Of a stretch of 64,000 nt of DNA, positions 1-64,000 are shown piece by piece. The translations under genes were made by a program, and so were the position numbers. The DNA is taken from positions 31,577-95,576 of the forward strand of contig JAGBFI010000016.1 in NCBI GenBank assembly GCA_017936585.1, read 5' to 3'. Numbering within the stretch: the stretch's first letter is position 1; each line of letters starts with the position of its first letter. Below the pieces are notes generated by a model that was given only the letters and a program-made list of their open reading frames with translations, was not told the origin of the DNA and did not search any database. The DNA comes from Clostridia bacterium. GTDB lineage: Bacteria > Bacillota > Clostridia > Christensenellales > UBA1242.

Positions 1-1
1 A

Positions 2-172
2 CCAGAAACAAAATTCCAAGAGGCGAGAACTTATGACCCAGCAGCGGCAAAGCAAGAGCCAATTCATGTGCAAAAAACTGTTGTCAACACAGAGAAAAAA
101 GTTGGCAGAAACGACCCATGTCCATGCGGAAGCGGCAAAAAATACAAAAACTGCTGCGGGAAAAATGAATAG
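2..172 (+). CDS. secA: SecA preprotein translocase, C-terminal fragment (5' end outside window)
   Basis: The frame starting at nt 2 is open from the window edge and ends ...[26 protein letters not shown]. This is the SEC-C zinc-binding tail that terminates SecA. Stop is TAG 170-172. The track ORF 33..227 is in another frame. Confidence 0.85.
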
Positions 173-210
173 GAGAGAAAAAAGCTTTAAAAAACAAAAG
201 CGAAAATTTT

Positions 211-591
211 ATGACGAAATATTATAGCATCGACACAACCTTGAAGGTTGATGGAAAATATTTGACAACCATCTATGCAGCTCAATGGTGGTCAAAAAAA
301 ATTGGATTGATTGAGCCGCAAAAAAAGTTCTTCGAAAACTGCCTTGCGATGAATGCGACAAAAATTTTGGACAGGGGGATGAGGAAGGTGGATTTCAAAA
401 CGGATTGCTTTGGAAGGCCAAATCAAGTGGTTAAAGATGCCATCATGGAAACTGAGACTGCAACAAAAACAGAAATTTTGAAGGGCGGCAATTTGAACTT
501 CGCAAACGCCGAAACCTCAATCAAAAGAAAATCGGTTGTGTTTGAACTTGAAAAAGTAAAGAACATAGAGTCAGACAGAGAAATCAGATAA
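211..591 (+). CDS. hypothetical protein (126 aa)
   Basis: ATG-initiated ORF 39 nt after the secA stop, followed by a terminator hairpin at 615-637. I recognise no motif. Confidence 0.45.
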   Translation: MTKYYSIDTTLKVDGKYLTTIYAAQWWSKKIGLIEPQKKFFENCLAMNATKILDRGMRKVDFKTDCFGRPNQVVKDAIMETETATKTEILKGGNLNFANAETSIKRKSVVFELEKVKNIESDREIR

Positions 592-614
592 ACTTATGAA
601 AAATACTGAAAAAA

Positions 615-637
615 GCGCCAAAACATGGCGTTTTTTT
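615..637 (+). terminator. rho-independent terminator
   Basis: Stem CGCCA / TGGCG with loop AAACA, followed by T7 (631-637). Confidence 0.6.
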
Positions 638-657
638 GTTGGGGAAAGGCAAAATGC

Positions 658-686
658 TTGACAAAAAAGTTTTTATATGTTATATT
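658..686 (+). promoter_or_regulatory. sigma-A type promoter of rpsF-ssb-rpsR
   Basis: TTGACA (658-663), 17-nt spacer, TATATT (681-686). About 80 nt upstream of the rpsF ATG. Confidence 0.6.
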
Positions 687-765
687 AGCGTAGCAGTAAA
701 AATACTGTCCTTGTCCTTGAAACATTTGATTTTAAGGACCATCAGTCCAAAAGGAGGTAAAAAAG

Positions 766-1047
766 ATGAACAGATATGAACTTATGTTTATCATTGCTGG
801 AGACGCATCTGAAGAAAAGCGTGAAGAGCTTATTGCAAAGCAAAAAGCATACATCGAAGCGCACAAAGGTGCTGTTGAAGGCATTGAAAAAATTGGCATG
901 AAAAAGTTTGCATATCCAATCGACTTCAAAAACGAAGGTTTCTATGTTTTGATGAACATCCAACTTGACCCTAAAGAAGTTGACGCAATGAGCAAGCTCA
1001 TGACAATCACAGATGGAATTGTCCGTCAAATGTTCGTGAAGAAATAA
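766..1047 (+). CDS. rpsF: 30S ribosomal protein S6
   Basis: 93 aa, MNRYELMFII...KIGMKKFAYPI..., typical S6 sequence. AGGAGG RBS at 752-757. Canonical rpsF-ssb-rpsR order. Confidence 0.95.
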   Translation: MNRYELMFIIAGDASEEKREELIAKQKAYIEAHKGAVEGIEKIGMKKFAYPIDFKNEGFYVLMNIQLDPKEVDAMSKLMTITDGIVRQMFVKK

Positions 1048-1097
1048 GATTCTTCAGTCCGATTTTGCATAGGATGCAAATTTAAAAGGGGAAAATT

Positions 1098-1520
1098 ATG
1101 AATAAAGTTGTTTTAATTGGAAATTTGACCAGAGACCCAGAACTTCAAACCACAAACAGTGGTGTTTCAGTTTGCAGATTCTCTCTTGCAGTGACAAGAA
1201 GATTTGCAAATGCTGAAGGAGACCGCGAAGCAGATTTCATCAACATCACAGTTTGGAGAAATCAAGCAGAAAACTGCCATAAATATTTGAAGAAGGGTTC
1301 AAAGTGCGCAGTTGTTGGAAGAATCCAAACATCAAGTTATGACGCACCAGACGGCTCAAAGAGATACACAACAGACGTTGTTGCTGATGAAGTTGAATTC
1401 ATCGGTTCAAGAAACAACAGTGAAGGCGGAGAAGAATCATACTCTGCACCAGCTGAAAAGCCAAAAGCAAAGCAAACTGCAGAACTCGAAGAAATTGACG
1501 ATGACAGTTTGCCATTCTAA
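1098..1520 (+). CDS. ssb: single-stranded DNA-binding protein
   Basis: 140 aa. OB-fold N-terminus [17 protein letters not shown], Gly/Glu-rich linker, acidic tip DDDSLPF. Confidence 0.95.
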
Positions 1521-1533
1521 AAAAGGAGAAATT

Positions 1534-1794
1534 ATGAGCGAAGTAGTTAAGGCCGAAGAAAAGGTTGTAAAGAAATATCGTAAGCCAGCAAAAAAGAAAG
1601 TTTGTGCTTTCTGCGTTGCAGGCGAAAAGACAATTGACTATAAAGATGTTGCCAAAATCAGAAAATACGTGACTGAAAAAGGCAAAATTTTGCCAAGACG
1701 TCAAACAGGCGTTTGCTCTTATCATCAAAGAGAACTTTCAAATGCAATCAAAAGAGCAAGAAACATGGCACTTCTTCCATATGTTGGAGATTAA
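1534..1794 (+). CDS. rpsR: 30S ribosomal protein S18
   Basis: Start ATG 1534 after AAAGGAG. 86 aa with CAFC...IDYKD...[31 protein letters not shown]. The longer track ORF (1312..) overlaps ssb and is not used. Confidence 0.95.
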
Positions 1795-1811
1795 TTAAAA
1801 GGAGAAAGGAA

Positions 1812-2018
1812 ATGAGAGAAGGAATTCACCCAAATTATCATGAAGTAACTGTTGTTTGTGCTTGTGGAAATACTTTCAAATCTGGCTCTTGCGTTAAAGG
1901 TGACACAATCAAAGTTGATATTTGCAACAAATGCCATCCTTTCTACACAGGAAAGAAGAAGGTTGTTGACTCAAGTGGTACAGTTGAAAACTTCAAGAAA
2001 AAATATAATCTTGACTAA
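1812..2018 (+). CDS. rpmE: 50S ribosomal protein L31
   Basis: Start ATG 1812 after AAAGGAGAAAGG. 68 aa, [16 protein letters not shown]...[11 protein letters not shown] (zinc-ribbon type L31). Confidence 0.95.
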
Positions 2019-2048
2019 TTCAAACTGAAAGTCAAAAAAAGAAAAAAT

Positions 2049-2071
2049 CAGCCGTTTTGGCTGTTTTTTTT
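2049..2071 (+). terminator. rho-independent terminator after rpmE
   Basis: Stem CAGCC / GGCTG with loop GTTTT, followed by T8. Confidence 0.7.
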
Positions 2072-2132
2072 ATTGCCAAAAATTGGGTCAAAGAAAAATT
2101 GATTTTTTACATTTGAAAATTTTTTAAAATGG

Positions 2133-3860
2133 TTGTTGTGTGGCAATAATTGTGACATGGACAGATATGTTTTTCCAACTTCAAACGGCGTTGTCGTGCA
2201 TTCGGATGGCAAAAAGGTGTTTTCGGCAGTTCATTGTGATGGGCAAAAGAAACTTCAAAGTTTTCCCGAAAAGAACAAGGTTGTCTTTTGGCATTTTCCA
2301 TTCATGAGGGGATTGCAATACTTTTTTTGCGGAATTGCTGCTATGCTTTCTGCATTGATTTTGTCCCATGATTTGTGTGGCGGAACAAAGGTCAAAAAAG
2401 AGGAATTAAAGAGTTTTTATCACAAACAACTTACTATTTTGATTGCGGTTTTTGCGGGAGCTGTTGTGTTTGCCAGTTTGGCTCTAGGGGTTCTTCCTGG
2501 CAAACTGGGATGGCTTGCGGTTGGAGTTGAAGGGAACGCATATCCTAGAAATTTGGTGGTTTTGGGCTTAAAAATTGCAAATTTTTATGTTTTTTTGCTG
2601 TTTTTTCGATGTTTTCCGGTTGTGAACGAACTTTTCAGGTTTAACAGAGCGGCGGATATTGCCATGATATGCGGCGATTTTTTCAAGAGCAAAAAGAAAT
2701 CTTGTCCACCAAGGCCGCTAAATTTTTTGAATTTTCTTGTTTTTGTTTTCGTTTTGGATTTTATTGTGGTAACATTGATTGGAGCAAGCTTCGGCTTTTG
2801 GTTTAATCTCATCTTCCACATCTGCATTCTGATTGTTTGCATAAGTGTGGGGTATGAAATTTTAAGTCTTATTTCAAACTGTAAGTGGCTGAGGTGGATT
2901 GCGTATGGCACCTGCGTTTTGGTGTATGAAAAACCCTCAATCACGCATATTGAAACAGCGCTTGTGGCGTTGACAGAGATGGGTTTGCTGACAACACAAA
3001 AAGGAAGAGAATTTATGGGAGAACAAAATCACGCGTTTTCGGTGGTTTATAACGAAGTTAAAAACAAACTTGCTGCCGCTGGCGTGAACGACAAAAGCGA
3101 AACTGACTGGTTGATTGCCACAATTTTGGGTAAGAATCGTGTAGAAATCAAGTTGGTTTCGGCGGTGACCGACAAACAATATCAAGACATCATGAAGGCG
3201 GCTCAGCGCAGGGCAAAAGGTGAGAGTTTGGACAACATTTTTGGATACACTGAATTCTATGGCCTACGCTTTGATGTAAACAAAAAGGTGTTGACACCGC
3301 GCATGGAGACGGAGATTTTGGTTGAGCAGGTTTTGAAAGCACAAAAAGGATTTAAGGAAGCAAAAATTTTGGATCTTGGCACTGGCTCGGGAGCAATTGC
3401 TGTGTCGATTGCAAAAAATTCCGATGCAAAAGTGACTGCTGTGGATGTAAGCAAAAGTGCACTTCTGGTTGCCGAGGGAAATGCCAAGAAAAATGATGTG
3501 AAGGTGGAATTTTTGCATTCAAATCTATTTGACGGGTTGAAAAGAAAGAAAAAGTTTGATATAATAGTGTCAAATCCACCATATATTGCAAGCGACGACA
3601 TCAAAAAATTGGACAAAAACGTGCGAGAGTGTGACCCCGTTCTTGCGCTTGACGGTGGAGAGGATGGTTTGGATTTCTATCGTGCAATCATTCCAGCGGC
3701 AACAAAAAAGTTGACAAGCGAGGGAATGCTGTTCTTTGAAATTGGAAAAGGACAGGGGGCGCAAGTGAGAAAACTTATGCGTGAAAGCGGGTTTGAAGAA
3801 ATCAAAACAATCAAAGATTACAACAAAATTGAAAGGGTGATTTGTGGAAAATATAGGTAA
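2133..3860 (+). CDS. prmC: fusion protein: DUF1385-type membrane domain + release-factor glutamine N5-methyltransferase PrmC
   Basis: One 575-aa ORF. The N-terminal ~290 aa are polytopic and hydrophobic, with a DUF1385-like start (NGVVVHSDGKKVFSAV...FPFMRGL). The C-terminal ~275 aa carry the PrmC/HemK motifs ILDLGTGSGAIAV and IVSNPPYI. The start may be ATG 2157 instead. Confidence 0.8.
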   Translation: MLCGNNCDMDRYVFPTSNGVVVHSDGKKVFSAVHCDGQKKLQSFPEKNKVVFWHFPFMRGLQYFFCGIAAMLSALILSHDLCGGTKVKKEELKSFYHKQLTILIAVFAGAVVFASLALGVLPGKLGWLAVGVEGNAYPRNLVVLGLKIANFYVFLLFFRCFPVVNELFRFNRAADIAMICGDFFKSKKKSCPPRPLNFLNFLVFVFVLDFIVVTLIGASFGFWFNLIFHICILIVCISVGYEILSLISNCKWLRWIAYGTCVLVYEKPSITHIETALVALTEMGLLTTQKGREFMGEQNHAFSVVYNEVKNKLAAAGVNDKSETDWLIATILGKNRVEIKLVSAVTDKQYQDIMKAAQRRAKGESLDNIFGYTEFYGLRFDVNKKVLTPRMETEILVEQVLKAQKGFKEAKILDLGTGSGAIAVSIAKNSDAKVTAVDVSKSALLVAEGNAKKNDVKVEFLHSNLFDGLKRKKKFDIIVSNPPYIASDDIKKLDKNVRECDPVLALDGGEDGLDFYRAIIPAATKKLTSEGMLFFEIGKGQGAQVRKLMRESGFEEIKTIKDYNKIERVICGKYR

Positions 3861-4938
3861 GGATTATTTGCAAAAGACGGAAAAATCGAGAGCAAGGTTT
3901 GATGAACTCACAGGCCTTATTTCTCGTCCGGAAATTATTGCAGACAACAGAGAGTGGAAAAAATTGGTGAAAGAGCGTTCTTCACTGGAAGAACTTGCAA
4001 ACGCTCATGAACAACTTTCTGAGTTTGTCAGAAATTTGGAAGGGTGTGAAAAGGATTTGGCGGAAGAGAACGATGTTGAGATGAAAACTCTTTTTGAGGC
4101 TGAGATTGAAGTCTTAAATGAAAAAATTGAAGCAAAGGTTGAAGAAATCAAAATTTTGCTGCTCCCAAAGGACGAAAATGATGATAGCAACGCAATTGTG
4201 GAAATTCGTTCGGCTGCGGGTGGTGATGAGAGTGCTCTTTTTTGTTTGGAACTTTGCAGAATGTATTCGCACTATGCTGAAAAACGCCACTGGAAAGTGG
4301 AATATATCGAAATGAACGAAACTGAAATTGGTGGAATCAAAGATGCAACATTGATGATTAAGGGCAAGGGTGCGTTTGCGAGAATGAAATATGAAAGTGG
4401 CGTGCACCGTGTTCAACGTGTGCCAGAGACGGAAAGTCAGGGGCGTATTCACACCTCAACATCCACAGTTGCCGTTCTTCCAGAAGTTGAGGAAATCGAC
4501 TTTGAAATTCTGGACAGCGACCTTCGAATTGATACATATCATTCTGGCGGGGCTGGCGGACAGAATGTCAATAAAGTTGAAACAGCAATTCGAATCACAT
4601 ACATGCCACTTAACATTGTGGTGACCTGTCAAGATGAACGTTCTCAGCTCAAGAACAAGGAAAAGGCTTTCAACATTCTCAAAGCAAAACTTTATGACTA
4701 TTATGAAGAGCTGCGTAACAGCGAATATGAAGCAAACCGCAAAAGTCAAGTGGGCAGAGGAAACAGAAATGAGCGTATCCGCACTTACAACTATCCTCAA
4801 GGGCGTGTGACAGACCATCGCACAAACCTTTCGTCATATGATTTGACAGGTGTTTTGAATGGCAATTTGGACGAATTCATTGACGCGATGATTTTGAAAG
4901 AACGCACAGAACTTCTTGAAAACTATGGACAAAACTAA
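3844..4938 (+). CDS. prfA: peptide chain release factor 1
   Basis: RF1 tripeptide PET (RVQRVPETESQGRIHTS) and GGQ motif (HSGGAGGQNVNKVETAIRITY). GTG 3844 overlaps prmC by 17 nt. TTG 3868 is an alternative start. Confidence 0.95.
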   Translation: MENIGKDYLQKTEKSRARFDELTGLISRPEIIADNREWKKLVKERSSLEELANAHEQLSEFVRNLEGCEKDLAEENDVEMKTLFEAEIEVLNEKIEAKVEEIKILLLPKDENDDSNAIVEIRSAAGGDESALFCLELCRMYSHYAEKRHWKVEYIEMNETEIGGIKDATLMIKGKGAFARMKYESGVHRVQRVPETESQGRIHTSTSTVAVLPEVEEIDFEILDSDLRIDTYHSGGAGGQNVNKVETAIRITYMPLNIVVTCQDERSQLKNKEKAFNILKAKLYDYYEELRNSEYEANRKSQVGRGNRNERIRTYNYPQGRVTDHRTNLSSYDLTGVLNGNLDEFIDAMILKERTELLENYGQN

Positions 4939-4947
4939 AACAAAAAA

Positions 4948-4986
4948 AGGCAAACTTGAAAACTCAAATTGCCTTTTTTGTTTTTT
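4948..4986 (+). terminator. rho-independent terminator after prfA
   Basis: Stem GGCAA / TTGCC with a long loop, followed by a T-rich run (TTTTTTGTTTTTT). Confidence 0.55.
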
Positions 4987-5100
4987 GAATTAAATTGTCA
5001 AATTTTCAGTGTCATTGATTGGTGTTTTATGCGATTAAGCTAAAAATTTTATGAACTGTGGAAGCAGAGCCGTGAAAGCGTGGAATTCAAAAGTTTGGGA

Positions 5101-5277
5101 TTAAATCAAATTTCCAAAGCAACGACAGCCACAAGATGAGAAGTTTGAATTATTGTTGTTTGCGTTTGACAAACCTAAGAGAAGCAGAAGTAAGATGTTT
5201 GTGTTTGTTGCAAGATTGGTGTCGTTTGAAGAGCTTAAAACTGAAAGCAAAAATACCAGCAAAAATTCTTGTGTCAT
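5101..5277 (-). CDS. small hydrophobic peptide with Cys-rich C-terminus (58 aa), hypothetical
   Basis: ATG 5277 sits 7 nt after a strong AAAGGAGG RBS. Product is MTQEFLLVFLLSVLSSSNDTNLATNTNILLLLLLGLSNANNNNSNFSSCGCRCFGNLI. Divergent from the ArsR gene. I found no convincing promoter. Confidence 0.3.
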   Translation of the reverse strand: MTQEFLLVFLLSVLSSSNDTNLATNTNILLLLLLGLSNANNNNSNFSSCGCRCFGNLI

Positions 5278-5442
5278 GAAGATTCCTCCTTTTTCAACAA
5301 ATTCTTCCAAAATAAGTGGCAAAGTTTAAGTTCTAACTTTGACTTTTTCTCTTTTGTTTGGCAAAATAAATTGTGTAACTTGTTTGACTATTTATATCTA
5401 TGAGCTTGGGTGCGAAAATGTGACAAAAAGTGAGGATTTTTT

Positions 5443-5784
5443 ATGAATAAATTGCTTAGAATTTCAGAAAGAAACAAATTTGAGGTGCAAGATTTGCTTC
5501 CAAGTGACGATTGCACAAACAAATTGGCGATGTTTTTTCAGAACTTTTCTGACCAAACTCGAATTAAAATTCTGTCGGCGCTTGCCATCAAGGACCTTTG
5601 TGTCAATGACCTTTCAAAGATTTTGGATATCAATCAGACGACAATTTCTCACCAGCTTAAAACGTTGAAGGACCAAGATTTGGTGGATTATAGACGCGAG
5701 GGGAAGATTTTGATTTATCGATTGAAATCATCAAATGTAAACGAAATGATGATGTATGCGGTCAAGGGCCTTGTCGTGATGTGA
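5443..5784 (+). CDS. ArsR/SmtB family transcriptional regulator
   Basis: 113 aa. Winged-helix core FFQNFSDQTRIKILSAL..DLCVNDLSKILDINQTTISHQLKTLKDQDLV..RREGK..IY is typical of ArsR/SmtB metal sensors. Confidence 0.85.
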   Translation: MNKLLRISERNKFEVQDLLPSDDCTNKLAMFFQNFSDQTRIKILSALAIKDLCVNDLSKILDINQTTISHQLKTLKDQDLVDYRREGKILIYRLKSSNVNEMMMYAVKGLVVM

Positions 5785-5858
5785 CAAAGAAGGCTTGCTC
5801 TCGAAAAAGCCGGCGTTTTAAGTTGACAACAAAGGAAAAGTTCGCTAAAATAAAAAGC

Positions 5859-6398
5859 ATGAAAAAAATGCTTTTACATTCTTGTTGTGGACCATGCTCC
5901 ACAGTTGTGATTGAGAGATTGAAGGATGATTATGACTTGACCATCTTTTATTGCAACCCAAACATTGAACCTCTTGAAGAATATGAGAAGCGCAAGGTCG
6001 AACAGCAGAAGGTGTGCAGCATAATGGCTGTGCCTTTTTTGGATTTTGACTATGACAACGCTGGCTGGAGAAAGTTTGTTGAGGGGCTTGAAAATGAAAA
6101 AGAAGGTGAAGCGCGCTGCACAAAATGTTTTCAATTTCGACTGCTGAAAACTGCAGAGTTTGCCAAGAAAAACGGCTTTGAAATTTTCGCAAGTACGCTT
6201 TCCGTCAGTCCTCACAAAAACACAAATGTCATCAATGAGGTTGGCAATGAGATTTCAAAAAAGTTTGAAATTGAATTTTTGCCGGAGAGCTTCAAAAAGA
6301 AGGACGGCTATTTGCGCAGCATAAATTTGTCAAAAGAATTTGATTTATACAGACAGAATTATTGTGGATGTTTGTTTTCAAAAAGGAGTGAAGATTGA
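5859..6398 (+). CDS. queH: epoxyqueuosine reductase QueH (DUF208)
   Basis: MKKMLLHSCCGPCS..., CTKCFQFRL, SVSPHKN, YRQNYCGCLFS are QueH/DUF208 signature cysteines. Start ATG 5859 is preferred over track start 5781. Confidence 0.85.
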   Translation: MKKMLLHSCCGPCSTVVIERLKDDYDLTIFYCNPNIEPLEEYEKRKVEQQKVCSIMAVPFLDFDYDNAGWRKFVEGLENEKEGEARCTKCFQFRLLKTAEFAKKNGFEIFASTLSVSPHKNTNVINEVGNEISKKFEIEFLPESFKKKDGYLRSINLSKEFDLYRQNYCGCLFSKRSED

Positions 6399-7294
6399 AC
6401 AATTTTAACGAAGAGTTTATTCAATATGACGACAAAAAGGCAAAAAGTGAGACAAAAAGTCTGACTTGGTATCTTTTTTCGCGCATAACTCTCTATATCG
6501 CCATCCTTTTTCTTGGAATTTTCTTCGCTTGGTACACTGTTTTCATCTCAACACACAGTTTTTATGCTGTTGAAGGGCCTTCAATGATGCAAGCACTCAA
6601 CTCCAAAATCACTGATGAAGAACTTCTGACTCTCCCAACTGAACAGTTGCAGAAGATTTCATATGACGCGGTATATGTTGACAGAGTGACAAAAAAGCCA
6701 CAGATTTATGACATGGTTGTCATTCAAAAATCAAGCGGCGAAAATGTCATCAAAAGGCTGATGGCACAGGAAGGCGACTATGTGACGATTGCCAAAAGCA
6801 AGACGGCGGGTGGAGAGGATTGTTTGCAGTTCTATCGCATCCCAAAAGAAGCTGACCTTACGTCATTTACGGATGAAGATGCCAAAGTGGATGAGGTTTC
6901 GGGAGAGAATGGGTATTCAATTCGAAGCCAAACTGAATGGCTGCAAGATTCAACTTTGAAGGCTGCAAGCTTGAATGGTGCTGCATCAAATGCATATTGT
7001 CAAAAGTTTTACAACGCTTTTCTTGACGACATTTTTTATTCCAACGGAGCGGATGGATATGAACACCATGTTTCTTCAAACGGACTTGTGTATGTGAAGG
7101 TGCCAGAAGGAAAATGTTTCTATCTTGGCGACAACAGAGCGTATAGTGCGGACTCTCGCGAAACCGGCTTTGCAAGTGCAAGTTCCATCGTTGGCAGAGC
7201 GGAATTTATTGTGTATGACTACAACTTTGGAAATCGACTTTTGGAAGTGGTGAAATTTTATTTTAGCGAAATGCAGAAATTTTTTGCAAGATAG
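6395..7294 (+). CDS. lepB: signal peptidase I (S26 family)
   Basis: N-terminal TM helix, catalytic Ser box VEGPSM, Lys box VIKRLMAQEGD, and GDNRAYSADSR. TTG start overlaps the queH stop. At 299 aa it is long for the family. Confidence 0.85.
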   Translation: MNNFNEEFIQYDDKKAKSETKSLTWYLFSRITLYIAILFLGIFFAWYTVFISTHSFYAVEGPSMMQALNSKITDEELLTLPTEQLQKISYDAVYVDRVTKKPQIYDMVVIQKSSGENVIKRLMAQEGDYVTIAKSKTAGGEDCLQFYRIPKEADLTSFTDEDAKVDEVSGENGYSIRSQTEWLQDSTLKAASLNGAASNAYCQKFYNAFLDDIFYSNGADGYEHHVSSNGLVYVKVPEGKCFYLGDNRAYSADSRETGFASASSIVGRAEFIVYDYNFGNRLLEVVKFYFSEMQKFFAR

Positions 7295-7379
7295 TGCAAA
7301 TCATTTGCCAGAGGCCCCTAAAATATGTTAATATAAGGGTAGCATAAGATATGCAAAAAATCATCAAAAGGAGAAAAGT

Positions 7380-7655
7380 ATGAATAAAGGTGAATTCATC
7401 AAAGCGGTTGCTGAAAAAGCAAATTGCACACAGAAAGACGCAGGAGTTGTTTTCGACGCAGTTCTCGACACAATTGTTTGCGTACTTAAAAAAGGAGAGA
7501 AAATTCAAATCCCTGGATTCGGTTCTTACGAACTCGCTTCTAAGGCTGCGACAACAAAAATTAATCCTTTGACAAAGAAAACTGTTAAAGTTGCTGCTTG
7601 CAAAGTGCCTAAATTTAAATTTGGCAAAAGCTTCAAAGCAATCTTCAACGCTTAA
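7380..7655 (+). CDS. hup: DNA-binding protein HU
   Basis: 91 aa, MNKGEFIKAVAEKA...VQIPGFGSYE...INPLTKK..KV.A.KVPKFKFGK, canonical HU/IHF fold sequence. Confidence 0.95.
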   Translation: MNKGEFIKAVAEKANCTQKDAGVVFDAVLDTIVCVLKKGEKIQIPGFGSYELASKAATTKINPLTKKTVKVAACKVPKFKFGKSFKAIFNA

Positions 7656-7684
7656 TCTTTTGAGATTGAAAAAAGCACCCTCTT

Positions 7685-7712
7685 TTGAGGGCGTTTTTTT
7701 TGTTGTTTATGA
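7685..7712. terminator. bidirectional terminator between hup and rubrerythrin
   Basis: Stem CCCTC / GAGGG flanked by an A-run upstream and T8 downstream. It lies between convergent genes. Confidence 0.7.
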
Positions 7713-7717
7713 AAAAC

Positions 7718-8332
7718 TCAGTCTTTCACCATTTCCAAATTGCGTAACTCTTTTTCCAAATCAATGATGATATATCCTTGTGTCATAGTGCAAAGAGGAC
7801 ACTCTTTCCAACCTTCTTTGTCCAGCTTCACATTGCCACAGTTGGAGCATTTCCACTCGGTTGGCTGGTTGCGTTTATACATTTTGTTGGATTTATAAAT
7901 AGTGCCGAGATATTGCAAAATCTTGTGGTGGGTGGCTTCCACATTTGCGACAAGCTGAAAACTGCGAGCGATCTCGTCAAAACCTTCGTCTTTGGCGATA
8001 CGGGCAAAACTTGGATATATGTTTGTTGCTTCCGCCTCTTCAATTTTGCTTTCTTCAAGCAAGCTGTTTCGAAGCTCGGAAACCTCGAAAGGATACCCCG
8101 CCTCAAATGAGATGTTTTTGACATTGCCACCGGACATTTCGATGATGTGGTCATAGAAAACTTTTGCATGAGCCATCTCGTTTTTAGCCAGAGTTTTCAT
8201 GGTGTCTGACAAAAACTTTTGCTGGTCGGCAAGGGCTTTTTTTGACATAAATTGATAGCGCGCTCCGGCTTGACATTCGGCGGCAAAAGAGCGAACCAAG
8301 TTTGTTTTTGTGGTGCTTTCGTTAAAATTCAT
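7718..8332 (-). CDS. rbr: rubrerythrin
   Basis: 204 aa. Ferritin-like diiron region (FAAECQAGARY...EMAHAKVFYD...EATHHK) plus a C-terminal rubredoxin-like CSNCG...CPLC. Confidence 0.85.
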   Translation of the reverse strand: MNFNESTTKTNLVRSFAAECQAGARYQFMSKKALADQQKFLSDTMKTLAKNEMAHAKVFYDHIIEMSGGNVKNISFEAGYPFEVSELRNSLLEESKIEEAEATNIYPSFARIAKDEGFDEIARSFQLVANVEATHHKILQYLGTIYKSNKMYKRNQPTEWKCSNCGNVKLDKEGWKECPLCTMTQGYIIIDLEKELRNLEMVKD

Positions 8333-8432
8333 AAATCTCTCCTTTTACAAAAAGAAATATTGCCCAAAATATCTTGTTTAAACATTTGCATTTTTCTGAT
8401 TTTTTGTTTAGAATAATATCAAGGAGAAAATT

Positions 8433-9233
8433 ATGTTTCTTGGAGATAAAGGGAGACCTCAAAAATATCACCACATAAGATTGAACTATGACATCATCAT
8501 CGATGATGAAAAGTTTTCATTGCAAAAAATGACTCAAAACCTTGGGTTTTATTCAATTTCGTTTGATAAGAAAATCAAAAACACTCAAATCATATATTAT
8601 GACACAGATAAAAAGTTGCTTACTGGTGCCGGACTGATTTTGCGAAAGAAAATCACTGCGGAAAGAACATATTTTTCGCTTGTCAGAATCAGCAGTCTCA
8701 GCAACATCGAAAACAGAGAGAAAAAATCTTTTTTGGGAGAGTGTGAACCTCAAGACCAGCCAAGCGATTTTCCTGTGCAAATTGCGGATGAAATCAACAA
8801 GATTTTCAATAATTTGTTCACAATCAACATCGTGGACATTGTGAAGCATTGCACTCCTTACATTAAGGTGGACATTGCAGGAAATGCTTACAAAATCAGA
8901 AGCGGAACGGGTTATGAAGCGGAGATGTCGTTTGAAACGATGACTGTGCGCGATTTGCGAACAAAACGCAAAGCCAAAGTGAGAAATTTCTCGCTGGAAA
9001 TGGAAGAAGACCCAGATTATAAAAACGAGAGACAGCAAATTTTGGATGTCATTGACCGCCACTGCAAAGAATTGTTTTTGATCAACAGAAACCGATTTGA
9101 AATTGCTGAAACTGCAGTTAGAATGCCAGAAATCAAGGTGGATGAGGACGGAAAACAACAAAAAGAAAAGAAGAAAAGCAAGAAAGAACTTAAGGCGATG
9201 TTCGAAAATGCTTCTGAAGAAAAACAGTCATAA
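8433..9233 (+). CDS. hypothetical protein, possibly CYTH-like, with Lys/Glu-rich tail
   Basis: 266 aa. YYDTDKKLLTGAGLILRKK resembles the CYTH/CHAD-associated YFDTxD..L...G..LR.R block, but no N-terminal ExExK motif is seen. Confidence 0.35.
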   Translation: MFLGDKGRPQKYHHIRLNYDIIIDDEKFSLQKMTQNLGFYSISFDKKIKNTQIIYYDTDKKLLTGAGLILRKKITAERTYFSLVRISSLSNIENREKKSFLGECEPQDQPSDFPVQIADEINKIFNNLFTINIVDIVKHCTPYIKVDIAGNAYKIRSGTGYEAEMSFETMTVRDLRTKRKAKVRNFSLEMEEDPDYKNERQQILDVIDRHCKELFLINRNRFEIAETAVRMPEIKVDEDGKQQKEKKKSKKELKAMFENASEEKQS

Positions 9234-9317
9234 GGCTGTTTTTTTTGTTGTCAAAACTTGTTTTGAAAAAAATTTATCCGCTGTGCTGAGGAAGAATTCT
9301 GCTGCATAAAATATAGA

Positions 9318-10877
9318 GTGAAAAAAACGAAATTAGATTTTAAGACAAAGTTGTTTTATGGGTTTGGAAACCTTGGTTATGGCTCAATGGGGCAAACTGT
9401 CAGCAGTTTTATTATGTTTTTTGGGACAAGTGTGCTGGGGCTCCCTGGCTTTTTGGTTGGAACAATTATTGCTGTAACCTCTTTGTGGGACGGGCTGTCT
9501 GACCCAGTGATTGGCTATTTGTCCGACAGAACAAAAAGCAAGTTTTTTGGGCGAAGACTGGGGCATATGTTGTTTGCCAGTTTTGCGCTGGCTTTAAACA
9601 ACATTTTTTTGTGGCTATGTCCGCAATCCGGCAGCACTTTTGTGATGGCGCTATGGTTGATTGGATTTTTACTTTTGCAAGAGACATTCAACACTTTTTT
9701 TGCAACGCCATATTCGGCACTTTGTATTGATATTGCTCCAGATTACAACGACCAAACAAAGATGCAGGGGTTCAAAACGGTGTTTTATATCATGGGGTTG
9801 ATTTTGCCGAGCGTTTTGATGTATGTTTTCATGCCATCATCAAATTTTGGAGTGCAGGCACAATTTGACAGACAGGGCTACATCAACATTGCGTATGTGA
9901 ACTCCGCGCTTGCTCTTGTTTGCGGGCTGACGACTGTTTTTGGGACGCGAATACGTGTGCGTTCCATGCCAAATTACAGTGAGGCGATGGTGGAGGAACT
10001 TCAGGACAATGACGAAAAGTCGGCAGACGTTGTTGAGCTGAGAGAGGGCGAGGCAAAACTGAAGAAGCATAAACGTAAAAAACAGGGCGGACTTGCAAAA
10101 ATCATGGCGGGATATGTTGAAACCTTCAAGAAAAAAGATTTTCGGACAGTGATGCTCGGCTATTCCGTGTCTTTGATTGCCTCGGTTTTCATCACCTCAG
10201 TTGGGATGCATCTTTTCACTTTTTGTTATCACTTTTCAAGCATTCAAATTTCAACCCTTATGATTTGCCTTTTCGGCGGGGCAATTGTGTCGCAGCTTTT
10301 GTGGGTTAATATTGTCAAAAAGTATGACAAAAAGCAAACGCTGATTTTTGCACTTTGTGTGATGCTTTTTGGCATCGCAATGACAAGCATAACTTTTTTG
10401 TTCCGCCTGTACACCACCAGCAATGTAATTTTTTGGTATGTTTTGCCATGTCTTTTTATTTGCGGTGTAGGCTCGGGAGCACTCTATTCTCTGCCGCATT
10501 CGATGTATGCGGATGTGGTTACAATGGAGGCCTTCAAAACCGGCAAAAACAACGCGGGAAGATATACGGGGTATTACACTTTCACATACAACTTTTCCAA
10601 TTCGATCGCTCTTCTTTTCATTGGTCTGCTTCTAGATTTGGTGAAGTTTGATTCGTCACAGCCGGTGCAGGCGTTGTCGGTGCAAACGGGGCTTGGAAAA
10701 ATTGTCTTCTTTGGCAGCGCGATTGCCATCACTTGTGCCATCATCATTTTTTCGAAGTATTCCATCAAACGTGCTGATGTTTTGAAAATTCAAATTCAAG
10801 CGAATGAAAAGAAAGCGGGAGAAGCAAAAGGTGAAGCAACAGGCAGTGGGGCGGCAAAAGGTGAAGTAAAAACCTGA
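9318..10877 (+). CDS. MFS transporter, glycoside-pentoside-hexuronide (GPH/MelB-like) family
   Basis: 519 aa, about 12 TM. LFYGFGNLGYG...WDGLSDPVIGYLSDRTKSKFGRR is the GPH family signature. GTG start. Lys/Glu/Gly-rich tail. Confidence 0.8.
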   Translation: MKKTKLDFKTKLFYGFGNLGYGSMGQTVSSFIMFFGTSVLGLPGFLVGTIIAVTSLWDGLSDPVIGYLSDRTKSKFFGRRLGHMLFASFALALNNIFLWLCPQSGSTFVMALWLIGFLLLQETFNTFFATPYSALCIDIAPDYNDQTKMQGFKTVFYIMGLILPSVLMYVFMPSSNFGVQAQFDRQGYINIAYVNSALALVCGLTTVFGTRIRVRSMPNYSEAMVEELQDNDEKSADVVELREGEAKLKKHKRKKQGGLAKIMAGYVETFKKKDFRTVMLGYSVSLIASVFITSVGMHLFTFCYHFSSIQISTLMICLFGGAIVSQLLWVNIVKKYDKKQTLIFALCVMLFGIAMTSITFLFRLYTTSNVIFWYVLPCLFICGVGSGALYSLPHSMYADVVTMEAFKTGKNNAGRYTGYYTFTYNFSNSIALLFIGLLLDLVKFDSSQPVQALSVQTGLGKIVFFGSAIAITCAIIIFSKYSIKRADVLKIQIQANEKKAGEAKGEATGSGAAKGEVKT

Positions 10878-10936
10878 AATGCGTATGATTTGAGCATTTA
10901 TTGTATATTTTAAATAATTTTAAGCACAATAAAAGC

Positions 10937-11443
10937 ATGAAAAAGTTAAAAATTGGATTGCTAATTTTGTGTATATTTTCTTCGATTTGCCTTGCTGGCT
11001 GCGGTGATGTCGAGCTTGAAGCGGCAACTATCGTGCGGGATGATGCGCGTACGGGAGGAAGTCTGAGTTTTGTCTATGACAAAAATCAACGAATGATTTA
11101 TTTCGGCGGAACGGAAGAAGTTGTGCAATATTCCGGCGCGGACGAAAGCCGAGGAATGGAAGAAGGTTGCAGAGTGGGTCTTAGGGTGACTGCACCAAAT
11201 GAAAGTCTCGACCTTGAAACGGCAACCTTGGAAATGAACGGGATTCACTATTCTTCATCTCAGTTTTTGGAGAACATCAATGGACAACCGCAAAGATTTT
11301 TCTCAATTTATCCAATTGTGAACAAAGAAGACGAAGAGATTATGTTTAAGGTGAAGTGGTCTGACGGGACAAAAGAACAGGAATACAAAATTGTTGTGGT
11401 GAAAGGCACAAAGTTCATGAACAAGGATGGGGAGATAGAATAA
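10937..11443 (+). CDS. lipoprotein, hypothetical
   Basis: Start at ATG 10937 gives MKKLKIGLLILCIFSSICLAGCGD with lipobox LAGC. 168 aa. Confidence 0.65.
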   Translation: MKKLKIGLLILCIFSSICLAGCGDVELEAATIVRDDARTGGSLSFVYDKNQRMIYFGGTEEVVQYSGADESRGMEEGCRVGLRVTAPNESLDLETATLEMNGIHYSSSQFLENINGQPQRFFSIYPIVNKEDEEIMFKVKWSDGTKEQEYKIVVVKGTKFMNKDGEIE

Positions 11444-11470
11444 AAGAGTTAAGTTATATATAGCAAAACA

Positions 11471-11505
11471 AAAAAAAGACATCTCAAAACGAGATGTCTT
11501 TTTTG
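11471..11505. terminator. bidirectional rho-independent terminator
   Basis: A7, stem GACATCTC / GAGATGTC with loop AAAAC, then T6. It lies between convergent genes. Confidence 0.8.
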
Positions 11506-11568
11506 TCTATTTAATATTCTTCATCTTTAGTAATTATTTGAAATTCCACTGCCGAAATGTCAAATCAA

Positions 11569-11940
11569 TTATTTGATGAGAGCGCTCATTGCTGCGCCTG
11601 CTGTTGGAGGATCCATGAATGCATCAAGAATCATTGGCAAGAATCCGTTGAAGAACAAAATCAAAACGATTACAACAACAATTGAAACAACAATGTTGAT
11701 GAGTCTCTTTTTGTTTTCTTCACGAGCATCTGCAGAATCAGCTCTTGCCATCTTCACACCAACGTAGATTGCATAAATCCCACCTGCTGCGCCAATCAAT
11801 GCAAGCAACACCCACATAACGATTGACAAAGTGTCCATCAAGGTTCCAACCCAAGCCCACTCTGTTTGTGGACCCATGATTCCGCCTTCGCCTGTAAGGT
11901 CTGCCCAACCAAAACTTAACAAAGAAGTCAAAAATTTCAT
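11569..11940 (-). CDS. small two-helix membrane protein (123 aa), hypothetical
   Basis: GGAGG RBS. N-terminal leader-like segment, then two long hydrophobic helices separated by the charged loop KMARADSADAREENKKR. Confidence 0.55.
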   Translation of the reverse strand: MKFLTSLLSFGWADLTGEGGIMGPQTEWAWVGTLMDTLSIVMWVLLALIGAAGGIYAIYVGVKMARADSADAREENKKRLINIVVSIVVVIVLILFFNGFLPMILDAFMDPPTAGAAMSALIK

Positions 11941-12266
11941 AATTTAAACCTCCAATAATTCTAAATTATTGTTTTCAAAAAGAGATAAGAATATTCTCAT
12001 CAATTTGATTACATTTAAATCATATCATATAAAAAAAATAATTCCAAACGATTTGACAAAAAAATATAAAAAATTTTTAAAAATTTTATTAAATTATTTT
12101 TTCGCCCTGAATTAGGGACATGGAATTTTAATTTGAGAACATTTATTTTAATTATAAAAACATTTTTTTGATTATAATTGAGAAGTTTTTTTGGAAATGA
12201 AAAAAATATTTCCTTTCATATTTTTTTAAAAGAAAAACCTGATAAGCAGAAAAATTGAATAATTGT

Positions 12267-12295
12267 TTGCAAAATTTAGATGTAGGTGTTATAAT
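12267..12295 (+). promoter_or_regulatory. sigma-A type promoter
   Basis: TTGCAA (12267-12272), 17-nt spacer, TATAAT (12290-12295). 40 nt upstream of ATG 12336. Confidence 0.5.
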
Positions 12296-12335
12296 TTTCT
12301 TATCTTGAACAGATAAACAAAAAAGGGAGGAAAAA

Positions 12336-13142
12336 ATGAAAAAGGTTTTATCAGTTTTTGGATTAATTTTATTATCAGTTGCGTTAATGGCATCAGGAGC
12401 CTTTGTGACTTACACAATCATGAAAGGAAACAACGACAAAGGTGTTTATGTTGTTGACTATAATCTTGACAAGGATTATGCAAAGCAGATGCTTGATTTT
12501 GCAAAAGACAACTTATCAGCCAACAGAAATGATTGTTTAATCAATTTGTCTGTTTCAGCTGAATATGACAAAAAGGGTACTATGGCAGAGGGTAAAGAGT
12601 CAGGGCTTAAAGTGTTTAGACAAGAGGATGAAATTGTACTTTATGTTTATGGTGGACCAAATGACGATGCATATGAAATGATTACAACAGATTCATATTA
12701 TGCCGGAATAACTCAGGATGAGGTTTCATTTAAAAGTGACTTCCAAAGAGAAATTTTAGGGAGTGTGGTTTCAGAAATTGACGGTTTTCTTAGTTATCAA
12801 ACAAGTGGGACTGAAATTTCTTCAGTTGACCAGATTGTGAATGCAAAGTTAATGTCTAATGGAAACATTGTGATAATTGCAAATCAAAGAGCAGCTGCTT
12901 ATCAATATTCTTCTTATTGGATTGTGAAAACATATTACAGAGAATTTGAGATTACAGCCGATGGTGAATTCGTAAGCGTTAAGCTCATTGAAGGTGAAGA
13001 GAGCTATGAATCAGAAGAGAATGCAAACGCTGGGGTAGGAAGACAAAATCTTTCCTCTTCGGAAAAGTCTTTGAAATTTGAGTATAACTCAGAAATTTCA
13101 GGAAGAGCGATTGATTGCTATAATTTGGCAAAAGAAGCGTAA
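12336..13142 (+). CDS. membrane-anchored/secreted hypothetical protein (268 aa)
   Basis: GGGAGG RBS. N-terminal signal/anchor MKKVLSVFGLILLSVALMASGAFV. No recognisable domain. Confidence 0.55.
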   Translation: MKKVLSVFGLILLSVALMASGAFVTYTIMKGNNDKGVYVVDYNLDKDYAKQMLDFAKDNLSANRNDCLINLSVSAEYDKKGTMAEGKESGLKVFRQEDEIVLYVYGGPNDDAYEMITTDSYYAGITQDEVSFKSDFQREILGSVVSEIDGFLSYQTSGTEISSVDQIVNAKLMSNGNIVIIANQRAAAYQYSSYWIVKTYYREFEITADGEFVSVKLIEGEESYESEENANAGVGRQNLSSSEKSLKFEYNSEISGRAIDCYNLAKEA

Positions 13143-13148
13143 GCAAAT

Positions 13149-13177
13149 AAAAAAAAGAGTCTTGAACTCTTTTTTTT
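13149..13177 (+). terminator. rho-independent terminator
   Basis: Stem AGAGT / ACTCT with loop CTTGA, flanked by A8 and T7. Confidence 0.6.
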
Positions 13178-13361
13178 GTAACAATGTTTTTGTTGCTTTC
13201 TATGGGGATGATATATATTCTTTCACTTCAATCACGTAGACTTTTTGTTTGTGTAGTAAACGATATCATAGGTGATAAAAAAAGAACTTTCAAGTTCTTT
13301 TTTTTGTTAACAGTCCAAAAACATCATTAGAAAATATGAAGTGTTCGGATGTTGTTGATTT

Positions 13362-13436
13362 TGGTGACCCCGACGGGATTCGAACCCATGATACCGCCGT
13401 GAAAGGGCGGTGTCTTAACCGCTTGACCACGGGGCC
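13362..13436 (-). tRNA. tRNA-Glu (anticodon UUC), CCA encoded
   Basis: The reverse complement reads GGCCCCGTGGTCAAGCGGTTAAGACACCGCCCTTTCACGGCGGTATCATGGGTTCGAATCCCGTCGGGGTCACCA. It has a 7-bp acceptor stem, an anticodon stem-loop CCGCC-CTTTCAC-GGCGG and a TTCGAAT T-loop. Confidence 0.9.
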
Positions 13437-13569
13437 AAAATTGATACGATGTAAGTATATTATAAAAGAAAGGAGGTTGTCAAGCATTTTTTCAAAAAAA
13501 ATAATATTTTCGACCAAAAGATGGAAATTTCAAATTCTTTTATGCTACAATAAAACATAAGGAGAGAGT

Positions 13570-14895
13570 ATGAAAGACACTATTTTGATTGCCAATCCAA
13601 AAAGAAGAGGATTGAAACTTGGTGCAATTTGGCTTTGTATTTTGGCAGTAATTTTTGGTGTTGCGTTTGGTTCTGTGACGGCATCCGTGTTGCCATACGG
13701 CAGAGAATCGGTTTCTCCTGTTGATGGCGTTGTCACAAAGGTTGAGAAGCAAGATGCGGCATACATTCTCACTGTGGATGGGAAAGAGTATGCAACAGCG
13801 GGTCTTGTTTATGTTGAACTTGACGAGGAAGCGATGGCTTCACTTGAAGGGCGAAACGCAAAAATATTTCTCTATCCATTTGCCACCGCAGACCTTGTGA
13901 TTGCTGTTGAAAGTGATACATACACCTTTGATGTTGAAAAAGCATATGCAATGGTTGCAAGCAATAACTTGACAAGCCTGCTTTTTGTTGGTTTTTTCGT
14001 GCTTCTGCTTGTGTCACTTGCAATCTTATGCTTTGTTAAATTCAGAAAAACTCCAAAAGAGGTCGAAAAAGATATTATTGAACAACTTGCGGGGCCTCAA
14101 ACATTTGCGGCGACACCAATTGGCAAAAAGTTATCTTTTTGGGTAATTCTCACATTTTCCGTGCTGATGTTGCTTGCGATAGTTGTTATTATTTTTGGAT
14201 CAATTGACGATACATCGGGCACCTTCAATGTGCTGCTTTACTCTTGGAGTGGGCTTGCGGCAGCATTTTGTGTTGTTTGGATTTCACTGCTTCCAACAAT
14301 CAAAAAGAAACATCTTGCCTATTGGAGCAAGTTTTATGACTTTTCTGACAACATTTTCAAACTTGAAGAAAAAACAGCGACATATTTTGTCGATTATGCA
14401 AGTTCTTTATATTTCAAATTTGAAAAAGAAGCCCTCATTTTCAAGGAAGAATTTTTTGAAGAGGCGGTTGTTGAAAGCATTAAAATCCAGCATGGTAAGG
14501 AGGCCGCTAAAGAAGCTAGAGAGAATTTCCACCACAACAATGTTTCTGTGTTGGTTGAGGCTCTTGAAAAAGACGAATTTGGAGATCATTTCTCCAAAGA
14601 GTTGCGTTTTGATTATGAAAAATTGAATTTTTATGTGAAATTTGCTTCAGCGGGTGCAAGATTTATTGTTGTTTCCGACATGAATGAGGAGGATGCTCAA
14701 GGATTGAAGCAGAACATGGTGTTTGTCCTTGATGCCGACTTGTATTATTGGATTCAAAAATACAAAATTTATGTTGACGGATTGGATTATGTGATGGAGC
14801 ATAAGGATGAAATCTTGAAAAAATATTGGAAAGGAAAACAGAAAATTGTCGCTTTCAAAAATGAGGAAGAGATAATTTTGAACGAAAAGAAGTGA
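13570..14895 (+). CDS. polytopic membrane protein, hypothetical (441 aa)
   Basis: AAGGAGAG RBS. About 4 TM helices in the first 250 aa, then a soluble Lys/Glu/Phe-rich C-terminal half. No recognisable motif. Confidence 0.55.
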   Translation: MKDTILIANPKRRGLKLGAIWLCILAVIFGVAFGSVTASVLPYGRESVSPVDGVVTKVEKQDAAYILTVDGKEYATAGLVYVELDEEAMASLEGRNAKIFLYPFATADLVIAVESDTYTFDVEKAYAMVASNNLTSLLFVGFFVLLLVSLAILCFVKFRKTPKEVEKDIIEQLAGPQTFAATPIGKKLSFWVILTFSVLMLLAIVVIIFGSIDDTSGTFNVLLYSWSGLAAAFCVVWISLLPTIKKKHLAYWSKFYDFSDNIFKLEEKTATYFVDYASSLYFKFEKEALIFKEEFFEEAVVESIKIQHGKEAAKEARENFHHNNVSVLVEALEKDEFGDHFSKELRFDYEKLNFYVKFASAGARFIVVSDMNEEDAQGLKQNMVFVLDADLYYWIQKYKIYVDGLDYVMEHKDEILKKYWKGKQKIVAFKNEEEIILNEKK

Positions 14896-14968
14896 TTTTT
14901 GCTTCTTTTTTTTGTTTTTTTTCTTTAAATATTTTCATATGGTTGTCGAAATTTGATATAATCATGAC

Positions 14969-15775
14969 ATGAAGGAAAAGAAAAAGAGTTTAGTTGTGAG
15001 ATTTATGTTGTTTCATAAGAAGCTGAAGAAATCTGTTGACCACCTCATTTTCCCTGACGATTTGAAATGTATTTTCTGTGGAAATGACATCCCAAATTTT
15101 GATGACCAGCCTTTCTGTGAAGAGTGCGAGAAAACTTTGCCGTTCAATGTTGGAAACAGGTGCATCATTTGTGACCAGCCAATCAAGAACGAGGCTACTG
15201 TTTGTGATTTTTGTCAGCGTGAAAAGAAGAATTTTGAAAGGCTTTTCAGTCCTTTTCTGTATGGTGCAGAGGTCAAGAATGCGATTTTGAGCTATAAAGA
15301 GTCAAATCGCAGATATATGGCAAAGGCGTTTGCCAAAATTATTGTCGATTACATCCACAAAGAGAAACCAGATTTGAAATTAAACTTTTTAAGTTACATT
15401 CCGCTGACATCGAAGAAAGAAAAACAAAGAGGCTTCAATCAGTCAAAGTTGTTGGCGGAAGAAATTGGAAAACTGCTTGACGTGCCTGTGATTTGTCTGT
15501 TTGAGAAAATTAAGGATGTGGGCAATCAGAAAGAATTGAAATTTAAACAAAGAAGAGAAAATGTTTTGGGCGCTTATAGGTTGAAGGATGTCAAGCTGAA
15601 GAAAACGGACAGAATTATGATTGTTGACGACGTTGTCACAACATGCGCAACGGTTGGCTATTGCAGCGGTCTTGTTTATCCAAAAGTGGAGAAAGTTTAT
15701 GTTTGTTCGCTTGCAAGAGAGACTGTTGAAAATGCGAAAAATCAGAAAAAAAGTGTTGAAGTTACGTATCTTTAA
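14969..15775 (+). CDS. comFC: ComF family protein (ComFC-like phosphoribosyltransferase fold)
   Basis: N-terminal double zinc ribbon (CIFCGN..CEEC...CIICDQ..CDFC) and PRTase loop IMIVDDVVTTCATV. Confidence 0.8.
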   Translation: MKEKKKSLVVRFMLFHKKLKKSVDHLIFPDDLKCIFCGNDIPNFDDQPFCEECEKTLPFNVGNRCIICDQPIKNEATVCDFCQREKKNFERLFSPFLYGAEVKNAILSYKESNRRYMAKAFAKIIVDYIHKEKPDLKLNFLSYIPLTSKKEKQRGFNQSKLLAEEIGKLLDVPVICLFEKIKDVGNQKELKFKQRRENVLGAYRLKDVKLKKTDRIMIVDDVVTTCATVGYCSGLVYPKVEKVYVCSLARETVENAKNQKKSVEVTYL

Positions 15776-15863
15776 GAAAAAAACTTTTTTAAACAAAAAG
15801 CAAAAGTTTAAAACAAAAAATTAAAAAGTGAACGTAAAAAAACTAAAAATAAATTTTTTAAAT

Positions 15864-15896
15864 AAAAAAACCCCATCATTCAGGTGGGGTGTTTTC
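15864..15896. terminator. bidirectional terminator (comFC / cysS)
   Basis: A7, stem CCCCA / TGGGG, then a T-rich run. It lies between convergent genes. Confidence 0.6.
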
Positions 15897-15904
15897 TTTA
15901 TCGA

Positions 15905-17263
15905 TTATTTTTTCAAAATATCATAGCCGTCTTTTGAGTCTTTGATTTCAAATCCGAGTGCAGAAATTTCGTTTCGAAGAGCGTCAGCTGCTGCATAATC
16001 ACGATTTTTCTTTGCTTGCCAGCGAGCTTCTGCTTTTTCTTTTACTTCAGCAGGAATATCGTCACTTTCCTCAAGGTTCAAGCCTAAAACTTCATTGAAT
16101 TCCAAGAAAGTTTCATACACATTCATGCTTCGTTCTTCTTTCAACATTTTCAGTACAGTTGCAATGGCTTTTGGCATGTTCAAGTCGTCGTTGATTGCTT
16201 CCAAAAATTCCGCTTCATAATCTGAAGTGTCAATTTGATTTGTGCCGTTTTTATGTTCTTTCACAAGAATTTTGATGCTCTTGAGGGTGTTTTTTGCCAT
16301 GTCAAGTGCATCAAATGTGAAGTTCTGTTGTTTTGAATAGTGTGCCATAAAATAGAAATATCTGAAAGTTTCCGCTTCATATCCGCGGTCTGCAAGGTCT
16401 TTCAAAGTGTAAAGGTTGCCAAGGCTTTTGCTCATTTTGCCGCCGTCAATTTGCAAAAATTCCAAATGCATCCACATCTTGACAACTTGGTGACCATAAT
16501 AGCAGTTGCTTTGAGCAATTTCGTTTTCGTGGTGAACTGGCTTGTGGTCAACTCCGCCGGTGTGGATGTCGATTGTTTCGCCAAGGAATTTGTCTCCAAT
16601 CACTGAGCATTCAATGTGCCAGCCTGGATATCCCATTCCCCATGGGCTTTCCCATTGCATGATGTGTTCTTTCGGAGCTTTCACCCAAAGCACAAAGTCA
16701 TATGGGCTGTGTTTTTCTTCGTCCACATCAATGCGGGCTCCAGCCAGTTTTTCGTTGATGTCCATGCCGGAAAGTGCACCATATTCTTTGAATTTTGCGA
16801 TGTCAAAATAAATTCCTTTGCTTGTTTCATAGGCATAGCCCTTTTCAAGTAATCCTTTCACAAACTCAACCATTTCTTCAATCACGCTTGTGGCAGGCAC
16901 GATATGCTCTGGCAGGTCGATGTTGAGAGCTTTTGCATCCTTCATGAAAACTTCAGTATAGAATTTTGCGATTTCCCAAGGGGATTTTTTCTCTCTTTGG
17001 CTTGCAACAAGCATTTTGTCTTCGCCTTCGTCAGCGTCACTTGTCAAGTGCCCAACGTCAGTGATGTTCATCACACCATCAAGGGTGAAACCATTGTATT
17101 TCAAAACGCGGCGGATGTTGTCCATGAAAAGATAGGCGCGGAAATTGCCGATGTGAGGATAATAATAAACAGTTGGTCCGCAAGAATACATCTTGATCAC
17201 TTTGTTTTCATGATATGGGACATCTTCTTTGCGTCTTGTCAAAGAATTATAAAATTTAATCAT
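15905..17263 (-). CDS. cysS: cysteine--tRNA ligase
   Basis: HIGN (YYPHIGNFRAY) and KMSKS class I signatures, with a WHIECS zinc site. ATG 17263 is preferred (GGAGA RBS 5 nt upstream) over the TTG 17275 track start. Confidence 0.95.
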   Translation of the reverse strand: MIKFYNSLTRRKEDVPYHENKVIKMYSCGPTVYYYPHIGNFRAYLFMDNIRRVLKYNGFTLDGVMNITDVGHLTSDADEGEDKMLVASQREKKSPWEIAKFYTEVFMKDAKALNIDLPEHIVPATSVIEEMVEFVKGLLEKGYAYETSKGIYFDIAKFKEYGALSGMDINEKLAGARIDVDEEKHSPYDFVLWVKAPKEHIMQWESPWGMGYPGWHIECSVIGDKFLGETIDIHTGGVDHKPVHHENEIAQSNCYYGHQVVKMWMHLEFLQIDGGKMSKSLGNLYTLKDLADRGYEAETFRYFYFMAHYSKQQNFTFDALDMAKNTLKSIKILVKEHKNGTNQIDTSDYEAEFLEAINDDLNMPKAIATVLKMLKEERSMNVYETFLEFNEVLGLNLEESDDIPAEVKEKAEARWQAKKNRDYAAADALRNEISALGFEIKDSKDGYDILKK

Positions 17264-17347
17264 ATATATCTCCAATTTTATTTATGTTCAAAAATTTTTG
17301 TTTGTTTTAAGAATTTAAAACTTTTTAAAGTTGTTATCAAGACTTTT

Positions 17348-17731
17348 TTATATTTTTTTGTTCAAATAAGAAGAAATTGTGCCAAGAGCCTTCTCAACTT
17401 CACTGCTTCCATCTGCAAAAAAAGAATCAAGACAGCTCATGAAAGAAGCAAGTTCTTCTTTTCCTTTTTCGGTGAGTGTCATGAGGCGACATCGTTTGTC
17501 AATTTCGCCTTGCTTTGAAACAACAAAACCCTCATTTTCAAGTTCTTTTGTCATAAGCGCAAAGTTGGATTTTTTCAGCCCAAGTTTTTCAATAATCATG
17601 CTGACAGACAAGTTTTCATATTGAGAGATGAAATATAACACCTTAATTTTCAGCAAATTGTTTTTTGCAAAATGTTTTGTAAGGTTTTCTGTCAATGCTT
17701 CTATCTCTAAAATCTTGTCTACATTTTTCAT
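17348..17731 (-). CDS. MarR family transcriptional regulator
   Basis: 127 aa. The winged helix (LSVSMIIEKLGLKKSNFALMTKELENEGFV..KQGEIDKRCRLMTLTEKG) is typical of MarR. Confidence 0.8.
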   Translation of the reverse strand: MKNVDKILEIEALTENLTKHFAKNNLLKIKVLYFISQYENLSVSMIIEKLGLKKSNFALMTKELENEGFVVSKQGEIDKRCRLMTLTEKGKEELASFMSCLDSFFADGSSEVEKALGTISSYLNKKI

Positions 17732-17812
17732 ACAGTCTAATTATATAAAATGAAAAAAGATTTTGCAACTATTTTGCTTGCTTTTCAAACAAAAAGTTAT
17801 TAAAATAGAATC

Positions 17813-20041
17813 ATGGCGATAACAGGAACAATTGAAGATATAGTTTACAGAAACGAAGAAAATGGCTACACAGTGGCAAGGCTGGAGAAAGACGACAGCG
17901 TTGTGACAGTGGTTGGCAAGTTTATTGATGTGCAGGTTGGCGCTGAGGTGACTTTGGACGGAAAATTTGAAAAAACCAAATATGGCGTGCAATATGCTTT
18001 TTCATCATACGAAATGTCCATGCCAAAAAGTTTGGCTGGGATTGAGAAATATTTGGGGAGTGGGCTAATTCGCGGAGTCGGGCCAATCACGGCAAAGAAG
18101 ATTGTTGAGCGTTTCGGCAAAGACACGCTGGATGTTTTGGAATACACTCCTCAGAAACTGGCTCAAATTTCTGGTATCAGCGAGAAAAAAGCCGTTGAAA
18201 TTGGGTTTTCTTTTAAGGAACATCGTGAAGTGCAAAACACCATCATGTATTTGCAAAATTTCAACATCAGCACAAACATGGCGTTGAAGATTTACAATAT
18301 ATATCACGAAAAGACCTCAGAAATTGTCAAAAACAATCCATACAAGTTGGTGGAGGACATCGATGGCATTGGATTTGTTACGGCCGATCGCATTGCTCAG
18401 AATGTTGGAATTCCAACTAATTCGGTTTTCAGAGTGCGTGCGGGATTGATTTATCTTTTGAAAACCTCTTGCGAAAAGAACGGCAACACCTATCTTCCAA
18501 AAATCATGCTGCTTGATGAAACATCAAAAGCACTGGAACTTCCCTTGGAAGAAAACGAGGATAAGTTTGCTGAGGCATTCGACAGCCTTTGTTTGGACAG
18601 AACGGCGGTGACTGCTTGGGTTGACGGCACAGAAATTGTAATGCTGTCGAGATATTATTATTATGAAAACATCATCGCGCAAAAACTTGTATGGTTGAAC
18701 AGTTGTCAAATGGACGAACAATTCGACATCGACGCCGACATTGCAAATTTTGAGCAAAGAAACCACATCACTTTCCATGAAGAGCAAAAGAAAGCGATTG
18801 TTGGGGCAATCAACAATGGTGTGTATGTTATCACTGGTGGCCCGGGTACTGGAAAAACAACAATCATCAAATGTATTTTGGAAATCTTGGAAGGGCAACA
18901 AAAAATTGTCAGCCTTGCGGCTCCAACGGGGCGTGCGGCAAAGAGAATGAGTGACAGCACAAACAGAGAAGCAAAGACGATTCACCGTCTATTGGAGGTG
19001 AACGCTGTTCAAAGCGACCAAAGTTTCTTTGTTCACAACGAAAGTAATCCGTTGAAGACAAATGTTGTGATTGTGGACGAGGTTTCCATGGTGGATGTTG
19101 CACTTATGAGTTCGCTTCTAAAGGCAATGCCACGCGATTGCAAGTTGATTTTGGTGGGGGATAAAGACCAGTTGCCAAGTGTTGGCGCAGGAAACGTGTT
19201 GGCGGACATTTTGGGAAGCGGGGTGATTGCTTTCTGCATGCTGTCAAAGATTTTTAGACAGGACGCGAAGAGTTTGATCATCACCAACGCGCATCTTATC
19301 AACGAAGGGAAAATGCCGCTGATTGACAACACAAGTTTGGATTTTTTCTTTGAAAGTAAAAGTGAGCCAGAATTTATTAAAAACACCATTTTGGAACTTG
19401 CCACAAGAAGACTGCCTAACTATCTAAAAATGGAGCCAAAACAAATTCAGGTGCTTGCACCACTCAAAGCAGGCGTGTGCGGGATTGAAAATTTAAACAA
19501 AGTTTTGCAAGAATCCATGAACCCGCCTGCCACAGGAAAAAGAGAACTTGAATTTGTCAGAACAATTTTCCGTGAGGGTGACAAGGTTATGCAAATGAGC
19601 AACAACTATGACCTTGAGTGGAAAAAACAAGGCAGATTTGCCCTCGAAACTGGAAAAGGCGTTTTTAATGGTGACATTGGATTCATCACGACAATCGACC
19701 CTCAAACGGGAGAGGTGATTGTTGAGTTTGAAGACGGCAGAGTGTGCAAATACACTCGTCTTGATTTGGCAGACTTGTCACTTTCATATGCAATCACAAT
19801 TCACAAAAGTCAGGGCTCGGAATTTGATGTCATCATCATTCCGGCAATTTCAGGGCCAAGCATCATTTTGACGAGAAACCTCATTTACACAGCAGTGACG
19901 CGTGCGAAGAAAATGGTTGTCATTGTGGGAGAGAAACAATATCTCAAACGGATGGTTTCAAACAAATACACTGCCACAAGATTTACAAATCTCAAAAGAC
20001 TTCTTGTTGCGGCAGATGAAAAAATCAAAAAAATGTTTTAA
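17813..20041 (+). CDS. recD2: ATP-dependent RecD-like DNA helicase (RecD2, SF1B)
   Basis: 742 aa. Walker A GGPGTGKTT, VIVDEVSMVD, LVGDKDQLPSVGAGNVL and a C-terminal YAITIHKSQGSEF. Confidence 0.9.
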   Translation: MAITGTIEDIVYRNEENGYTVARLEKDDSVVTVVGKFIDVQVGAEVTLDGKFEKTKYGVQYAFSSYEMSMPKSLAGIEKYLGSGLIRGVGPITAKKIVERFGKDTLDVLEYTPQKLAQISGISEKKAVEIGFSFKEHREVQNTIMYLQNFNISTNMALKIYNIYHEKTSEIVKNNPYKLVEDIDGIGFVTADRIAQNVGIPTNSVFRVRAGLIYLLKTSCEKNGNTYLPKIMLLDETSKALELPLEENEDKFAEAFDSLCLDRTAVTAWVDGTEIVMLSRYYYYENIIAQKLVWLNSCQMDEQFDIDADIANFEQRNHITFHEEQKKAIVGAINNGVYVITGGPGTGKTTIIKCILEILEGQQKIVSLAAPTGRAAKRMSDSTNREAKTIHRLLEVNAVQSDQSFFVHNESNPLKTNVVIVDEVSMVDVALMSSLLKAMPRDCKLILVGDKDQLPSVGAGNVLADILGSGVIAFCMLSKIFRQDAKSLIITNAHLINEGKMPLIDNTSLDFFFESKSEPEFIKNTILELATRRLPNYLKMEPKQIQVLAPLKAGVCGIENLNKVLQESMNPPATGKRELEFVRTIFREGDKVMQMSNNYDLEWKKQGRFALETGKGVFNGDIGFITTIDPQTGEVIVEFEDGRVCKYTRLDLADLSLSYAITIHKSQGSEFDVIIIPAISGPSIILTRNLIYTAVTRAKKMVVIVGEKQYLKRMVSNKYTATRFTNLKRLLVAADEKIKKMF

Positions 20042-20045
20042 ATTT

Positions 20046-20067
20046 GGAGGCGTTGCCTCCTTTTTTT
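20046..20067 (+). terminator. rho-independent terminator after recD2
   Basis: Stem GGAGGC / GCCTCC with loop GTT, followed by T7. Confidence 0.85.
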
Positions 20068-20118
20068 GTGAATTGATGTTGAAAATATCAAAAACATCAT
20101 ATTCCTCTTGTTTTTAAT

Positions 20119-20153
20119 AAAAAATCCACCCTTCTTTTGAGGTGGATTTTTCG
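20119..20153 (-). terminator. rho-independent terminator after the P-type ATPase
   Basis: Stem ATCCACC / GGTGGAT flanked by A/T runs, 45 nt downstream of the stop on the minus strand. Confidence 0.7.
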
Positions 20154-20198
20154 AATTTGTTTTGTTGTTTTGAAAGTTGATGTTTGACGAATGTCAAA

Positions 20199-22868
20199 TT
20201 ATGCTTTCTTTGCTTTTGTCTTTCTTGAAACTTTTTTCTCAACAGGTTTGTATGCACTTTCTGCTTCAATGGTTGCAGTTTTTGCAGGTTCCGCATTCAC
20301 GATGCTGTCGATTGTCATTTGTTCCATTTGTTGGGAAAGTTCGCTTTCTGGAGACAATTCGTTTGTGGCAGAAGTTTTGTCAGAGTTTTCAATTTTCACT
20401 TTATTTTTCTTTTTCCACATAAACTTGCCAGAGATTGCTTGCATGATTGTCTTCTGTTTTTCAATAGGGACGCCCTTTGCCGTTTGCCGTCTGGAGTACC
20501 ACTCTTTCAGATAATAAACCCCGACAACCACTATAATTGTGCAAAGCAGCAATGTGATGAGTGTTGTGATGACTGGGAAAGTGAAGTCTGTGATTGAGAA
20601 AAACCGCGACAATCCCGCCAAAGCTGCAACAATCAGCACTGCTGAAAGCGAGATGCAGCCAAGTCGCAACCAGTTGAGAGGCCAGCAAACCCAAACAAGG
20701 TTGATGTATCCAACAAAAGTCAAAAGCATCGTGCAAAGCGAAGTGAATTCGCCGGCTGTCAATGTGGCTGTTCTGTCATTGAGAATCAAAACAATCAACA
20801 CATTGAAATACATCAAAAGCGCGGACGGAATTGATTTTTTCAGAACCTGAGGAATGAAGTTTCCGCGGATTAGTTCGTTGTTTGGCTGGAACGTCAGGAT
20901 GAAAGATGGAAGTCCAATGACGAACATTTCAAGCAACAAGAGTTGTTTTGGAGTGAATGGATAAGAAATTCGAAGGATGAGCGTTGTTGCACACAACAGA
21001 ATTGTGAAAAGCGTTTTCATCAAATAGATTACAGATGAATTTTGCACATTGTTGACAATTTGTCTTCCTTCTTTCACCACGGATGGGAGAGCTGAGAAGT
21101 TTGACTCCATCAAGACGAGATGAGAGATGTTTCTGGCAACTTCGCTTCCGTCCGCCATGGCAATGGAGCAGTTTGCTTCTTTTAGAGCAAGGGTGTCGTT
21201 GACTCCGTCACCGGTCATTGCCACAACGTTACCTTGGGTTTTCAGAGTTTTGATGATTGTGTGTTTTTGCTCAGGCGTAACTCTGCCAAACACTGTGAAT
21301 TTTGTTGCAATCTGAGCCACTTCTTGAAGGCTCATGTTTTCAAGCGAGATGAATTTGTCGCTGTGTTCAACTCCAACACGCTTTGCAATCTTTGAAACCG
21401 TGATTGCGTCATCTCCGGAGATGATTTTTACTTCAACATTGTTCTGTTTAAACCATGCGATTGTTTCAACGGCATCCTTTCTGATGTGGTCTTCAAGTGC
21501 AAAAAGAGCCAAAAGTTTTCCGTTTTTGCCGGCTGTTTTTTCTGAATATGCTGTACTGTCTTCAACAAGGGCAATTACACGCAAGCCTTTTTCCATAAGT
21601 GCGGTCATTTCTTTCTTTTGAGCCGCAGTTGTCGCACACTTGATGAAACCAACAGCACCGAGATAATAAGTTTTTCCATTTTTGAAAGTTGTTGCAGAAA
21701 ATTTTCTCTGAGAAGAAAACTCAACTGTTTCCTTAACTGTTTCTGTGATGTCCTTTCCAAAGTGACCGGTCAAAGCCACACTTGTTGCGTTTGTTGTTTT
21801 TTGATTTGCCAAAATCACGCGCATAATTTTTTCAATCTTTTCGTTGTCAGTTCCGTTTTGAGGTGACACTTCAACAACATTCATTGTGCCATCGGTGATT
21901 GTTCCTGTTTTGTCAAGGCAAAGCACGTTTGCTCTTGCAAGCATTTCAATTGAATACAAATTTTTTACCAAGGTTTTCTTTCGACCCAACTTGATTACAC
22001 CCACGCTCAAGCCAACGGTGATGAGCAGATACATTCCGGCTGGAATCATTCCAGTGAGCGCGCCACTTGTGCTTGTGATGGAACTTTCAATTGTTGCGCC
22101 GGGCATGAAAATTTCTTTGCAATATGTCAACACGCCAATTGGAATCAAAATCAAGATGATGATTTTAATCAAACTGTTGAGGTCTTTAAACAAGTTTGAT
22201 GTTTGAGGTTTGAAGTCCTTTGTGCGTTCGGCAACTGTTTGAATGTAGTTGTCTTTGCCGACCCTTTCAACGCGCGCATAGCAAAGCCCAGAAACAAGGA
22301 AACTTCCCGCAAGGAGTGTGTCGCCAACCTGTTTTTTGATTGAATTACTTTCGCCGGTTAACAAACTTTCATTGGCTTCAACTGTTCCGTCAACGATGAT
22401 GCAGTCAGCAGGAATTTGGTTCCCGTTTTCCAAAACGATGATGTCATCAAGCAACAAGTCTTCACTTTTGATTTCAAGTTGAAGTCCAGAGCGGATAACT
22501 TTGATGCGAGGAGTCGTCACCATTGAAAGTTTTTCAACGGTTTTCTTTGCTTTGATTTCCTGAAAAATTGAAATTGCAGTGTTTGCACCAACAACAAACA
22601 GGAAAAGCAAATCTCCCCAAGCATTCACGCACATCAGAGCCACGGCAATCACAAACCAAATCAAATTGAAAATTGTGCATATGTTTTTGACGAAAATTGA
22701 AAAGTATGAATTTGACGTTTTGATTTTTGTATCGTTGACAAGCTTGTGCTCAATGCGCTCGCTGACTTGTTCCTCAGAAAGACCATGGTCTTTGTCAGTT
22801 TGATAACGGACGATTGGAAATTCTTGCAAATTTTGTTTTTTCTTTTTTGTTCTTAATTTTCTTCTCAT
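20199..22868 (-). CDS. cation-translocating P-type ATPase (P2-like) with ~99-aa C-terminal extension
   Basis: 889 aa. TGES actuator motif, phosphorylation site DKTGTIT, hinge MTGDGVNDTLALKEANCSIAM, about 10 TM. Confidence 0.9.
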   Translation of the reverse strand: MRRKLRTKKKKQNLQEFPIVRYQTDKDHGLSEEQVSERIEHKLVNDTKIKTSNSYFSIFVKNICTIFNLIWFVIAVALMCVNAWGDLLFLFVVGANTAISIFQEIKAKKTVEKLSMVTTPRIKVIRSGLQLEIKSEDLLLDDIIVLENGNQIPADCIIVDGTVEANESLLTGESNSIKKQVGDTLLAGSFLVSGLCYARVERVGKDNYIQTVAERTKDFKPQTSNLFKDLNSLIKIIILILIPIGVLTYCKEIFMPGATIESSITSTSGALTGMIPAGMYLLITVGLSVGVIKLGRKKTLVKNLYSIEMLARANVLCLDKTGTITDGTMNVVEVSPQNGTDNEKIEKIMRVILANQKTTNATSVALTGHFGKDITETVKETVEFSSQRKFSATTFKNGKTYYLGAVGFIKCATTAAQKKEMTALMEKGLRVIALVEDSTAYSEKTAGKNGKLLALFALEDHIRKDAVETIAWFKQNNVEVKIISGDDAITVSKIAKRVGVEHSDKFISLENMSLQEVAQIATKFTVFGRVTPEQKHTIIKTLKTQGNVVAMTGDGVNDTLALKEANCSIAMADGSEVARNISHLVLMESNFSALPSVVKEGRQIVNNVQNSSVIYLMKTLFTILLCATTLILRISYPFTPKQLLLLEMFVIGLPSFILTFQPNNELIRGNFIPQVLKKSIPSALLMYFNVLIVLILNDRTATLTAGEFTSLCTMLLTFVGYINLVWVCWPLNWLRLGCISLSAVLIVAALAGLSRFFSITDFTFPVITTLITLLLCTIIVVVGVYYLKEWYSRRQTAKGVPIEKQKTIMQAISGKFMWKKKNKVKIENSDKTSATNELSPESELSQQMEQMTIDSIVNAEPAKTATIEAESAYKPVEKKVSRKTKAKKA

Positions 22869-22939
22869 TTTCTTCTCTTTAATCTTAAAAATAGATTCGT
22901 CTAAATGATATTAAAAATTTATCAAAATGTCAAATATAA

Positions 22940-22968
22940 TTGACTTTTTTTCAAGATTATATTATATA
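22940..22968 (+). promoter_or_regulatory. candidate sigma-A promoter for the cca-family gene
   Basis: TTGACT (22940-22945), 17-nt spacer, TATATA (22963-22968). Confidence 0.4.
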
Positions 22969-22982
22969 TATTTTATACTTTT

Positions 22983-24239
22983 ATGTTTCTTTTTGTGGAG
23001 GGGAGTGTGTTTATTGAAATTTCCAGCAATTTGAAGAAATTGTCAAAATTTTTTCCTGAGAATTTATACATTGTGGGTGGCTATGTCAGAAACAAGCTGA
23101 TGGGACTTCAAAGCGGAGATGTCGATTTGGCAAGTAGTGTGGACGTTGAAGAGGTTTCAAAGCGTCTTGCTGGCACCGATTTTCAAGTAAAAATTAAGAA
23201 TTTGAAATTGGGCTCAATTCTCATCTCTTGCAAGGGTGAAAACTATGAATACACAGCCTTCAGAAAAGAAATTTATGCAAATGATGGCAGTCACTGTCCA
23301 ATTCGTGTGGAGCTGACCAACAAAATTGAAGAGGATGCTCCACGTCGAGATTTCACAATCAATTCAATTTATTACAACATCAACAAAGACGAGTGCGTGG
23401 ATTTATATCACGGGGTGATTGACCTTGCACAAAGAACGCTTCGTTGTACAGAAAATCCTGAAGAAATTTTGAAAAATGACGGTGAAAGAATTTTGCGTAT
23501 GGTGCGCATTGCAGGGGAACTTAACTTCAAAATTGAAAAGAAAACACGCGAGTGTGCAACAAAATATACAAGCAACTTGCAAGACATTCAAGGTGTCAGA
23601 AAATTTCTTGAAATTGAAAAGATTTTATATTGCGACAAGAGATATAATCTCAGCAAGGGCAGCTTGAAAAGAGCGCTTAAAATTTTGAACGAACTTGGCG
23701 CTTGGAAATATTTTGCTTTGAGTGTCAAACAAGTCAAATACAACATGGTTTTCAAAACAGAAGACAGGTTTTTGGGCCTTTTGATTGATATTGTTGACAG
23801 TCAAAAACCAGAATGTTTGCAGACATTTTTGGAAGGATTTTTGAGAGAGCAATTTGGTTTTAATGGTGCCATGGCAAAGAGAATTTTTATTTATCTGGCC
23901 GGCTATTATGACGCTCTTGATGGAATGAAAAACAAGGAATATTTCTTCAATTATTTTGAAAACTGGGCATACATTTATCCTTTGATTGGAAATAAGTCAA
24001 AACATATTCAAAACAAATACAACTTTTTCTATCGCTATATCATTGAATATGGATTGGCAATCAGACTTGCGGACTTGAAGCTTGACGAGGGTGATATTGC
24101 AAAAAAATTCCCTGCCATTGACCAACGAAATTATAACAGAATTTTGAACAACCTTCTCAGCAAAGTGTTTGACGGCAAAATTTCAAACGACAAAAAGAGT
24201 TTGTTGGAAGAGATTGAAAAGAATCTGATAAACTATTGA
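22983..24239 (+). CDS. cca: CCA-adding enzyme / poly(A) polymerase family tRNA nucleotidyltransferase
   Basis: Class II nucleotidyltransferase head LYIVGGYVRNKLMG..SGDVDLAS and RRDFTINSIYYN. The exact start is uncertain. Confidence 0.8.
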   Translation: MFLFVEGSVFIEISSNLKKLSKFFPENLYIVGGYVRNKLMGLQSGDVDLASSVDVEEVSKRLAGTDFQVKIKNLKLGSILISCKGENYEYTAFRKEIYANDGSHCPIRVELTNKIEEDAPRRDFTINSIYYNINKDECVDLYHGVIDLAQRTLRCTENPEEILKNDGERILRMVRIAGELNFKIEKKTRECATKYTSNLQDIQGVRKFLEIEKILYCDKRYNLSKGSLKRALKILNELGAWKYFALSVKQVKYNMVFKTEDRFLGLLIDIVDSQKPECLQTFLEGFLREQFGFNGAMAKRIFIYLAGYYDALDGMKNKEYFFNYFENWAYIYPLIGNKSKHIQNKYNFFYRYIIEYGLAIRLADLKLDEGDIAKKFPAIDQRNYNRILNNLLSKVFDGKISNDKKSLLEEIEKNLINY

Positions 24240-24276
24240 TTAAATATTTTTTTTCGATATTGAACATAATAGCAAT

Positions 24277-25857
24277 ATGGAAAAGAAAGATAAAAAGCAA
24301 ATAAAAAACAAAAAAAATGATAAAAAAACTGCAAAAAAACAGAAAAATACGCAAAAAAGAAGCGGTTTTTTGTGGTTTTTGGGAATTTCTGCAATGTCTG
24401 TGGCATTGCTTCTTTCTTGTCAATTTTTCTTTGAAAATGCAATAACCGGCAAGGAAAAGTTTTATGAAAACACCCACATCAATGGGATTGATGTCAGTGG
24501 AATGTCAATCGCGGAAGCGGAAAATGTTGTGCTGACGGATATGCTTGAAAGTCGCAATGAAATTGAAATTGAGCTTACAAGCAAGGGAAAAAGTTGGAAA
24601 CTTTCCGGTAATGATTTTGAGATTGTCAACAAAGTCCAGCCAGTGATTGCTCAAATTTCAAAATATGGTAAGGACGGAAATTTTTTCCAAAACAAAAAGG
24701 TGGAAAAAGAGATTAAAGACACAGGAAAAGATTTCACGGTGTCATACACAAGTGTTTTGGGAAGTTTGGAAGAGAAAATTGACGAGATTGTCGCTCAAGT
24801 GGAACAAGAAAGCGTGGCTGCCAGTTTGATTTTTCAGCCAAATGAAAAAGAGGTTTTTCGCGTTGACGAAGGACAGTCGACTGTGCTGGTAAATCGTGAC
24901 AAGCTATATCAAGATATTGACCTTGCGTTGAAAAATTCAAAAAAAGTGAGCATTGAAATTCCAATCATTGAAATTGAGCAAGAAATCGACCTTGAGAAAC
25001 TCAAAAACAGCGTGGTGAAGAGAAGTGAGTTTTCAACAAATTACGCGGCAAGCTCTGAAAGTCGAAAGAAAAACATAAAAAAGGCACTTGCGACTTTCAA
25101 TGGCATGATTGTGGAGCCGGGGCAAACGGTGTCTTTCAATGAGACAACTGGACCTCGCACTGAAAAAGAAGGTTACAGCAATGCGCACATCATTGTGGGC
25201 GGAGTTTATGTTGATGGAGTTGGCGGCGGAGTTTGTCAGGCCTCAACAACACTTTACAACGCTCTTCTTTTGGCTGATGTTGAGGTTTTGAGTGTCAATC
25301 ATCACTCTTTGCCGGCGTCATATGTCCCACTCTCATTTGACTCAATGGTGTCAAGCGGCTACAGCGACCTTGTGTTCAAAAACAATTTGGAAACTCCGAT
25401 CTACATCAAAACTTTCGCTGATGACGAAATTGTTAAAGTGGAAATCTATGGGCAAAAGTTTGACGAAGGCATGACGATAAAAAGACGTGCGGAACTTGTT
25501 AAGGTGCTTCCGCACAACGGAGATAAGGTCGTTTCGGACAGTAAAGGCGAATTTTCCAACAAAATACTTTACAAAGGCGAATATTTTCGTGTAAAATATC
25601 CTCGAGAGGGATACGAAAGCAAGGGCTATTTGCAATATTTCAAGGATGGGCAGCTTGTTGAAGAGAAAGAAATCAGACACGATTTTTATCAGCCTCAGGA
25701 CGGGGTTGTGATGGAAGGTGTGGAAAACCCTGTTGAGGGGATGACGATTCCTGCCAGCGAGGTAAAAATCATAAAACCTCAAAAAGTGACAAAAGCCACA
25801 GAGGAAAATGTCAGAAATAAACTGCAAAAAACAAATCCAAGCGAATTTTGTCCATAA
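24277..25857 (+). CDS. VanW family protein
   Basis: Lys-rich N-terminus plus a TM anchor. VanW core VEPGQTVSFNETTGPRT...GYSNAHII..GGGVCQASTTLYNALLLADVEV..NHHSLP. Confidence 0.8.
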   Translation: MEKKDKKQIKNKKNDKKTAKKQKNTQKRSGFLWFLGISAMSVALLLSCQFFFENAITGKEKFYENTHINGIDVSGMSIAEAENVVLTDMLESRNEIEIELTSKGKSWKLSGNDFEIVNKVQPVIAQISKYGKDGNFFQNKKVEKEIKDTGKDFTVSYTSVLGSLEEKIDEIVAQVEQESVAASLIFQPNEKEVFRVDEGQSTVLVNRDKLYQDIDLALKNSKKVSIEIPIIEIEQEIDLEKLKNSVVKRSEFSTNYAASSESRKKNIKKALATFNGMIVEPGQTVSFNETTGPRTEKEGYSNAHIIVGGVYVDGVGGGVCQASTTLYNALLLADVEVLSVNHHSLPASYVPLSFDSMVSSGYSDLVFKNNLETPIYIKTFADDEIVKVEIYGQKFDEGMTIKRRAELVKVLPHNGDKVVSDSKGEFSNKILYKGEYFRVKYPREGYESKGYLQYFKDGQLVEEKEIRHDFYQPQDGVVMEGVENPVEGMTIPASEVKIIKPQKVTKATEENVRNKLQKTNPSEFCP

Positions 25858-25907
25858 AATGTGGATTTTTCAATAAAAGTCTTTGCCGAGGAATATATTA
25901 GTTTAAA

Positions 25908-27008
25908 ATGGAAGAAAAAAAACTTACACTCAAAAAGAAAATAATCAGAACGACAATTGTTGTGGCAATCATTGCGGCAGTTGTTATTTTGGCTTATTTT
26001 GTCCTCAAATGGACTGGAGCGTGGGAATATATCAACTCAATCGACAAAATCAGAGAACTTATTTTGTCGTTGGGCTTTTGGGGAAGATTTGTATTTGTCT
26101 TTTTGCAATTTTTGCAAGTGACATTCTTGCCAATTCCATCCACAGTTTCAACGCTTGCTGGGGTTTTGATTTATGGACCGCTGGAGACTGCACTGCTCAG
26201 CATGGCTGGAGTTATGCTCGGCAGCGTTTTGGCCTTTTGGCTTGGCAGAACCTTTGGAAAAAAACTTGTTGTGTTTATGGTTGGTGAAGAAACTTGCGAA
26301 AAGTGGAGAATGTTTTTGACAAACGCAAAATATTCATTTGCAATCATGATGCTTTTGCCGGTTTTCCCAGATGATGTACTTTGTCTGGTGGCTGGGCTGA
26401 CGAATATGTCGTGGACATTCTTTGTGGTGACAAACCTCATCGCAAGACCAATCGGAATTTTCACGACTTGTTACATCGGAAGCGGTCATGTCATTCCATA
26501 TCACGGTTGGGGGCTTGCTGTGTGGGCGGTCATCATTGTGGTGGTGGCGGTGCTGCTTTGGCTGTCGTTTAAATATAGAGACAAAATTGAAAATTTTTTG
26601 CAAACAAAATTTCGTTCTGTGAAAAGCTCGGATGTGGACGAAGAAAATAATGTGAAAAAATCAACTTGCAATGTTGAGGTGGCAGAAGAGAAATCTGAAA
26701 AGGTGGCGGAAGAAAATCAAAGCGTAACACCGGAGGAAAATTCCGGACAAAAAGAAAAGAAGAAGCCGAAAGTGAAGAAAAGATCCTCTGAAGGGACGGA
26801 AGAGTATTTGGAAGAAAAACCTGTACCGAAAGCTGTAAAAGCTGCAGACGGTGGCAACGAAAAATCCGCGGAGAAATCTAAAAAGAGCACTGTCAAAAAA
26901 TCAAAGACTGATACTTTGGAAACGGAACCTTTGGAAAACGCTGAAAAAGTTTCGTTAGGGAAGAGAAAAAGCACAAAAACAACAAAAAGCGAAGGGGAAA
27001 AAGAGTGA
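25908..27008 (+). CDS. TVP38/TMEM64 (DedA/SNARE-associated) family membrane protein with ~145-aa Lys/Glu-rich tail
   Basis: LQFLQVTFLPIPSTVSTLAGVLIYGP...GSVLAFWLGRTFGKKLV matches the SNARE_assoc-type core. The tail runs 26571-27005. Confidence 0.8.
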   Translation: MEEKKLTLKKKIIRTTIVVAIIAAVVILAYFVLKWTGAWEYINSIDKIRELILSLGFWGRFVFVFLQFLQVTFLPIPSTVSTLAGVLIYGPLETALLSMAGVMLGSVLAFWLGRTFGKKLVVFMVGEETCEKWRMFLTNAKYSFAIMMLLPVFPDDVLCLVAGLTNMSWTFFVVTNLIARPIGIFTTCYIGSGHVIPYHGWGLAVWAVIIVVVAVLLWLSFKYRDKIENFLQTKFRSVKSSDVDEENNVKKSTCNVEVAEEKSEKVAEENQSVTPEENSGQKEKKKPKVKKRSSEGTEEYLEEKPVPKAVKAADGGNEKSAEKSKKSTVKKSKTDTLETEPLENAEKVSLGKRKSTKTTKSEGEKE

Positions 27009-27011
27009 AAA

Positions 27012-27176
27012 TCACTTTTTCAAAACAATAAAAGCCCCCTCTTTGATTTGTTTTGGGGACATTTTGTTGTCCAGCAAAATTTTGGTGCTGTCGATATTAA
27101 ATTTTTGGGAGATGGTTTTGAGATTTTCTCCCTTTTTTATTTGATAATATGGAAACAAAATTTCTTTAACACTCAT
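27012..27176 (-). CDS. small LysM domain protein (54 aa)
   Basis: ATG 27176 after an AGAGG RBS. YQIKKGENLKTISQKFNIDSTKILLDNKMSPKQIKEGAFIVL fits the LysM pattern. Confidence 0.5.
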   Translation of the reverse strand: MSVKEILFPYYQIKKGENLKTISQKFNIDSTKILLDNKMSPKQIKEGAFIVLKK

Positions 27177-27240
27177 AAAAACACCTCTTTGGAATATTTT
27201 ATTGGAATAATCCGGCAAAAATTCTTATAAATTACAATGT

Positions 27241-28788
27241 ATGAAGTCGATTTTTAAGAATGTTATGGTCATCACTTTATTTACTTTGCTTACGCGAATG
27301 CTGGGGTTTTTCTTTCGCATTTTTTTGTCGCGAAGCATCGGCGCAGAGGCACTTGGAATGTATCAAGTGGCACTATCGGTTTTTATGGTGCTTTTGACGG
27401 TTGTCTCAAGTGGGTTCACGCTTATCATTTCGCGCATGACGGCGAGCTTTCGCGTGCAATCCAACAAAAAAGCGATCGGAAGCCTTGTTACTTCCAGCAT
27501 GGTTGTTGGCCTTGTTGTCAGCATTGTTCTGTGCTTGGTGATTATTCTCTTTCGAAATTTGTTTGCAAACCTGTTCACTGATGCAAATTGCATGAACATC
27601 TTAATTATCCTGTTGCCATCGCTGATTTTTTCGTCTGTTTACAGCGTTTTTCGCGGGGCAATGTGGGGAAATGACAACTATTTTGGATTGTGCGTGTCGG
27701 AACTTTTGGAACAAGTGGTGAAGATTGTTGTGTGTGTGCTTTTGCTGGCAACTGGAATGACAGCTTTGCAAAATGCCATGTCTGTGGCGTGGTCATTCAC
27801 TCTTTCGTGTTTTGTTTCGGCGTTTTTTGTGATGCTTCTTTATTTTTTCTATGGTGGAAAAATGGACAAGCCGACAAAAATCTATCGCAAGGTCATTCGC
27901 CAGTCTGCACCAATCACAGGGGTGCGAGTGGTGGGAAGTTTTGTGCAGCCGCTTGTGGCGCTCATTCTTCCCGCGGGGCTTATGGCTGCGGGCTACACCT
28001 CCAACCAAGCGATGAGTCTTTATGGCGTTGCCATTGGCATGACCATGCCGTTTTTATATCTTCCTTCTGCACTGATTGGGTCTTTGTCCACCGCACTCGT
28101 GCCTGATATTTCAATGGCGCTTGTTCAAAATGACAGTGAGCATATTCAAAAACGAGTTTCTTCATCGCTGCTTTTTGCGCTTTTTGTTTCATTTTTGATT
28201 GTCCCTTGCTTTATTGCTATTGGCGACAAATTTGGGGTTTTTATTTATGACAACGAGCTCAGTGGCACGCTTTTGCAATATTCCGCATGGATTATGATCC
28301 CGATGGGATTGACAAACATCACCTCTGCAATTTTAAATTCAGTGGGTCTTGAGGTGAAGTCGTTTGTCAACTATGTGATTGGAAGCGTGTTTTTGTTTTT
28401 GCCAATCCTCATTTTGCCAAAATATATTGGCATCAATGCACTCATTGTTGGGATGGGAGCTTCGGCGATTGCAACCGCAATCCTGAACATTTTCATGCTG
28501 AAGAAAAAACTGAAAATCAACATCAAAATTTTGAAAAGTTTGCTTTTGATGATTGCCTTTTCAATTCCAACAATTGCAACGGTTTCCTTTGTCAGTGCCT
28601 TGCTTTCACATTGGATTCCAATGTTTTTTGACCTTGTGATTTCGTGCGGGGTTGGTATTTTGATGTTCTCACTTTTGTGCATTGTTTTTGATGTCATCAA
28701 CATTTCTGTATACTTCATCAAATTCAAAGAAAAATTTGAAAATAAAATAAAAATCAGAAAAATTAAGAAGAAAAAGCGTGAAAAATAG
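27241..28788 (+). CDS. MOP-superfamily flippase (MurJ/SpoVB-type polysaccharide biosynthesis protein)
   Basis: 515 aa, about 14 TM. N-terminus MKSIFKNVMVITLFTLLTRMLGFFFRIFLSRSIGAEALGMYQVA is typical of SpoVB/MurJ-like proteins. Confidence 0.75.
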   Translation: MKSIFKNVMVITLFTLLTRMLGFFFRIFLSRSIGAEALGMYQVALSVFMVLLTVVSSGFTLIISRMTASFRVQSNKKAIGSLVTSSMVVGLVVSIVLCLVIILFRNLFANLFTDANCMNILIILLPSLIFSSVYSVFRGAMWGNDNYFGLCVSELLEQVVKIVVCVLLLATGMTALQNAMSVAWSFTLSCFVSAFFVMLLYFFYGGKMDKPTKIYRKVIRQSAPITGVRVVGSFVQPLVALILPAGLMAAGYTSNQAMSLYGVAIGMTMPFLYLPSALIGSLSTALVPDISMALVQNDSEHIQKRVSSSLLFALFVSFLIVPCFIAIGDKFGVFIYDNELSGTLLQYSAWIMIPMGLTNITSAILNSVGLEVKSFVNYVIGSVFLFLPILILPKYIGINALIVGMGASAIATAILNIFMLKKKLKINIKILKSLLLMIAFSIPTIATVSFVSALLSHWIPMFFDLVISCGVGILMFSLLCIVFDVINISVYFIKFKEKFENKIKIRKIKKKKREK

Positions 28789-28859
28789 CAAAAAATGCGT
28801 ATTTTTTAAAAAAATACTCATAATACCTCTGAAATTGATTTCTTTTCAGAGGTGTTTTT

Positions 28860-29579
28860 ATGTTGACGATTGTGTTCCGTGCGGTGATTATTTATCTTGT
28901 TGTGTTGTTTTTATATCGACTTATGGGTAAAAGACAGCTTGGACAAATGCAGCCGTTTGAATTGGTTTTGACATTGATTATTGCCGACCTTGCCACAATC
29001 CCAATGGCAGAGGTTTCGGTGCCAGTTTTGCATGGAATTGTTCCGCTTTTGACCCTTGTTGTTTTGCATTTTATCTTGACTTATTTTTGCAAAATCAGCA
29101 ACAAGTTTTCATATTTTTTGAGCGGAAAACCTGTGATTGTCATCAACCCGGATGGCATTGACTATAAGGCTCTTAAAAATCTGAGCATTTCTGTGGACGA
29201 TGTTTTTGAAGCAGTGCGTGGGTGTGGATATTTCAAAATTGAGCAAATTCAATATGCCATCATGGAGACAAACGGCAAAATGAGTGTTCTTCCAAAAAGC
29301 CAGTTTGCGCCAGTTACCGTTCAGGATTTGAAGTTGAAGCCAGAAAAAAGCACAATTCCTGTCAATGTGATAAATGAAGGAAAAATCGTCAAAGAAAACT
29401 TGGAAATTGCCAGAATGGAGGAAACGCAAATCAAGGAAATTCTCAGCGGTGCAAATGTGAAAAATGTCAAAGAAGTGCTGGTAATGACAGTTGACAAAAG
29501 TGGAAGCGTGTTTTTGCAAAAATTCAACGAAAAATATCAAACCTTTCAAATTGAACCGCTTGGGCAGGTGCAGGAATGA
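28860..29579 (+). CDS. DUF421 (YetF-like) membrane protein
   Basis: MLTIVFRAVIIYLVVLFLYRLMGKRQLGQMQPFELVLTLIIADLA is the conserved DUF421 N-terminus. Confidence 0.8.
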   Translation: MLTIVFRAVIIYLVVLFLYRLMGKRQLGQMQPFELVLTLIIADLATIPMAEVSVPVLHGIVPLLTLVVLHFILTYFCKISNKFSYFLSGKPVIVINPDGIDYKALKNLSISVDDVFEAVRGCGYFKIEQIQYAIMETNGKMSVLPKSQFAPVTVQDLKLKPEKSTIPVNVINEGKIVKENLEIARMEETQIKEILSGANVKNVKEVLVMTVDKSGSVFLQKFNEKYQTFQIEPLGQVQE

Positions 29580-29980
29580 CAAAATATGGTTGGTTCAGGT
29601 TGATTTCTGTCTTTTTGCTGGTTGCGGTTTTGACATTTATTTGTGTGATTGAAGACAGATTGGTGTTTTCATCTTTGAATGCGGTCAACAATTATTGCTA
29701 TGAAATTGAAAGTGCTGTTGACAAAAATGGCGGAATTGTCAACGGCGAGGTGGCAAGTTTAGTGGACAATATGGAATACGAGTGGAAAGAGAACGAGAAA
29801 AAACTATGTTTTTTGGTCAATCATAAGTCAATTGAGCAGCTTGGGGTGGAAATTGTCAGGCTGAAAACCTACATTGACGAGGAAGAGCCGATTGAGTTCT
29901 ATGTTTCGTTGGACATAGTAAAAAACTATGTTGAAACATTCCAACATTTTATGGGGGCGAGTTTTCACAATATCTTATAA
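29576..29980 (+). CDS. DUF4363-like small membrane-anchored protein
   Basis: 134 aa, one N-terminal TM, 4-nt overlap with the DUF421 gene. The call rests on the usual DUF421-DUF4363 pairing. Confidence 0.5.
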   Translation: MTKYGWFRLISVFLLVAVLTFICVIEDRLVFSSLNAVNNYCYEIESAVDKNGGIVNGEVASLVDNMEYEWKENEKKLCFLVNHKSIEQLGVEIVRLKTYIDEEEPIEFYVSLDIVKNYVETFQHFMGASFHNIL

Positions 29981-30176
29981 ATGTAAAAATGTGTAAAATT
30001 AATTTTTTTTGAATACGGCAAACAATTATGTCAAAAATTAAATTTCCTGCACGCAGAGGTTAAACTTTTAGAGGAGATTTAAAATCTGGGAAAAATATAG
30101 AAAAAAATCAAAGAAAATAAAGGAAAAAAATAAAAACAAACACAAAAACATGCAAAAATAGAAAAAGCATGGCAAA

Positions 30177-31310
30177 TCACCAAACTTTGTCATGCTTTTT
30201 GTTTTTCAAAATCACCAATAAGATGATGACGATTGCAATCACAACAACAATTGCCACAATCAACCAAATCAGCCACAAATATGAAGGGGCTTCGGTTTTG
30301 ATTGTTGAAAGCCCGCTGATTTCTTTGCGATAGCCTTCTGTGCCGCTTGTGTTTTTCACGGACAGAATGACTGTCCAAGTCCCTTCAATGTCTTGCGAGT
30401 TGAAGGTGAAGGTTGTGCCTGTTGTTTTTTGAATGGCGTCATAGAGTGTTTCATGGCTTGCATATGAGCGGTCTTCTTGCATTTTTGGGTCGAGGCAGTA
30501 GTTTACGTTGTCGATGTCTGTTCCGTATGCCTGCCAAGTGAGGTAGTCAGGATTTACATATTTGAACGTGTCGTCTGAGAGTCGCAGGTTAAACACATTC
30601 ATAAGTTTTTTTGAACTTGAAACTGAATATAAAAGTTTGACATCTTTCTTTTTTGCGTTCACGATTGCAGCGTTGATGTCGTCTGGCAGAATGGCGATGT
30701 AAAGTGGACCAACTGATTTTGTGATGACGGCGTCGCTGTCGGTGTTGTCAGGGTCGGTGTAGTCAAACGAGAAGTCAAATTTGTAAATGCCAAAGTCATA
30801 GCCGTTGCTGCTGTTTGCTGCTGTTTTGTCTTGTGCGTTGCTGTCAATGAAAAATTGGAAATTGAACTGAGTGAAAGTGTTGTTTGCGATTGTGTCAGAG
30901 GAAAGAGGTTCTTTTGAGTCGGTCACGCCAATTGATTGGGTGAGGTCTTCTGTTGCGATATGGGCAACAGTGAAGCGATATGCTTTGTATGATTTTGTCT
31001 GGCTTTCGATGTCTGCTTTGAAAGTGAAGACCAGGCTGTTTAAATCTTTCCAATTGAAACAATAATATTGAATTTCGCCGCCTACAGTTTGTTTTGTTTG
31101 GATGTTGAGAGGCAAGGTGTTTCCTCTTCGTGCATTTGCGGCAACTTGCATTGAGAACGAGTTTGAACTGTCGGACAGCGTCACTGGCATGAAGATGGCC
31201 GCTTTTGCAGAGAGTGTTGGTTGCACGCAGAAAAAGCCGAGGCTCAGCACAAGCATAAACCCAATGACCACAAATTTGCGAAATAAACTTCTCAGATTTT
31301 TCATTTTCAT
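30177..31310 (-). CDS. type I membrane / surface protein, hypothetical (377 aa)
   Basis: N-terminal signal peptide (…LSAKA), a beta-rich Thr/Asp/Ser ectodomain, and a C-terminal TM LWLIWLIVAIVVVIAIVIILLVIL followed by KNKKHDKVW. Confidence 0.55.
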   Translation of the reverse strand: MKMKNLRSLFRKFVVIGFMLVLSLGFFCVQPTLSAKAAIFMPVTLSDSSNSFSMQVAANARRGNTLPLNIQTKQTVGGEIQYYCFNWKDLNSLVFTFKADIESQTKSYKAYRFTVAHIATEDLTQSIGVTDSKEPLSSDTIANNTFTQFNFQFFIDSNAQDKTAANSSNGYDFGIYKFDFSFDYTDPDNTDSDAVITKSVGPLYIAILPDDINAAIVNAKKKDVKLLYSVSSSKKLMNVFNLRLSDDTFKYVNPDYLTWQAYGTDIDNVNYCLDPKMQEDRSYASHETLYDAIQKTTGTTFTFNSQDIEGTWTVILSVKNTSGTEGYRKEISGLSTIKTEAPSYLWLIWLIVAIVVVIAIVIILLVILKNKKHDKVW

Positions 31311-31406
31311 ATATATGATTTTAGCATATATTTAAAATTTTTAAAAATATTTTGAATAAAATGTTTCTTTGTTGACAAAAAAAATAAAAAAAGTTACAAT
31401 AATCAC

Positions 31407-32240
31407 ATGAATATGGTTGAAAATATTGATTTGAAAATTGAGGAAAATCAAATAAGTTTTGATTTCCTTAAGGCTCCTGAAAAGCAAACCGTGCTGCAGG
31501 AAGAAAATTATGAGTGGGTGAAAGAAGAAACTTTGGTGGTGCTTGTCAAAGCCAAGGGAGGCCTTTCTCACAACTTTGAGCTTTGCGGCAAAAAGATGAT
31601 TGACTGGGTGGCGATGTCCACGTCAGGATGTCCTCAAAAAGTGATTGACGAGCCTTCTGAAGAGGATTTTTTGGATACTCTCAAACCTTTAGTGGGGGAA
31701 TTTAAGTTTGTTGCGGTGCTTTACAGCGACACTCCACTGATTAAAAAAACAACATTCTTGGAGATTATGGACTATTTTTCAAAACACAAAATGAACGTTT
31801 TGAAACTTTTTCGCGGATATGTCTTCAGAGGTGAGTATCTTAAAAATGCTCTCATGCTTCTTTCCACCACAGTTGAAGAATTTGACAAAGAGGATTTCAC
31901 TGTTGTGGACGATGCACGAAAGGCAAGCTGGGCTTTCAAGGTTTTGCAAAACAGAATTTTGGAATATCACAAAGAAAATGGTGTGACTTTCTTCGGCGAA
32001 AACACCGTTTTTGTGGATGCGGATGTTGAAATTGAAGAGGGAACAATCATATATCCAAACAATGTTCTCAAAGGGGAGAGTTACATTGGCAGAGACGTGA
32101 TTTTGGAGAGTGGAAACTATATTTTTGACACAATCATTTGTGACGAGGCGTTTGTTTGCCAAAGTTATCTTGAAAAAAGTAAAGTTGAAAAAGGAAAAAC
32201 TGTTGGGCCATATGTTCGGGCTATCAATCAGAAAATTTGA
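31407..32240 (+). CDS. GlmU-like protein, truncated and motif-degenerate
   Basis: 277 aa. Collinear with GlmU blocks (VLYSDTPLI vs ICGDTPLL; GVTFFGENTVFVDADVEIEEGTIIYPNNVLKG... left-handed beta-helix turns; GPYVRA vs GPFAHIRP). It lacks the GxGTRM loop and the C-terminal ~115 aa. It occupies the glmU slot upstream of pth-mfd. Confidence 0.6.
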   Translation: MNMVENIDLKIEENQISFDFLKAPEKQTVLQEENYEWVKEETLVVLVKAKGGLSHNFELCGKKMIDWVAMSTSGCPQKVIDEPSEEDFLDTLKPLVGEFKFVAVLYSDTPLIKKTTFLEIMDYFSKHKMNVLKLFRGYVFRGEYLKNALMLLSTTVEEFDKEDFTVVDDARKASWAFKVLQNRILEYHKENGVTFFGENTVFVDADVEIEEGTIIYPNNVLKGESYIGRDVILESGNYIFDTIICDEAFVCQSYLEKSKVEKGKTVGPYVRAINQKI

Positions 32241-32248
32241 GGTGAAAA

Positions 32249-32755
32249 ATGGTCATAATTGTTGGGCTTGGAAATCCTGAGGCGGAATATTTTCACACCT
32301 ATCACAACATTGGATTTGATGTTGTGGACGCGGTTGCAAAAAAAATGGGGGTGGAGTTTTCAAAAGAGAAATTTAAGGCTTTGATTGCAGAGGGAATGTT
32401 TTATGGCGAGAAATTTATGCTTGTGAAACCACAAACTTACATGAACAGAAGCGGCGAAAGCTTGGTGCTTTTGAAAGAAAAATTTAAGGATGCACGACTT
32501 TTGGTGGTTGTGGACGATATCGACCTTCCAAAGGGGAATTTGCGTTATCGAGAACACGGCTCCGCGGGCACTCACAACGGTCTTCGAAGTATCGTGGAAT
32601 TTATTGGAAAAGAATTTGAAAGATTGAAAGTGGGTGTTGGCAGGGATATTTCTTTAGATCTTGCTGACTATGTGCTTTCAAAATATGACAAAGAGGTTTT
32701 TGCTCCTATCATTGAAAAGGCGGCTGAACAAGTTTTGGAGAGAATGTTTGCATGA
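32249..32755 (+). CDS. pth: peptidyl-tRNA hydrolase
   Basis: 168 aa. MVIIVGLGNPEAEYFHTYHNIGF...PQTYMNRSGES...DDIDLP.G..R...GS.G.HNGL. Confidence 0.95.
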   Translation: MVIIVGLGNPEAEYFHTYHNIGFDVVDAVAKKMGVEFSKEKFKALIAEGMFYGEKFMLVKPQTYMNRSGESLVLLKEKFKDARLLVVVDDIDLPKGNLRYREHGSAGTHNGLRSIVEFIGKEFERLKVGVGRDISLDLADYVLSKYDKEVFAPIIEKAAEQVLERMFA

Positions 32756-35700
32756 AAGTTTTTTTGGAAACCTTGAAAAAATCGTTTAATCCCAAGGAAA
32801 AAAACTTGGGAGGTTTTTTTATTGGCGAAAAGGTGCTTTATGTTGCATCTCAAGAAGCAACAATCTATTTGTGCGGAGATTTTGTTTCTGCAAGCAAGCT
32901 TAAGCGTGGGTTGAGTGCCTGCGGAAAGACGGCACAAGTCATTTCTTGTGGACGTGAAAATGAGGATGAAAACGACATCAATTTGTCGCCTTTTGCAAGT
33001 GGAATTTCGGCTTTTTTGAACGGCAAAATTGATGTGTTGATTTTCCTGCCTTCTTCACTGACAACGCTTTTTGATTTGGACTTTTTGAAGCAATCAAAAA
33101 AGATTGCTGTTGGTGAAGAACATCCAATTGAAGACCTTTCAAAGCAGCTTGTTGATTTTGGCTTTGAAAAGGTGGATTATGTCACAATGGCTGGGCAGTT
33201 TGCCGTGCGTGGGGATGTTGTGGACATCTTTTTGGAGGGGCAATATCCAACGCGGGTTGAATATTTTGATGACGAAATTGAAAGAATTGTCAATTTTGAT
33301 TTTGCCTCGATGAAAACGATTGAAAAACTGGAAAAGGCTGAAATTTCTCCAATTTTTTTGAAGATTGGCAAAAACTCAGTTTTCGACATCTGTGACAACA
33401 TTTTGATTGATGAGCCTGTCAAGCTTGAAAACGAGTGCAAGATTTTGGCTAAGAGCAGGCAGGAACTTTCTTGGACACGAAACGACCTTTTTTTGAATTT
33501 TGAAGATGTGAATTTGGACAAGTTCACTGTTTTCACAAACACATCGGACAATTCGTTTGACAACAAAACGATTGGTCAGAAAAACTATATCACTGATTTT
33601 GTGGCTTTGAAAAACGACATCAACATGTATGTCAAGCATGGCACGAACGTCTTTTTGTTTGCCGGCGAGTTTTTTGAGATTTTGAAAGAATTTTTGATGA
33701 CAAACAACATTCCTTTCAAGCTTTTTGATGGACAAATGTTGAAAACAAGTTATGTTTATGTGTGCAAGGGCTATTTTCCATATTCTTTCAGTTTCTTGGA
33801 ATATGGCATTGTTGGAATCGGCACGGATGACATGTATAAAAGCAAAAAAATCGAGTTCCGCGGTGGAAGGCAAAGTTTTTCATATCTTCCAAAAGTGGGC
33901 GATTTTGTTGTACATTCGTTCTATGGCGTGGGCAGATGCAAAGACATTGTCAGGATGAAACTTTCTCACGTTGAGAAGGACTATTTTGTGCTGGAATATA
34001 AAAACGGCGCAACACTTTATCTTCCAACGGAGCAGGCGAACCTTGTGTCGGCATACATTGGAGGAGATGCTCCAAAACTGAACGCTCTTGGCTCAAGCGA
34101 GTGGAACAGATTGAAGCAAAAAGTCAAGGAGGATTTAAAAGAAGTCGCAATTTCACTTGCGAAAATTTATAAAGAACGCGAAACGAAAAAGGGTTTTGAG
34201 TTTGTTCGAGAGGAAGACCTTGAAAAGCAGTTTGCTGATGCCTTTGAGTTTGAATTGACGCCAGACCAAGCACAAGCGATTACCGATGTCGACAAAGACA
34301 TGGAAAGCGAAAAAATCATGGATCGCCTCATTTGCGGAGATGTCGGATTTGGAAAGACAGAAGTGGCTTTTCGTGCGATTTTCAAGGCGGTTTATAATTC
34401 AAAACAAGTTGCCTTTTTGTGTCCAACAACAATCCTCTCAGAGCAGCACTATCGCTCTTGCGTGCACAGGATGCGCGACTTTGGATTTAGGATTGAGGTA
34501 CTGAATCGCTTCAAAACTGAAAAGCAAACGAAAGAAATTTACAAACGCTTGGCGGAAGGGAAAATTGACATTTTGATTGGAACTCACAAAATTCTCAACG
34601 AAAACCTTAAATTCAAAGATTTGGGGCTTTTGGTGCTTGACGAAGAGCAGCGTTTTGGCGTGAAAGATAAAGAAAAAATCAAGCAGCTGAAGTCGGATAT
34701 TGATGTACTCACGCTGTCAGCAACACCAATTCCTCGCACGCTTCATATGTCTCTTTCTGGCATTCGCGACATCAGCGTGATTGCAACGCCTCCACGCGAC
34801 AGACTTCCAATTCAAACCTATGTTTCTTCATATAGTGACGACCTTTTGCAAGATGTTGTTGCAAGAGAGCTTTCTCGAAACGGCAAGGCTCTCATTCTGT
34901 TTAACAAAGTGGCGGAGATTTATCATTTCAGAAGCCACGTTGCGGAACTTTTGCCTCAGGCGAAAATTGGGCTTGCTCATGGGCAGATGGAAGAACGCGA
35001 ACTTTCCCGCGTCATCAATGATTTGTATGACGATAAGTTCAATGTTTTCATTTCGACAACACTGATTGAAAATGGTGTCGATTTGCCAACACTCAACACC
35101 CTTTTTGTGGTGGATTGTGACATGCTTGGGCTCAGCCAACTCTATCAAATTCGCGGCAGAATTGGACGCTCGGACAAACTTGCTTATGCCTATTTGACAT
35201 ACAACGGTGGCAAAGTTTTGACTGAGGAAGCTTACAAGAGGTTGGAGGCAATCAAAGAGTTCCGTGAACTTGGAAGCGGCTTCAAAATTGCCATTCGTGA
35301 CCTTGAAATTCGTGGAGCGGGCAACATTCTTGGCAAAGAGCAGCATGGACATATGCAGAAGGTGGGATATGACATGTATGTCAGACTTTTGGAAGAGGTC
35401 ACAAGAGAAATTGCGGGCGAAAAGACGGTTGCTGAGAAAGAAATCAAACTTGAACTTCAACTTGACGCTTACATCAGCGAGGATTACATCCCATCGCAGG
35501 ATGAGAGAATTGTTTTCTACAACAAAATCAGCAAAATTTCATCCGAAAGTGAGCTGAAACAGACCATCAATCAAATGCAAGAGCGAAACGGGCAAGCTCC
35601 AACAGAAACGGTCAATCTTTGCAAGATTGCATTTCTGAAAAATTTGGCAAAACAGTTCAACGTCCAGAAAATTCGAATCAACGCTCAGGAGTGTTTGATT

Positions 35701-35883
35701 TATCTCTATAAGAGCGAGGAAATCATTGATAAAAGATTGTCGAAAGTTAGCGGATTTTATGACTCTTGTTTAAAATTGGAAGATTGTCCTATTCTAAAAA
35801 TAAACGCAACAGGGCGTGTTGTACAAAAGGTGGAACTTCTGACGAAAATGTTTGCACAGGCGGAAAAAGAGACAAAGGACTAA
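32752..35883 (+). CDS. mfd: transcription-repair coupling factor
   Basis: 1043 aa. CarD-like RID ([13 protein letters not shown]), SF2 helicase motifs ([30 protein letters not shown]) and a TRG region. 4-nt overlap with pth. Confidence 0.95.
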
Positions 35884-35999
35884 AAAAGATTATAAATTTC
35901 TTTGCTTTTGCTTGAAATTTGTTGATTTTTATGATAAACTATCATGGTTAAATCATAAAGTGGGGGATTCCCGCTTGAAACTTACTTGGAGATTTTTAG

Positions 36000-37793
36000 A
36001 TGAAAAGAAAAATTGCAGCATTGTTATTGGTTTTGATTATGTGCGTGTCTGTGTTCACAGGCTGTTCTTTGTGGGAAAGAGACGACAAGGCTTTCTATGA
36101 GTCTGTTGCCGGCAGAGTGACATACACAGACGGTCAAGTGGATGAAATCACAAACAGAGAACTCATCATGGCTTACAGAAGCTATGGATACAACTATGTT
36201 GATAACTATGGCTACACAGTTGAACAAGCTTTGGAAGTGACTCTTGGCACAGTTGTTGACAACAAAGTGAAAATAAAAGATGTTAAAGAATGTTATGAAG
36301 AAAAGAACGAAGCTCTTTTCAACGACAGAGAAAAGACATATCTTTGGAACACAACTTTTGATTCATTGTATTCAAATTTGACAGAATATTACAACAACAT
36401 TCTTGGCTTGAAATCAAGTGATGAAAGCAACTCTTCAGAACAGACAAATTCGTCAGTTTATGAAGAGTATGACAGACAAACATCATTTGCAACAAAAGAT
36501 GGCAAGCTTGTGATTAAACTCAATAATCCAGAAACAACAGTTCGCGACAGCTATGACATCAGCGCCGGAACAAGAGACTATGAAGCAAAATCTGACGGTG
36601 GGGTTCAACTTGACAAAGAAGCAATGTACAACAAACTTTACGCTTTGGTTGGAAACAAAACAACAAAGGCAGAAAAAGATTGGGGCAACGCTTTCAAGAA
36701 TTACATCGACACAATCAAAGAAAACTATTCATACATGACTTTTACAACAGACAAAGATTGCTTCATGTTTGAAATGGACAGAGTTTACAACATTCTCAAA
36801 GACAACTATTTGGTGCAAAAATATTCTGAAATTTACACAAATCAAACAGGTCTTTCACCAGTCACTGTTGATGAGGTTTTGAAATCTTATTCAGAAAAGG
36901 TGAGAGCAGACTACACAAAATATTACTCTCAAAAAGATTCAACATATGAAACAAACATGATCAGCGACTCAGCAAACATGGACTATGTTTTGACAGACGG
37001 CGAAGCAACCTTCTTCAATGTTGGCTACATCAAAATGGAATTTACAGACGCTCAAAAAGCAGATTTGGCAGAATTGAAAGCAAAGAATGAGGCTGGATCA
37101 ATCAACGATTATGACGCTCAAGTTGATGCTCTCTATGCGGCAGTTGTGGCAAATATCAGAGATGCAGAAACTGGCGAAAAGACGGGAAACACAATCAGTG
37201 CAACAAATCTGAGAACGGAAATTGAAACAGTTGTTTCTGGTGCAGGAGCAAACGCAGCAACAGAGCAAGAAAAAACTTATGCAAAAGCTGACGCATTCAG
37301 AAAATATCTCTATCTTTACAACGATGACGACACAATGAAGGGTGCTGAAACAGCAACTATGTTTGGAATCAAAAAAGACGGCTCAGTGCTTGCAAACGAA
37401 ACTTTCAGCGGAAAAACTGATATCGAAGCTGCAATCAAAGAACTTTACAGCAATGGAACTGCAGAAGTTGGGAAACTCAGCACACTTGTTCGTGCAGAAG
37501 ACGGAATCTATTTGTTCTTCTATGCTGGCGAAGTTGAAAACTTGTTCTCTGTGACAAAAGATTTTGATGTGTCAACTGAAGAAAATAATGTGAAGACTTT
37601 GGCTTCAACAAGAATCAACATTTTCTCAAACAAAACAATTTTCGACAAACTTTATGAAGAATTGACATCAAGTTATTCTTCAATTTTCGAAAGTTTGCAT
37701 ATTGAATATTTGAAGAGTGCAGAAGCAAACTTAGTTTCAAAAATTGAAATGATGACTGACAAAATTGCAGATGTTGCCGAAGCTATTGGCTAA
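36000..37793 (+). CDS. lipoprotein, hypothetical (597 aa)
   Basis: MKRKIAALLLVLIMCVSVFTGCS with lipobox FTGC. I recognise no PPIase or other catalytic motif. Confidence 0.65.
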   Translation: MKRKIAALLLVLIMCVSVFTGCSLWERDDKAFYESVAGRVTYTDGQVDEITNRELIMAYRSYGYNYVDNYGYTVEQALEVTLGTVVDNKVKIKDVKECYEEKNEALFNDREKTYLWNTTFDSLYSNLTEYYNNILGLKSSDESNSSEQTNSSVYEEYDRQTSFATKDGKLVIKLNNPETTVRDSYDISAGTRDYEAKSDGGVQLDKEAMYNKLYALVGNKTTKAEKDWGNAFKNYIDTIKENYSYMTFTTDKDCFMFEMDRVYNILKDNYLVQKYSEIYTNQTGLSPVTVDEVLKSYSEKVRADYTKYYSQKDSTYETNMISDSANMDYVLTDGEATFFNVGYIKMEFTDAQKADLAELKAKNEAGSINDYDAQVDALYAAVVANIRDAETGEKTGNTISATNLRTEIETVVSGAGANAATEQEKTYAKADAFRKYLYLYNDDDTMKGAETATMFGIKKDGSVLANETFSGKTDIEAAIKELYSNGTAEVGKLSTLVRAEDGIYLFFYAGEVENLFSVTKDFDVSTEENNVKTLASTRINIFSNKTIFDKLYEELTSSYSSIFESLHIEYLKSAEANLVSKIEMMTDKIADVAEAIG

Positions 37794-37812
37794 AACTTTA
37801 GTCAAAAATAAA

Positions 37813-37850
37813 CAACAACCCTCGTTTGTTTGACAAGGGTTGTTGTATTT
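37813..37850 (+). terminator. rho-independent terminator
   Basis: 10-bp stem CAACAACCCT / AGGGTTGTTG followed by TATTTTG. Confidence 0.65.
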
Positions 37851-37868
37851 TGTTAAAATGCTTCTATC

Positions 37869-39221
37869 ATGAGTGAAGAAAAGAAAGAAGTTGAAATCCT
37901 TGAAGAGAATACTGCTTCAACAAAGCATTCTTTTTTTTCGCGCTTAAAGAAGAGATATAAAGACCGCAAGGCAAGGAAACTTCAGAAGCTTGAAAGCGAA
38001 AAATTGTCTGAAGAAGAACAGAAAAAAGTCGAAGAAAAAATTGAAGAGGCTAGTCAAGAAGTTAAATCTCAAGCTTCTGACAAAAAGAAAAAAATCAAAA
38101 GCATTATTTTCTTTATTTTCAATATCGTGCTTGTTGCGGCAATTTTGATTTGGAACATATATACAACTGATGACTTTATGCCTCTAAGTATGTTTGAAAT
38201 CAACTACGTATATGTGTTTGCTGCTCTTGCATTGCTGGTTTGCATTCTCATTTTTGATGTTCTGTCTGTGCATAGAATGATATACAGAAAAACAATGCGT
38301 TCAAGATGGCATTTGTCATACAAGTCTATAGCAATTTTGCGTTATTATGACGCAGTGACGCCTCTTTCATCGGGCGGGCAAGCGTTCATGACAACTTATC
38401 TCACTGGCAGAGATGTTCCGGGTGCTGTGTCACTTTCAATTCCAATGGCAAAACTTGTTTTCCAAAACATTGCGTGGCTTGTTATTTCTTTTGTTTGTTT
38501 GATTATTTCCTTCTCGAGAGGAATGGGGACTTTTGTGTCTGTCAGCAGCATCATTGGCTTTGTTTTGGCTTTTTGTATGATTGCAATTATTTTGTTTTTC
38601 TCCTTTTCAAAAAAGCTTGGACAAAAATTGGTGGCTTGGGGCTTGAGAGTTCTTGTCAAGCTGAGAATCTTGAAGAATTATGACAAATATTATAAAAAAG
38701 TTTTGAATTTCATTGAAGACTATCAAAATATCATGAAAGAATATGGGCGCGAAGCGTTTGACATCATATATCAAATTATTTTGCATGGGCTCAGATTTAT
38801 CTGTCTTTACAGCATTCCTTTCTTTATTTATTGTTCTTTCATGGGGTTTGACCCAAGCATGTTCAGCGAATTTTTCATTTACACCGCGCTGATTGAATTG
38901 GCGTCAAGCTTCATTCCGCTGCCTGGTGGAACTGGAATGAATGAAATCACTTTCACTTTCCTCTTTAAGCAATATTTGGGTGGTGCAACCTTCTGGGCAC
39001 TGATTCTTTGGAGATTCTGTTCTTATTATTTTTATCTTCTTCAAGGACTTGGAATTTTGTCGTACGACACCATCTATGGAAACCGCAAATATCGCTGGAT
39101 TAAGGCAAAAATGTCTCTGCAAGCTGAAAGTCAGGAATTTAGACGTGTTCAAATTGAAAATTTCAGAATGGAACGAAACAAACGCCGCAAACAGCAAAAT
39201 AAAGAAAAAAGAGCAAAATAG
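37869..39221 (+). CDS. YbhN/UPF0104 (lysyl-PG synthase TM-region-like, flippase-like) membrane protein
   Basis: 450 aa. Lys/Glu-rich N-terminal ~77 aa, then about 8 TM with the family motif SFIPLPGGTGMNEITF. Confidence 0.7.
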   Translation: MSEEKKEVEILEENTASTKHSFFSRLKKRYKDRKARKLQKLESEKLSEEEQKKVEEKIEEASQEVKSQASDKKKKIKSIIFFIFNIVLVAAILIWNIYTTDDFMPLSMFEINYVYVFAALALLVCILIFDVLSVHRMIYRKTMRSRWHLSYKSIAILRYYDAVTPLSSGGQAFMTTYLTGRDVPGAVSLSIPMAKLVFQNIAWLVISFVCLIISFSRGMGTFVSVSSIIGFVLAFCMIAIILFFSFSKKLGQKLVAWGLRVLVKLRILKNYDKYYKKVLNFIEDYQNIMKEYGREAFDIIYQIILHGLRFICLYSIPFFIYCSFMGFDPSMFSEFFIYTALIELASSFIPLPGGTGMNEITFTFLFKQYLGGATFWALILWRFCSYYFYLLQGLGILSYDTIYGNRKYRWIKAKMSLQAESQEFRRVQIENFRMERNKRRKQQNKEKRAK

Positions 39222-39257
39222 AAGAATAATTGTTGATTTCAAGCAAAAAATAACTCT

Positions 39258-39794
39258 ATGAAGAAAGAACGCGTTGGGTGGATTTTTGCTGTGGTCATTT
39301 TGTCAGTATTGCTTGTTGTCTCCGTGTTTTTGGGGGTGACAGGCTATTTTTCTTCCATCATATATCTCAAGTCAAATTCGGATTTGGTGGTGGGTGACAG
39401 CGTTTCAATCAGCGTCAGACCAAACCAAACGAGCGTTGTGTCATTCACTTTTGATGGAGGATATTTGTCAAATGAGAATATTCCTCAACTTGTGCAAATC
39501 AATGCTGCAGATTTAAACAGCGAGCTCCGAGTTCGCGTCAAAGCCACAGTTTTTGGGCTTGACGAAAACACTGACTTTGAGTTTATCACAACAAGTCATT
39601 TTGAGCAGGCGGAAGATGGATATTATTATTTTGACGATGTTTTGAAAGGCGGAAACAAAATAACGTTTTGCAACTATCTGAAAATTCCGGAGGATAATGA
39701 CTTCTCAAGCGGCGAAAAATATATTCTCACAATTGTTGTGGAGACGCTTGAAACGAAATATGATGAAAATATTTGGAAAAATGTCCAGCAATAG
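39258..39794 (+). CDS. signal-anchored hypothetical protein (178 aa)
   Basis: N-terminal TM WIFAVVILSVLLVVSVFLGV followed by a beta-rich ectodomain. No recognised motif. Confidence 0.5.
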   Translation: MKKERVGWIFAVVILSVLLVVSVFLGVTGYFSSIIYLKSNSDLVVGDSVSISVRPNQTSVVSFTFDGGYLSNENIPQLVQINAADLNSELRVRVKATVFGLDENTDFEFITTSHFEQAEDGYYYFDDVLKGGNKITFCNYLKIPEDNDFSSGEKYILTIVVETLETKYDENIWKNVQQ

Positions 39795-39861
39795 TTGGAC
39801 TTTTTTGTTTGTTTTATTTAAAATATAAGTATCTTTATTTAAACCTTTAAGGAGAAAAGAA

Positions 39862-40557
39862 ATGGAGCAAAGAAAACCTTTCATTCCACCTCCACCACCG
39901 CCTAGGGGAGCAAAGAAAGAAGAACTAGAGACGGAAAGCGTGTCAGAAAAGAAAATTGTGCCACCACAAAGACCTTCAATGCCAAAGTTTCCGCCAAACT
40001 TTCCAAAGAAGCCTCCAAAGTTGAGTGAGGGTGAGCAAAAGACTAAGGATGAAACAGAAGTTGCCAGCAAAACTGCGAAAGTGAGCTTGGATAAACAAGA
40101 CAATATGACGACTGTGGCTGAGGGCAATGTTGTGACAGCAAACGAAAATGGACAAGAGAATGTTGTTGACGAGGCTGTGGAACTCAAAGGCTTTGTTGAG
40201 ATGGAAGACTTTGAATTGGGACAAGAGAGTGAAGTCGAAATCTCAGGTGAGAAAGTTGAGGAAAAGAACGAAAAGAAAGACCCTTTCGATGACCTTGACT
40301 TTTTGTTGACTGAAGAGGAGAAAGAGACCTCTGTTGCTGAGAAGGAGCAGACTTCTGCCAAGAAATCAACTGCAAAAAAATTAGATAAAGACAAATTGGA
40401 AATGAAGGCAGAAAACGAAAAAGAAAAGGATGAGGTGGACGAAATTTTTGAACAGACGCCACACAAAGGAGTAAATTGGCATTTGATTGCCGGCTGGGGA
40501 GGTTTTATTGTTTCAGCTGTGGCATTTGCAATTTTCATTTATTTGTTGATAAAATGA
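39862..40557 (+). CDS. Pro-rich / acidic, C-terminally tail-anchored protein (231 aa)
   Basis: AAGGAGAAAAG RBS. FIPPPPPPRG...PKFPPNFPKKPPK, a long Glu/Lys-rich middle, and a single C-terminal TM GWGGFIVSAVAFAIFIYLLIK. Confidence 0.55.
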   Translation: MEQRKPFIPPPPPPRGAKKEELETESVSEKKIVPPQRPSMPKFPPNFPKKPPKLSEGEQKTKDETEVASKTAKVSLDKQDNMTTVAEGNVVTANENGQENVVDEAVELKGFVEMEDFELGQESEVEISGEKVEEKNEKKDPFDDLDFLLTEEEKETSVAEKEQTSAKKSTAKKLDKDKLEMKAENEKEKDEVDEIFEQTPHKGVNWHLIAGWGGFIVSAVAFAIFIYLLIK

Positions 40558-40585
40558 ACAAATTTCAATAAAAATGCACTAAAAG

Positions 40586-40607
40586 CACCAAATTTTGGTG
40601 TTTTTTT
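40586..40607 (+). terminator. rho-independent terminator
   Basis: CACCAAAATTTTGGTG, an 8-bp palindrome of which at most the outer ~6 bp (CACCAA/TTGGTG) can pair around an AATT loop, followed by T7. Confidence 0.7.
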
Positions 40608-40642
40608 GTTTTGGAAAGTGATTTTGAGGCAATATTTGCTTT

Positions 40643-41104
40643 ATGAAAAAACTTATTGTGTTTATGTTTTTACTTTGTTGTTTTGTGGGGACGATATTTT
40701 TTAAAGATGAAAAAAATCCCTTTTTTTCAATTGATGGAATTGAAAAAGTCTGCTTTGCGGCGAATGAAAAGATTGGGTGTTTTGATGTTGAAGGGGTGCA
40801 TTGCGGAGATTTGGTGTTCAATTTCTGCTCTATTGAAACGGCAAAGTCAAATTTAAGTGAACTTAAAAAACAGTCAAAGAGTATGCAACTTTATTTTCAA
40901 GGTGGTGATGTTCACCAGCTGCTTGACAGTTTGAAGGCGGAGATTGTGTCGACATCAGAGCATGAGGGGTTGATGGTTTTTAATTGTTACACGCCATACG
41001 AGCAAAGTTGTGTTTATGTGGAGAATAAGAAGGTTAATCTGCAAATTGCCGTGGAGGGTGAAAAGATTGTAGCGGGCTTCCCTGTGATTTTGACTGGATT
41101 TTGA
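40643..41104 (+). CDS. secreted protein, possibly YwmB-like (DUF1779)
   Basis: Signal-like N-terminus. The C-terminal NLQIAVEGEKIVAGFPVILTGF resembles the YwmB ending MNLQIALR...VGTPIVTTEY. Recognised from memory only. Confidence 0.4.
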   Translation: MKKLIVFMFLLCCFVGTIFFKDEKNPFFSIDGIEKVCFAANEKIGCFDVEGVHCGDLVFNFCSIETAKSNLSELKKQSKSMQLYFQGGDVHQLLDSLKAEIVSTSEHEGLMVFNCYTPYEQSCVYVENKKVNLQIAVEGEKIVAGFPVILTGF

Positions 41105-41216
41105 CTAAAAATTAGCAAAAATTATGCTAAAAATTGAAAAAACGAAAAAAAAAAGAAAAAGTCATGTTTAAAACTGCGATTTTCTGGAAAATATCATGTC
41201 GTGGAGGTAGATAAAA

Positions 41217-41783
41217 ATGGAAATCAAAAACAATAATAAATTTAAAACTTTCTTCAAAAGATTTGGAGCGATTGGGCTTGCTGGAGTGTTTTCGGTGGCA
41301 ATTGCGCTTACGATTGGGCTCACTGCAACGCATCCAGAGGAGCAACAACCAGTGTCGACAGGTGCAATGGTGTTTGAACTTCCAATGACAAACGCTGTTG
41401 TTGTGAAAGACTATGCAGAAGACAGGCTTCAACACAACGAATCTTTGAAAAGATGGGAAGCGCACTTGGCAATCGACTTGGCGTCAGAAAATGCTTCAGT
41501 GTTTTCAATTTATGACGGGGTTGTGGCTTCTGTGGAGACAAATTCTTTGCAAGGCACAGTCGTGACAATCAACCATGAGGACGGATTTGTCAGTGTGTAT
41601 GGGTCTCTTGCTGACGAGCTTATGGTGAATGTCGGAGACGCGGTTGTGAGTGGACAAGAAATTGGCAGGGCTTCAACATCTGCGACAAATGAAATTCATT
41701 CTGGAGCTCATTTGCACTTCACTCTTCTTAAAGATGGAGAGACTGTTGACCCAAACAATTATCTCGATTTGCAGAACAAATAA
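41217..41783 (+). CDS. membrane-anchored M23/LytM peptidase-domain protein, SpoIIQ-like
   Basis: N-terminal TM FGAIGLAGVFSVAIALTIGL, then a LytM domain with intact HxxxD (HLAIDL) and HxH (AHLHF) zinc ligands. Located next to spoIIID, as spoIIQ is in some Clostridia. Confidence 0.75.
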   Translation: MEIKNNNKFKTFFKRFGAIGLAGVFSVAIALTIGLTATHPEEQQPVSTGAMVFELPMTNAVVVKDYAEDRLQHNESLKRWEAHLAIDLASENASVFSIYDGVVASVETNSLQGTVVTINHEDGFVSVYGSLADELMVNVGDAVVSGQEIGRASTSATNEIHSGAHLHFTLLKDGETVDPNNYLDLQNK

Positions 41784-41885
41784 TTAAAAAATTTTAAATT
41801 GTTTTTCAAAAATTGTGCGAAAAATTGCAATTTAAGTTGCAAAATGTATGTGTGATGTGATATCATGTATACATGGAGGTTTGAC

Positions 41886-42116
41886 ATGATTCTTGAAAAA
41901 GTGAAAGAGCTTGTTGCAGAACAACTTGGAATTTCAAAAGACGAAGTTCTTGCCGAATCAAACATTATTGAGGATTTGGGAGCTGACTCTCTTGATGTGA
42001 TTGAAATGTTGATGACTTTGGAAGAAGAATTTGGAATTTCAATTCCGGATGACCAAATCAATCAAATTAAGACAGTGAGCGAAATTGTTGAATTGATTGA
42101 AAAATGCAAAGCGTAA
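41886..42116 (+). CDS. acpP: acyl carrier protein
   Basis: Start ATG 41886 after GGAGG. 76 aa with phosphopantetheine site LGADSLDVIEMLMTLEEEFG. Confidence 0.9.
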   Translation: MILEKVKELVAEQLGISKDEVLAESNIIEDLGADSLDVIEMLMTLEEEFGISIPDDQINQIKTVSEIVELIEKCKA

Positions 42117-42210
42117 AATGGTTGTGATTTGTCACAGCTATTTTTCTTTTCATTGTGGTTAAGTTTGAATGAAAATAAAATGAGTTGAAATGTTAAAGTT
42201 TTTTGTATAA

Positions 42211-42238
42211 AGCATGGGGTGTCCTCATGCTTTTTTTT
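42211..42238 (+). terminator. rho-independent terminator after acpP
   Basis: Stem AGCATGGGG / (T)CCTCATGCT followed by T8. Confidence 0.8.
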
Positions 42239-42293
42239 GATGCGAAGAAGAACGTTGAAAGTTGTGCTTTGAGAACTTGTTCGACAAATTAGG

Positions 42294-42322
42294 GCATAAA
42301 CTGACAAAAAAGTTCATAGATT
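42294..42322 (+). promoter_or_regulatory. candidate sigma-E-type (mother-cell) promoter of spoIIID
   Basis: GCATAAA, 14-nt spacer, CATAGATT, compared with the remembered B. subtilis sigma-E consensus kmATAww-N14-CATACAmT (7/7 and 6/8). Geometry fits ATG 42356. Confidence 0.3.
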
Positions 42323-42355
42323 TTCTTATGGCAAAATTTGCCTTTTGGAGGATTT

Positions 42356-42619
42356 ATGAAGGCGTATATCAAAGAGAGAACTTTGCAACTTGCAGAGCAT
42401 ATTTCGCAAACTGAAGATACAATCAGGAGGACTGCTCAGATTTTTAATTTAAGCAAAAGTACAGTTCACAATGACCTGTCGAAGCGTTTAAGAAAAGTTG
42501 ATGAAAAGAAATATGAAGAAGTCAAAAAGATTTTGGATAAGAATTTTGAAGAGAAACATATCCGTGGCGGACAGTCTACAAAGAAAAAATATTTACAAAA
42601 CAGAGAATGTGAGCGATAG
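42356..42619 (+). CDS. spoIIID: stage III sporulation protein D (SpoIIID DNA-binding protein)
   Basis: 87 aa. MKAYIKERTLQLAEHI..T.DTIRRTAQIFNLSKSTVHNDLSKRL......EVKKILD.N..EKHIRGGQSTKKKY is collinear with B. subtilis SpoIIID. ATG 42356 follows GGAGGA. Confidence 0.9.
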   Translation: MKAYIKERTLQLAEHISQTEDTIRRTAQIFNLSKSTVHNDLSKRLRKVDEKKYEEVKKILDKNFEEKHIRGGQSTKKKYLQNRECER

Positions 42620-42661
42620 GAAATTGAATGGAAAAATCTCCTGCAAATTAAGAAAAGGAAA

Positions 42662-42762
42662 TTTTTTATAAATTAAAAAATAATAAAAAATGGTTAAAAA
42701 ATCGCAAAAAAATTGTTTTTTTGTGATTTTTGCTATTTTTTCGCATTTTTTGACAATTTTTT
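42662..42762. promoter_or_regulatory. helically phased A/T-tract array (predicted intrinsically curved DNA)
   Basis: Ten homopolymer tracts of 5-7 nt start at 42662(T6), 42675(A6), 42685(A6), 42696(A6), 42706(A7), 42716(T7), 42727(T5), 42736(T6), 42746(T6) and 42757(T6). Nine of the ten are spaced 9-11 bp apart. Confidence 0.7.
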
Positions 42763-42914
42763 AAGTTGAAAGCTGAATTTTCTGCGAGCAAAAAATATGC
42801 ACGTTTTGAGGTCGGATGAAAAAATATTTGAAAAAAATTTTCGAAAATATCAAAAAATCATTTTTTTGAATTCAAAAAATATTTTTTAATTTTTATGAAA
42901 TTTTTTGTCACAAT

Positions 42915-42944
42915 TTGACTTGTGCTTTGTATTTTTATTATAAT
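42915..42944 (+). promoter_or_regulatory. sigma-A type promoter of the giant gene
   Basis: TTGACT (42915-42920), 18-nt spacer, TATAAT (42939-42944). Predicted 5' UTR of about 43 nt ends in AGGAGGA (42984-42990). Confidence 0.5.
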
Positions 42945-42993
42945 TATTTATATAAATTTTCATGAAATTGCAGATAGTATTATAGGAGGACAC

Positions 42994-43062
42994 ATGAAAA
43001 AATTTGCGCTTGGCATTTTAAGTGTTTTTATAATCCTTGGAGGAGTACTTTTGTCGGCTTGT
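42994..43062 (+). other. type II (lipoprotein) signal peptide of the giant protein
   Basis: Basic n-region MKK, hydrophobic core, lipobox L-S-A-C with Cys codon TGT at 43060-43062. Confidence 0.75.
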
Positions 43063-46000
43063 GACAAGAGAGTTTCTTTGTCGGTTCCGGTTGATGAAGT
43101 TGTCATCTTCACCAATGACGAATCGGAAGAAAATCCAAAAGAGAAGGAGATTGGGTTGACGCTTGAAAATTCTTCTGCTGGGGTCAATGTTGAAATCTTG
43201 AATGGCGAAGATTGCATTCGTGTGTCGTCTGCAAAACGCAGGGGTGGAAACAATTATTATTTCACCATCTACGGTGACAGAGCGGGCACTGCGGAAGTAA
43301 AAGTTTCCGCTGTGGAAGATTCTTCGCAAGTCCACACAATTAACGTTGTGGTTAACACGATTTTGGAAGGTATTGAAACAAGCAAGAATGACACTGTCAA
43401 CAATCGCTCAAAACTTTTCATTGTGAAGGGTGGCGAAATTGACTTGAAGGCAGAGGAATATTTTGACTTTAAGCCTGAGACTGCAAACATTGTGGATGTG
43501 AATTGGACTTTTGAAGATGGAACGACAGAAATCTATCAAGACGACGTGCTTGTTGCTGAGATTGTTGATGCAAAATTGAAAGTTTATAACAATGACAACA
43601 ACACGCTTTCTTATGTGAGTTTGAAAGCAACATCAACAAGAAATGAAAAAGTGAGCAGTGTTGTCAGACTTGAGGTTCTTGAAAGTGCGACAATCAACAG
43701 AATGGCAATTCAAGACATTGCTGGAGAAATTGTGCTCTATCAAAACAACAGTCCTGCCGTGACAGATGTTGTTGAATTCAATTTAAAACGCAACGATGCA
43801 TCAAGAGCGGTGGCTTCTGGTGAAATCGTTGTCAACACAAAGTATGACGTTCAACTTTCACCAATCATCTTCAAGAAAGATGGCAAAAAGCTTGTTGAGC
43901 TGGCAGAGAATGAATGGTCAGAATATTTTGACTTCAACATCAACAGAAAGACAACTGACGAAGTGAATGGTCAGGTGAGATATAATTTCAGTTTGGATGC
44001 CTATGACAGAGACTCAATTTTGAGTTTTGGAAGCTTCATGCTTTATCTCAATGTGGGTTACAGAAACTATGCATATGACATCACAACAAAGGCTGTGAAT
44101 GTTCAAATCAATTCGACATATGCGGTTGAACAAATTGACCTTTATGACAGTCAAGGCGAAATGATAAACAACAGCGAAGTGAATGTCTATTCAAGTTACA
44201 GCAAAGTTTCGGACGCAACAGGCAGCTGGAGAGGCTATGAGGTTGATTCTTTGCTTAAGCCTGAAGAGGTTGCGCTCGACAACAACTTGTTTAGAATTTC
44301 AATTGATGTCAATCAAAATGATGTTTTGAGAAGATACATAAACGCACTTTCGCCAGAAGATAAAGAAAATCCAATTGCTGCGATTGCAAGTTTCAAGAAG
44401 AAAAATGGCAACGAAATAACTTTCAGCGCTTCTGCTGGCAGTGCAACATACGTTTCAGAAGAGATTGCAAGTGGTGAAGAAATCTATGTTTTGGCAAGTG
44501 GAAAGATTGAAAATATCTTGGAAAATGTCAGAGTGGATTTCATCCCTTCAAGTGATGTGACAAAAGCAACGAAAGTGTCATTCAACTTCATCAAAATCAC
44601 AGAAGATGCAACGCTTGGCGTTTTCAATGAAGATGGAACTGCTGTGACAAAGAGATTTATCTCTTCAAACAATGTCAGCACAAGAAAAATCTCTTATCGC
44701 GTGAGAATCAATGGTTTGACATCTCTCAGTGGTTTGGAACTTGTCAATGACAATTCACTTTTCAAATTTTCAGAAATGACACTTATCCCTGCGACTGATC
44801 CAGAAACTGATTTTGTGACAGTTGACTTTGACGTAACTCTGGAGGGGGCGAACTTTGAAGCAACAACAAAATTCTGGTTTGAGCACATCACTGGCAAGAC
44901 CTCGGAAATGTTTGAACTTGAGGCGTTCAGACCTTTGGAATCTGTTTCAATTTTGAACGCAGATGCTCAGTCTGCAAATGTCTACATTTCTCACACTGGG
45001 GTGCAAAGTTATGTTGAAAAGAATGGCACGATTTCTGAAAATGCAAATCTTCAAAATGAAACCCTCAGCAAACTTATGGTGGAAGCCGGAAGCATCATTT
45101 CTTTGAATACAACATATCAATCACTTTCTGATGCTGGAATTTCATACGCTTATCTTTCATATGAGACAATGGTTGAGCAGCTTGTTGACCTGCAACTTGA
45201 TGATTTGATTGACCAATTTATTGACGCTGGCTTGACTGATGAAGAGGCAACAGCAAAAGCCATGGAAATCATCGAACAACAAGCAAAAGACTTGTTCAAT
45301 GAAAAGTCGGCTTCAGTGGGCGGCACGATATATAAAAACGGACTTGAATTTGTTGCAAAGAAGATGTTTGACTCGTTTGGAATGATTGACAATGTTTACA
45401 TCAGTCAAATCAACGACACACGTTTGCAAGTGACAGACAATGAGTTTAAGGGCTACGTGCTTGTGAGATTCAACGGCTTTGATGCGGACTATAACTCCAT
45501 CACTGTTGTCAGAATCTTCGCTTTGGAAAGCTTCTATGCAGTCAACAGCTTGACTCCAAATGTCAAAGAAGATTTGCTTTACACAACCGAAACGCTCAGT
45601 GCAAATGATGTTGCAATGGCTTCAGTCGATGTGACAATTTCACTCAGAGCGGATGATAAGGTGCCAACATACAGCGCTCTAGAATATTTCAACTTCACTT
45701 CAGCAAAAGACAACTGGACAACAGACACTGCGAACAACCTTTTGCTCAAGAAAAACAGATTTTATACTGTCAGCAGCATTCAGCCATATCTCAATGGAAA
45801 ATATCTGACATTCACAATCACTGCGAATTCGACAAACTCTCAAACATCTTTCCATGACATTTTGACAATCACATACACAGACGATTATGGTTTTGAAAGA
45901 AAGACGGAAGTTTCGCTTGAAATTCGAAATGTTGAAAGAGTGGAGAGTGTTAAGTGGATCAATAGAACGCTGAATGATGAAATCTATCTCAACTTGACTT

Positions 46001-49000
46001 CTCGTAATACAGCCGATAAAAATTTCACAATTTCGACATCAGTTATGCCGGCTTCTGCCAACGATTTGGAACTTGCTCACGTTTTTGCTGCGTCCGGAAA
46101 TGCTGGAAATCTTGCAATCAATCCAAGCTTGAATGGGCAAACTTTCAACTTAAGCATTGACCCAGAGTTGAGCGATGGTGGCGTTGGTTTTTTGTATCTT
46201 TTGCCACAAGACATGGTGAAAATAGTGAACGGACGTCGTCAAATTTTGCTTTATCACTATGAAACAGACGAAAATGGAAACATTATGACTGATGAAGACG
46301 GCTATTTGAAAGAAACGGCTGTTTACATCAGCGAAAGCGAGATCAACAAAAATTATGACGCAATCATCAATGGTGGGGTTGTTGGCGAGGGCAACGATGC
46401 AAAAGAAGTTTCAAACTTCTTTATCAACAATGACGGAGAAAAAATTTACAACAAAAACATCATTTTGAAAATCAAAGTTATCCTTGCGGATGGCTCGGGC
46501 GAGGACACCGCAATCAGAGTTTACAATGAAAAGGAACTGAAGGATATTGACAGAGGTAATTTCTATTATCAAATCATGAATGACATCACATTGACCTCTT
46601 GGGAAGCTTTTGACAGCTATAATGGCACAATTTTTGGAACTTCAAACACAACGACTTTGACATTTGAAAACGGAAGTCAAAACTTTGTGAAGGTTTTGAA
46701 CGGAACAATCAAAAACCTCATCTTTGCGGGTGAGACAACAAGCACAGCAACTGACTACGCTGGCTTTATTGCAAACACAAACAAAGGGCGTTTGGAAAAT
46801 ATTTCAACAGACATCTATTATGATGGACAGTTTTACAAGAGCAGCACTCTCAACTCAAATGCATCATGCGTGGGTGGACTTGTTGGAAAGAACAACGGCG
46901 TGATTGACTCCTCATTCAGTTTTGGCTTGACAATCAACTCTTCTGCAACAACGGCAGGCGGACTTGTTGGCGAAAATAACGGAACAATTTCAAACTCCGG
47001 CGTGGAATTCTATTCATTCAGAGAGACCCAAACAACTCAAAGGCCTAACTCAATCACAGTCGGTGGAAACGGAGTTGTGGGCGGACTTGTTGGTTTGGCT
47101 TCTGAGGGAAGCAAAATTGAACGCTCATATGTTTATGCATATCCTTTGACAGAAAACGGAATTGTTGTTGACAATCTTGTGTATAACGGCAACATGGCTT
47201 TGTTTGTTGGAATTGGAAACGGTGCGACAAGCGTTTCAGAAAGCTTTGCGTTTGCCGGAGATTTGACAACCACAGTTTTGAGTTTCTCAGAAAATGTGCG
47301 TTTCAGCAATTCGTATTATATTTACAGAGGCTTCTCTGGAAAATCAATGAAATTCTTGACGACAAACAGCACATTAAACTCAATCACATTGACCACTGAC
47401 GGCGCAACGATTTCTGGCAGATGGGACGATGCGGTTGGCTTGCTTGACAAGTCGATTTGGCAGACAGAAGAGATTGATACACAAATCAACTTTGGCTTTA
47501 TGTATTTGAAAAACATTGCTCAAAGTGTGGCAGTTGATTTGGATGAAGTGCAAATTCAAAACAACACTTCTCCACTTCAATCTTTGCAAGTGGATACGGA
47601 ATCTGGAATTTTGTTTGTTTATGCTCCACAAGCAATAATCAGCAATCCAGCTGAACTTTCCGAACTTGAATCTTACAACACAATTTCACTTGCGAAACTG
47701 TTTGGTTTGACAGAGAAGCAGGCAAGAAGTTTGCTTGTTTCAAGCGAAAACACAAATGTTGCGCTTTCCACAACCTCTTTGAGAATGCTTAGCACAACAA
47801 CAAGCGAATTTACAATCACGGTTCATTCAAAAATGGATTTGACAAACAGCAAGCCACTCAAGTTTATTGTTCTCAACAGTTTGCCAGAAATGACAACAAA
47901 AATTGATGGAGAAGAACTTCTCGACGGGCAAATTGTGATGCTTCAAAAGAGCAAGGAACTTGACATTTCTTACACTTTGAAAAATGTGATTTATTTGAAC
48001 GGACAAGACTATCTCATCGACAGAGACGAATATGACATTGCTTTCACTTTGAACGGGCTTGAAACCACAGAAGACGATTATCTTTCTGCTGTGAAGAGCA
48101 ACAACGCGTTGCAACTTACTGGCAAAAACAGCCATGAGAAAGCGAACCCAAGTTTCATCTCTTCTTGGCTTGCAGTTGACAGTCTTGAAAGAAGATATGC
48201 CGCAGCGGTTGCAAATCAAAGAAAGAGAGAGTTTGAGGTTGCGGTTTACAACGGCGCCACAGATTTGAGAGTTGCAAATGCAAAGAATTTGGAATTTAAA
48301 CCATCAGAATATGCATCGTTTGATGTAATTATGGCAACGGATAACGCAGAGGACAATCTTGTGTTGACTCTGAAAATGGGTGAACTTCAATGGACAAGCA
48401 GAGAGGATGTAAATTCAGCGGTTTTCGAAATCAACAGCAGCTTGAAGATTGATGCTTCTTGGTCTTATGTTGAAGAGGTTAACGCAAGAAGATATACGGT
48501 TGTTGTTAAGGTTGACAACAGTTGCAAACATCTTGTTTCAAGTGATGTAAATTTTGAAATTTTGGTGAATGCGCTCAGCCAAATTGACAACACAAACTAT
48601 GTGAAGGCTGTTGGCATGACATTGAAAACTCAAAATGTTGATAAAGTGATGATAAATGCCTATTCAATCGATTCTCGCCGCATTGTATCTTCAGTGCTTT
48701 ATTTGGCAACGGCAAACAAAATTATCAGCACGCTTATGCCAGCAAGTGACGCAATCTTGGCTGTCAGTGTGCGCCCTGAATTTGCTTTGATGACACACTT
48801 CACTGTCACATACAGTGTTGTCAGCGAGGGCAAAATTGGAATCATCAATTTAACAAAACTTTCAAATGATTCAAGATATGGCTTCTATGTTGACTCACGA
48901 AACACAACATATTTGACAAACGGAATCAGAGTGGATTTGACTGACACGGATCGTGCTTCAAGGGGTGACTATTATTTCAGAATGTATGCTTCAAGTGCGT

Positions 49001-52000
49001 TTGGTGATGACAGCAGCGTGCTTTTGACAGTGACATATTACAACGGCGACGAGGTGCTTAAAATCGCGACAAAAGAGATGCAAGTTGACTATATGAAGAA
49101 TGCGACAGTTTTGGTTGAAGGCGCGGAAAGATATCTTCTTGCAAAGGGAGAAAGTGCAACCGTGACGATTTCAGTTGGCGCTGACCAAAGGCTTGCAAAC
49201 CTCTATCTTGAAGGTAACGGAACAAACATCTCTCTTTCAAGTTGGTTAGAAAAACTTGAAGGAAACACCAGAACCTACACAGCAACGCTTGTGGCTCACG
49301 TGGACGCAACTGTTTTGGATAAGGATGGAAATCATAAGTCAACGGGAGTGTTCTATGTTTGTGCAAACGTTGAAAGAGTTCTCAATGGAGAGCAAGAAAT
49401 CAAAACAAGCCGTGCGGTGGTCGGTTTGATGGATTTCACTTTGAACGAAGGCGAAATTTCACTCGCTGCAAGTGACGGTACAACAACATATAATGGAAAA
49501 GAATATGACGTTCTTTACACATACATCGGGGCGAGTACAACGCTCAGCTTCAACTATCCAATTATGCCAGAGGACTATAACTATGACGTCAACGATGCAA
49601 ACGAAGTGGAAGAAATGAAGCGAATTTTGCAAGAAAGACAAAAATTCTTATTGAAAAACACTTATGCAAACGAGGATGTTCAATATTACATCAACTATGA
49701 ATATGACAGAACAACGGCGACGTACAAAGAACTTACATTGAAAGAACAACTTTATTTTGCAAGCAACGAAGACGACGCAACAGCGATTTATTCTTCAAAC
49801 TCTGGGCTTCGCGACAACGATTTATTCACGATTGATGAAGAAAATGTTGGAAATGTTGCAGGGGTTGAAAACGCCACAGAACTTGTTATTCGCGGAACAA
49901 CAACGGGCAGACAACTGATGAAACTTGAAACGATTGTTATGTATGAAGGACAAGTTTTGAGAAGAATCCCATACTATTTTGTGATTGTTGTTGACACATG
50001 GACGGACGAAGAAACTCCAACATGCATCAACACAGCGGAAGAATTTATTGAATATGCAACAGAATCAGAAAAGCCAGATGATTACATTTTGATGAACGAC
50101 ATCGTGCTTGAGGACTATGAGCCGCTTTCAACAGAACTTATATCATCTTTGGATGGGAATGGCTACACAATCCATTTGAACAGCTTTAAAGAGCAAACTG
50201 GCAGCTCAGTCAACTATGCTTTGTTCTCTGAAGTTGCTGAAGGAACAACACTTAAGAATGTCCGTGTCAACATTTATGGCGGAGGACAAATCACTGTCAA
50301 TGTTGCACAAGGGGCAACCAGCAGGGTTTACGCTGCGGGTTTTGCAATCATAAACAACGGAATTATATACAACTGCGAGGTTGTATCCTATTTCAGTGAC
50401 CATCAAAAGACAGCCATCTCTGGCGCGACAGGACTTGTGGTGAAATATGTTGATGGTTTGAACACTGACCCAATTCAAATTTCTGGAGCAAGAGAAATTG
50501 AAAGTGTTGTTGCGGGATTTGTTTATGAAAACAACGCATCAATCACAAACAGCCGTGTTGGTGGCGAGAGCTTCAGATATATCAAAGATATTGCGGGACA
50601 AGATTACATTGCAACTCAAAAGCTTGGAACTTTCACTTTGGAAGGACAAGGCGAGGTTGCCGGATTTGTTGCAACAAACGCTGGCTACATCAGTGCATCA
50701 TTTGCGGACAATATGCAAATCAACAACATGATGAATTCAAACATATCTGCAACAGCTGGCTTTGCACTTTACAACACTCAAAACATTCAGAACAGCTATA
50801 TTGAAGGCGTGGGAATCATTGAGGATGAAAACAACAACAAGATTGTTGAACATGACCTCACAAACATCACATCTATTGGTGTTGTTGCGGGCTTTGTTTA
50901 TGACAACTCAGGGCTTGTGAAAAATTCTTATGCAAACATTGCAATCGAGAACACAAAAACAAAACCAGCATATGCTTCCGGCTTTGTTTACACAAATCAG
51001 ACTGCCGGAGAAATCACGCTTTGCTACACTGCTTGTGCAATTTCAAAGAGTGACGTCAACCAGTTGCCATTCTCAGGTGTGAGCAGCTCAACAACCTCTC
51101 TCAACTATGGCAAAATCACACTTTCATATTTCTATAATTCGACAAAAATTGACGACACAAGCGAAAGCAGTTTGACCTCAGGGGCAACTCCAGTGACAGA
51201 AATTTTGTCCGACCCAGAAAATGCACTTTATGGCTTCAGTTTTGCTTCTTCCGATGATGCTTATGACGGCATATGGACAAAAACTGACAACGGAATCACT
51301 CTTGTCAGTGCAAACAAGATTGCATTCTCAAATCGCTATTCAGTTTATGATGAAAAAACTCAAATGACATCGATTTTCTATAACAAGTCAATCAGAGATG
51401 CAGAAACTCTCATCAGCGAAAACCTTTCTTATGGAAGCGAAAACAACCCAATCATCATCAGAAATGCCTATGACTTTGCTGTGGCAACGGGCGCTGCAAC
51501 TTCAAAAGAAATTTCAGCATATAAGGAATATTACACAAGCAAAGAAGTGTTTGGAAATTATAGGGTTGTCAACGACTTGGCATTTGACGATGAAAACGTT
51601 GACCAAAACGCAACAAGCGAAGGGAAAGCAAAACTTACAACAACAGAAAAAACATTCTCTGGAATTTTGGATGGAAATGGATTCACAATTTCAGCAATCA
51701 ATTTGGGAAGTAGCAAGGATGTTGAAAACTTTGGTCTGTTTGCAAAACTCAATGGTGCAGTTGTGATGAATCTGAATCTTATCGTTGACTCAGTGCACAA
51801 CTCTCAAGCAACAATTGTGGGAACTTTGGCAGGAACAGCGATTGACTCTCGAATTATTGCCATTTCGCTTGCTCCAATCTCAACTCAAGGAAAAGGTGAA
51901 AGCACTTTGATTGAAGGTTTCAACATTGTTGGTGGCGTTGTTGGAATGTTGTTTGGAGAAAGCAAGATTCATGACATTGAAGTGAAAAACATCGAAATCT

Positions 52001-55000
52001 TCTCTGGTGATCATGATGCAAGCAAGACGATTGGCTCAAACAGTGTAGCAGTTGCAGGAATGAGAGCTCTTGCTCAAGAAAACAAATCTCTTGATGCACA
52101 AGCGGAAACCCTTTCATATGCGGGCGCAGTTGCCGTATATGTGGACATTTATGACAATGTCAACAACGAAAAAGTGAAATATTCATCTTTGAAAGCCAGT
52201 GACTATGACATCGTCACAGTTCACGTGACAGACTCAGTCAACATCTACGGCGAGGTTGCTGGAGGATTGTTTGGATACGTTGGCGATTCGACATATGTCT
52301 ATGACGCAACGCTTGAGCTCGATTCAAATGATGATTTGGAAAACCCTTCTTACATCATTTCAAAAAATCTCTATGCGGGTGGTTTGATTGGTGAAAACTA
52401 TGGCGGATTGTTCGCTGTTTATGCAAGCCATGAAAAAACTCTTCAAGACGAAATTGAAGAAAGCGAAAATGACTATTACACAGGCGAAAATGTGGATGCA
52501 GAAAGAGGACAAATGTCAATCTTCTCATACACAGAAAAAGACGCGCACGTCAAAAAGAGATATGATGACCCACTCTATATCGGCGGTCTTGTTGGATATA
52601 TGGGCGGCGGATACATCAATGTGGGATACAACAAACTCAACGTGATTTCACGCTCTTCAGCAACAAAAGCGGTGGGTGGCTTGATTGGTGTTGTTGCAAA
52701 CAACGAAACAACCTTCGAACTTTTGTCTCTCACAAACGCTCCACGTGTGAACATCTATTTGAAAGATGTTTATGCTTCTGGCGATTTGTATGCTGACGGA
52801 ACAAACACAACAAGTGCGGGAATTGTTGGTGCAATTTGCAACGACCCTGCAATTGGAATGAAAAACGTGCTTGCAATGAATTATTATTCATACAATGGGA
52901 CGACTCTTCTTGGCGATACTGCCGCAACAGTAAATGCACAAGGAGTTGTTGCCAGCGACAAGCATTTTATGCTTATCGGAAAAGCATACAATGCAAATGT
53001 GGATGCAATTTCTGAGCAGGCAAACTTGAATTCAAACATCTATGTCATCACAAGTGCAGACTCATACACAAATGTCAGAACTGGAGAACCTAAAGTTGCA
53101 ACAGGTTCTGCAACGGTGGGCGGTTATAGTTCAATTTCAATTGGGGCAGGCTCTTCATCTGCGGTTTCTGTCAGCCTTTCTCAATTTGGATTTAAACTCA
53201 ATGACAGAGCAATTGCAATGAGTTCAGACATCATCTTAAACAGCGAACATATCGGTGACAGCTGGATGGAAGAAATGCCAACCGCATATGTGCGTTTCTC
53301 ACAATATTTCCTCGAAAACGGATGGCAAGAAGAATATTGGGTTCACACTCAAGACGAACTCTTCCCTCACATAGAACTTTTGACAAAATCAAACATTGTT
53401 TATTGGGATGTTTTCAACACAAGAGAGGTTCTTACAAAGATGGCATCTGATGACGCTTTGACGGTTATTGTCAGAGGAAAAGTCAGCCAAACAGAAAACG
53501 ATCACGACTATGCAGATATCGACCTTCGTGCCTCTGCTTCAGATGTTGATGGACTTTTGAACTTTGAAACCTTGACAAACTTCAATGGAACTCTCACTTC
53601 TTATTATCAATACATGAACGAAGACGGAAATGTGTTTGTGACCAACGCGGCAGAAGGCAATGTTGGTGGAGAGGCGGGAGATCGTCCTGGAATTATTCTT
53701 GACAAGCCAATGTTTGAGAACATAAGTGGAAATAAAAACACAATCGAAGGGCTGAACATCTATTTCGTCCCAGGTAAGAATGCTGATGGGGCTGAGCTTA
53801 ACGACATCAACTATTCTTTTGTTGAAAATGAAACAAACAAGGCAATCTTCAATGATATTAATCTTATTTATAACAACAATGTTGCGTTGACAACCAATGT
53901 TGTTGAAAGTGCAGACAAGATTGTTGCAAACGCAGGGTTGGTTGCTCCAAAAGCAGATTCAACAACTTTCATCAACATCAATGTGACAATGAGGAATGAA
54001 AGTTCAATCACTTTCAACACTGAGGCGCTTCCAGCACAAACTGAGGGCACTGCACCAAAGTCAACAGAGGTTTATCTTGGAATTATGGCTGGCTATATTG
54101 CCCAAAGCGCTGACTTCAATGCAATCAGTGTTGAAGGAATCAATTTTGACAATGGGGTTGAGGCAAGCGTTGACTCAATTCAAATCAATGTGACAGGAAA
54201 CAACTCAAGTTATGACTCCTTGTATTTCGGACTTTACGCAGGAAGAATTTACAAGACAGTTGGTGGAACCTCAAAGATTTCTGTTGGACTTTCAAGTCTC
54301 AACAGCGTGAACATTAATTTGCAGAATATGGCGAAAGAGAACAACTATGTTGGCGGGTTTGTTGGTGACTTGCAAGGCGTTGAACAAGCAACCTTGCAAT
54401 CATCTGTGGTTAAACCTGGCAGCACGGGTGTTTCAATCATCCTGGAGAATGCCACGGTTGACTCTTTCTATGGTGGGCTTGCATTTGGCCGTGTTGACAA
54501 TTCCACAATAACAATCTCTGCTGGTGACGGCAAGGGTGAACTTCTTGGAGGAATTTATCAAAAGGGTGCTGTTTATATTGGCAGAACAAACATTGGAGCG
54601 ATTGCAGGATGGACAAATTCTTCAATCACTGTTCAAGGTTTGGCAGCGACTTTCAATGTTGGTAGACTTATAAGACTTGGCGAAAACAAATGGATTTTTA
54701 AAGATTATTTGACCAAATCAAATCCAGAAAATGATGAAGAAACAATTTTTGACTTGAATAAATATGATTATTCTCTCAGCGCTTTCACCACAGGCGGAGA
54801 TGTCAACGACAGCATTGGTGGATATTTTGGATATGTTGACAGCGGAAGTTTGTTGAAAATCACTGGTGCAGTTCAAGTTGATGGTGTGATTGATGTCGCA
54901 ACTGTTTATGATGAAAATGATGAAACAGAAACGATTTCAGTTGGTGGACTTATCGGGAAAATCACAGGCGCGGTTGAAACAAACATGAGTCTGTCAAACA

Positions 55001-58000
55001 ATTTGGACATTTCAGTTCAGGAAGATTTTGATTCGACTAAAAATTCAGTTTATTCAGCAACAGCTTATGTTGGAGGTGTGATTGGTTGGGTGCAAAGTGT
55101 GACATCTGATGAAAGTGAGACGCCAAGTTATCCATCGAATTACTTTGTGAAAATCAACCAAAACTCTTCAAATTATGTCAGATACAACGGAACAGTTCTG
55201 TCCGCAGTGAATGACCTTGTTTTTGGTGGAACAATTGGAATGGTTTCAAGAGGAAATTTCTTCAATGCAAACTATCCTGTTGCAATCTCAAATGCTGTTT
55301 ATGGCGGGGCTGTGAAGGCTTATGGAGACAAACTTGCTGGTGGCAAGTTGACTGTCGGAGGTGTTGTTGGAGAATATGGAGAAAAGGTAAATCCTTCAAA
55401 TTTGCCATGTTATTACACTATCACAAAGTCATATTCATATGGAGATGTGTTTGTTAACTATCGTGAAGTGAATGCACAAAAACAGTATGTGAATGACAGA
55501 TTAAGTACATATAACTTCGGAGGAATCGTTGGTTCTGCATCACGTATTGCAATCTCAGACTGCTCTTCAATTATGACGTCATTCAACAACAAAGTTCCTT
55601 ATGGAACAAACCTTTCATCAACAACAATTGGTGGATATTCAGTTGGAGCAATTGCAGGAGAAAGCAGCGGAGCGGCAATCTATTCAAACAACAAATATTC
55701 TTCTGGAGTTTCTCTTGCATATCAATTGCAGGACGGAAACCAGGATGTCCTTTATGGTGACTCTGAAGGAGCATATGTCGGATACACAAATCAAGTTGCA
55801 AAGGGAACTGAGGGCGAAACTCTCACTCTTCCAACAACAACAGAAAACATCTTGGATTTGTTTGCAGATTTCTTAACTTCGGAATCTGGGGAAGGACACA
55901 AACTGAATCCATATATGTGGGATGAAACTGATGAAGTAATCACATCAGCTTCAAACAAGACATTGGTTGGATCAAAAACACTTTCTTCTTCTCATAACAT
56001 CTCATGGGTGGCTCTTGCAAAAGATCTTGCTGGTGACAACAAGAGAATTTCCCCTGTGACTGACAATTTGACAAATGTTGCTTTTGTCGGCAACGGACAT
56101 ATCATTGAAATTGAAGACGAAAGACAGGTTGGAAAACTAGATGAAAACTCAACACTTTCAGATGCAAAAGATTTGGGTGCATTTGTCAATTCAATGGGTG
56201 TTAAATATAATTTAGATTTGAATGATTTATCATCAAACAGACCAAATTTCAATTTAGTTTCAGGCATGATTTTGGATTTGAATGTCAACGAAGTTGAAAT
56301 CAATGGTGGAGCATATTCTTATGGCGGTGTTGCAGGACGCAGCTATGGAAACTCATTCGTTTATGGTGTTGGAGTTCAAGGCACACTGTCTGTTGGTGGA
56401 AAAGATGACCAGCTTCTTTTGGCAGGCATCATCGGCTCAATGGATGAAGGGTTCATAAATGAGTGCTATGTTGACGCGCACATCTCATATCGTGCCGCAG
56501 AAGGGGGCTATGTTTCTGGAATTGCAAATGTTGCTGACTTTAACACAACTATAAAAGCAACATATTCTTCAGGCTTGATTGAAGCATACACAAATGTTCC
56601 AATCTATACTTTTGCATTCTCTTCTGAAAACACTAGCAACGCAACTCAGAATGCACTGATTGATTGCTATTCAATCACTCAAACAAAGAGAACAAATGTG
56701 TTCAGTGATGCTTCAACGGTTAACGAGGGTGTTTATTTCATCAATTTGGACACAAGCAATAAGTTTGACACATCAAGGTTTAAAACTTATGGCGAAGTCG
56801 TGCATGGTTGCTATGATGTGAGTGAAGCGTTGGCTGCGGACAGTATGGCGTTGGCTTACTATCAAGATGATTTGAGTGAAAGAAAATTGACGATAGATTA
56901 TGCTGATGAAGGAGAGAAAACATACTCTTCTTGGTACTTCTCTCCTTATGTTAACTATGGATATGCGGCACATGGATTTGGCTATCTGAAAAATGTAACA
57001 ACCTACACAAGAGCGGTTGTTGAGGCAGAAACGGCGACAGAAGAGGGCGCTGAGGTTGGTGCGACAGAGACAGATATCCCTGTTTATGATGCGGATGAAT
57101 ATGAATACACAGCAGTTTCCTATTCTGATATTTTGGCAAACGGCGCAAGCGACACCTTTGGAAATGTTGCAAAAGATGAAAGCAAATGGTGGTATTTGGG
57201 TGTTCCAAATGCAGGCAAGTTTGGACAGATGATCAGCACAATTGAGACGGGAAGCGAAAACTATGACAAAAACTATAGATTTGTTTTGCGTTATGGGTTT
57301 GATATGTCAAACTTTGCAGCTCTGCTTGGTAAGGATGTTGGAAAAGAGACCATGAGTCTTGTGATTGACGGAAATGGAAACACACTTAACTTTGAAAACA
57401 ACGGAGGCCTTTCAACAGCTCTGTTCAAAACGATGAACGGAAGTGTTGACAACCTGCGTCTTGTTGGAATCAAATCGTCTGCAAAAGGAACTCTTGCGGA
57501 AATTGTGAATGGAAGCATCACAAACATCACGGTTGTGGGCGAACTTACTCCTTCCGCGGGTCCTGCCGGTGGTGTTGTTGGAGAACTGAACGGAAGCGCA
57601 ACCAATGTTGAAGCTGTGGTGAACATTGACGGAAGTACTTCAATTATGGGCGGTGTTGTAGGAAAGATGACAAGTGGAATAATTTCCTACTCTTCAAACA
57701 GCGGAAGAATCGTGAACACATCAACTACAGGCTCTGGATTTAACATCGGACAAATTCAGTCAAATGGAGAATTCTTGGGTGCGGTTAATTCAACTGTGAC
57801 GGGTGGTGTTGTTGGCGTTGCGGATGGCGGCAAAGTTGAATTCTCATACAACGCGAACGCTGTTTTGGGCGGATACACAATAAGCACAGCTGGAAAGTAT
57901 GTTGTTGGTGGAGTTGTCGGCTATGCAAATGGGGTGACAATCAATCATGCATACAACACTGGTCTTGTTGGAGCTGGAAATTACACAAGCGAAGACACAA

Positions 58001-61000
58001 TTTCATATGCAGGTGGAATTGTTGGTTATGGTGCAAGCGGCAGCGTTTCAAACAGCATCAATGACGCACAGGTTGAGGCAATCAACAAATTTAACAAAAA
58101 TAAGTCAAAGCTTTCTTACTCATTGAAATCTGGTGCGGAGGAGACAACAGAATATAGTGCAAATCCAGCCCCTTTGAGTTACAGCGTGACAATGACATAC
58201 AATGACGGATTGGCAAGACACGTTTATGCTTATGGCGTGGGCTTCATGGCGAGCGGAAGCATTGAAAGCAGCAGCTCTTCAACTGACAATATCAAAAATG
58301 ATGGAAACATTGGTCAGGTGACAGACACACAAACTCTGACCTTTGATCGTGCGGCAATGCTTGATAATGGCGGGAATGAAAAATATCAAGCGATCTACAA
58401 TGCCGGAACAAAAGGAGATGACGGCTTTGGGAATGCAACATACACAAAAGAACTGTATATCAGTGGATATGACTCATACGGTGTGCCAGCCCGTGTCTAT
58501 ATGAATGACAACATGACAAGGATTTACAATGACGACACGTTGCTTGGCTATGCAAAAAAACATGTGGATTATGACTACGGGCACTGGTATGGAGCTTTGT
58601 TTGGTTGGGGCTATACTCGAGCTCAGAGAAGTTATGCTGTTGTTGCGGATTCTTCTGGGAAGACCTCCTCAAAACAGGATGCAACTTTGCAGAGTGACAA
58701 GACTCTTTTTGCTTCTGGCACTGCTGAATTTAATAGGACGTATTATCTCTCAGCTGAAACACAATATTATTCTTCAGTTGAATTCCAGGAATATGACACC
58801 AAACTTTCAAATGCAGGAGGGGTTGGTTGTGTTGCTGGAGTAACTTGTGGAACGTCTTATTCAAGAGTAAATTCAACAATTGAAAAACAAATTGAAAAAA
58901 TTGATGAAAAGAATGAAAATGGTGCAGGAATGCAAATTCTTTCAATCAATGGAGAGAATGTTGCTGTTGTCAAAAACAAACAAAATGTGCAAGCTGTTCT
59001 CGCTCCGGCATCATTGACATTTGGTCCTATTGAAATTGAAATTTTGGATGAAAAAACTGACTTTGAGTCCATCAAGGAAAGTGATTTGGCAATCAGTGTT
59101 ATCAAGAACGTTGGTGGGGTTGAGAGCGATGTTGGATATCAATTCTATGACCTCATCCAGTTTGCAAAGAATGCAGAGGAGAGAACAATCACTGTTGAGG
59201 GAACAATCTTTTTCACCAGCAGTGTTGAAGGAGATATCTCTGTTAAAACTGCAATTGACTATAGTTCTGTTATTGGATCTTTTGAACTTAGAAAGAACAA
59301 TCTGTATATAGATGAAAGCGGAAAAACAATAATTGATCTTGGGGAAACTGTCGTGTTTGAAGAAAATGTGACATCTTACAGTTACTCAATCAATGATACA
59401 GAATATATTTTCGACCGTGATGAAGAAAACAATATGCTTATTTACAATGGAAGAGAAAATTTAATAGAGTTGTACAGCGGAAATGCTACATTGATTATTT
59501 CAAGGACAAAACAAGTTGCTCGCAAAACAACAATTGAAGCAAAATTCACAACGACTTCAGAAACTCAGGAAGAGGCAATTGGTGCGGCAGAATATACGAC
59601 AGAAACTCTCACTCTTATCGGATATACCACAGGCACTTTGGGAAATCTCTCATTTGAAGATGTCACAGCAGCAATCGTTGACTCAGATTCTGGGGAAGAA
59701 CAAACAATTGTGACAGGAAAGAAAATTGCTCTTGAAAACATTTTGAGTAAATTTGGAAACACTTCAAAACTTGCATTTGGTGACAATTCAAACTATATGG
59801 TTTCTTACAACAATGGAAGATGGAGTGTTGTGGACGACAGCCTTGACGATGGAGTTTTGGTTTCAATTGAACAAGGATATTTGGTTTTTTCATCTTCAAC
59901 AACTGATGGAACAACAGAAACAAAAACTGATGTTGTGATTGACGAAACGTTCTTGGCAAATATGGCATACTGGCAGGTTTATTACGCAAAAACTGGAACA
60001 ATTGCAAGTGAAACAGGATATTCTTATATATCCAGAAATTATGCAGGTGAAATGTTTAATCTGACTTTTGCGCCTGCGGACAACGGAGATTTCAAAATCA
60101 ACACATATTCTCAGAAAGTTGAATATAGCGGATCGAATTTTGAAGCATCAACTGGAACAAATGTTGAAACTGTCACAACAAACTTTTGTGGAATTGATTT
60201 TGTTTCAAAGAAGGTTCCAATCACATACAGCAAGCTTCTTTCAGCTCAAGCAATATTGAGAAAAGCGAATGTGGGATATGAATTGAGCGTGACGGATTCA
60301 CAGGGAAAGCTTAAATTTGTAAAACAAGGATATGTAGGAGATTCCGTAAGCACATCAGTAGATTTGCCAAGCACAGCGTCTTCAGGAGATGTTGTTAGGT
60401 TTACAACATTTAAGCAAAAAATTTATGAAGGCACTGAGGAACTTACAAACTATATTTATGCGACAGGAGAGTCAAACAGCATTTCGTTCAGAAGTTATTC
60501 TGAGTCCGGTGATGAAGAAGAAAATGAATCAGAAACAATATCGTATTCAGTGACGAAAACAAAGTATCCGGAAACTGTTACAGATGGAGAATCATCAATT
60601 ACATCAGATAATTGTCCTTATTGCGGGGGAACTTGCAATTCGATTTCAACGAGAAAGGACTATATGAAAGATAATTGGGTTAGAGATGATGTGATGTATA
60701 ATTATGTATACACTATTTATGATTGTGGGGTTATTGAGGTTGAATATACCGACATATCAAATTCGGAAACTACAGGTAAAAAGTTTGTGTATAAAACGAT
60801 CAATGGAAATGTGACGATGGATGAATATACTATGGTTCAAAGTGCAGAAAAGTCTTATGTTACAGATGCAAGTGGAAATCGTATTGATACGAACGGAGAT
60901 GGAGAAATCAACGAAGATGATATGCAATACTCATACTCATGGAAGCAAGAATCTGGAGTTGAATTGAATTTTGATTACATGCAGAAATATGGTGACATTA

Positions 61001-62742
61001 CTATTGACTTTATCGTCACGGGCTTCGATGCAAACAATGTTTATGTTGCAAGAAATTCTGTTAAAAATGAAGACGGAGAATTTGTTGGTTTAAATGTGTA
61101 TGTCAAGGTTGACGATCTTGTTCAACAAACAGACACGAAAATCGTGAATACATATTCAGGACATGATGAGTCATGGAAATTTGAAATGCCTGATGGATTT
61201 GTTTCTGGCAGTTTGAAAGTTAAAGAAGGAAATGGAAGTTGGTTCGATTGTGAGGATGAACAAGAATTTGTTGGTGACGAAGAGTTAAAGGAATATTCTT
61301 ACAAATATTCTGGAGAAAAATCAAACTCTCAAGGGAATCTTGCTATCACTGGCGGTGAGGAAGGTTCAGCAACAAAATATATGCTTCTTGCAGCAGATTT
61401 CTCGCTGGGCAAGAAGAATTACGGTGAGAACAATGTAAGCATTTTCGGCGACAACTATGTTTTGAGATTTAGCTCAAGCATAACATCAAGTTCTTCTGCA
61501 AGTTTGTTTAAGGCGAACAGTGGGAATATCGTTGATTTGAATGTTGTCGGACAAAGTTTCTATCAATCAGGCGAAAGAGCACAGGCGTTGTTCCTTGAAT
61601 CATCGGAAGGTGATGTGAAAAATGCTAGAGTGTTTGGAAATATCAGAAATGTCAGTGCAAGCTATGGTTCAACCATTCATGCCGCAATCACAACGGCAAC
61701 AGGCTCGATTAGCATGGAAAGCTCCGTTGCCATGAATGTTCTTGATGCAGGAACAAACAGCAATGTCAGTGCAACATTGTCAAATGGCGGGGCTTCGGGA
61801 ATTTCAAGCAAGGATGTGCTTATTGCGGGTGATGCGGTGAAAGGAAGCAACGGTTCAAACAGTGGAGCAGCCGGTGCAAACGGCCAAGCTGGATCATCTG
61901 GTGGCGTTGGTGGAACAAACAATGTTTCATCAAGCGGAGATGTGGTTTCCAAAAATGGCCAAGCCGGTGTTGGTGGTTATGGCGGCAACGGAGTAAACGG
62001 CAACTTCAATGGAAACGAAGCTCTTGGTGGAGGTGGCGGCGGACAAGCCGGCACAAATGGTGGTGACCGCACTGCGAATGATGAAGGAAATTCAAATAGA
62101 GACTACGTAACTGTTCAATATGGTGGAAACGGTGGCGTAGGAGGACTTGGTAGGATTGTCGGAGAAATCTATTATCTTTCTGCTGGAGGTGGTTCATCTG
62201 GAAGTGTTGCGGAACAAGGGCAGAAGGGCGACAAGGGAATTTCAAAAGAACCTTACAGCTCTGGATTAGGTTCCAGCGACCAAAATGGAATCGTTTTCAT
62301 GGAAGCTATATCAACAGTGCTTGATACACCTCAACACTACTACAAAGAACATGGCTATACTTGGATGCATATTGGCGACACTGGATTTGCGGAAAATGAC
62401 CAATCTTGGAGAGATGGATGGGCAAATAGAGCTAAAGAGGTTGCAAAAACAGGTGCAACTGGAGCTCGGGGTGCTAGTGCAGCATTAGCTAATTCAGGTG
62501 GTCAAGTGGTGAATACACAAGTCTATTTTGGAATTTGGATTTACTACAAATATCATTTGCAAAGCTGGGGACTTTCAGGAGAGAGTGCTTGGTGGACAAT
62601 CCAAAATAACTACAACGTGGCGTGGTCGTCGGGAGAGATTGTCAACTCGGGCGGTTCTTATGGAAGCGCTTGCTCCGCAGTGAGTGGAGAAGGTGAAAAT
62701 GTTGTTCTGACTTGCAACCAAATTTGGGGGAATATGGCTTAA
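42994..62742 (+). CDS. giant surface lipoprotein (6,582 aa) with Ig-like regions and multiple GLUG-type beta-helix modules
   Basis: Uninterrupted frame. ATG 42994 follows AGGAGGA. MKKFALGILSVFIILGGVLLSAC with lipobox LSAC. More than 35 copies by eye of [AV]GG[LFIV][VI]GxNxGxIxN[SC][YF]-type turns. No LPXTG and no C-terminal TM. Confidence 0.9.
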   Translation: MKKFALGILSVFIILGGVLLSACDKRVSLSVPVDEVVIFTNDESEENPKEKEIGLTLENSSAGVNVEILNGEDCIRVSSAKRRGGNNYYFTIYGDRAGTAEVKVSAVEDSSQVHTINVVVNTILEGIETSKNDTVNNRSKLFIVKGGEIDLKAEEYFDFKPETANIVDVNWTFEDGTTEIYQDDVLVAEIVDAKLKVYNNDNNTLSYVSLKATSTRNEKVSSVVRLEVLESATINRMAIQDIAGEIVLYQNNSPAVTDVVEFNLKRNDASRAVASGEIVVNTKYDVQLSPIIFKKDGKKLVELAENEWSEYFDFNINRKTTDEVNGQVRYNFSLDAYDRDSILSFGSFMLYLNVGYRNYAYDITTKAVNVQINSTYAVEQIDLYDSQGEMINNSEVNVYSSYSKVSDATGSWRGYEVDSLLKPEEVALDNNLFRISIDVNQNDVLRRYINALSPEDKENPIAAIASFKKKNGNEITFSASAGSATYVSEEIASGEEIYVLASGKIENILENVRVDFIPSSDVTKATKVSFNFIKITEDATLGVFNEDGTAVTKRFISSNNVSTRKISYRVRINGLTSLSGLELVNDNSLFKFSEMTLIPATDPETDFVTVDFDVTLEGANFEATTKFWFEHITGKTSEMFELEAFRPLESVSILNADAQSANVYISHTGVQSYVEKNGTISENANLQNETLSKLMVEAGSIISLNTTYQSLSDAGISYAYLSYETMVEQLVDLQLDDLIDQFIDAGLTDEEATAKAMEIIEQQAKDLFNEKSASVGGTIYKNGLEFVAKKMFDSFGMIDNVYISQINDTRLQVTDNEFKGYVLVRFNGFDADYNSITVVRIFALESFYAVNSLTPNVKEDLLYTTETLSANDVAMASVDVTISLRADDKVPTYSALEYFNFTSAKDNWTTDTANNLLLKKNRFYTVSSIQPYLNGKYLTFTITANSTNSQTSFHDILTITYTDDYGFERKTEVSLEIRNVERVESVKWINRTLNDEIYLNLTSRNTADKNFTISTSVMPASANDLELAHVFAASGNAGNLAINPSLNGQTFNLSIDPELSDGGVGFLYLLPQDMVKIVNGRRQILLYHYETDENGNIMTDEDGYLKETAVYISESEINKNYDAIINGGVVGEGNDAKEVSNFFINNDGEKIYNKNIILKIKVILADGSGEDTAIRVYNEKELKDIDRGNFYYQIMNDITLTSWEAFDSYNGTIFGTSNTTTLTFENGSQNFVKVLNGTIKNLIFAGETTSTATDYAGFIANTNKGRLENISTDIYYDGQFYKSSTLNSNASCVGGLVGKNNGVIDSSFSFGLTINSSATTAGGLVGENNGTISNSGVEFYSFRETQTTQRPNSITVGGNGVVGGLVGLASEGSKIERSYVYAYPLTENGIVVDNLVYNGNMALFVGIGNGATSVSESFAFAGDLTTTVLSFSENVRFSNSYYIYRGFSGKSMKFLTTNSTLNSITLTTDGATISGRWDDAVGLLDKSIWQTEEIDTQINFGFMYLKNIAQSVAVDLDEVQIQNNTSPLQSLQVDTESGILFVYAPQAIISNPAELSELESYNTISLAKLFGLTEKQARSLLVSSENTNVALSTTSLRMLSTTTSEFTITVHSKMDLTNSKPLKFIVLNSLPEMTTKIDGEELLDGQIVMLQKSKELDISYTLKNVIYLNGQDYLIDRDEYDIAFTLNGLETTEDDYLSAVKSNNALQLTGKNSHEKANPSFISSWLAVDSLERRYAAAVANQRKREFEVAVYNGATDLRVANAKNLEFKPSEYASFDVIMATDNAEDNLVLTLKMGELQWTSREDVNSAVFEINSSLKIDASWSYVEEVNARRYTVVVKVDNSCKHLVSSDVNFEILVNALSQIDNTNYVKAVGMTLKTQNVDKVMINAYSIDSRRIVSSVLYLATANKIISTLMPASDAILAVSVRPEFALMTHFTVTYSVVSEGKIGIINLTKLSNDSRYGFYVDSRNTTYLTNGIRVDLTDTDRASRGDYYFRMYASSAFGDDSSVLLTVTYYNGDEVLKIATKEMQVDYMKNATVLVEGAERYLLAKGESATVTISVGADQRLANLYLEGNGTNISLSSWLEKLEGNTRTYTATLVAHVDATVLDKDGNHKSTGVFYVCANVERVLNGEQEIKTSRAVVGLMDFTLNEGEISLAASDGTTTYNGKEYDVLYTYIGASTTLSFNYPIMPEDYNYDVNDANEVEEMKRILQERQKFLLKNTYANEDVQYYINYEYDRTTATYKELTLKEQLYFASNEDDATAIYSSNSGLRDNDLFTIDEENVGNVAGVENATELVIRGTTTGRQLMKLETIVMYEGQVLRRIPYYFVIVVDTWTDEETPTCINTAEEFIEYATESEKPDDYILMNDIVLEDYEPLSTELISSLDGNGYTIHLNSFKEQTGSSVNYALFSEVAEGTTLKNVRVNIYGGGQITVNVAQGATSRVYAAGFAIINNGIIYNCEVVSYFSDHQKTAISGATGLVVKYVDGLNTDPIQISGAREIESVVAGFVYENNASITNSRVGGESFRYIKDIAGQDYIATQKLGTFTLEGQGEVAGFVATNAGYISASFADNMQINNMMNSNISATAGFALYNTQNIQNSYIEGVGIIEDENNNKIVEHDLTNITSIGVVAGFVYDNSGLVKNSYANIAIENTKTKPAYASGFVYTNQTAGEITLCYTACAISKSDVNQLPFSGVSSSTTSLNYGKITLSYFYNSTKIDDTSESSLTSGATPVTEILSDPENALYGFSFASSDDAYDGIWTKTDNGITLVSANKIAFSNRYSVYDEKTQMTSIFYNKSIRDAETLISENLSYGSENNPIIIRNAYDFAVATGAATSKEISAYKEYYTSKEVFGNYRVVNDLAFDDENVDQNATSEGKAKLTTTEKTFSGILDGNGFTISAINLGSSKDVENFGLFAKLNGAVVMNLNLIVDSVHNSQATIVGTLAGTAIDSRIIAISLAPISTQGKGESTLIEGFNIVGGVVGMLFGESKIHDIEVKNIEIFSGDHDASKTIGSNSVAVAGMRALAQENKSLDAQAETLSYAGAVAVYVDIYDNVNNEKVKYSSLKASDYDIVTVHVTDSVNIYGEVAGGLFGYVGDSTYVYDATLELDSNDDLENPSYIISKNLYAGGLIGENYGGLFAVYASHEKTLQDEIEESENDYYTGENVDAERGQMSIFSYTEKDAHVKKRYDDPLYIGGLVGYMGGGYINVGYNKLNVISRSSATKAVGGLIGVVANNETTFELLSLTNAPRVNIYLKDVYASGDLYADGTNTTSAGIVGAICNDPAIGMKNVLAMNYYSYNGTTLLGDTAATVNAQGVVASDKHFMLIGKAYNANVDAISEQANLNSNIYVITSADSYTNVRTGEPKVATGSATVGGYSSISIGAGSSSAVSVSLSQFGFKLNDRAIAMSSDIILNSEHIGDSWMEEMPTAYVRFSQYFLENGWQEEYWVHTQDELFPHIELLTKSNIVYWDVFNTREVLTKMASDDALTVIVRGKVSQTENDHDYADIDLRASASDVDGLLNFETLTNFNGTLTSYYQYMNEDGNVFVTNAAEGNVGGEAGDRPGIILDKPMFENISGNKNTIEGLNIYFVPGKNADGAELNDINYSFVENETNKAIFNDINLIYNNNVALTTNVVESADKIVANAGLVAPKADSTTFININVTMRNESSITFNTEALPAQTEGTAPKSTEVYLGIMAGYIAQSADFNAISVEGINFDNGVEASVDSIQINVTGNNSSYDSLYFGLYAGRIYKTVGGTSKISVGLSSLNSVNINLQNMAKENNYVGGFVGDLQGVEQATLQSSVVKPGSTGVSIILENATVDSFYGGLAFGRVDNSTITISAGDGKGELLGGIYQKGAVYIGRTNIGAIAGWTNSSITVQGLAATFNVGRLIRLGENKWIFKDYLTKSNPENDEETIFDLNKYDYSLSAFTTGGDVNDSIGGYFGYVDSGSLLKITGAVQVDGVIDVATVYDENDETETISVGGLIGKITGAVETNMSLSNNLDISVQEDFDSTKNSVYSATAYVGGVIGWVQSVTSDESETPSYPSNYFVKINQNSSNYVRYNGTVLSAVNDLVFGGTIGMVSRGNFFNANYPVAISNAVYGGAVKAYGDKLAGGKLTVGGVVGEYGEKVNPSNLPCYYTITKSYSYGDVFVNYREVNAQKQYVNDRLSTYNFGGIVGSASRIAISDCSSIMTSFNNKVPYGTNLSSTTIGGYSVGAIAGESSGAAIYSNNKYSSGVSLAYQLQDGNQDVLYGDSEGAYVGYTNQVAKGTEGETLTLPTTTENILDLFADFLTSESGEGHKLNPYMWDETDEVITSASNKTLVGSKTLSSSHNISWVALAKDLAGDNKRISPVTDNLTNVAFVGNGHIIEIEDERQVGKLDENSTLSDAKDLGAFVNSMGVKYNLDLNDLSSNRPNFNLVSGMILDLNVNEVEINGGAYSYGGVAGRSYGNSFVYGVGVQGTLSVGGKDDQLLLAGIIGSMDEGFINECYVDAHISYRAAEGGYVSGIANVADFNTTIKATYSSGLIEAYTNVPIYTFAFSSENTSNATQNALIDCYSITQTKRTNVFSDASTVNEGVYFINLDTSNKFDTSRFKTYGEVVHGCYDVSEALAADSMALAYYQDDLSERKLTIDYADEGEKTYSSWYFSPYVNYGYAAHGFGYLKNVTTYTRAVVEAETATEEGAEVGATETDIPVYDADEYEYTAVSYSDILANGASDTFGNVAKDESKWWYLGVPNAGKFGQMISTIETGSENYDKNYRFVLRYGFDMSNFAALLGKDVGKETMSLVIDGNGNTLNFENNGGLSTALFKTMNGSVDNLRLVGIKSSAKGTLAEIVNGSITNITVVGELTPSAGPAGGVVGELNGSATNVEAVVNIDGSTSIMGGVVGKMTSGIISYSSNSGRIVNTSTTGSGFNIGQIQSNGEFLGAVNSTVTGGVVGVADGGKVEFSYNANAVLGGYTISTAGKYVVGGVVGYANGVTINHAYNTGLVGAGNYTSEDTISYAGGIVGYGASGSVSNSINDAQVEAINKFNKNKSKLSYSLKSGAEETTEYSANPAPLSYSVTMTYNDGLARHVYAYGVGFMASGSIESSSSSTDNIKNDGNIGQVTDTQTLTFDRAAMLDNGGNEKYQAIYNAGTKGDDGFGNATYTKELYISGYDSYGVPARVYMNDNMTRIYNDDTLLGYAKKHVDYDYGHWYGALFGWGYTRAQRSYAVVADSSGKTSSKQDATLQSDKTLFASGTAEFNRTYYLSAETQYYSSVEFQEYDTKLSNAGGVGCVAGVTCGTSYSRVNSTIEKQIEKIDEKNENGAGMQILSINGENVAVVKNKQNVQAVLAPASLTFGPIEIEILDEKTDFESIKESDLAISVIKNVGGVESDVGYQFYDLIQFAKNAEERTITVEGTIFFTSSVEGDISVKTAIDYSSVIGSFELRKNNLYIDESGKTIIDLGETVVFEENVTSYSYSINDTEYIFDRDEENNMLIYNGRENLIELYSGNATLIISRTKQVARKTTIEAKFTTTSETQEEAIGAAEYTTETLTLIGYTTGTLGNLSFEDVTAAIVDSDSGEEQTIVTGKKIALENILSKFGNTSKLAFGDNSNYMVSYNNGRWSVVDDSLDDGVLVSIEQGYLVFSSSTTDGTTETKTDVVIDETFLANMAYWQVYYAKTGTIASETGYSYISRNYAGEMFNLTFAPADNGDFKINTYSQKVEYSGSNFEASTGTNVETVTTNFCGIDFVSKKVPITYSKLLSAQAILRKANVGYELSVTDSQGKLKFVKQGYVGDSVSTSVDLPSTASSGDVVRFTTFKQKIYEGTEELTNYIYATGESNSISFRSYSESGDEEENESETISYSVTKTKYPETVTDGESSITSDNCPYCGGTCNSISTRKDYMKDNWVRDDVMYNYVYTIYDCGVIEVEYTDISNSETTGKKFVYKTINGNVTMDEYTMVQSAEKSYVTDASGNRIDTNGDGEINEDDMQYSYSWKQESGVELNFDYMQKYGDITIDFIVTGFDANNVYVARNSVKNEDGEFVGLNVYVKVDDLVQQTDTKIVNTYSGHDESWKFEMPDGFVSGSLKVKEGNGSWFDCEDEQEFVGDEELKEYSYKYSGEKSNSQGNLAITGGEEGSATKYMLLAADFSLGKKNYGENNVSIFGDNYVLRFSSSITSSSSASLFKANSGNIVDLNVVGQSFYQSGERAQALFLESSEGDVKNARVFGNIRNVSASYGSTIHAAITTATGSISMESSVAMNVLDAGTNSNVSATLSNGGASGISSKDVLIAGDAVKGSNGSNSGAAGANGQAGSSGGVGGTNNVSSSGDVVSKNGQAGVGGYGGNGVNGNFNGNEALGGGGGGQAGTNGGDRTANDEGNSNRDYVTVQYGGNGGVGGLGRIVGEIYYLSAGGGSSGSVAEQGQKGDKGISKEPYSSGLGSSDQNGIVFMEAISTVLDTPQHYYKEHGYTWMHIGDTGFAENDQSWRDGWANRAKEVAKTGATGARGASAALANSGGQVVNTQVYFGIWIYYKYHLQSWGLSGESAWWTIQNNYNVAWSSGEIVNSGGSYGSACSAVSGEGENVVLTCNQIWGNMA
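43090..43365 (+). other. first Ig-like (Big_2-like) domain of the giant protein
   Basis: ...VNVEILNGEDCIRVSS...YFTIYGDRAGTAEVKVSAVEDSSQVHTINVVVN resembles the Big_2 ending (kaGtatItat..dg.k.a...vtV). Boundaries are approximate. Confidence 0.45.
46513..47520 (+). other. GLUG/beta-helix module 1
   Basis: Lead-in IRVYNEKELKDID..YYQIMNDITL...FDSYNGTIFG. Turns VGGLVGKNNGVIDSSFSF, AGGLVGENNGTISNSGVE, VGGLVGLASEGSKIERSYVY. Cap DKSIWQTEEID..FGFMYLKNI. Confidence 0.7.
50017..51330 (+). other. GLUG/beta-helix module 2
   Basis: Lead-in PTCINTAEEFIEYA...DYILMNDIVL...LDGNGYTIHLNSF. Turns AAGFAIINNGIIYNCEVV, VAGFVYENNASITNSRVG, VAGFVATNAGYISASFAD, VAGFVYDNSGLVKNSYAN. Cap DGIWTKTDNGITL. Confidence 0.7.
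51445..53385 (+). other. GLUG/beta-helix module 3
   Basis: Lead-in NPIIIRNAYDF...YRVVNDLAF...FSGILDGNGFTISAINL. Turns VGGVVGMLFGESKIHDIEV, AGGLIGENYGGLFAVYAS, IGGLVGYMGGGYINVGYN, VGGLIGVVANN. Cap EEYWVHTQDELFPHIELL. Confidence 0.7.
53400..55940 (+). other. GLUG/beta-helix module 4 (longest, most degenerate)
   Basis: Turns YVGGFVGDLQGVEQATLQS, IGGYFGYVDSGSLLKITG, VGGLIGKITGAVETNMS, VGGVVGEYG, FGGIVGSASRIAISDCSS, VGAIAGESSGAAIYSNN. Cap NPYMWDETDEV. Confidence 0.55.
55990..57000 (+). other. GLUG/beta-helix module 5
   Basis: Lead-in ...NVAFVGNGHIIEIED. Turns YGGVAGRSYGNSFVYGVG, LAGIIGSMDEGFINECYV, VSGIANVADFNTTIKATYS. Cap SSWYFSPYVNYGYAAHGFGYLKNV. Confidence 0.55.
57268..58320 (+). other. GLUG/beta-helix module 6
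   Basis: Lead-in YRFVLRYGFDMSNF...LVIDGNGNTLNFEN. Turns AGGVVGELNGSATNVEAV, MGGVVGKMTSGIISYSSN, TGGVVGVADGGKVEFSYN, VGGVVGYANGVTINHAYN, AGGIVGYGASGSVSNSIN. Confidence 0.7.
61381..61827 (+). other. short beta-helix-like module 7
   Basis: YMLLAADFSLGKKNYGENNVSIFGDNYVLRFSS...FKANSGNIVDLNVVG...GDVKNARVFGNIRNVS has the same lead-in logic but few turns. Confidence 0.4.
61828..62240 (+). repeat. Gly/Asn/Ser-rich low-complexity segment of the giant protein
   Basis: GDAVKGSNGSNSGAAGANGQAGSSGGVGGTNN...GVGGYGGNGVNGNFNGNEALGGGGGGQAGTNGGD...QYGGNGGVGGLG...SAGGGSSGS...GQKGDKG. Confidence 0.85.
62241..62739 (+). other. Trp/Tyr-rich C-terminal domain of the giant protein (unknown fold)
   Basis: About 165 aa with 9 Trp in the last ~125 residues (TWMHIGD..SWRDGWANR..FGIWIYYKYHLQSWG..SAWWTIQNNYNVAWSSG..CNQIWGNMA*) and two Cys pairs. 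I recognise no motif. Confidence 0.6.
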
Positions 62743-62825
62743 GAATGACAAGAAATAGAGGAAAATTTGAATTTTGTGTGAAAAGGATCTCGCTCTGAGC
62801 ACAGCACAAAATCACAAACGAAAGG

Positions 62826-63599
62826 ATGAAAGAAATGGAAAAGAAAACAGAGGCGCAGGGGAAGAAAAAGTGTATTCATGAGGGGCATCGCGCGAGGTTG
62901 TCGGCTCTTGCAAAAAACGCTGGGCTGGACAGCATGAGCGAAGTTCAAGTGATGGAATTTTTCTTGACATACATTTTTCCAAGAGGGGATGTCAATCCCC
63001 TTGCTCACCGTCTGTTGGATGAGTACGAAACTTTCACAAATGTCATTGACGCCGAGGCCGAAGACTTGATGAGAATTCATGGAATCAACGAGCGTTCGGC
63101 GCGAATGATAAACATGTTTGGCGAACTGTTCTATTACTATGCAACCGCAAGAATGGGGAAAAAGTTTATTGTCAGAACAATGGCTGACCTCATTGATGTT
63201 GCGGAGGATTATCTTCGATTTCGAACCACTGAGAATATGCTGATTATGGCGCTTAGCCCTGCAAACATTCTCACTCACAAACGCCGCATCGACATGAACA
63301 AAAATGATGAGGTTGGCGTTTCGTTTTTGGAATTTACAAACTTCATCGCAAACGCAAAGCCTGCAAGTATGGTGATTGCTCATTGTCACCCATATGGCAG
63401 TGCAAAGCCGTCTGAAAAAGATGTCGAATCTTACAAGAAAATTGGAGAGCTGTGCACCTCTTGTGGAGTGCGTCTGATTGATTCGATGATTGTGGGCGAG
63501 GATGGCGTTTACAGTCAGCTGGAGGAAAAGTTTTACAGAACCTACCGAAGCTTGGACGTGGTGAAGGAATCTTTCCAAAAGCTTATCAGCGGACAATAG
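62826..63599 (+). CDS. radC: RadC-like JAB/MPN domain protein
   Basis: 257 aa. N-terminal HEGHRARL...helix-hairpin-helix-like EDLMRIHGINERSARMI. C-terminal JAMM-like box IAHCHPYGSAKPSEKD (canonical HNHPSGxxxPSxxD). Confidence 0.8.
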   Translation: MKEMEKKTEAQGKKKCIHEGHRARLSALAKNAGLDSMSEVQVMEFFLTYIFPRGDVNPLAHRLLDEYETFTNVIDAEAEDLMRIHGINERSARMINMFGELFYYYATARMGKKFIVRTMADLIDVAEDYLRFRTTENMLIMALSPANILTHKRRIDMNKNDEVGVSFLEFTNFIANAKPASMVIAHCHPYGSAKPSEKDVESYKKIGELCTSCGVRLIDSMIVGEDGVYSQLEEKFYRTYRSLDVVKESFQKLISGQ

Positions 63600-63633
63600 A
63601 GACCCGCATGATATTGACATAAAAATGGAAAAA

Positions 63634-63657
63634 CTCAACAATTTGTTGAGTTTTTTT
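63634..63657 (+). terminator. rho-independent terminator after radC
   Basis: Stem CTCAACA / TGTTGAG with loop ATT, followed by T7. Confidence 0.85.
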
Positions 63658-63819
63658 ATGAATTGAGCTGATTGAAAAACTTCTTTATGAATGTTTTTCT
63701 TTCACATTTTTTTATCCGGAATTTAGCGGTGAAGAACTATTTTTGCATTTTTCTGCAAATTACGTGAATTTTATCGAAAAATATTTGCTAAAAAATGACA
63801 AAATATGTAAAATAAAAGT

Positions 63820-64000
63820 ATGAAGAAATTATTAAATTCATTTATTTTAATAATTTGTGGAATCTTCCTCACCTTAGGTTGTGGAATTTTATTATCGGCT
63901 TGTAACCCTGACAGTGGTCGGGGGGGGGTGCCCCTGACCAGCCTTCAGTAAGTCAGCCGGGGGATTTGGAAACGCCGGAGCAAGGAGATGACACTGAAAC
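63820..64000 (+). CDS. lipoprotein gene 5' end, frame broken at a G9 tract (OFF as sequenced; +1 G restores an ORF that runs off the window)
   Basis: ATG 63820 gives MKKLLNSFILIICGIFLTLGCGILLSACNPDSGRGG, then VPLTSLQ* (stop 63949-63951). With G10 the frame reads ...GRGGGAPDQPSVSQPGDLETPEQGDDTE... and stays open to nt 64000. Confidence 0.5.
63920..63928 (+). repeat. poly-G homopolymer (G9) inside the lipoprotein coding region
   Basis: Read directly as ggtc-ggggggggg-tgcccc. It is the only G or C run of this length I found in the window. Confidence 0.95.

Follow-up and report, generated by a model that had tools for sequence, protein, structure and literature searches.

A diverged giant lipoprotein with tandem GLUG-type beta-helix modules, probably an adhesive fibre, in an uncultured gut Clostridia bacterium

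Among the closest known systems to the giant protein presented here is the N-terminal domain of the S. pneumoniae IgA1 protease (PDB 6XJA/6XJB/7UVL), which carries GLUG (PF07581) with a lead-in covered by the C-terminal half of PF05342 (Peptidase_M26_N), and whose right-handed beta-helix is a compact domain of ~270–290 residues (PMC7695701). Both share the repeat core x-G-G-h-h-G-x-N-x-G-x-I and a D-G-N-G-x-T-I lead-in, the protease beta-helix is close in size to our modules M1 and M5, and 6xja_P is the sole match with a Foldseek probability of 1.00 to our AF2 model of M2 and M3 among the matches listed (452 aligned columns). In contrast to the protease, the giant protein has six to seven modules rather than one, of up to 850 aa with insertions, lacks the M26 catalytic domain, HExxH, and LPXTG motifs, and has diverged to the extent that PF07581 fails in five of its six GLUG-type modules and in M7, and PF05342 in all.

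Also similar in architecture are large secreted chains in which a lead-in and GLUG turns are combined with Ig- or cadherin-like beta-sandwiches, for example P0040 (1,414 aa, five modules), P0029, P0057, and P0123 (three modules each), P0059 (WP_020617886.1, an 'immunoglobulin-like domain-containing protein' of Paenibacillus daejeonensis), and P0077 (4,635 aa, 22 GLUG stretches, four cadherin-like domains). Profiles of M1, M3, and M6 match every module of these relatives, lead-in included, with E values of 1e-7 to 1e-20. Their modules are regular, with a ~300-aa period and strong Pfam GLUG matches (E 1e-8 to 1e-169), whilst those of the giant protein span 341–850 aa, reach no more than ~32% identity with one another, and are mostly missed by Pfam. 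Only orthologues match the Trp cap region of M1, and the giant-protein family is set apart by its N-terminal lipobox, Gly-rich C-terminus, and size of ~6,000–6,900 aa, all fixed across the whole lineage. The giant lipoprotein belongs to a type of surface protein that is already known, of which it is a diverged representative.

The E. coli Ag43 (7KOH/4KH3), pneumococcal PfbA (4MR0), and ETEC EtpA (8VBB) proteins also present an elongated right-handed beta-helix rod or adhesive surface, and such adhesins stand at ranks 1, 4, 29, and 42 of the Foldseek list for M2 and M3. These matches are weak (E 0.015–0.7, TM 0.07–0.16) with no sequence relationship, and the adhesins use type V autotransporter, two-partner, or LPXTG routes, whereas the giant protein uses a lipobox.

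The giant gene and its predicted anchor

Within the 64,000-nucleotide window (the whole stretch of DNA analysed), the range 46513–58320, where a sequence-only reading had described six to seven diverged three-part modules, lies inside a single gene, whose ORF spans 42922–62742. The probable start codon, ATG 42994, is preceded at 5 nt by the Shine-Dalgarno sequence AGGAGG and at ~50 nt by a promoter candidate. The features of the locus are as follows:

42915..42944, + strand: sigma-70-like promoter candidate TTGACT-18-TATAAT, by 11/12 matches to consensus only
42994..62742, + strand: giant gene, 6,582 codons plus stop
42994..43062, + strand: lipoprotein signal peptide MKKFALGILSVFIILGGVLLSAC, lipobox L-S-A-C, Cys23
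43063..46470, + strand: N-terminal region, aa 24–1159, membrane-proximal, mean orthologue identity 44%
46471..47493, + strand: M1, aa 1160–1500, lead-in AIRVYNEKEL...MNDITL, 5 conserved GLUG-type turn anchors, cap IWQTEEID
47494..49980, + strand: spacer I1, aa 1501–2329 (829 aa), a string of Ig-like beta-sandwich domains in the AF2 model
49981..51318, + strand: M2, aa 2330–2775, lead-in CINTAEEF...MNDIVL...LDGNGYTI, 8 conserved A-G-F-type anchors, cap DGIW...TLVSAN
51391..53388, + strand: M3, aa 2800–3465, lead-in PIIIRNAYDF...VNDLAF...LDGNGFTI, 11 anchors, helical insertions, cap YWVH..LFPHIELL
53389..55938, + strand: M4, aa 3466–4315, the longest module, degenerate lead-in, 13 conserved anchors, cap KLNPYMW
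55939..56988, + strand: M5, aa 4316–4665, degenerate lead-in with VGNGHIIEI, 4 anchors, cap SWYFSPYVNYGY
57091..58593, + strand: M6, aa 4700–5200, lead-in ...IDGNGNTLNF, 5 GGVVG anchors, no clear Trp cap
58594..61290, + strand: region I2, aa 5201–6099, least conserved of all regions, mean identity 24.5%, indel-rich
61291..62739, + strand: M7 and C-terminus, aa 6100–6582, lead-in YMLLAADFSL...FGDNYVLRF...IVDLNVVG, Trp-rich end

The 6,582-aa product has the same sequence as NCBI MBP3431504.1, annotated 'hypothetical protein' in a Clostridia bacterium MAG, and a near-twin differing by one residue is encoded on a 118,758-bp ENA contig. It is Ser/Gly/Asn/Thr-rich and Cys-poor, its signal peptide is its sole hydrophobic segment, and the orthologues carry the same signal and Cys. 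Judged from sequence, the protein is predicted to be anchored by this N-terminal signal peptide with its lipobox cysteine and by no other anchor, LPXTG included. The N-terminal region is without a match in Pfam or NCBIfam. The position of the locus is vertical and core-genome, as the gene order M23 peptidase, ACP, SpoIIID, giant gene, RadC is preserved across orthologous loci.

GLUG-type modules and the spacers between them

M1 to M6 lie within 46513–58320 and measure 341–850 aa (1.0–2.55 kb), in agreement with the length spread of ~1.0 to 2.5 kb read earlier, and M7, a lead-in only, lies beyond that range. Every quoted motif was located within 3 nt of the position given for it, with LDGNGYTIHLNSF at 50149, LDGNGFTISAINL at 51667, VGNGHIIEIED at 56086, IDGNGNTLNFEN at 57364, and caps at 47455, 51268, 53332, 55906, and 56929. 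Trp caps are kept across orthologues in M1 to M5, whereas orthologue comparison reveals no clear Trp cap in M6. M7 has no GLUG anchor and no match in Pfam, NCBIfam, or the PDB; the module, its Gly-rich stretch (aa 6274–6407, 61813–62214), and a terminal WTSGE..NSGG motif are common to orthologues. As for the more than 35 turns counted by eye, the full 16-residue consensus given for them matches nowhere in the protein, however a looser 5-residue core is found 35 times (9 expected), and 46 orthologue-conserved [GAS]-G-h-h anchors fall in M1 to M6, with none in M7 or the spacers (2,862 aa). A 6-residue turn core is found 21 times, all within modules (shuffle mean 1.75, maximum 8).

Scoring by the GLUG HMM is borne out directly for M1 alone, which passes at 22.0 bits against a threshold of 20.5; M2 to M7 fall below threshold in the giant protein itself and are supported through orthologues and profile links, with GLUG matched in 14 of 16 orthologues for M1 (best E 1.4e-11), 14 of 16 for M6 (best E 8.1e-6), and 4 of 16 for M4. 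A search of 1.84 billion representatives for non-orthologous relatives of M1 yielded GLUG proteins throughout (E 1e-7 to 1e-53), and Peptidase_M26_N is also matched by five of the eight. Profiles of M1, M3, and M6 match P0040 at residues 73–238, and Peptidase_M26_N profile positions 144–250 match the same place (residues 66–174); the architecture is therefore a known one, since the lead-in coincides with the Peptidase_M26_N match of other tandem-module GLUG proteins. No module, profiles included, matches any PDB chain by sequence.

The reading of the modules as beta-helix rods is upheld by the AF2 model of M2 and M3 (pTM 0.77), in which periodic short strands form a beta-helix in M2 with pLDDT mostly 80–97, whilst the M3 part is moderately confident and the model stops ~130 residues before its end. 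Of the 50 Foldseek PDB matches listed, almost every one is a beta-helix or beta-solenoid protein, and none reaches E<=1e-3. M1 to M6 are six GLUG-type modules of predicted right-handed beta-helix fold, with a lead-in of the type of Pfam's Peptidase_M26_N end, AF2 having covered M2 and M3.

Ig-like spacers had been proposed between the rods. The segment between M1 and M2 is Ig-like by AF2 and Foldseek, but M2 to M6 adjoin directly or through linkers of 24–34 aa, with no such spacer. The I1 model consists of consecutive beta-sandwiches, confident for aa ~1750–2160 and mixed alpha/beta at the end, and has 498 Foldseek PDB matches at E<=1e-3 (best 8.9e-10), including cadherins, pilins, invasin, AgI/II, and the S-layer proteins SbsC and Sap; by sequence, I1 has no Pfam or PDB match. 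No family match was found for I2, which holds a partly conserved CxxC at aa 5874–5881.

Age of the duplications and the conservation gradient

Single-sequence similarity among the modules is weak (best BLASTP pair M1–M6, E=3e-5). Independent MAGs yielded nineteen related loci, of which the 15 usable orthologues are collinear over their whole length (about 5,400–6,900 aa). HHalign profiles built from these give probabilities of 97.1% for M1–M2, 97.6% for M1–M6, 97.9% for M3–M6, 95.4% for M4–M6, 94.0% for M3–M4, and 92.3% for M5–M6, with M7 at 80–82% to M1 and M6 over the lead-in only, and all module–spacer and spacer–spacer comparisons at or below 2.4%. In 108 of 110 cases a module is closest to its same-position counterpart in another species (same-position median 261 bits; cross-position at most 48.5 bits and 32% identity), which argues that the duplications are ancient and the modules unshuffled between orthologues. 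The DNA holds no tandem repeats, the longest direct repeat being 49 nt at 71% identity and the top self-BLAST match 29 bp. The earlier preference for ancient duplication and divergence over assembly collapse, and its remark that long exact repeats are missing, are both sustained, and the modules stem from ancient internal duplication, with their order kept since.

Mean pairwise identity is highest in M2 (60%) and M3 (54%), lies at 44–46% in the N-terminal region, M1, and I1, and falls to 39–42% in M4 to M6 and 30% in M7. In the closest pair of loci, L001 and L014, protein identity is 96–98% from the N-terminal region through M3 and drops to 54% in I2 and 49% in M7, with a downstream flank 99.3% identical in DNA; it is the distal third that is hypervariable among closely related loci.

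A proposed adhesive fibre and its alternatives

The giant lipoprotein is most likely a long lipid-anchored adhesin fibre, a role that we infer from architecture and variability. Following Lgt/Lsp processing, lipidated Cys23 would hold the protein in the cytoplasmic membrane, and, assuming passage of the membrane-anchored lipoprotein through the peptidoglycan wall, an extended chain would project to a distance of order 100 nm, taking ~0.48 nm for each beta-helix rung and ~4 nm for each Ig-like domain. The proximal two-thirds, which are conserved, would form a stalk and rigid rods, M2 and M3 may bear a conserved binding face, and the distal third (I2 plus M7) may carry variable ligand or partner specificity; the diverged module surfaces could, as proposed earlier, differ in what they bind. 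The protein would most likely serve to attach the bacterium to a particle, to host mucus, or to another cell.

A non-specific S-layer- or mucin-like coat that densely covers the cell for protection or spacing, shielding it or excluding phage with no defined ligand, is an appreciably less probable reading, consistent with a very large secreted protein of this composition and with the resemblance of I1 to SbsC and Sap among many other matches; hypervariable distal parts are expected for phage or immune evasion as well. However, Pfam detects no SLH, other known S-layer, or wall-binding domain, rod-like modules on a single N-terminal lipid anchor suit a fibre better than a lattice, and the strong conservation of M2 and M3 suggests a specific constraint. 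Rather unlikely is a surface array in which some beta-helix modules act as pectate-lyase-superfamily lyases or hydrolases, or as part of an IgA1-like protease, and degrade glycans or the wall of other cells. Enzymes too are found on beta-helices, and HMMs could miss an active site that has diverged. Pectate lyases, PL6 lyases, tailspike depolymerases, and IgA1 protease do occur among the Foldseek matches, although all at E>0.01 and reflecting the common solenoid; Pectate_lyase_5 is weakly matched in one orthologue (E 0.022) and Peptidase_M26_N in single orthologues; and one preprint reportedly links giant proteins of other reduced-genome bacteria to cell-wall degradation (bioRxiv 10.1101/2023.11.21.568195). 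Against this, lyase, hydrolase, and peptidase families are all below threshold in the protein and 15 orthologues, with no enzyme family found in Pfam or NCBIfam and HExxH absent, and in M1, M4, and M6 it is mainly Gly, Asn, aromatic, and hydrophobic residues that are invariant, with no evident conserved acidic or basic cluster. No catalytic domain was detected by sequence.

Contact-dependent delivery, in which neighbouring cells would meet a variable toxin displayed at the C-terminal end of a long beta-helical filament, would account for the filamentous architecture and for a variable distal third between near-identical flanks, but is highly improbable, with variability peaking in I2 rather than at the extreme C-terminus, a C-terminal end common to orthologues, a conserved RadC gene next in place of a small variable immunity gene, and no toxin, pre-toxin, or secretion-partner domain found. 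That the long ORF and repeats stem from assembly collapse, chimera, or chance can be practically discounted: the source is a metagenome-assembled genome, however the identical NCBI protein, the one-residue variant, the collinear loci in independent MAGs, the absence of near-identical DNA repeats, and the presence of signal peptide, RBS, and promoter-like site all speak against it.

Relatives of the bacterium include Ca. Caccovivens (GTDB family UBA1242, Christensenellales), and orthology and synteny with a locus of that name (L003) are the grounds for its probable placement in UBA1242. UBA1242 genomes are mostly <1 Mbp, with a partner-dependent lifestyle proposed (PMC12306168; PMC8035907), and the 19.7-kb gene would take up ~2% of such a genome.

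The giant gene and its setting

The region at 46513–58320 forms the middle 60% of a single ORF (42922–62742, forward strand), and is not a set of separate features. The probable start is the ATG at 42994, with AGGAGG placed 5 nt upstream and a near-consensus, promoter-like TTGACT-18-TATAAT at 42915–42944. The 6,582-aa product is identical to NCBI MBP3431504.1, and differs by one residue from the protein encoded on an ENA contig of 118,758 bp. Its N-terminus, MKKFALGILSVFIILGGVLLSAC, carries a lipoprotein signal (MKK-FALGILSVFIILGGVLL-SAC) comprising a basic n-region, a hydrophobic h-region, and a lipobox of the form [LVI][ASTVI][GAS]C with the Cys at position 23. This signal is the only hydrophobic segment of the protein, with both an LPXTG motif and a C-terminal membrane segment absent, and a comparable signal ending in Cys is present in most orthologues. 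By the signal criterion the protein is a bacterial lipoprotein and Lgt/LspA substrate, with lipidation predicted. Just past the start, the signal-peptide coding region includes a terminator-like hairpin with a T-rich run after it (43048–43070, forward strand), which could be due to chance or represent an attenuator.

The gene lies in the order M23 peptidase, acyl carrier protein, SpoIIID, giant gene, RadC, with the acyl carrier protein/SpoIIID order also observed in related loci. This is a conserved core-genome position, and the gene is therefore vertically inherited. The surroundings are ordinary chromosome, with no mobile-element or phage signals adjoining the gene.

Neighbouring features
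13362–13436 (reverse strand) and 17813–41783: tRNA-Glu(UUC), RecD2 helicase, P-type ATPase, Mfd, flippase-like membrane protein (LPG_synthase_TM), and M23 peptidase
41886–42116, forward strand: acyl carrier protein (PP-binding, 76 aa), between the M23 peptidase and the giant gene
42356–42619, forward strand: SpoIIID-family sporulation regulator (87 aa), between the M23 peptidase and the giant gene

Diverged GLUG modules and their origin

The sequence-only reading had described six to seven diverged copies of a module composed of a lead-in, GLUG beta-helix turns, and an aromatic cap. That observation is confirmed overall, with every motif it quoted found within 3 nt of the position assigned to it and its module lengths of about 1.0 to 2.5 kb in agreement with the 1.0–2.55 kb delimited here, whilst its interpretation is partly supported.

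Modules of the giant protein
46471–47493, forward strand: M1 (aa 1160–1500)
49981–51318, forward strand: M2 (aa 2330–2775)
51391–53388, forward strand: M3 (aa 2800–3465)
53389–55938, forward strand: M4 (aa 3466–4315)
55939–56988, forward strand: M5 (aa 4316–4665)
57091–58593, forward strand: M6 (aa 4700–5200)

The earlier count of more than 35 turns calls for qualification: the full 16-residue consensus matches nowhere, and shorter cores occur above chance. A six-residue core gives 21 matches, all within modules (shuffled sequences: mean 1.75, maximum 8), and a looser five-residue core gives 35 matches against 9 expected. [GAS]-G-hydrophobic-hydrophobic anchors conserved across orthologues number 5, 8, 11, 13, 4, and 5 in M1–M6 respectively (46 in total), with none in 2,862 aa of spacers and none in M7, the seventh module. 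An iterated 21-residue turn HMM recovers only 11 turns at ≥3 bits, an undercount resulting from divergence. The Trp-containing caps are conserved across orthologues for M1–M5 (IW, DGIW..TLVSAN, YW.H..LFPhIqL, KLNPy.w, and tWYF.pYvNyGY), but M6 is without a clear cap.

Searches with the single sequence are unconvincing alone, with BLASTP of the full protein against itself returning only the identity match, and pairwise BLASTP and phmmer of the modules giving marginal E-values; by BLASTP the best pair is M1–M6 (30% identity over 98 aa, E 3e-5), and most remaining pairs have E >1e-3. The orthologue alignment was cut into module and spacer profiles, and comparison of these by HHalign gives probabilities of 97.1% for M1–M2, 97.6% for M1–M6, 97.9% for M3–M6, 95.4% for M4–M6, 94.0% for M3–M4, and 92.3% for M5–M6. 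All module–spacer and spacer–spacer controls reach ≤2.4%, and the similarity between modules is thus not compositional. M7 (aa 6100–6582), which lies beyond the region first described, matches M1 and M6 at 80–82% over the lead-in only, with the orthologue consensus YIIL..DISLG...F..N.K.I.GN.Y.L...SLF..NS..I.NLN.VG forming a recognisable lead-in. M4, with 13 conserved anchors, extends over 2.5 times the length of M1, and the M1 profile aligns both within its interior (M4 residues 345–567) and to later turns; it may therefore have arisen by fusion of two ancestral modules, with one lead-in lost.

A genome scan recovered 19 related loci from independent MAGs of uncultured Clostridia, with complete ORFs of about 5,400–6,740 codons in 12 and the remainder cut by contig or locus ends. 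Fifteen of the 19 align collinearly with the giant protein, gaps being few as far as aa ~5,100. When every module of every orthologue was compared with all others, 108 of 110 modules had as nearest neighbour the module at the corresponding position in another species. The median score of same-position pairs is 261 bits, compared with 48.5 bits for the best cross-position pair, where identity is at most 32%. The duplications thus predate the radiation of these species, and module order has been unshuffled since, which bears out the ancient duplication and divergence originally proposed. The absence of long exact DNA repeats between modules was likewise correctly noted, with tandem repeats absent and the direct repeats (24–49 nt, some encoding the turn core) imperfect. 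Assembly collapse is excluded.

Assignment of the turns to GLUG (PF07581, gathering threshold 20.5 bits) holds at threshold for M1 (22.0 bits, E 2e-4, 3 stretches), but fails for M2–M7 of the giant protein. Scanned per module, the family reaches E 5 on M4 and E 2.2 on M6, with nothing on M2, M3, M5, or M7, and a Pfam scan of the protein as two halves of ~3,400 aa returns nothing at E ≤0.01. Among orthologues, GLUG is found in M1 of 14/16 (best E 1.4e-11) and, at E ≤1, in M6 of 14/16 and M4 of 4/16. M2, M3, and M5 are tied to GLUG only via profile–profile homology to M1 and M6 (92–98%). For the lead-in, PF05342 (Peptidase_M26_N) has no match in the giant protein at E ≤10, and gives weak matches in single orthologues (E 0.011 and 0.0021).

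Among 1.84 billion representative proteins searched by HMMER with M1, only 205 relatives reach E ≤1e-3 and 11 reach E ≤1e-30, seven of the latter being about 6,360–6,640 aa in length and the other four (472–3,734 aa) apparently fragments. The non-orthologous relatives scanned are all strong GLUG proteins, with five of eight also matching Peptidase_M26_N. The M1, M3, and M6 profiles match such relatives module by module, lead-in included, with five modules ~300 aa apart in P0040 and three each in P0029, P0057, P0059, and P0123. In P0040 the three profiles match residues 73–238 and PF05342 positions 144–250 match residues 66–174, with the lead-in match falling on the Peptidase_M26_N match, which links the lead-in to that family indirectly. 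In a further relative, P0077 (4,635 aa), 22 GLUG stretches occur alongside cadherin-like domains. The three-part module first described is thus the known GLUG beta-helix domain together with what is probably its usual lead-in, and chains of tandem GLUG modules mixed with beta-sandwich domains are a known architecture. Unusual features of the present case are how far the modules have diverged, how widely their lengths range, the lipobox, and a size fixed at about 6,000–6,900 aa. The giant protein is a new, highly diverged surface protein of a known type, of interest chiefly for the organism in which it occurs.

Predicted folds and the variable distal end

An AlphaFold2 model of M2 and M3, built with 13 database homologues, has a pTM of 0.77 and a mean pLDDT of 70. 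The M2 part is predicted to form ~37 short strands over ~310 residues in a regular pattern (pLDDT mostly 80–97), with M3 alike except for helical insertions and lower confidence. Beta-helix and beta-solenoid proteins make up nearly all of the 50 matches listed by Foldseek against the PDB, including Ag43, pectate and PL6 lyases, and tailspikes, with none at E ≤1e-3. Pneumococcal IgA1 protease is matched with a probability of 1.00 over 452 columns. The right-handed parallel beta-helix expected from the repeated turns is therefore reproduced in the predicted structures of M2 and M3. The compact beta-helix of the IgA1 protease (residues ~781–1070; PMC7695701) is the closest solved example for these modules; unlike that enzyme, the giant protein lacks the HExxH motif and the M26 catalytic domain.

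The Ig-like spacers proposed between rods are supported by the model of I1, the 829-aa segment between M1 and M2, but not between M2 and M6, where modules adjoin directly or via linkers of 24–34 aa. Modelled with 8 partial homologues, I1 shows beta-sandwich domains at model residues ~250–660 (pLDDT 70–93), and its 498 Foldseek PDB matches at E ≤1e-3 are all chains of Ig-like domains, among them protocadherin, CFA/I pilins, ICAM-5, invasin, SbsC, and AgI/II. Together these models give the protein rods of beta-helix type and at least one Ig-like spacer. In I1, the N-terminal region, and I2 (the region between M6 and M7), none of the Big, Ig, or fn3 families of Pfam reaches threshold, either in the giant protein or in 15 orthologues. 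Profile searches of M1, M6, I1, and I2 with M7 against PDB sequences give nothing meaningful, and I1 and the M7 region have almost no matches in a word-indexed protein database, with NCBIfam likewise giving nothing.

Conservation differs between the parts of the protein.

Mean identity over all orthologue pairs
M2: 60%
M3: 54%
N-terminal region, M1, and I1: 44–46%
M4–M6: 39–42%
M7: 30%
I2: 24.5%

L001 and L014, the most similar pair of orthologues, share 96–98% protein identity from the N-terminal region through M3, and then 91% in M4, 86% in M5, 78% in M6, 54% in I2, and 49% in M7. At the DNA level, identity is ~95–97% across the first 10 kb of the gene and 42–60% from aa ~5,175 to the stop, bar one ~600-nt window at 76%, with the 270 bp directly downstream of the gene 99.3% identical. 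The 3′ third of the gene (~58500–62742) is a localised hypervariable region and, given an anchor at the N-terminus, rapid evolution is concentrated at the distal end. The pattern in L001 and L014 hints that this end has been replaced by recombination or is under strong diversifying selection. The giant gene of the window itself shows much the same distance to each orthologue whichever region is compared, which speaks neither for nor against recombination in it.

Several minor features lie in this part of the protein. A stretch of >30% Gly (61813–62214, aa 6274–6407) follows the seventh lead-in, with GGNGGVGGLGR and GGGGGGQAG conserved in orthologues and no match in Pfam, NCBIfam, or the PDB. 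The motif C-P-Y-C-G-G-T-C (60613–60636, aa 5874–5881) lies within the most variable region of a protein otherwise poor in Cys (25 in 6,582 aa), with the CxxC kept in about half of orthologues. An EF-hand-like loop, DTNGDGEINEDD, at aa ~5965 (region 59900–60900; Pfam EF-hand E 0.26) was dropped, being conserved in no orthologue, and is probably a chance match or lineage-specific.

A candidate attachment fibre of UBA1242

No enzyme, toxin, or wall-binding family is detected in the giant protein or its orthologues, and Gly, Asn, aromatic, and hydrophobic residues predominate among the invariant positions of M1, M4, and M6, in keeping with structural constraints. We infer a lipid-anchored fibre for attachment, which would consist of a conserved stalk and rods with a variable distal region of specificity, and which, when extended, would measure some 100 nm in order of magnitude (a rough figure that takes each rung as 0.48 nm and each Ig-like domain as ~4 nm). 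It would take up ~2% of the genome.

A non-specific coat is a possible alternative to such a fibre. An array of enzymes is less likely, given that the searches detected no signature of catalysis: no lyase or hydrolase family reaches threshold, and the likeness to the pectate-lyase superfamily is one of fold only. An M26 IgA1-specific metalloendopeptidase (ZmpA/B/C) was rejected, as HExxH, the zinc site, occurs nowhere in the 6,582 aa and Peptidase_M26_C has no match in the giant protein. A polymorphic toxin or contact-dependent inhibition system is unlikely because the C-terminus is conserved, with its motifs common to orthologues, and the next gene downstream is the conserved RadC; moreover, no toxin domain was found. 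Like the toxin and protease readings, that of an assembly artefact was considered and rejected, being excluded.

One related locus carries the name Ca. Caccovivens, which corresponds to GTDB genus UBA11517 of the family UBA1242 and has a type genome of 1.1 Mbp (PMC8035907). Genomes of UBA1242 are mostly <1 Mbp and retain sporulation genes, described as unexpected in this reduced-genome family, and the family has been proposed to comprise obligate symbionts or parasites of other cells (PMC12306168). These widespread uncultured gut bacteria are thought to depend on other cells, with their attachment or interaction machinery undescribed; the text of PMC12306168, which characterised the family, does not contain 'adhes', 'surface', 'giant', 'lipoprotein', or 'large protein'. 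One conserved gene that fills ~2% of a genome of this size makes a concrete candidate for this machinery. A more specific proposal, which we regard as speculative and rather doubtful, is that this collinear ~20-kb gene (~2% of a ~1-Mb reduced genome) might encode the attachment organelle of partner-dependent UBA1242, a lipid-anchored fibre of ~100 nm in which conserved M2–M3 rods would be joined to a recombining, hypervariable distal third that chooses the cell or host surface, the family being nearly all outside Pfam and NCBIfam and annotated as hypothetical.

With its predicted lipid anchor and fast-evolving distal end, the gene offers a handle for enrichment, imaging, and the identification of partners. 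For annotation, tandem GLUG modules can diverge past the reach of the Pfam model, with profiles built from orthologues able to recover them.

What the first reader, a model, noticed from the sequence alone, without database searches (positions are those of the whole stretch)
63820..64000. G9 homopolymer breaks a second lipoprotein gene just after its signal peptide: candidate phase-variation switch
Seen: ATG 63820 opens MKKLLNSFILIICGIFLTLGCGILLSAC-NPDSGRGG. It contains two lipobox-like sites, the second being LLSAC as in the giant protein. A run of nine G (63920-63928) follows immediately. As sequenced the frame stops 7 codons later (TAA 63949-63951), giving a 43-aa product. G8 gives an even earlier TGA. 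G10 yields …GRGGGAPDQPSVSQPGDLETPEQGDDTE…, which stays open to the window edge and looks like a normal post-lipobox linker. A G9 run is very unexpected in this AT-rich sequence, and it is the only G or C run of this length I found. Known: homopolymer tracts at the 5' end of surface lipoprotein genes are classic slipped-strand ON/OFF switches (Mycoplasma, Campylobacter, Neisseria and others). Inference: a phase-variable surface lipoprotein captured in the OFF state next to the giant lipoprotein. The alternative is a homopolymer length error in the assembly.
Basis: partly seen in the sequence, partly recalled or inferred. Interest (0 to 1): 0.65.

Follow-up and report, generated by a model that had tools for sequence, protein, structure and literature searches.

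The report
Poly-G on/off switch in lipoprotein family
A run of nine G's splits a surface-lipoprotein gene of an uncultured gut Clostridia bacterium just after its export signal, and sister genes in the same genome carry the same leader with ten G's and read through, so this is most likely a slippage-driven on/off switch of a known kind, caught "off".

Summary
ATG 63820 opens a lipoprotein signal peptide. G9 lies at 63920-63928 and the frame stops at TAA 63949-63951 (43 aa). The +1 frame is open to the window edge. G9 is the only G or C run of 6 or more in 64 kb, where about 5 are expected.

The downstream frame continues at least 1.75 kb past the window, in NCBI's own annotation of this gene (P0126, 596 aa, partial) and in two other assemblies. 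It encodes a Listeria-Bacteroides-repeat (InlB B-repeat) surface protein.

Two paralogs in the same MAG (P0121, P0122) begin with the same 58 aa as the G10 reading (…GRGGGAPDQ…). They then diverge to 14-29% identity and converge again near the C-terminus. A fourth, P0123, is annotated from the post-tract TTG like the window copy, so it is probably off too.

G9 is identical in the window and in assemblies from three samples, so an assembly error is unlikely. One sample carries an extra 19-bp frameshifting deletion, so this copy may be decaying.

Best reading (about 0.65): a species-specific family of variable lipoproteins, each with a poly-G slipped-strand switch. It is a new member of a known kind; the closest architecture is the Bifidobacterium pilin G-tract. 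Read-level tract heterogeneity was not testable.

The parts
63629..63655 (.). Perfect 13-bp hairpin with T/A runs on both sides. It is the terminator of the upstream RadC-like gene (62835-63599) and separates it from the lipoprotein gene.
   Evidence: I6: 13 nt arms, 100% complementary, 1 nt between the arms; sequence.
63785..63813 (+). Promoter-like site TTGCTA-17-TAAAAT. The -10 hexamer ends 6 nt before the ATG and no Shine-Dalgarno sequence lies between them, so the mRNA may be leaderless (inference).
   Evidence: 9 of 12 matches; sequence. This is a consensus match only.
63772..63995 (+). Approximate extent of the 5' cassette shared with paralogs in the same genome: promoter-like site, signal peptide, G tract and start of the acidic linker.
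   Evidence: The 3' limit comes from 58 aa identical to P0121 and P0122, with divergence at residue 59. The 5' limit is inferred: two Logan contigs from different runs both end at window-equivalent 63801. I attribute that common end to a repeat boundary in the assembly graph, assuming k=31 from my own knowledge.
63820..63903 (+). Lipoprotein signal peptide MKKLLNSFILIICGIFLTLGCGILLSA|C. The preferred lipobox is LSAC with Cys28 at 63901-63903. A second candidate is Cys21 at 63880-63882.
   Evidence: PS51257 core matches at Cys21 and Cys28; K/R within the first 7 residues.
63920..63928 (+). G9 homopolymer, the proposed slipped-strand switch. G9 is OFF. G10 or G7 is ON.
   Evidence: Identical G9 in L003, L004 and L005. 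ON paralogs read GRGGGAPDQ, which equals C-G10-T with the same codons.
63820..63951 (+). OFF-state ORF of 43 aa, ending at TAA 63949-63951. After lipoprotein processing it would leave at most a 16-residue lipopeptide, CNPDSGRGGVPLTSLQ.
   Evidence: The processing step is inference.
63912..64000 (+). Start of the body reading frame (the +1 frame relative to the ATG). It opens after TGA 63909-63911 and continues at least 1753 nt beyond the window. It encodes an acidic linker, a variable domain and a Listeria-Bacteroides repeat region.
63966..63968 (+). TTG used as the start codon by the NCBI and ENA annotators (product METPEQGDD...). It is probably not a real start: the product would lack a signal peptide, and the only purine-rich stretch upstream (GGGGGA) ends 1 nt before the TTG.
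   Evidence: sequence.

Best explanation
The gene starting at 63820 belongs to a species-specific family of variable surface lipoproteins (Listeria-Bacteroides / InlB B-repeat proteins). The organism is an uncultured Clostridia bacterium; I believe the samples are ruminant gut metagenomes, but I did not verify that.

Each family member is headed by the same cassette of roughly 200 bp: core promoter, lipoprotein signal peptide, a poly-G tract eight codons after the lipidated cysteine, and the start of an acidic linker. Slipped-strand mispairing during replication changes the tract length by one base. G10 (or G7 or G13) joins the signal peptide to the body, so a lipid-anchored surface protein of more than 645 aa is made (ON). 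G9 terminates after 43 codons (OFF).

The window copy is in the OFF state. At least two paralogs in the same genome are ON. The cell's surface repertoire would then be set by which family members are in frame.

Shown:
- the tract, the frame logic and the long intact body ORF;
- ON paralogs with an identical leader;
- reproducibility of G9 across samples.

Inferred:
- that switching is frequent and reversible;
- that the protein is lipidated and surface-exposed;
- that the promoter belongs to the shared cassette.
For: 1. Frame logic. G9 gives a stop at codon 44. G10 or G7 gives an ORF open for at least 616 codons in a composite of L005 and L003. With NCBI's P0126 the total is at least 645 codons.
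2. The body is a real gene. It has Pfam Flg_new (32.5 bits against a cutoff of 27) and TIGR02543. It is 41% identical over 100% of its length to P0121.
3. P0121 (MBP3431659) and P0122 (MBP3431530) carry accession numbers in the same short range as this window's RadC (MBP3431505) and this gene (MBP3431506), which I take to mean the same MAG. Both begin with 58 residues identical to the G10 reading, including GRGGGAPDQ. Tract length is then the only difference within an otherwise identical leader.
4. P0123 (MBP3431292) is annotated from METPEQGDD, exactly as the known-OFF window copy P0126 is. This suggests a second OFF member.
5. G9 is identical in the window and in assemblies of three BioSamples.
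6. G/C runs are otherwise absent from 64 kb, where about 5 runs of 6 or more are expected. They are also absent from 20-kb syntenic loci of two related species. The tract therefore looks retained against a genome-wide bias.
7. The family is a mosaic: 100% identity in the leader, 14-29% in the middle and about 70% near the C-terminus. This pattern is typical of variable surface-antigen families.
8. The same split architecture (secretion signal ORF, G tract, body ORF) was shown experimentally to be a replication-slippage ON/OFF switch in Bifidobacterium breve pilin genes (PMC9187656).
Against: - No read-level data were available, so tract-length heterogeneity within a population was not seen.
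- This particular copy is G9 in all four assemblies.
- In one sample (L003) it also carries a 19-bp frameshifting deletion, as expected for a copy no longer under selection.
- The three samples belong to one study and may not be independent populations.
- The G10 state of the paralogs is deduced from their protein sequences, because their DNA could not be retrieved.
- The cassette was found in no other organism, so conservation of the tract across species could not be tested.
- The ATG has no Shine-Dalgarno sequence.
Confidence: 0.65

Rival explanations
1. Dead pseudogene. The window copy was inactivated once by a 1-bp deletion in a G10 run and is now decaying. The tract is a mutational hotspot, not a switch maintained by selection.
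For: G9 is uniform in all four assemblies. One sample has an additional 19-bp frameshifting deletion bounded by a 4-bp TACA microhomology. The locus is a lineage-specific insertion absent from related species.
Against: Apart from L003, the body ORF has no stops over at least 596 codons. A G tract is retained in the same place in several paralogs of a genome that otherwise lacks G/C runs of 6 or more. The family shows mixed ON and OFF states. Mechanistically this rival differs from the OFF state only in reversion rate.
Confidence: 0.2
2. Homopolymer length error. The true tract is G10 and the gene is intact. G9 is an Illumina or assembler artefact.
For: G tracts are error-prone on Illumina platforms; the 'G's end' phenomenon is described in PMC9187656. 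The cassette is a repeat that breaks assemblies, as shown by contig ends at window-equivalent 63801 and 63974, so tract variants from paralogs could be mis-threaded.
Against: The same G9 appears in the NCBI MAG and in independent assemblies of three BioSamples. The same MAG assembly resolved G10 in two paralogs. The tract lies only about 65 nt from copy-specific sequence, so single reads can link the two.
Confidence: 0.08
3. Recoding. The G9 allele is expressed without any DNA change, through transcriptional slippage or +1/-2 ribosomal frameshifting on the G run, giving a fixed low level of full-length protein.
For: A run of nine is about as long as the RNA-DNA hybrid, the length at which RNA polymerase slippage becomes possible. 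This rests on established knowledge for A/T runs and is my own recollection, not a test made here.
Against: I know of no precedent for efficient slippage on G runs in this group. No stimulatory structure or Rfam element was found. Paralogs encode the in-frame version directly in their DNA, which argues that the normal ON state is genomic.
Confidence: 0.05

Closest known systems
Bifidobacterium breve sortase-dependent pilin genes bbr_0113 and bbr_1889 (intragenic G-tract replication-slippage switch; PMC9187656)
   Same: A Gram-positive gut commensal. The secretion signal and the protein body lie in two ORFs separated by a homopolymeric G tract of about 10-12. Tract length decides whether translation continues into the body. 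Database annotations split the gene in the same way.
   Different: Those are LPXTG pilins of Actinobacteria in a high-GC genome, with one or two loci per genome. Here the gene is a lipoprotein with Listeria-Bacteroides repeats in a 39% GC Clostridia genome, and the tract-bearing leader is shared by a multigene family. No sequence relationship between the two systems was tested.
Mycoplasma variable lipoprotein families, for example M. hyorhinis Vlp and the M. fermentans P78 poly-A switch (from my own knowledge, not checked in papers here)
   Same: A multigene family of surface lipoproteins with a highly conserved 5' region (promoter plus prolipoprotein signal) and divergent external regions. 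Each gene is toggled independently by a homopolymer length change, which gives combinatorial surface phenotypes.
   Different: The Vlp tract is poly-A in the promoter spacer and acts on transcription. Here the tract is poly-G inside the coding region and acts on translation. The host here looks like an ordinary, probably walled, sporulation-lineage Clostridia: SpoIIID and M23 peptidase genes are in the window. There is no homology evidence.
Poly-G/C contingency genes of Campylobacter jejuni, Neisseria meningitidis, Haemophilus and Helicobacter
   Same: An intragenic G/C homopolymer of 8 or more near the 5' end of a surface-structure gene, with ON/OFF switching by a 1-nt slippage, in a genome where such tracts are otherwise rare.
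   Different: Those are Gram-negative pathogens with dozens of unrelated tract-bearing genes. Here the tract is known only in one paralogous family, and only about 66 kb of the genome could be examined.
Streptococcus zooepidemicus SZO08560 (Listeria-Bacteroides repeat surface protein with a proposed invertible promoter; PMC2654543)
   Same: The same repeat family (PF09479) in a Firmicute surface protein that is proposed to be phase-variable.
   Different: The mechanism there is recombinase-mediated promoter inversion, not homopolymer slippage. The anchor there is LPXTG, not a lipobox.

Membership tests
Simple-sequence-repeat (homopolymer) phase-variable / contingency gene | A G or C homopolymer of about 8 or more inside the coding region or promoter of the gene | tested here: met
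   G9 at 63920-63928, codons 34-37 of the ORF.
Simple-sequence-repeat (homopolymer) phase-variable / contingency gene | A change of one repeat unit switches between a truncated and a full-length product | tested here: met
   G9 gives 43 aa and G8 gives 38 aa. G10 or G7 gives an ORF open for at least 616-645 codons with recognised domains.
Simple-sequence-repeat (homopolymer) phase-variable / contingency gene | Tract length differs between otherwise identical sequences (copies, strains or cells) | tested here: inconclusive
   Between paralogs the answer is yes. P0121 and P0122 read GRGGGAPDQ (equivalent to G10), against G9 here, within a leader of 58 identical residues. This is deduced from protein only. 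For this copy the answer is no: G9 in all four assemblies from three samples.
Simple-sequence-repeat (homopolymer) phase-variable / contingency gene | High-frequency, reversible switching within a clonal population | not testable with these tools
   This needs raw reads or culture. Only consensus assemblies were reachable.
Bacterial lipoprotein (PROSITE PS51257 prolipoprotein signal) | N-terminal K/R, an uncharged hydrophobic stretch and a lipobox [LIVMFWSTAG]2-[LIVMFYSTAGCQ]-[AGS]-C, with the Cys at position 15-35 | tested here: met
   A regular-expression implementation matches at Cys21 and Cys28, with K2 and K3 present. Actual lipidation is not testable.
Listeria-Bacteroides repeat / InlB B-repeat proteins (Pfam PF09479 Flg_new; NCBIfam TIGR02543) | At least one repeat scoring above the curated cutoff | tested here: met
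   PF09479 scores 32.5 bits against 27. TIGR02543 scores 23.6 bits against 20.95 for P0126, and all three paralogs also pass.
Mycoplasma Vlp/Vsp-type variable lipoprotein families | Sequence homology to Vlp or Vsp proteins, or their tandem-repeat external regions | not tested
   Only the organisational resemblance was considered. No hit outside this MAG was found for the leader. I do not file this gene as a member of that family.

The most novel reading that the evidence does not exclude
An uncultured gut Clostridia species carries a Mycoplasma-Vlp-like antigenic variation system. It would consist of at least four, and probably more, paralogous surface lipoprotein genes. Each would be headed by an identical promoter, signal-peptide and poly-G cassette and would end in shared C-terminal repeats. 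Expression would then be combinatorial (independent ON/OFF per gene). The variable middle domains could also be shuffled by recombination between the conserved flanks. Likely selective pressures are phage or host IgA. A separate human-gut contig (L009) has the same poly-G-in-signal-peptide arrangement on an unrelated Flg_new protein, which hints that this is a recurrent strategy for this adhesin class in gut microbes.
Probability: 0.4. Interest if true: 0.65.

Novelty: new member of a known kind. Interest (0 to 1): 0.5.

Why it matters
Homopolymer contingency loci are textbook in a few pathogens and in mycoplasmas. They have rarely been documented in the uncultured Clostridia that dominate animal guts. 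My literature searches found Bifidobacterium and Gardnerella examples but nothing for this group or for this protein family by this mechanism.

If the switch is real, three things follow.

1. These organisms diversify their surface stochastically, which bears on phage and host-immunity interactions in the gut.
2. Annotation pipelines systematically mis-call such genes. Here both NCBI and ENA start the gene at an internal TTG and lose the signal peptide.
3. The shared cassette explains why assemblies of this genome break at these genes.

The idea is directly testable with the existing public reads.

Tried and rejected
**Retrieving the source or the paralog DNA**
- Exact-product look-ups failed for RadC with two wrong starts and for the 43-aa ORF. 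The correct RadC start is 62835 (P0001).
- A search with the 60-aa G10 leader found nothing in the word-indexed protein search. Yet P0121 and P0122 do contain it, as later searches showed. That first negative result was therefore a sensitivity failure of the tool.
- Genome contigs gave nothing for the RadC protein or for a 43-nt leader DNA pattern.
- A tract-spanning DNA pattern gave nothing in metagenome contigs or viral contigs.
- The family alignment searched against metagenome contigs returned 80 loci, all matched only through the generic Flg_new repeat. None contains the cassette.
- P0121, P0122 and P0123 are not in the gene-position index. The paralog DNA, its tract lengths and its upstream regions were therefore never seen directly.

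**Comparisons and predictions that gave nothing useful**
- Synteny in related species: the giant gene followed by RadC is conserved, but the lipoprotein gene is absent. There was no cross-species test of tract conservation.
- Relationship to the giant lipoprotein: none, apart from a weak 62-residue match between the giant protein and P0122.
- AlphaFold of P0121 with a 4-sequence alignment gave a mean pLDDT of 30. I did not use it and ran no fold search.
- The PDB sequence search gave no hit. Rfam gave nothing at gathering score in 63500-64000.

**Ideas considered and dropped**
- An imperfect inverted repeat (63738-63760 and 63783-63805, 83% complementary) overlaps the -35 site. I considered it as a possible invertible promoter and rejected it: the arms are only 22 nt apart and the sequence is AT-rich.
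- I tried to identify the study from a BioProject number I remembered, but the number pointed to a different (buffalo) study. The origin of the samples is therefore stated only as a recollection.

Full report

Yes.

- ATG 63820 opens MKKLLNSFILIICGIFLTLGCGILLSACNPDSGRGGVPLTSLQ and stops at TAA 63949-63951. This is the 43-aa ORF listed and translated.
- The G run is nine long (63920-63928).
- The frame reached by adding one G is open from 63912, after TGA 63909-63911, to the window end. It reads ...GGGAPDQPSVSQPGDLETPEQGDDTE.
- The frame reached by removing one G hits a TGA sooner.
- Cys21 and Cys28 both satisfy the PROSITE PS51257 lipobox core.
- The giant neighbour (real start MKKFALGILSVFIILGGVLLSAC, 6582 aa, 42994-62742) uses the same LLSAC box.

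A count of all homopolymers shows that this is the only G or C run of 6 or more in the 64 kb. About six are expected from base composition, and 5.3 from a first-order Markov model. In that model a run of 9 or more occurs in 14 of 300 simulated windows. The length alone is therefore only mildly improbable. But the genome clearly avoids G/C runs, and the single exception lies eight codons after a lipobox cysteine.

**2. Where the window comes from, and what lies beyond its edge**

The M23-peptidase gene of the window is found on ENA contig ERZ28654337 scaffold_230 (118,758 bp). That contig is 99.985% identical to the window over 20.5 kb, and its end corresponds to window position 63974.

The RadC-like gene just upstream was retrieved once its correct start (62835) was used. 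It is P0001 = MBP3431505.1, 'MAG: Clostridia bacterium', locus tag J6K39_01445. It occurs on five contigs from several samples of one metagenome series.

- Three of these contigs (L003, L004, L005, from BioSamples SAMN15830107, SAMN15830132 and SAMN15830102) cover the tract. All three have G9 with identical flanks.
- L005 and L003 extend 1.8-2.0 kb past RadC.
- In a composite of the two, G10 or G7 gives an ORF that is still open after 616 codons. G8, G9 and G11 stop within 38-43 codons.
- NCBI's own annotation of this gene was recovered as P0126 = MBP3431506.1, the accession right after RadC. It is 596 aa, '3'-partial InlB B-repeat-containing protein', and starts METPEQGDD..., that is, at TTG 63966.

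The frame therefore continues at least 1753 nt beyond the window.

The body carries a Listeria-Bacteroides repeat: PF09479 at 32.5 bits against a cutoff of 27, and TIGR02543. The TTG start chosen by the annotators would give a surface-type protein with no signal peptide, and the TTG has no usable ribosome-binding site. The natural reading is a single gene split by the tract.

**3. The decisive comparison: paralogs in the same genome**

A search with the reconstructed protein found three NCBI proteins. Their accession numbers (MBP3431659, MBP3431530, MBP3431292) lie in the same short range as the two window genes. I take this to mean the same MAG submission.

- P0121 and P0122 start with MKKLLNSFILIICGIFLTLGCGILLSACNPDSGRGGGAPDQPSVSQPGDLETPEQGDD. 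This is residue-for-residue the G10 reading of the window leader (tblastn).
- With the window's codons, GRGGGAPDQ corresponds to C-G10-T. G7 would give GRGGAPDQ.
- After residue 58 the proteins diverge. Mean pairwise identity is 14-29% through the middle. It rises to about 70% in a C-terminal block that includes the Listeria-Bacteroides repeat.
- P0122 and P0126 even end on the same residues (...YYIRFNSAPTSSSYSGVDSAT). The contigs therefore break inside a shared 3' repeat.
- P0123 is annotated from METPEQGDD, the same form as the copy we know to be G9-OFF. It is probably a second OFF copy (inference by analogy).

An exhaustive HMMER search of 1.84 billion representative proteins with the first 91 residues of P0121 found only P0121, P0122 and P0125. 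P0125 is the ENA call of the window gene. As far as public data show, the leader is confined to this species.

**4. The cassette behaves as a genomic repeat**

Two Logan contigs from different runs (L006, L007) have different left ends, but both stop at window-equivalent 63801, 19 nt before the ATG. I assume these are k=31 de Bruijn-graph assemblies; that is my own knowledge, not a tool result. On that assumption a common stop is what a repeat starting near 63772 would produce.

A repeat starting there would include the only promoter-like site in the intergenic region, TTGCTA-17-TAAAAT at 63785-63813. If so, each paralog has its own promoter. This is inference, because paralog DNA could not be retrieved.

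The -10 hexamer ends 6 nt before the ATG and there is no Shine-Dalgarno sequence. Other genes here have one: GGAGGA before the giant gene and GAAAGGA before RadC. The transcript may therefore be leaderless. I note this but did not test it.

**5. Mechanism**

The best-supported explanation is a slipped-strand (replication-slippage) ON/OFF switch.

- In-frame tract lengths (G10, also G7 or G13) fuse the lipoprotein signal to a large variable surface protein.
- G9 ends translation after 43 codons. After processing this would leave at most a 16-residue lipopeptide (inference).
- The family shows both states in one genome consensus: two ON, one certainly OFF and one probably OFF.
- The tract is the only difference in an otherwise identical leader.
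- The genome otherwise lacks G/C runs.

The same split architecture has been shown experimentally to work this way in Bifidobacterium breve pilin genes. There the Sec signal and the LPXTG body are two ORFs separated by a G tract, and population tract-length distributions shift in vivo (PMC9187656).

What is not shown here is heterogeneity or reversibility in a population. Only consensus assemblies were reachable.

**6. Rivals**

(a) Decaying pseudogene. This copy is G9 in all four assemblies. In L003 it has an extra 19-bp deletion (TACAACAAATCGAAAGTTT, bounded by TACA microhomology) that shifts the frame again. The body is otherwise free of stops over about 600 codons, and the tract is retained across paralogs. 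I give this rival 0.2. It differs from the OFF state only in whether reversion still matters.

(b) Assembly or sequencing error. This is unlikely given the agreement of three samples and the G10 calls in paralogs of the same assembly. It is not excluded, because the cassette is a repeat and G tracts are error-prone. I give it 0.08.

(c) Transcriptional or translational recoding on G9. There is no supporting element, and the paralogs encode the in-frame form in their DNA. I give it 0.05.

**7. Context in related genomes**

In two related species (RadC 63-64% identical; GCA_947629145.1 and GCA_949841245.1) the pairing of the giant gene (6631 and 6674 aa) with RadC is conserved. Different small genes follow, there is no Flg_new lipoprotein, and there is no G/C run of 7 or more in 20 kb. 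The switch-bearing gene is therefore a lineage-specific addition, in line with the species-restricted leader.

**8. Comparison with known systems and novelty**

- In function it matches classic homopolymer contingency genes.
- In architecture it matches the Bifidobacterium pilin G-tract genes.
- In family organisation (conserved promoter and signal cassette, variable body, independent switches) it resembles Mycoplasma Vlp-type lipoprotein families. That last comparison rests on my own knowledge, and no homology is implied.
- A Listeria-Bacteroides-repeat protein with a different proposed switch, an invertible promoter, is known in Streptococcus zooepidemicus (PMC2654543).
- Literature searches found no report of this mechanism for this protein family or for uncultured Clostridia.

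I class it as a new member of a known kind. Interest is moderate (0.5). The finding is well supported by comparison and is testable with existing reads, but the mechanism would not surprise a specialist.

**9. Dead ends**

These are listed under Tried and rejected. The most limiting were the inability to fetch paralog DNA and the lack of raw reads.

Noticed in passing
L009:4806-8259 (human gut metagenome contig OROK01003687): An unrelated contig was fetched only through the Flg_new repeat. It has a G12 run at 4826-4837, the only G/C run of 6 or more in its 9.6 kb. Reading from TTG 4806 (MKSKSLAGGG...), G12 stops after 30 codons. G11 or G14 gives a 1150-aa ORF with a Sec-type signal (AACLLLVLCLISSAAFLSPA) fused to a 1091-aa Listeria-Bacteroides-repeat protein with a C-terminal membrane anchor. 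This is the same kind of switch, in the OFF state, in another gut organism.
   Followed up: partly
L003:11896 region (window-equivalent about 64730); alignment A1 columns 1131-1149: The copy from sample SAMN15830107 lacks 19 bp (TACAACAAATCGAAAGTTT, flanked by TACA microhomology) that L005 and NCBI's P0126 have. This causes a second frameshift, so the gene is called as 270-aa and 309-aa pieces. It is either real decay of the OFF copy in that population or a local misassembly.
   Followed up: partly
window 63801 (right ends of L006 and L007) and 63974 (end of ENA scaffold_230): Independent assemblies stop at the edges of the leader cassette, and P0122 and P0126 end on identical C-terminal residues. 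The family's shared 5' and 3' blocks fragment short-read assemblies of this genome.
   Followed up: partly
window 42994-62742 (+): A giant 6582-aa lipoprotein with no Pfam hit on record. It is conserved in size (6631 and 6674 aa) and in its position upstream of RadC in two related species. It is unrelated to the poly-G family apart from one weak 62-residue match to P0122.
   Followed up: partly
window 63785-63822: The -10-like TAAAAT ends 6 nt before ATG 63820 with no Shine-Dalgarno sequence, unlike neighbouring genes. The mRNA may be leaderless.
   Followed up: no
whole window: G/C homopolymers are strongly depleted. There are no runs of 6-8 where about 5 are expected. A/T runs of 8 are common and mostly look intergenic from their flanks. 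One A10 at 41145-41154 lies between the 153-aa gene and the M23 peptidase gene.
   Followed up: no
window 62739-63641 (-): A 300-aa TTG-initiated ORF runs antisense to the whole RadC gene. It is probably a chance shadow ORF and was not examined.
   Followed up: no
window 63738-63805: An imperfect inverted repeat (23-nt arms, 83% complementary, 22 nt apart) overlaps the -35-like hexamer of the lipoprotein promoter. It could be an operator or AT-rich chance. It is too compact for an invertible element.
   Followed up: no
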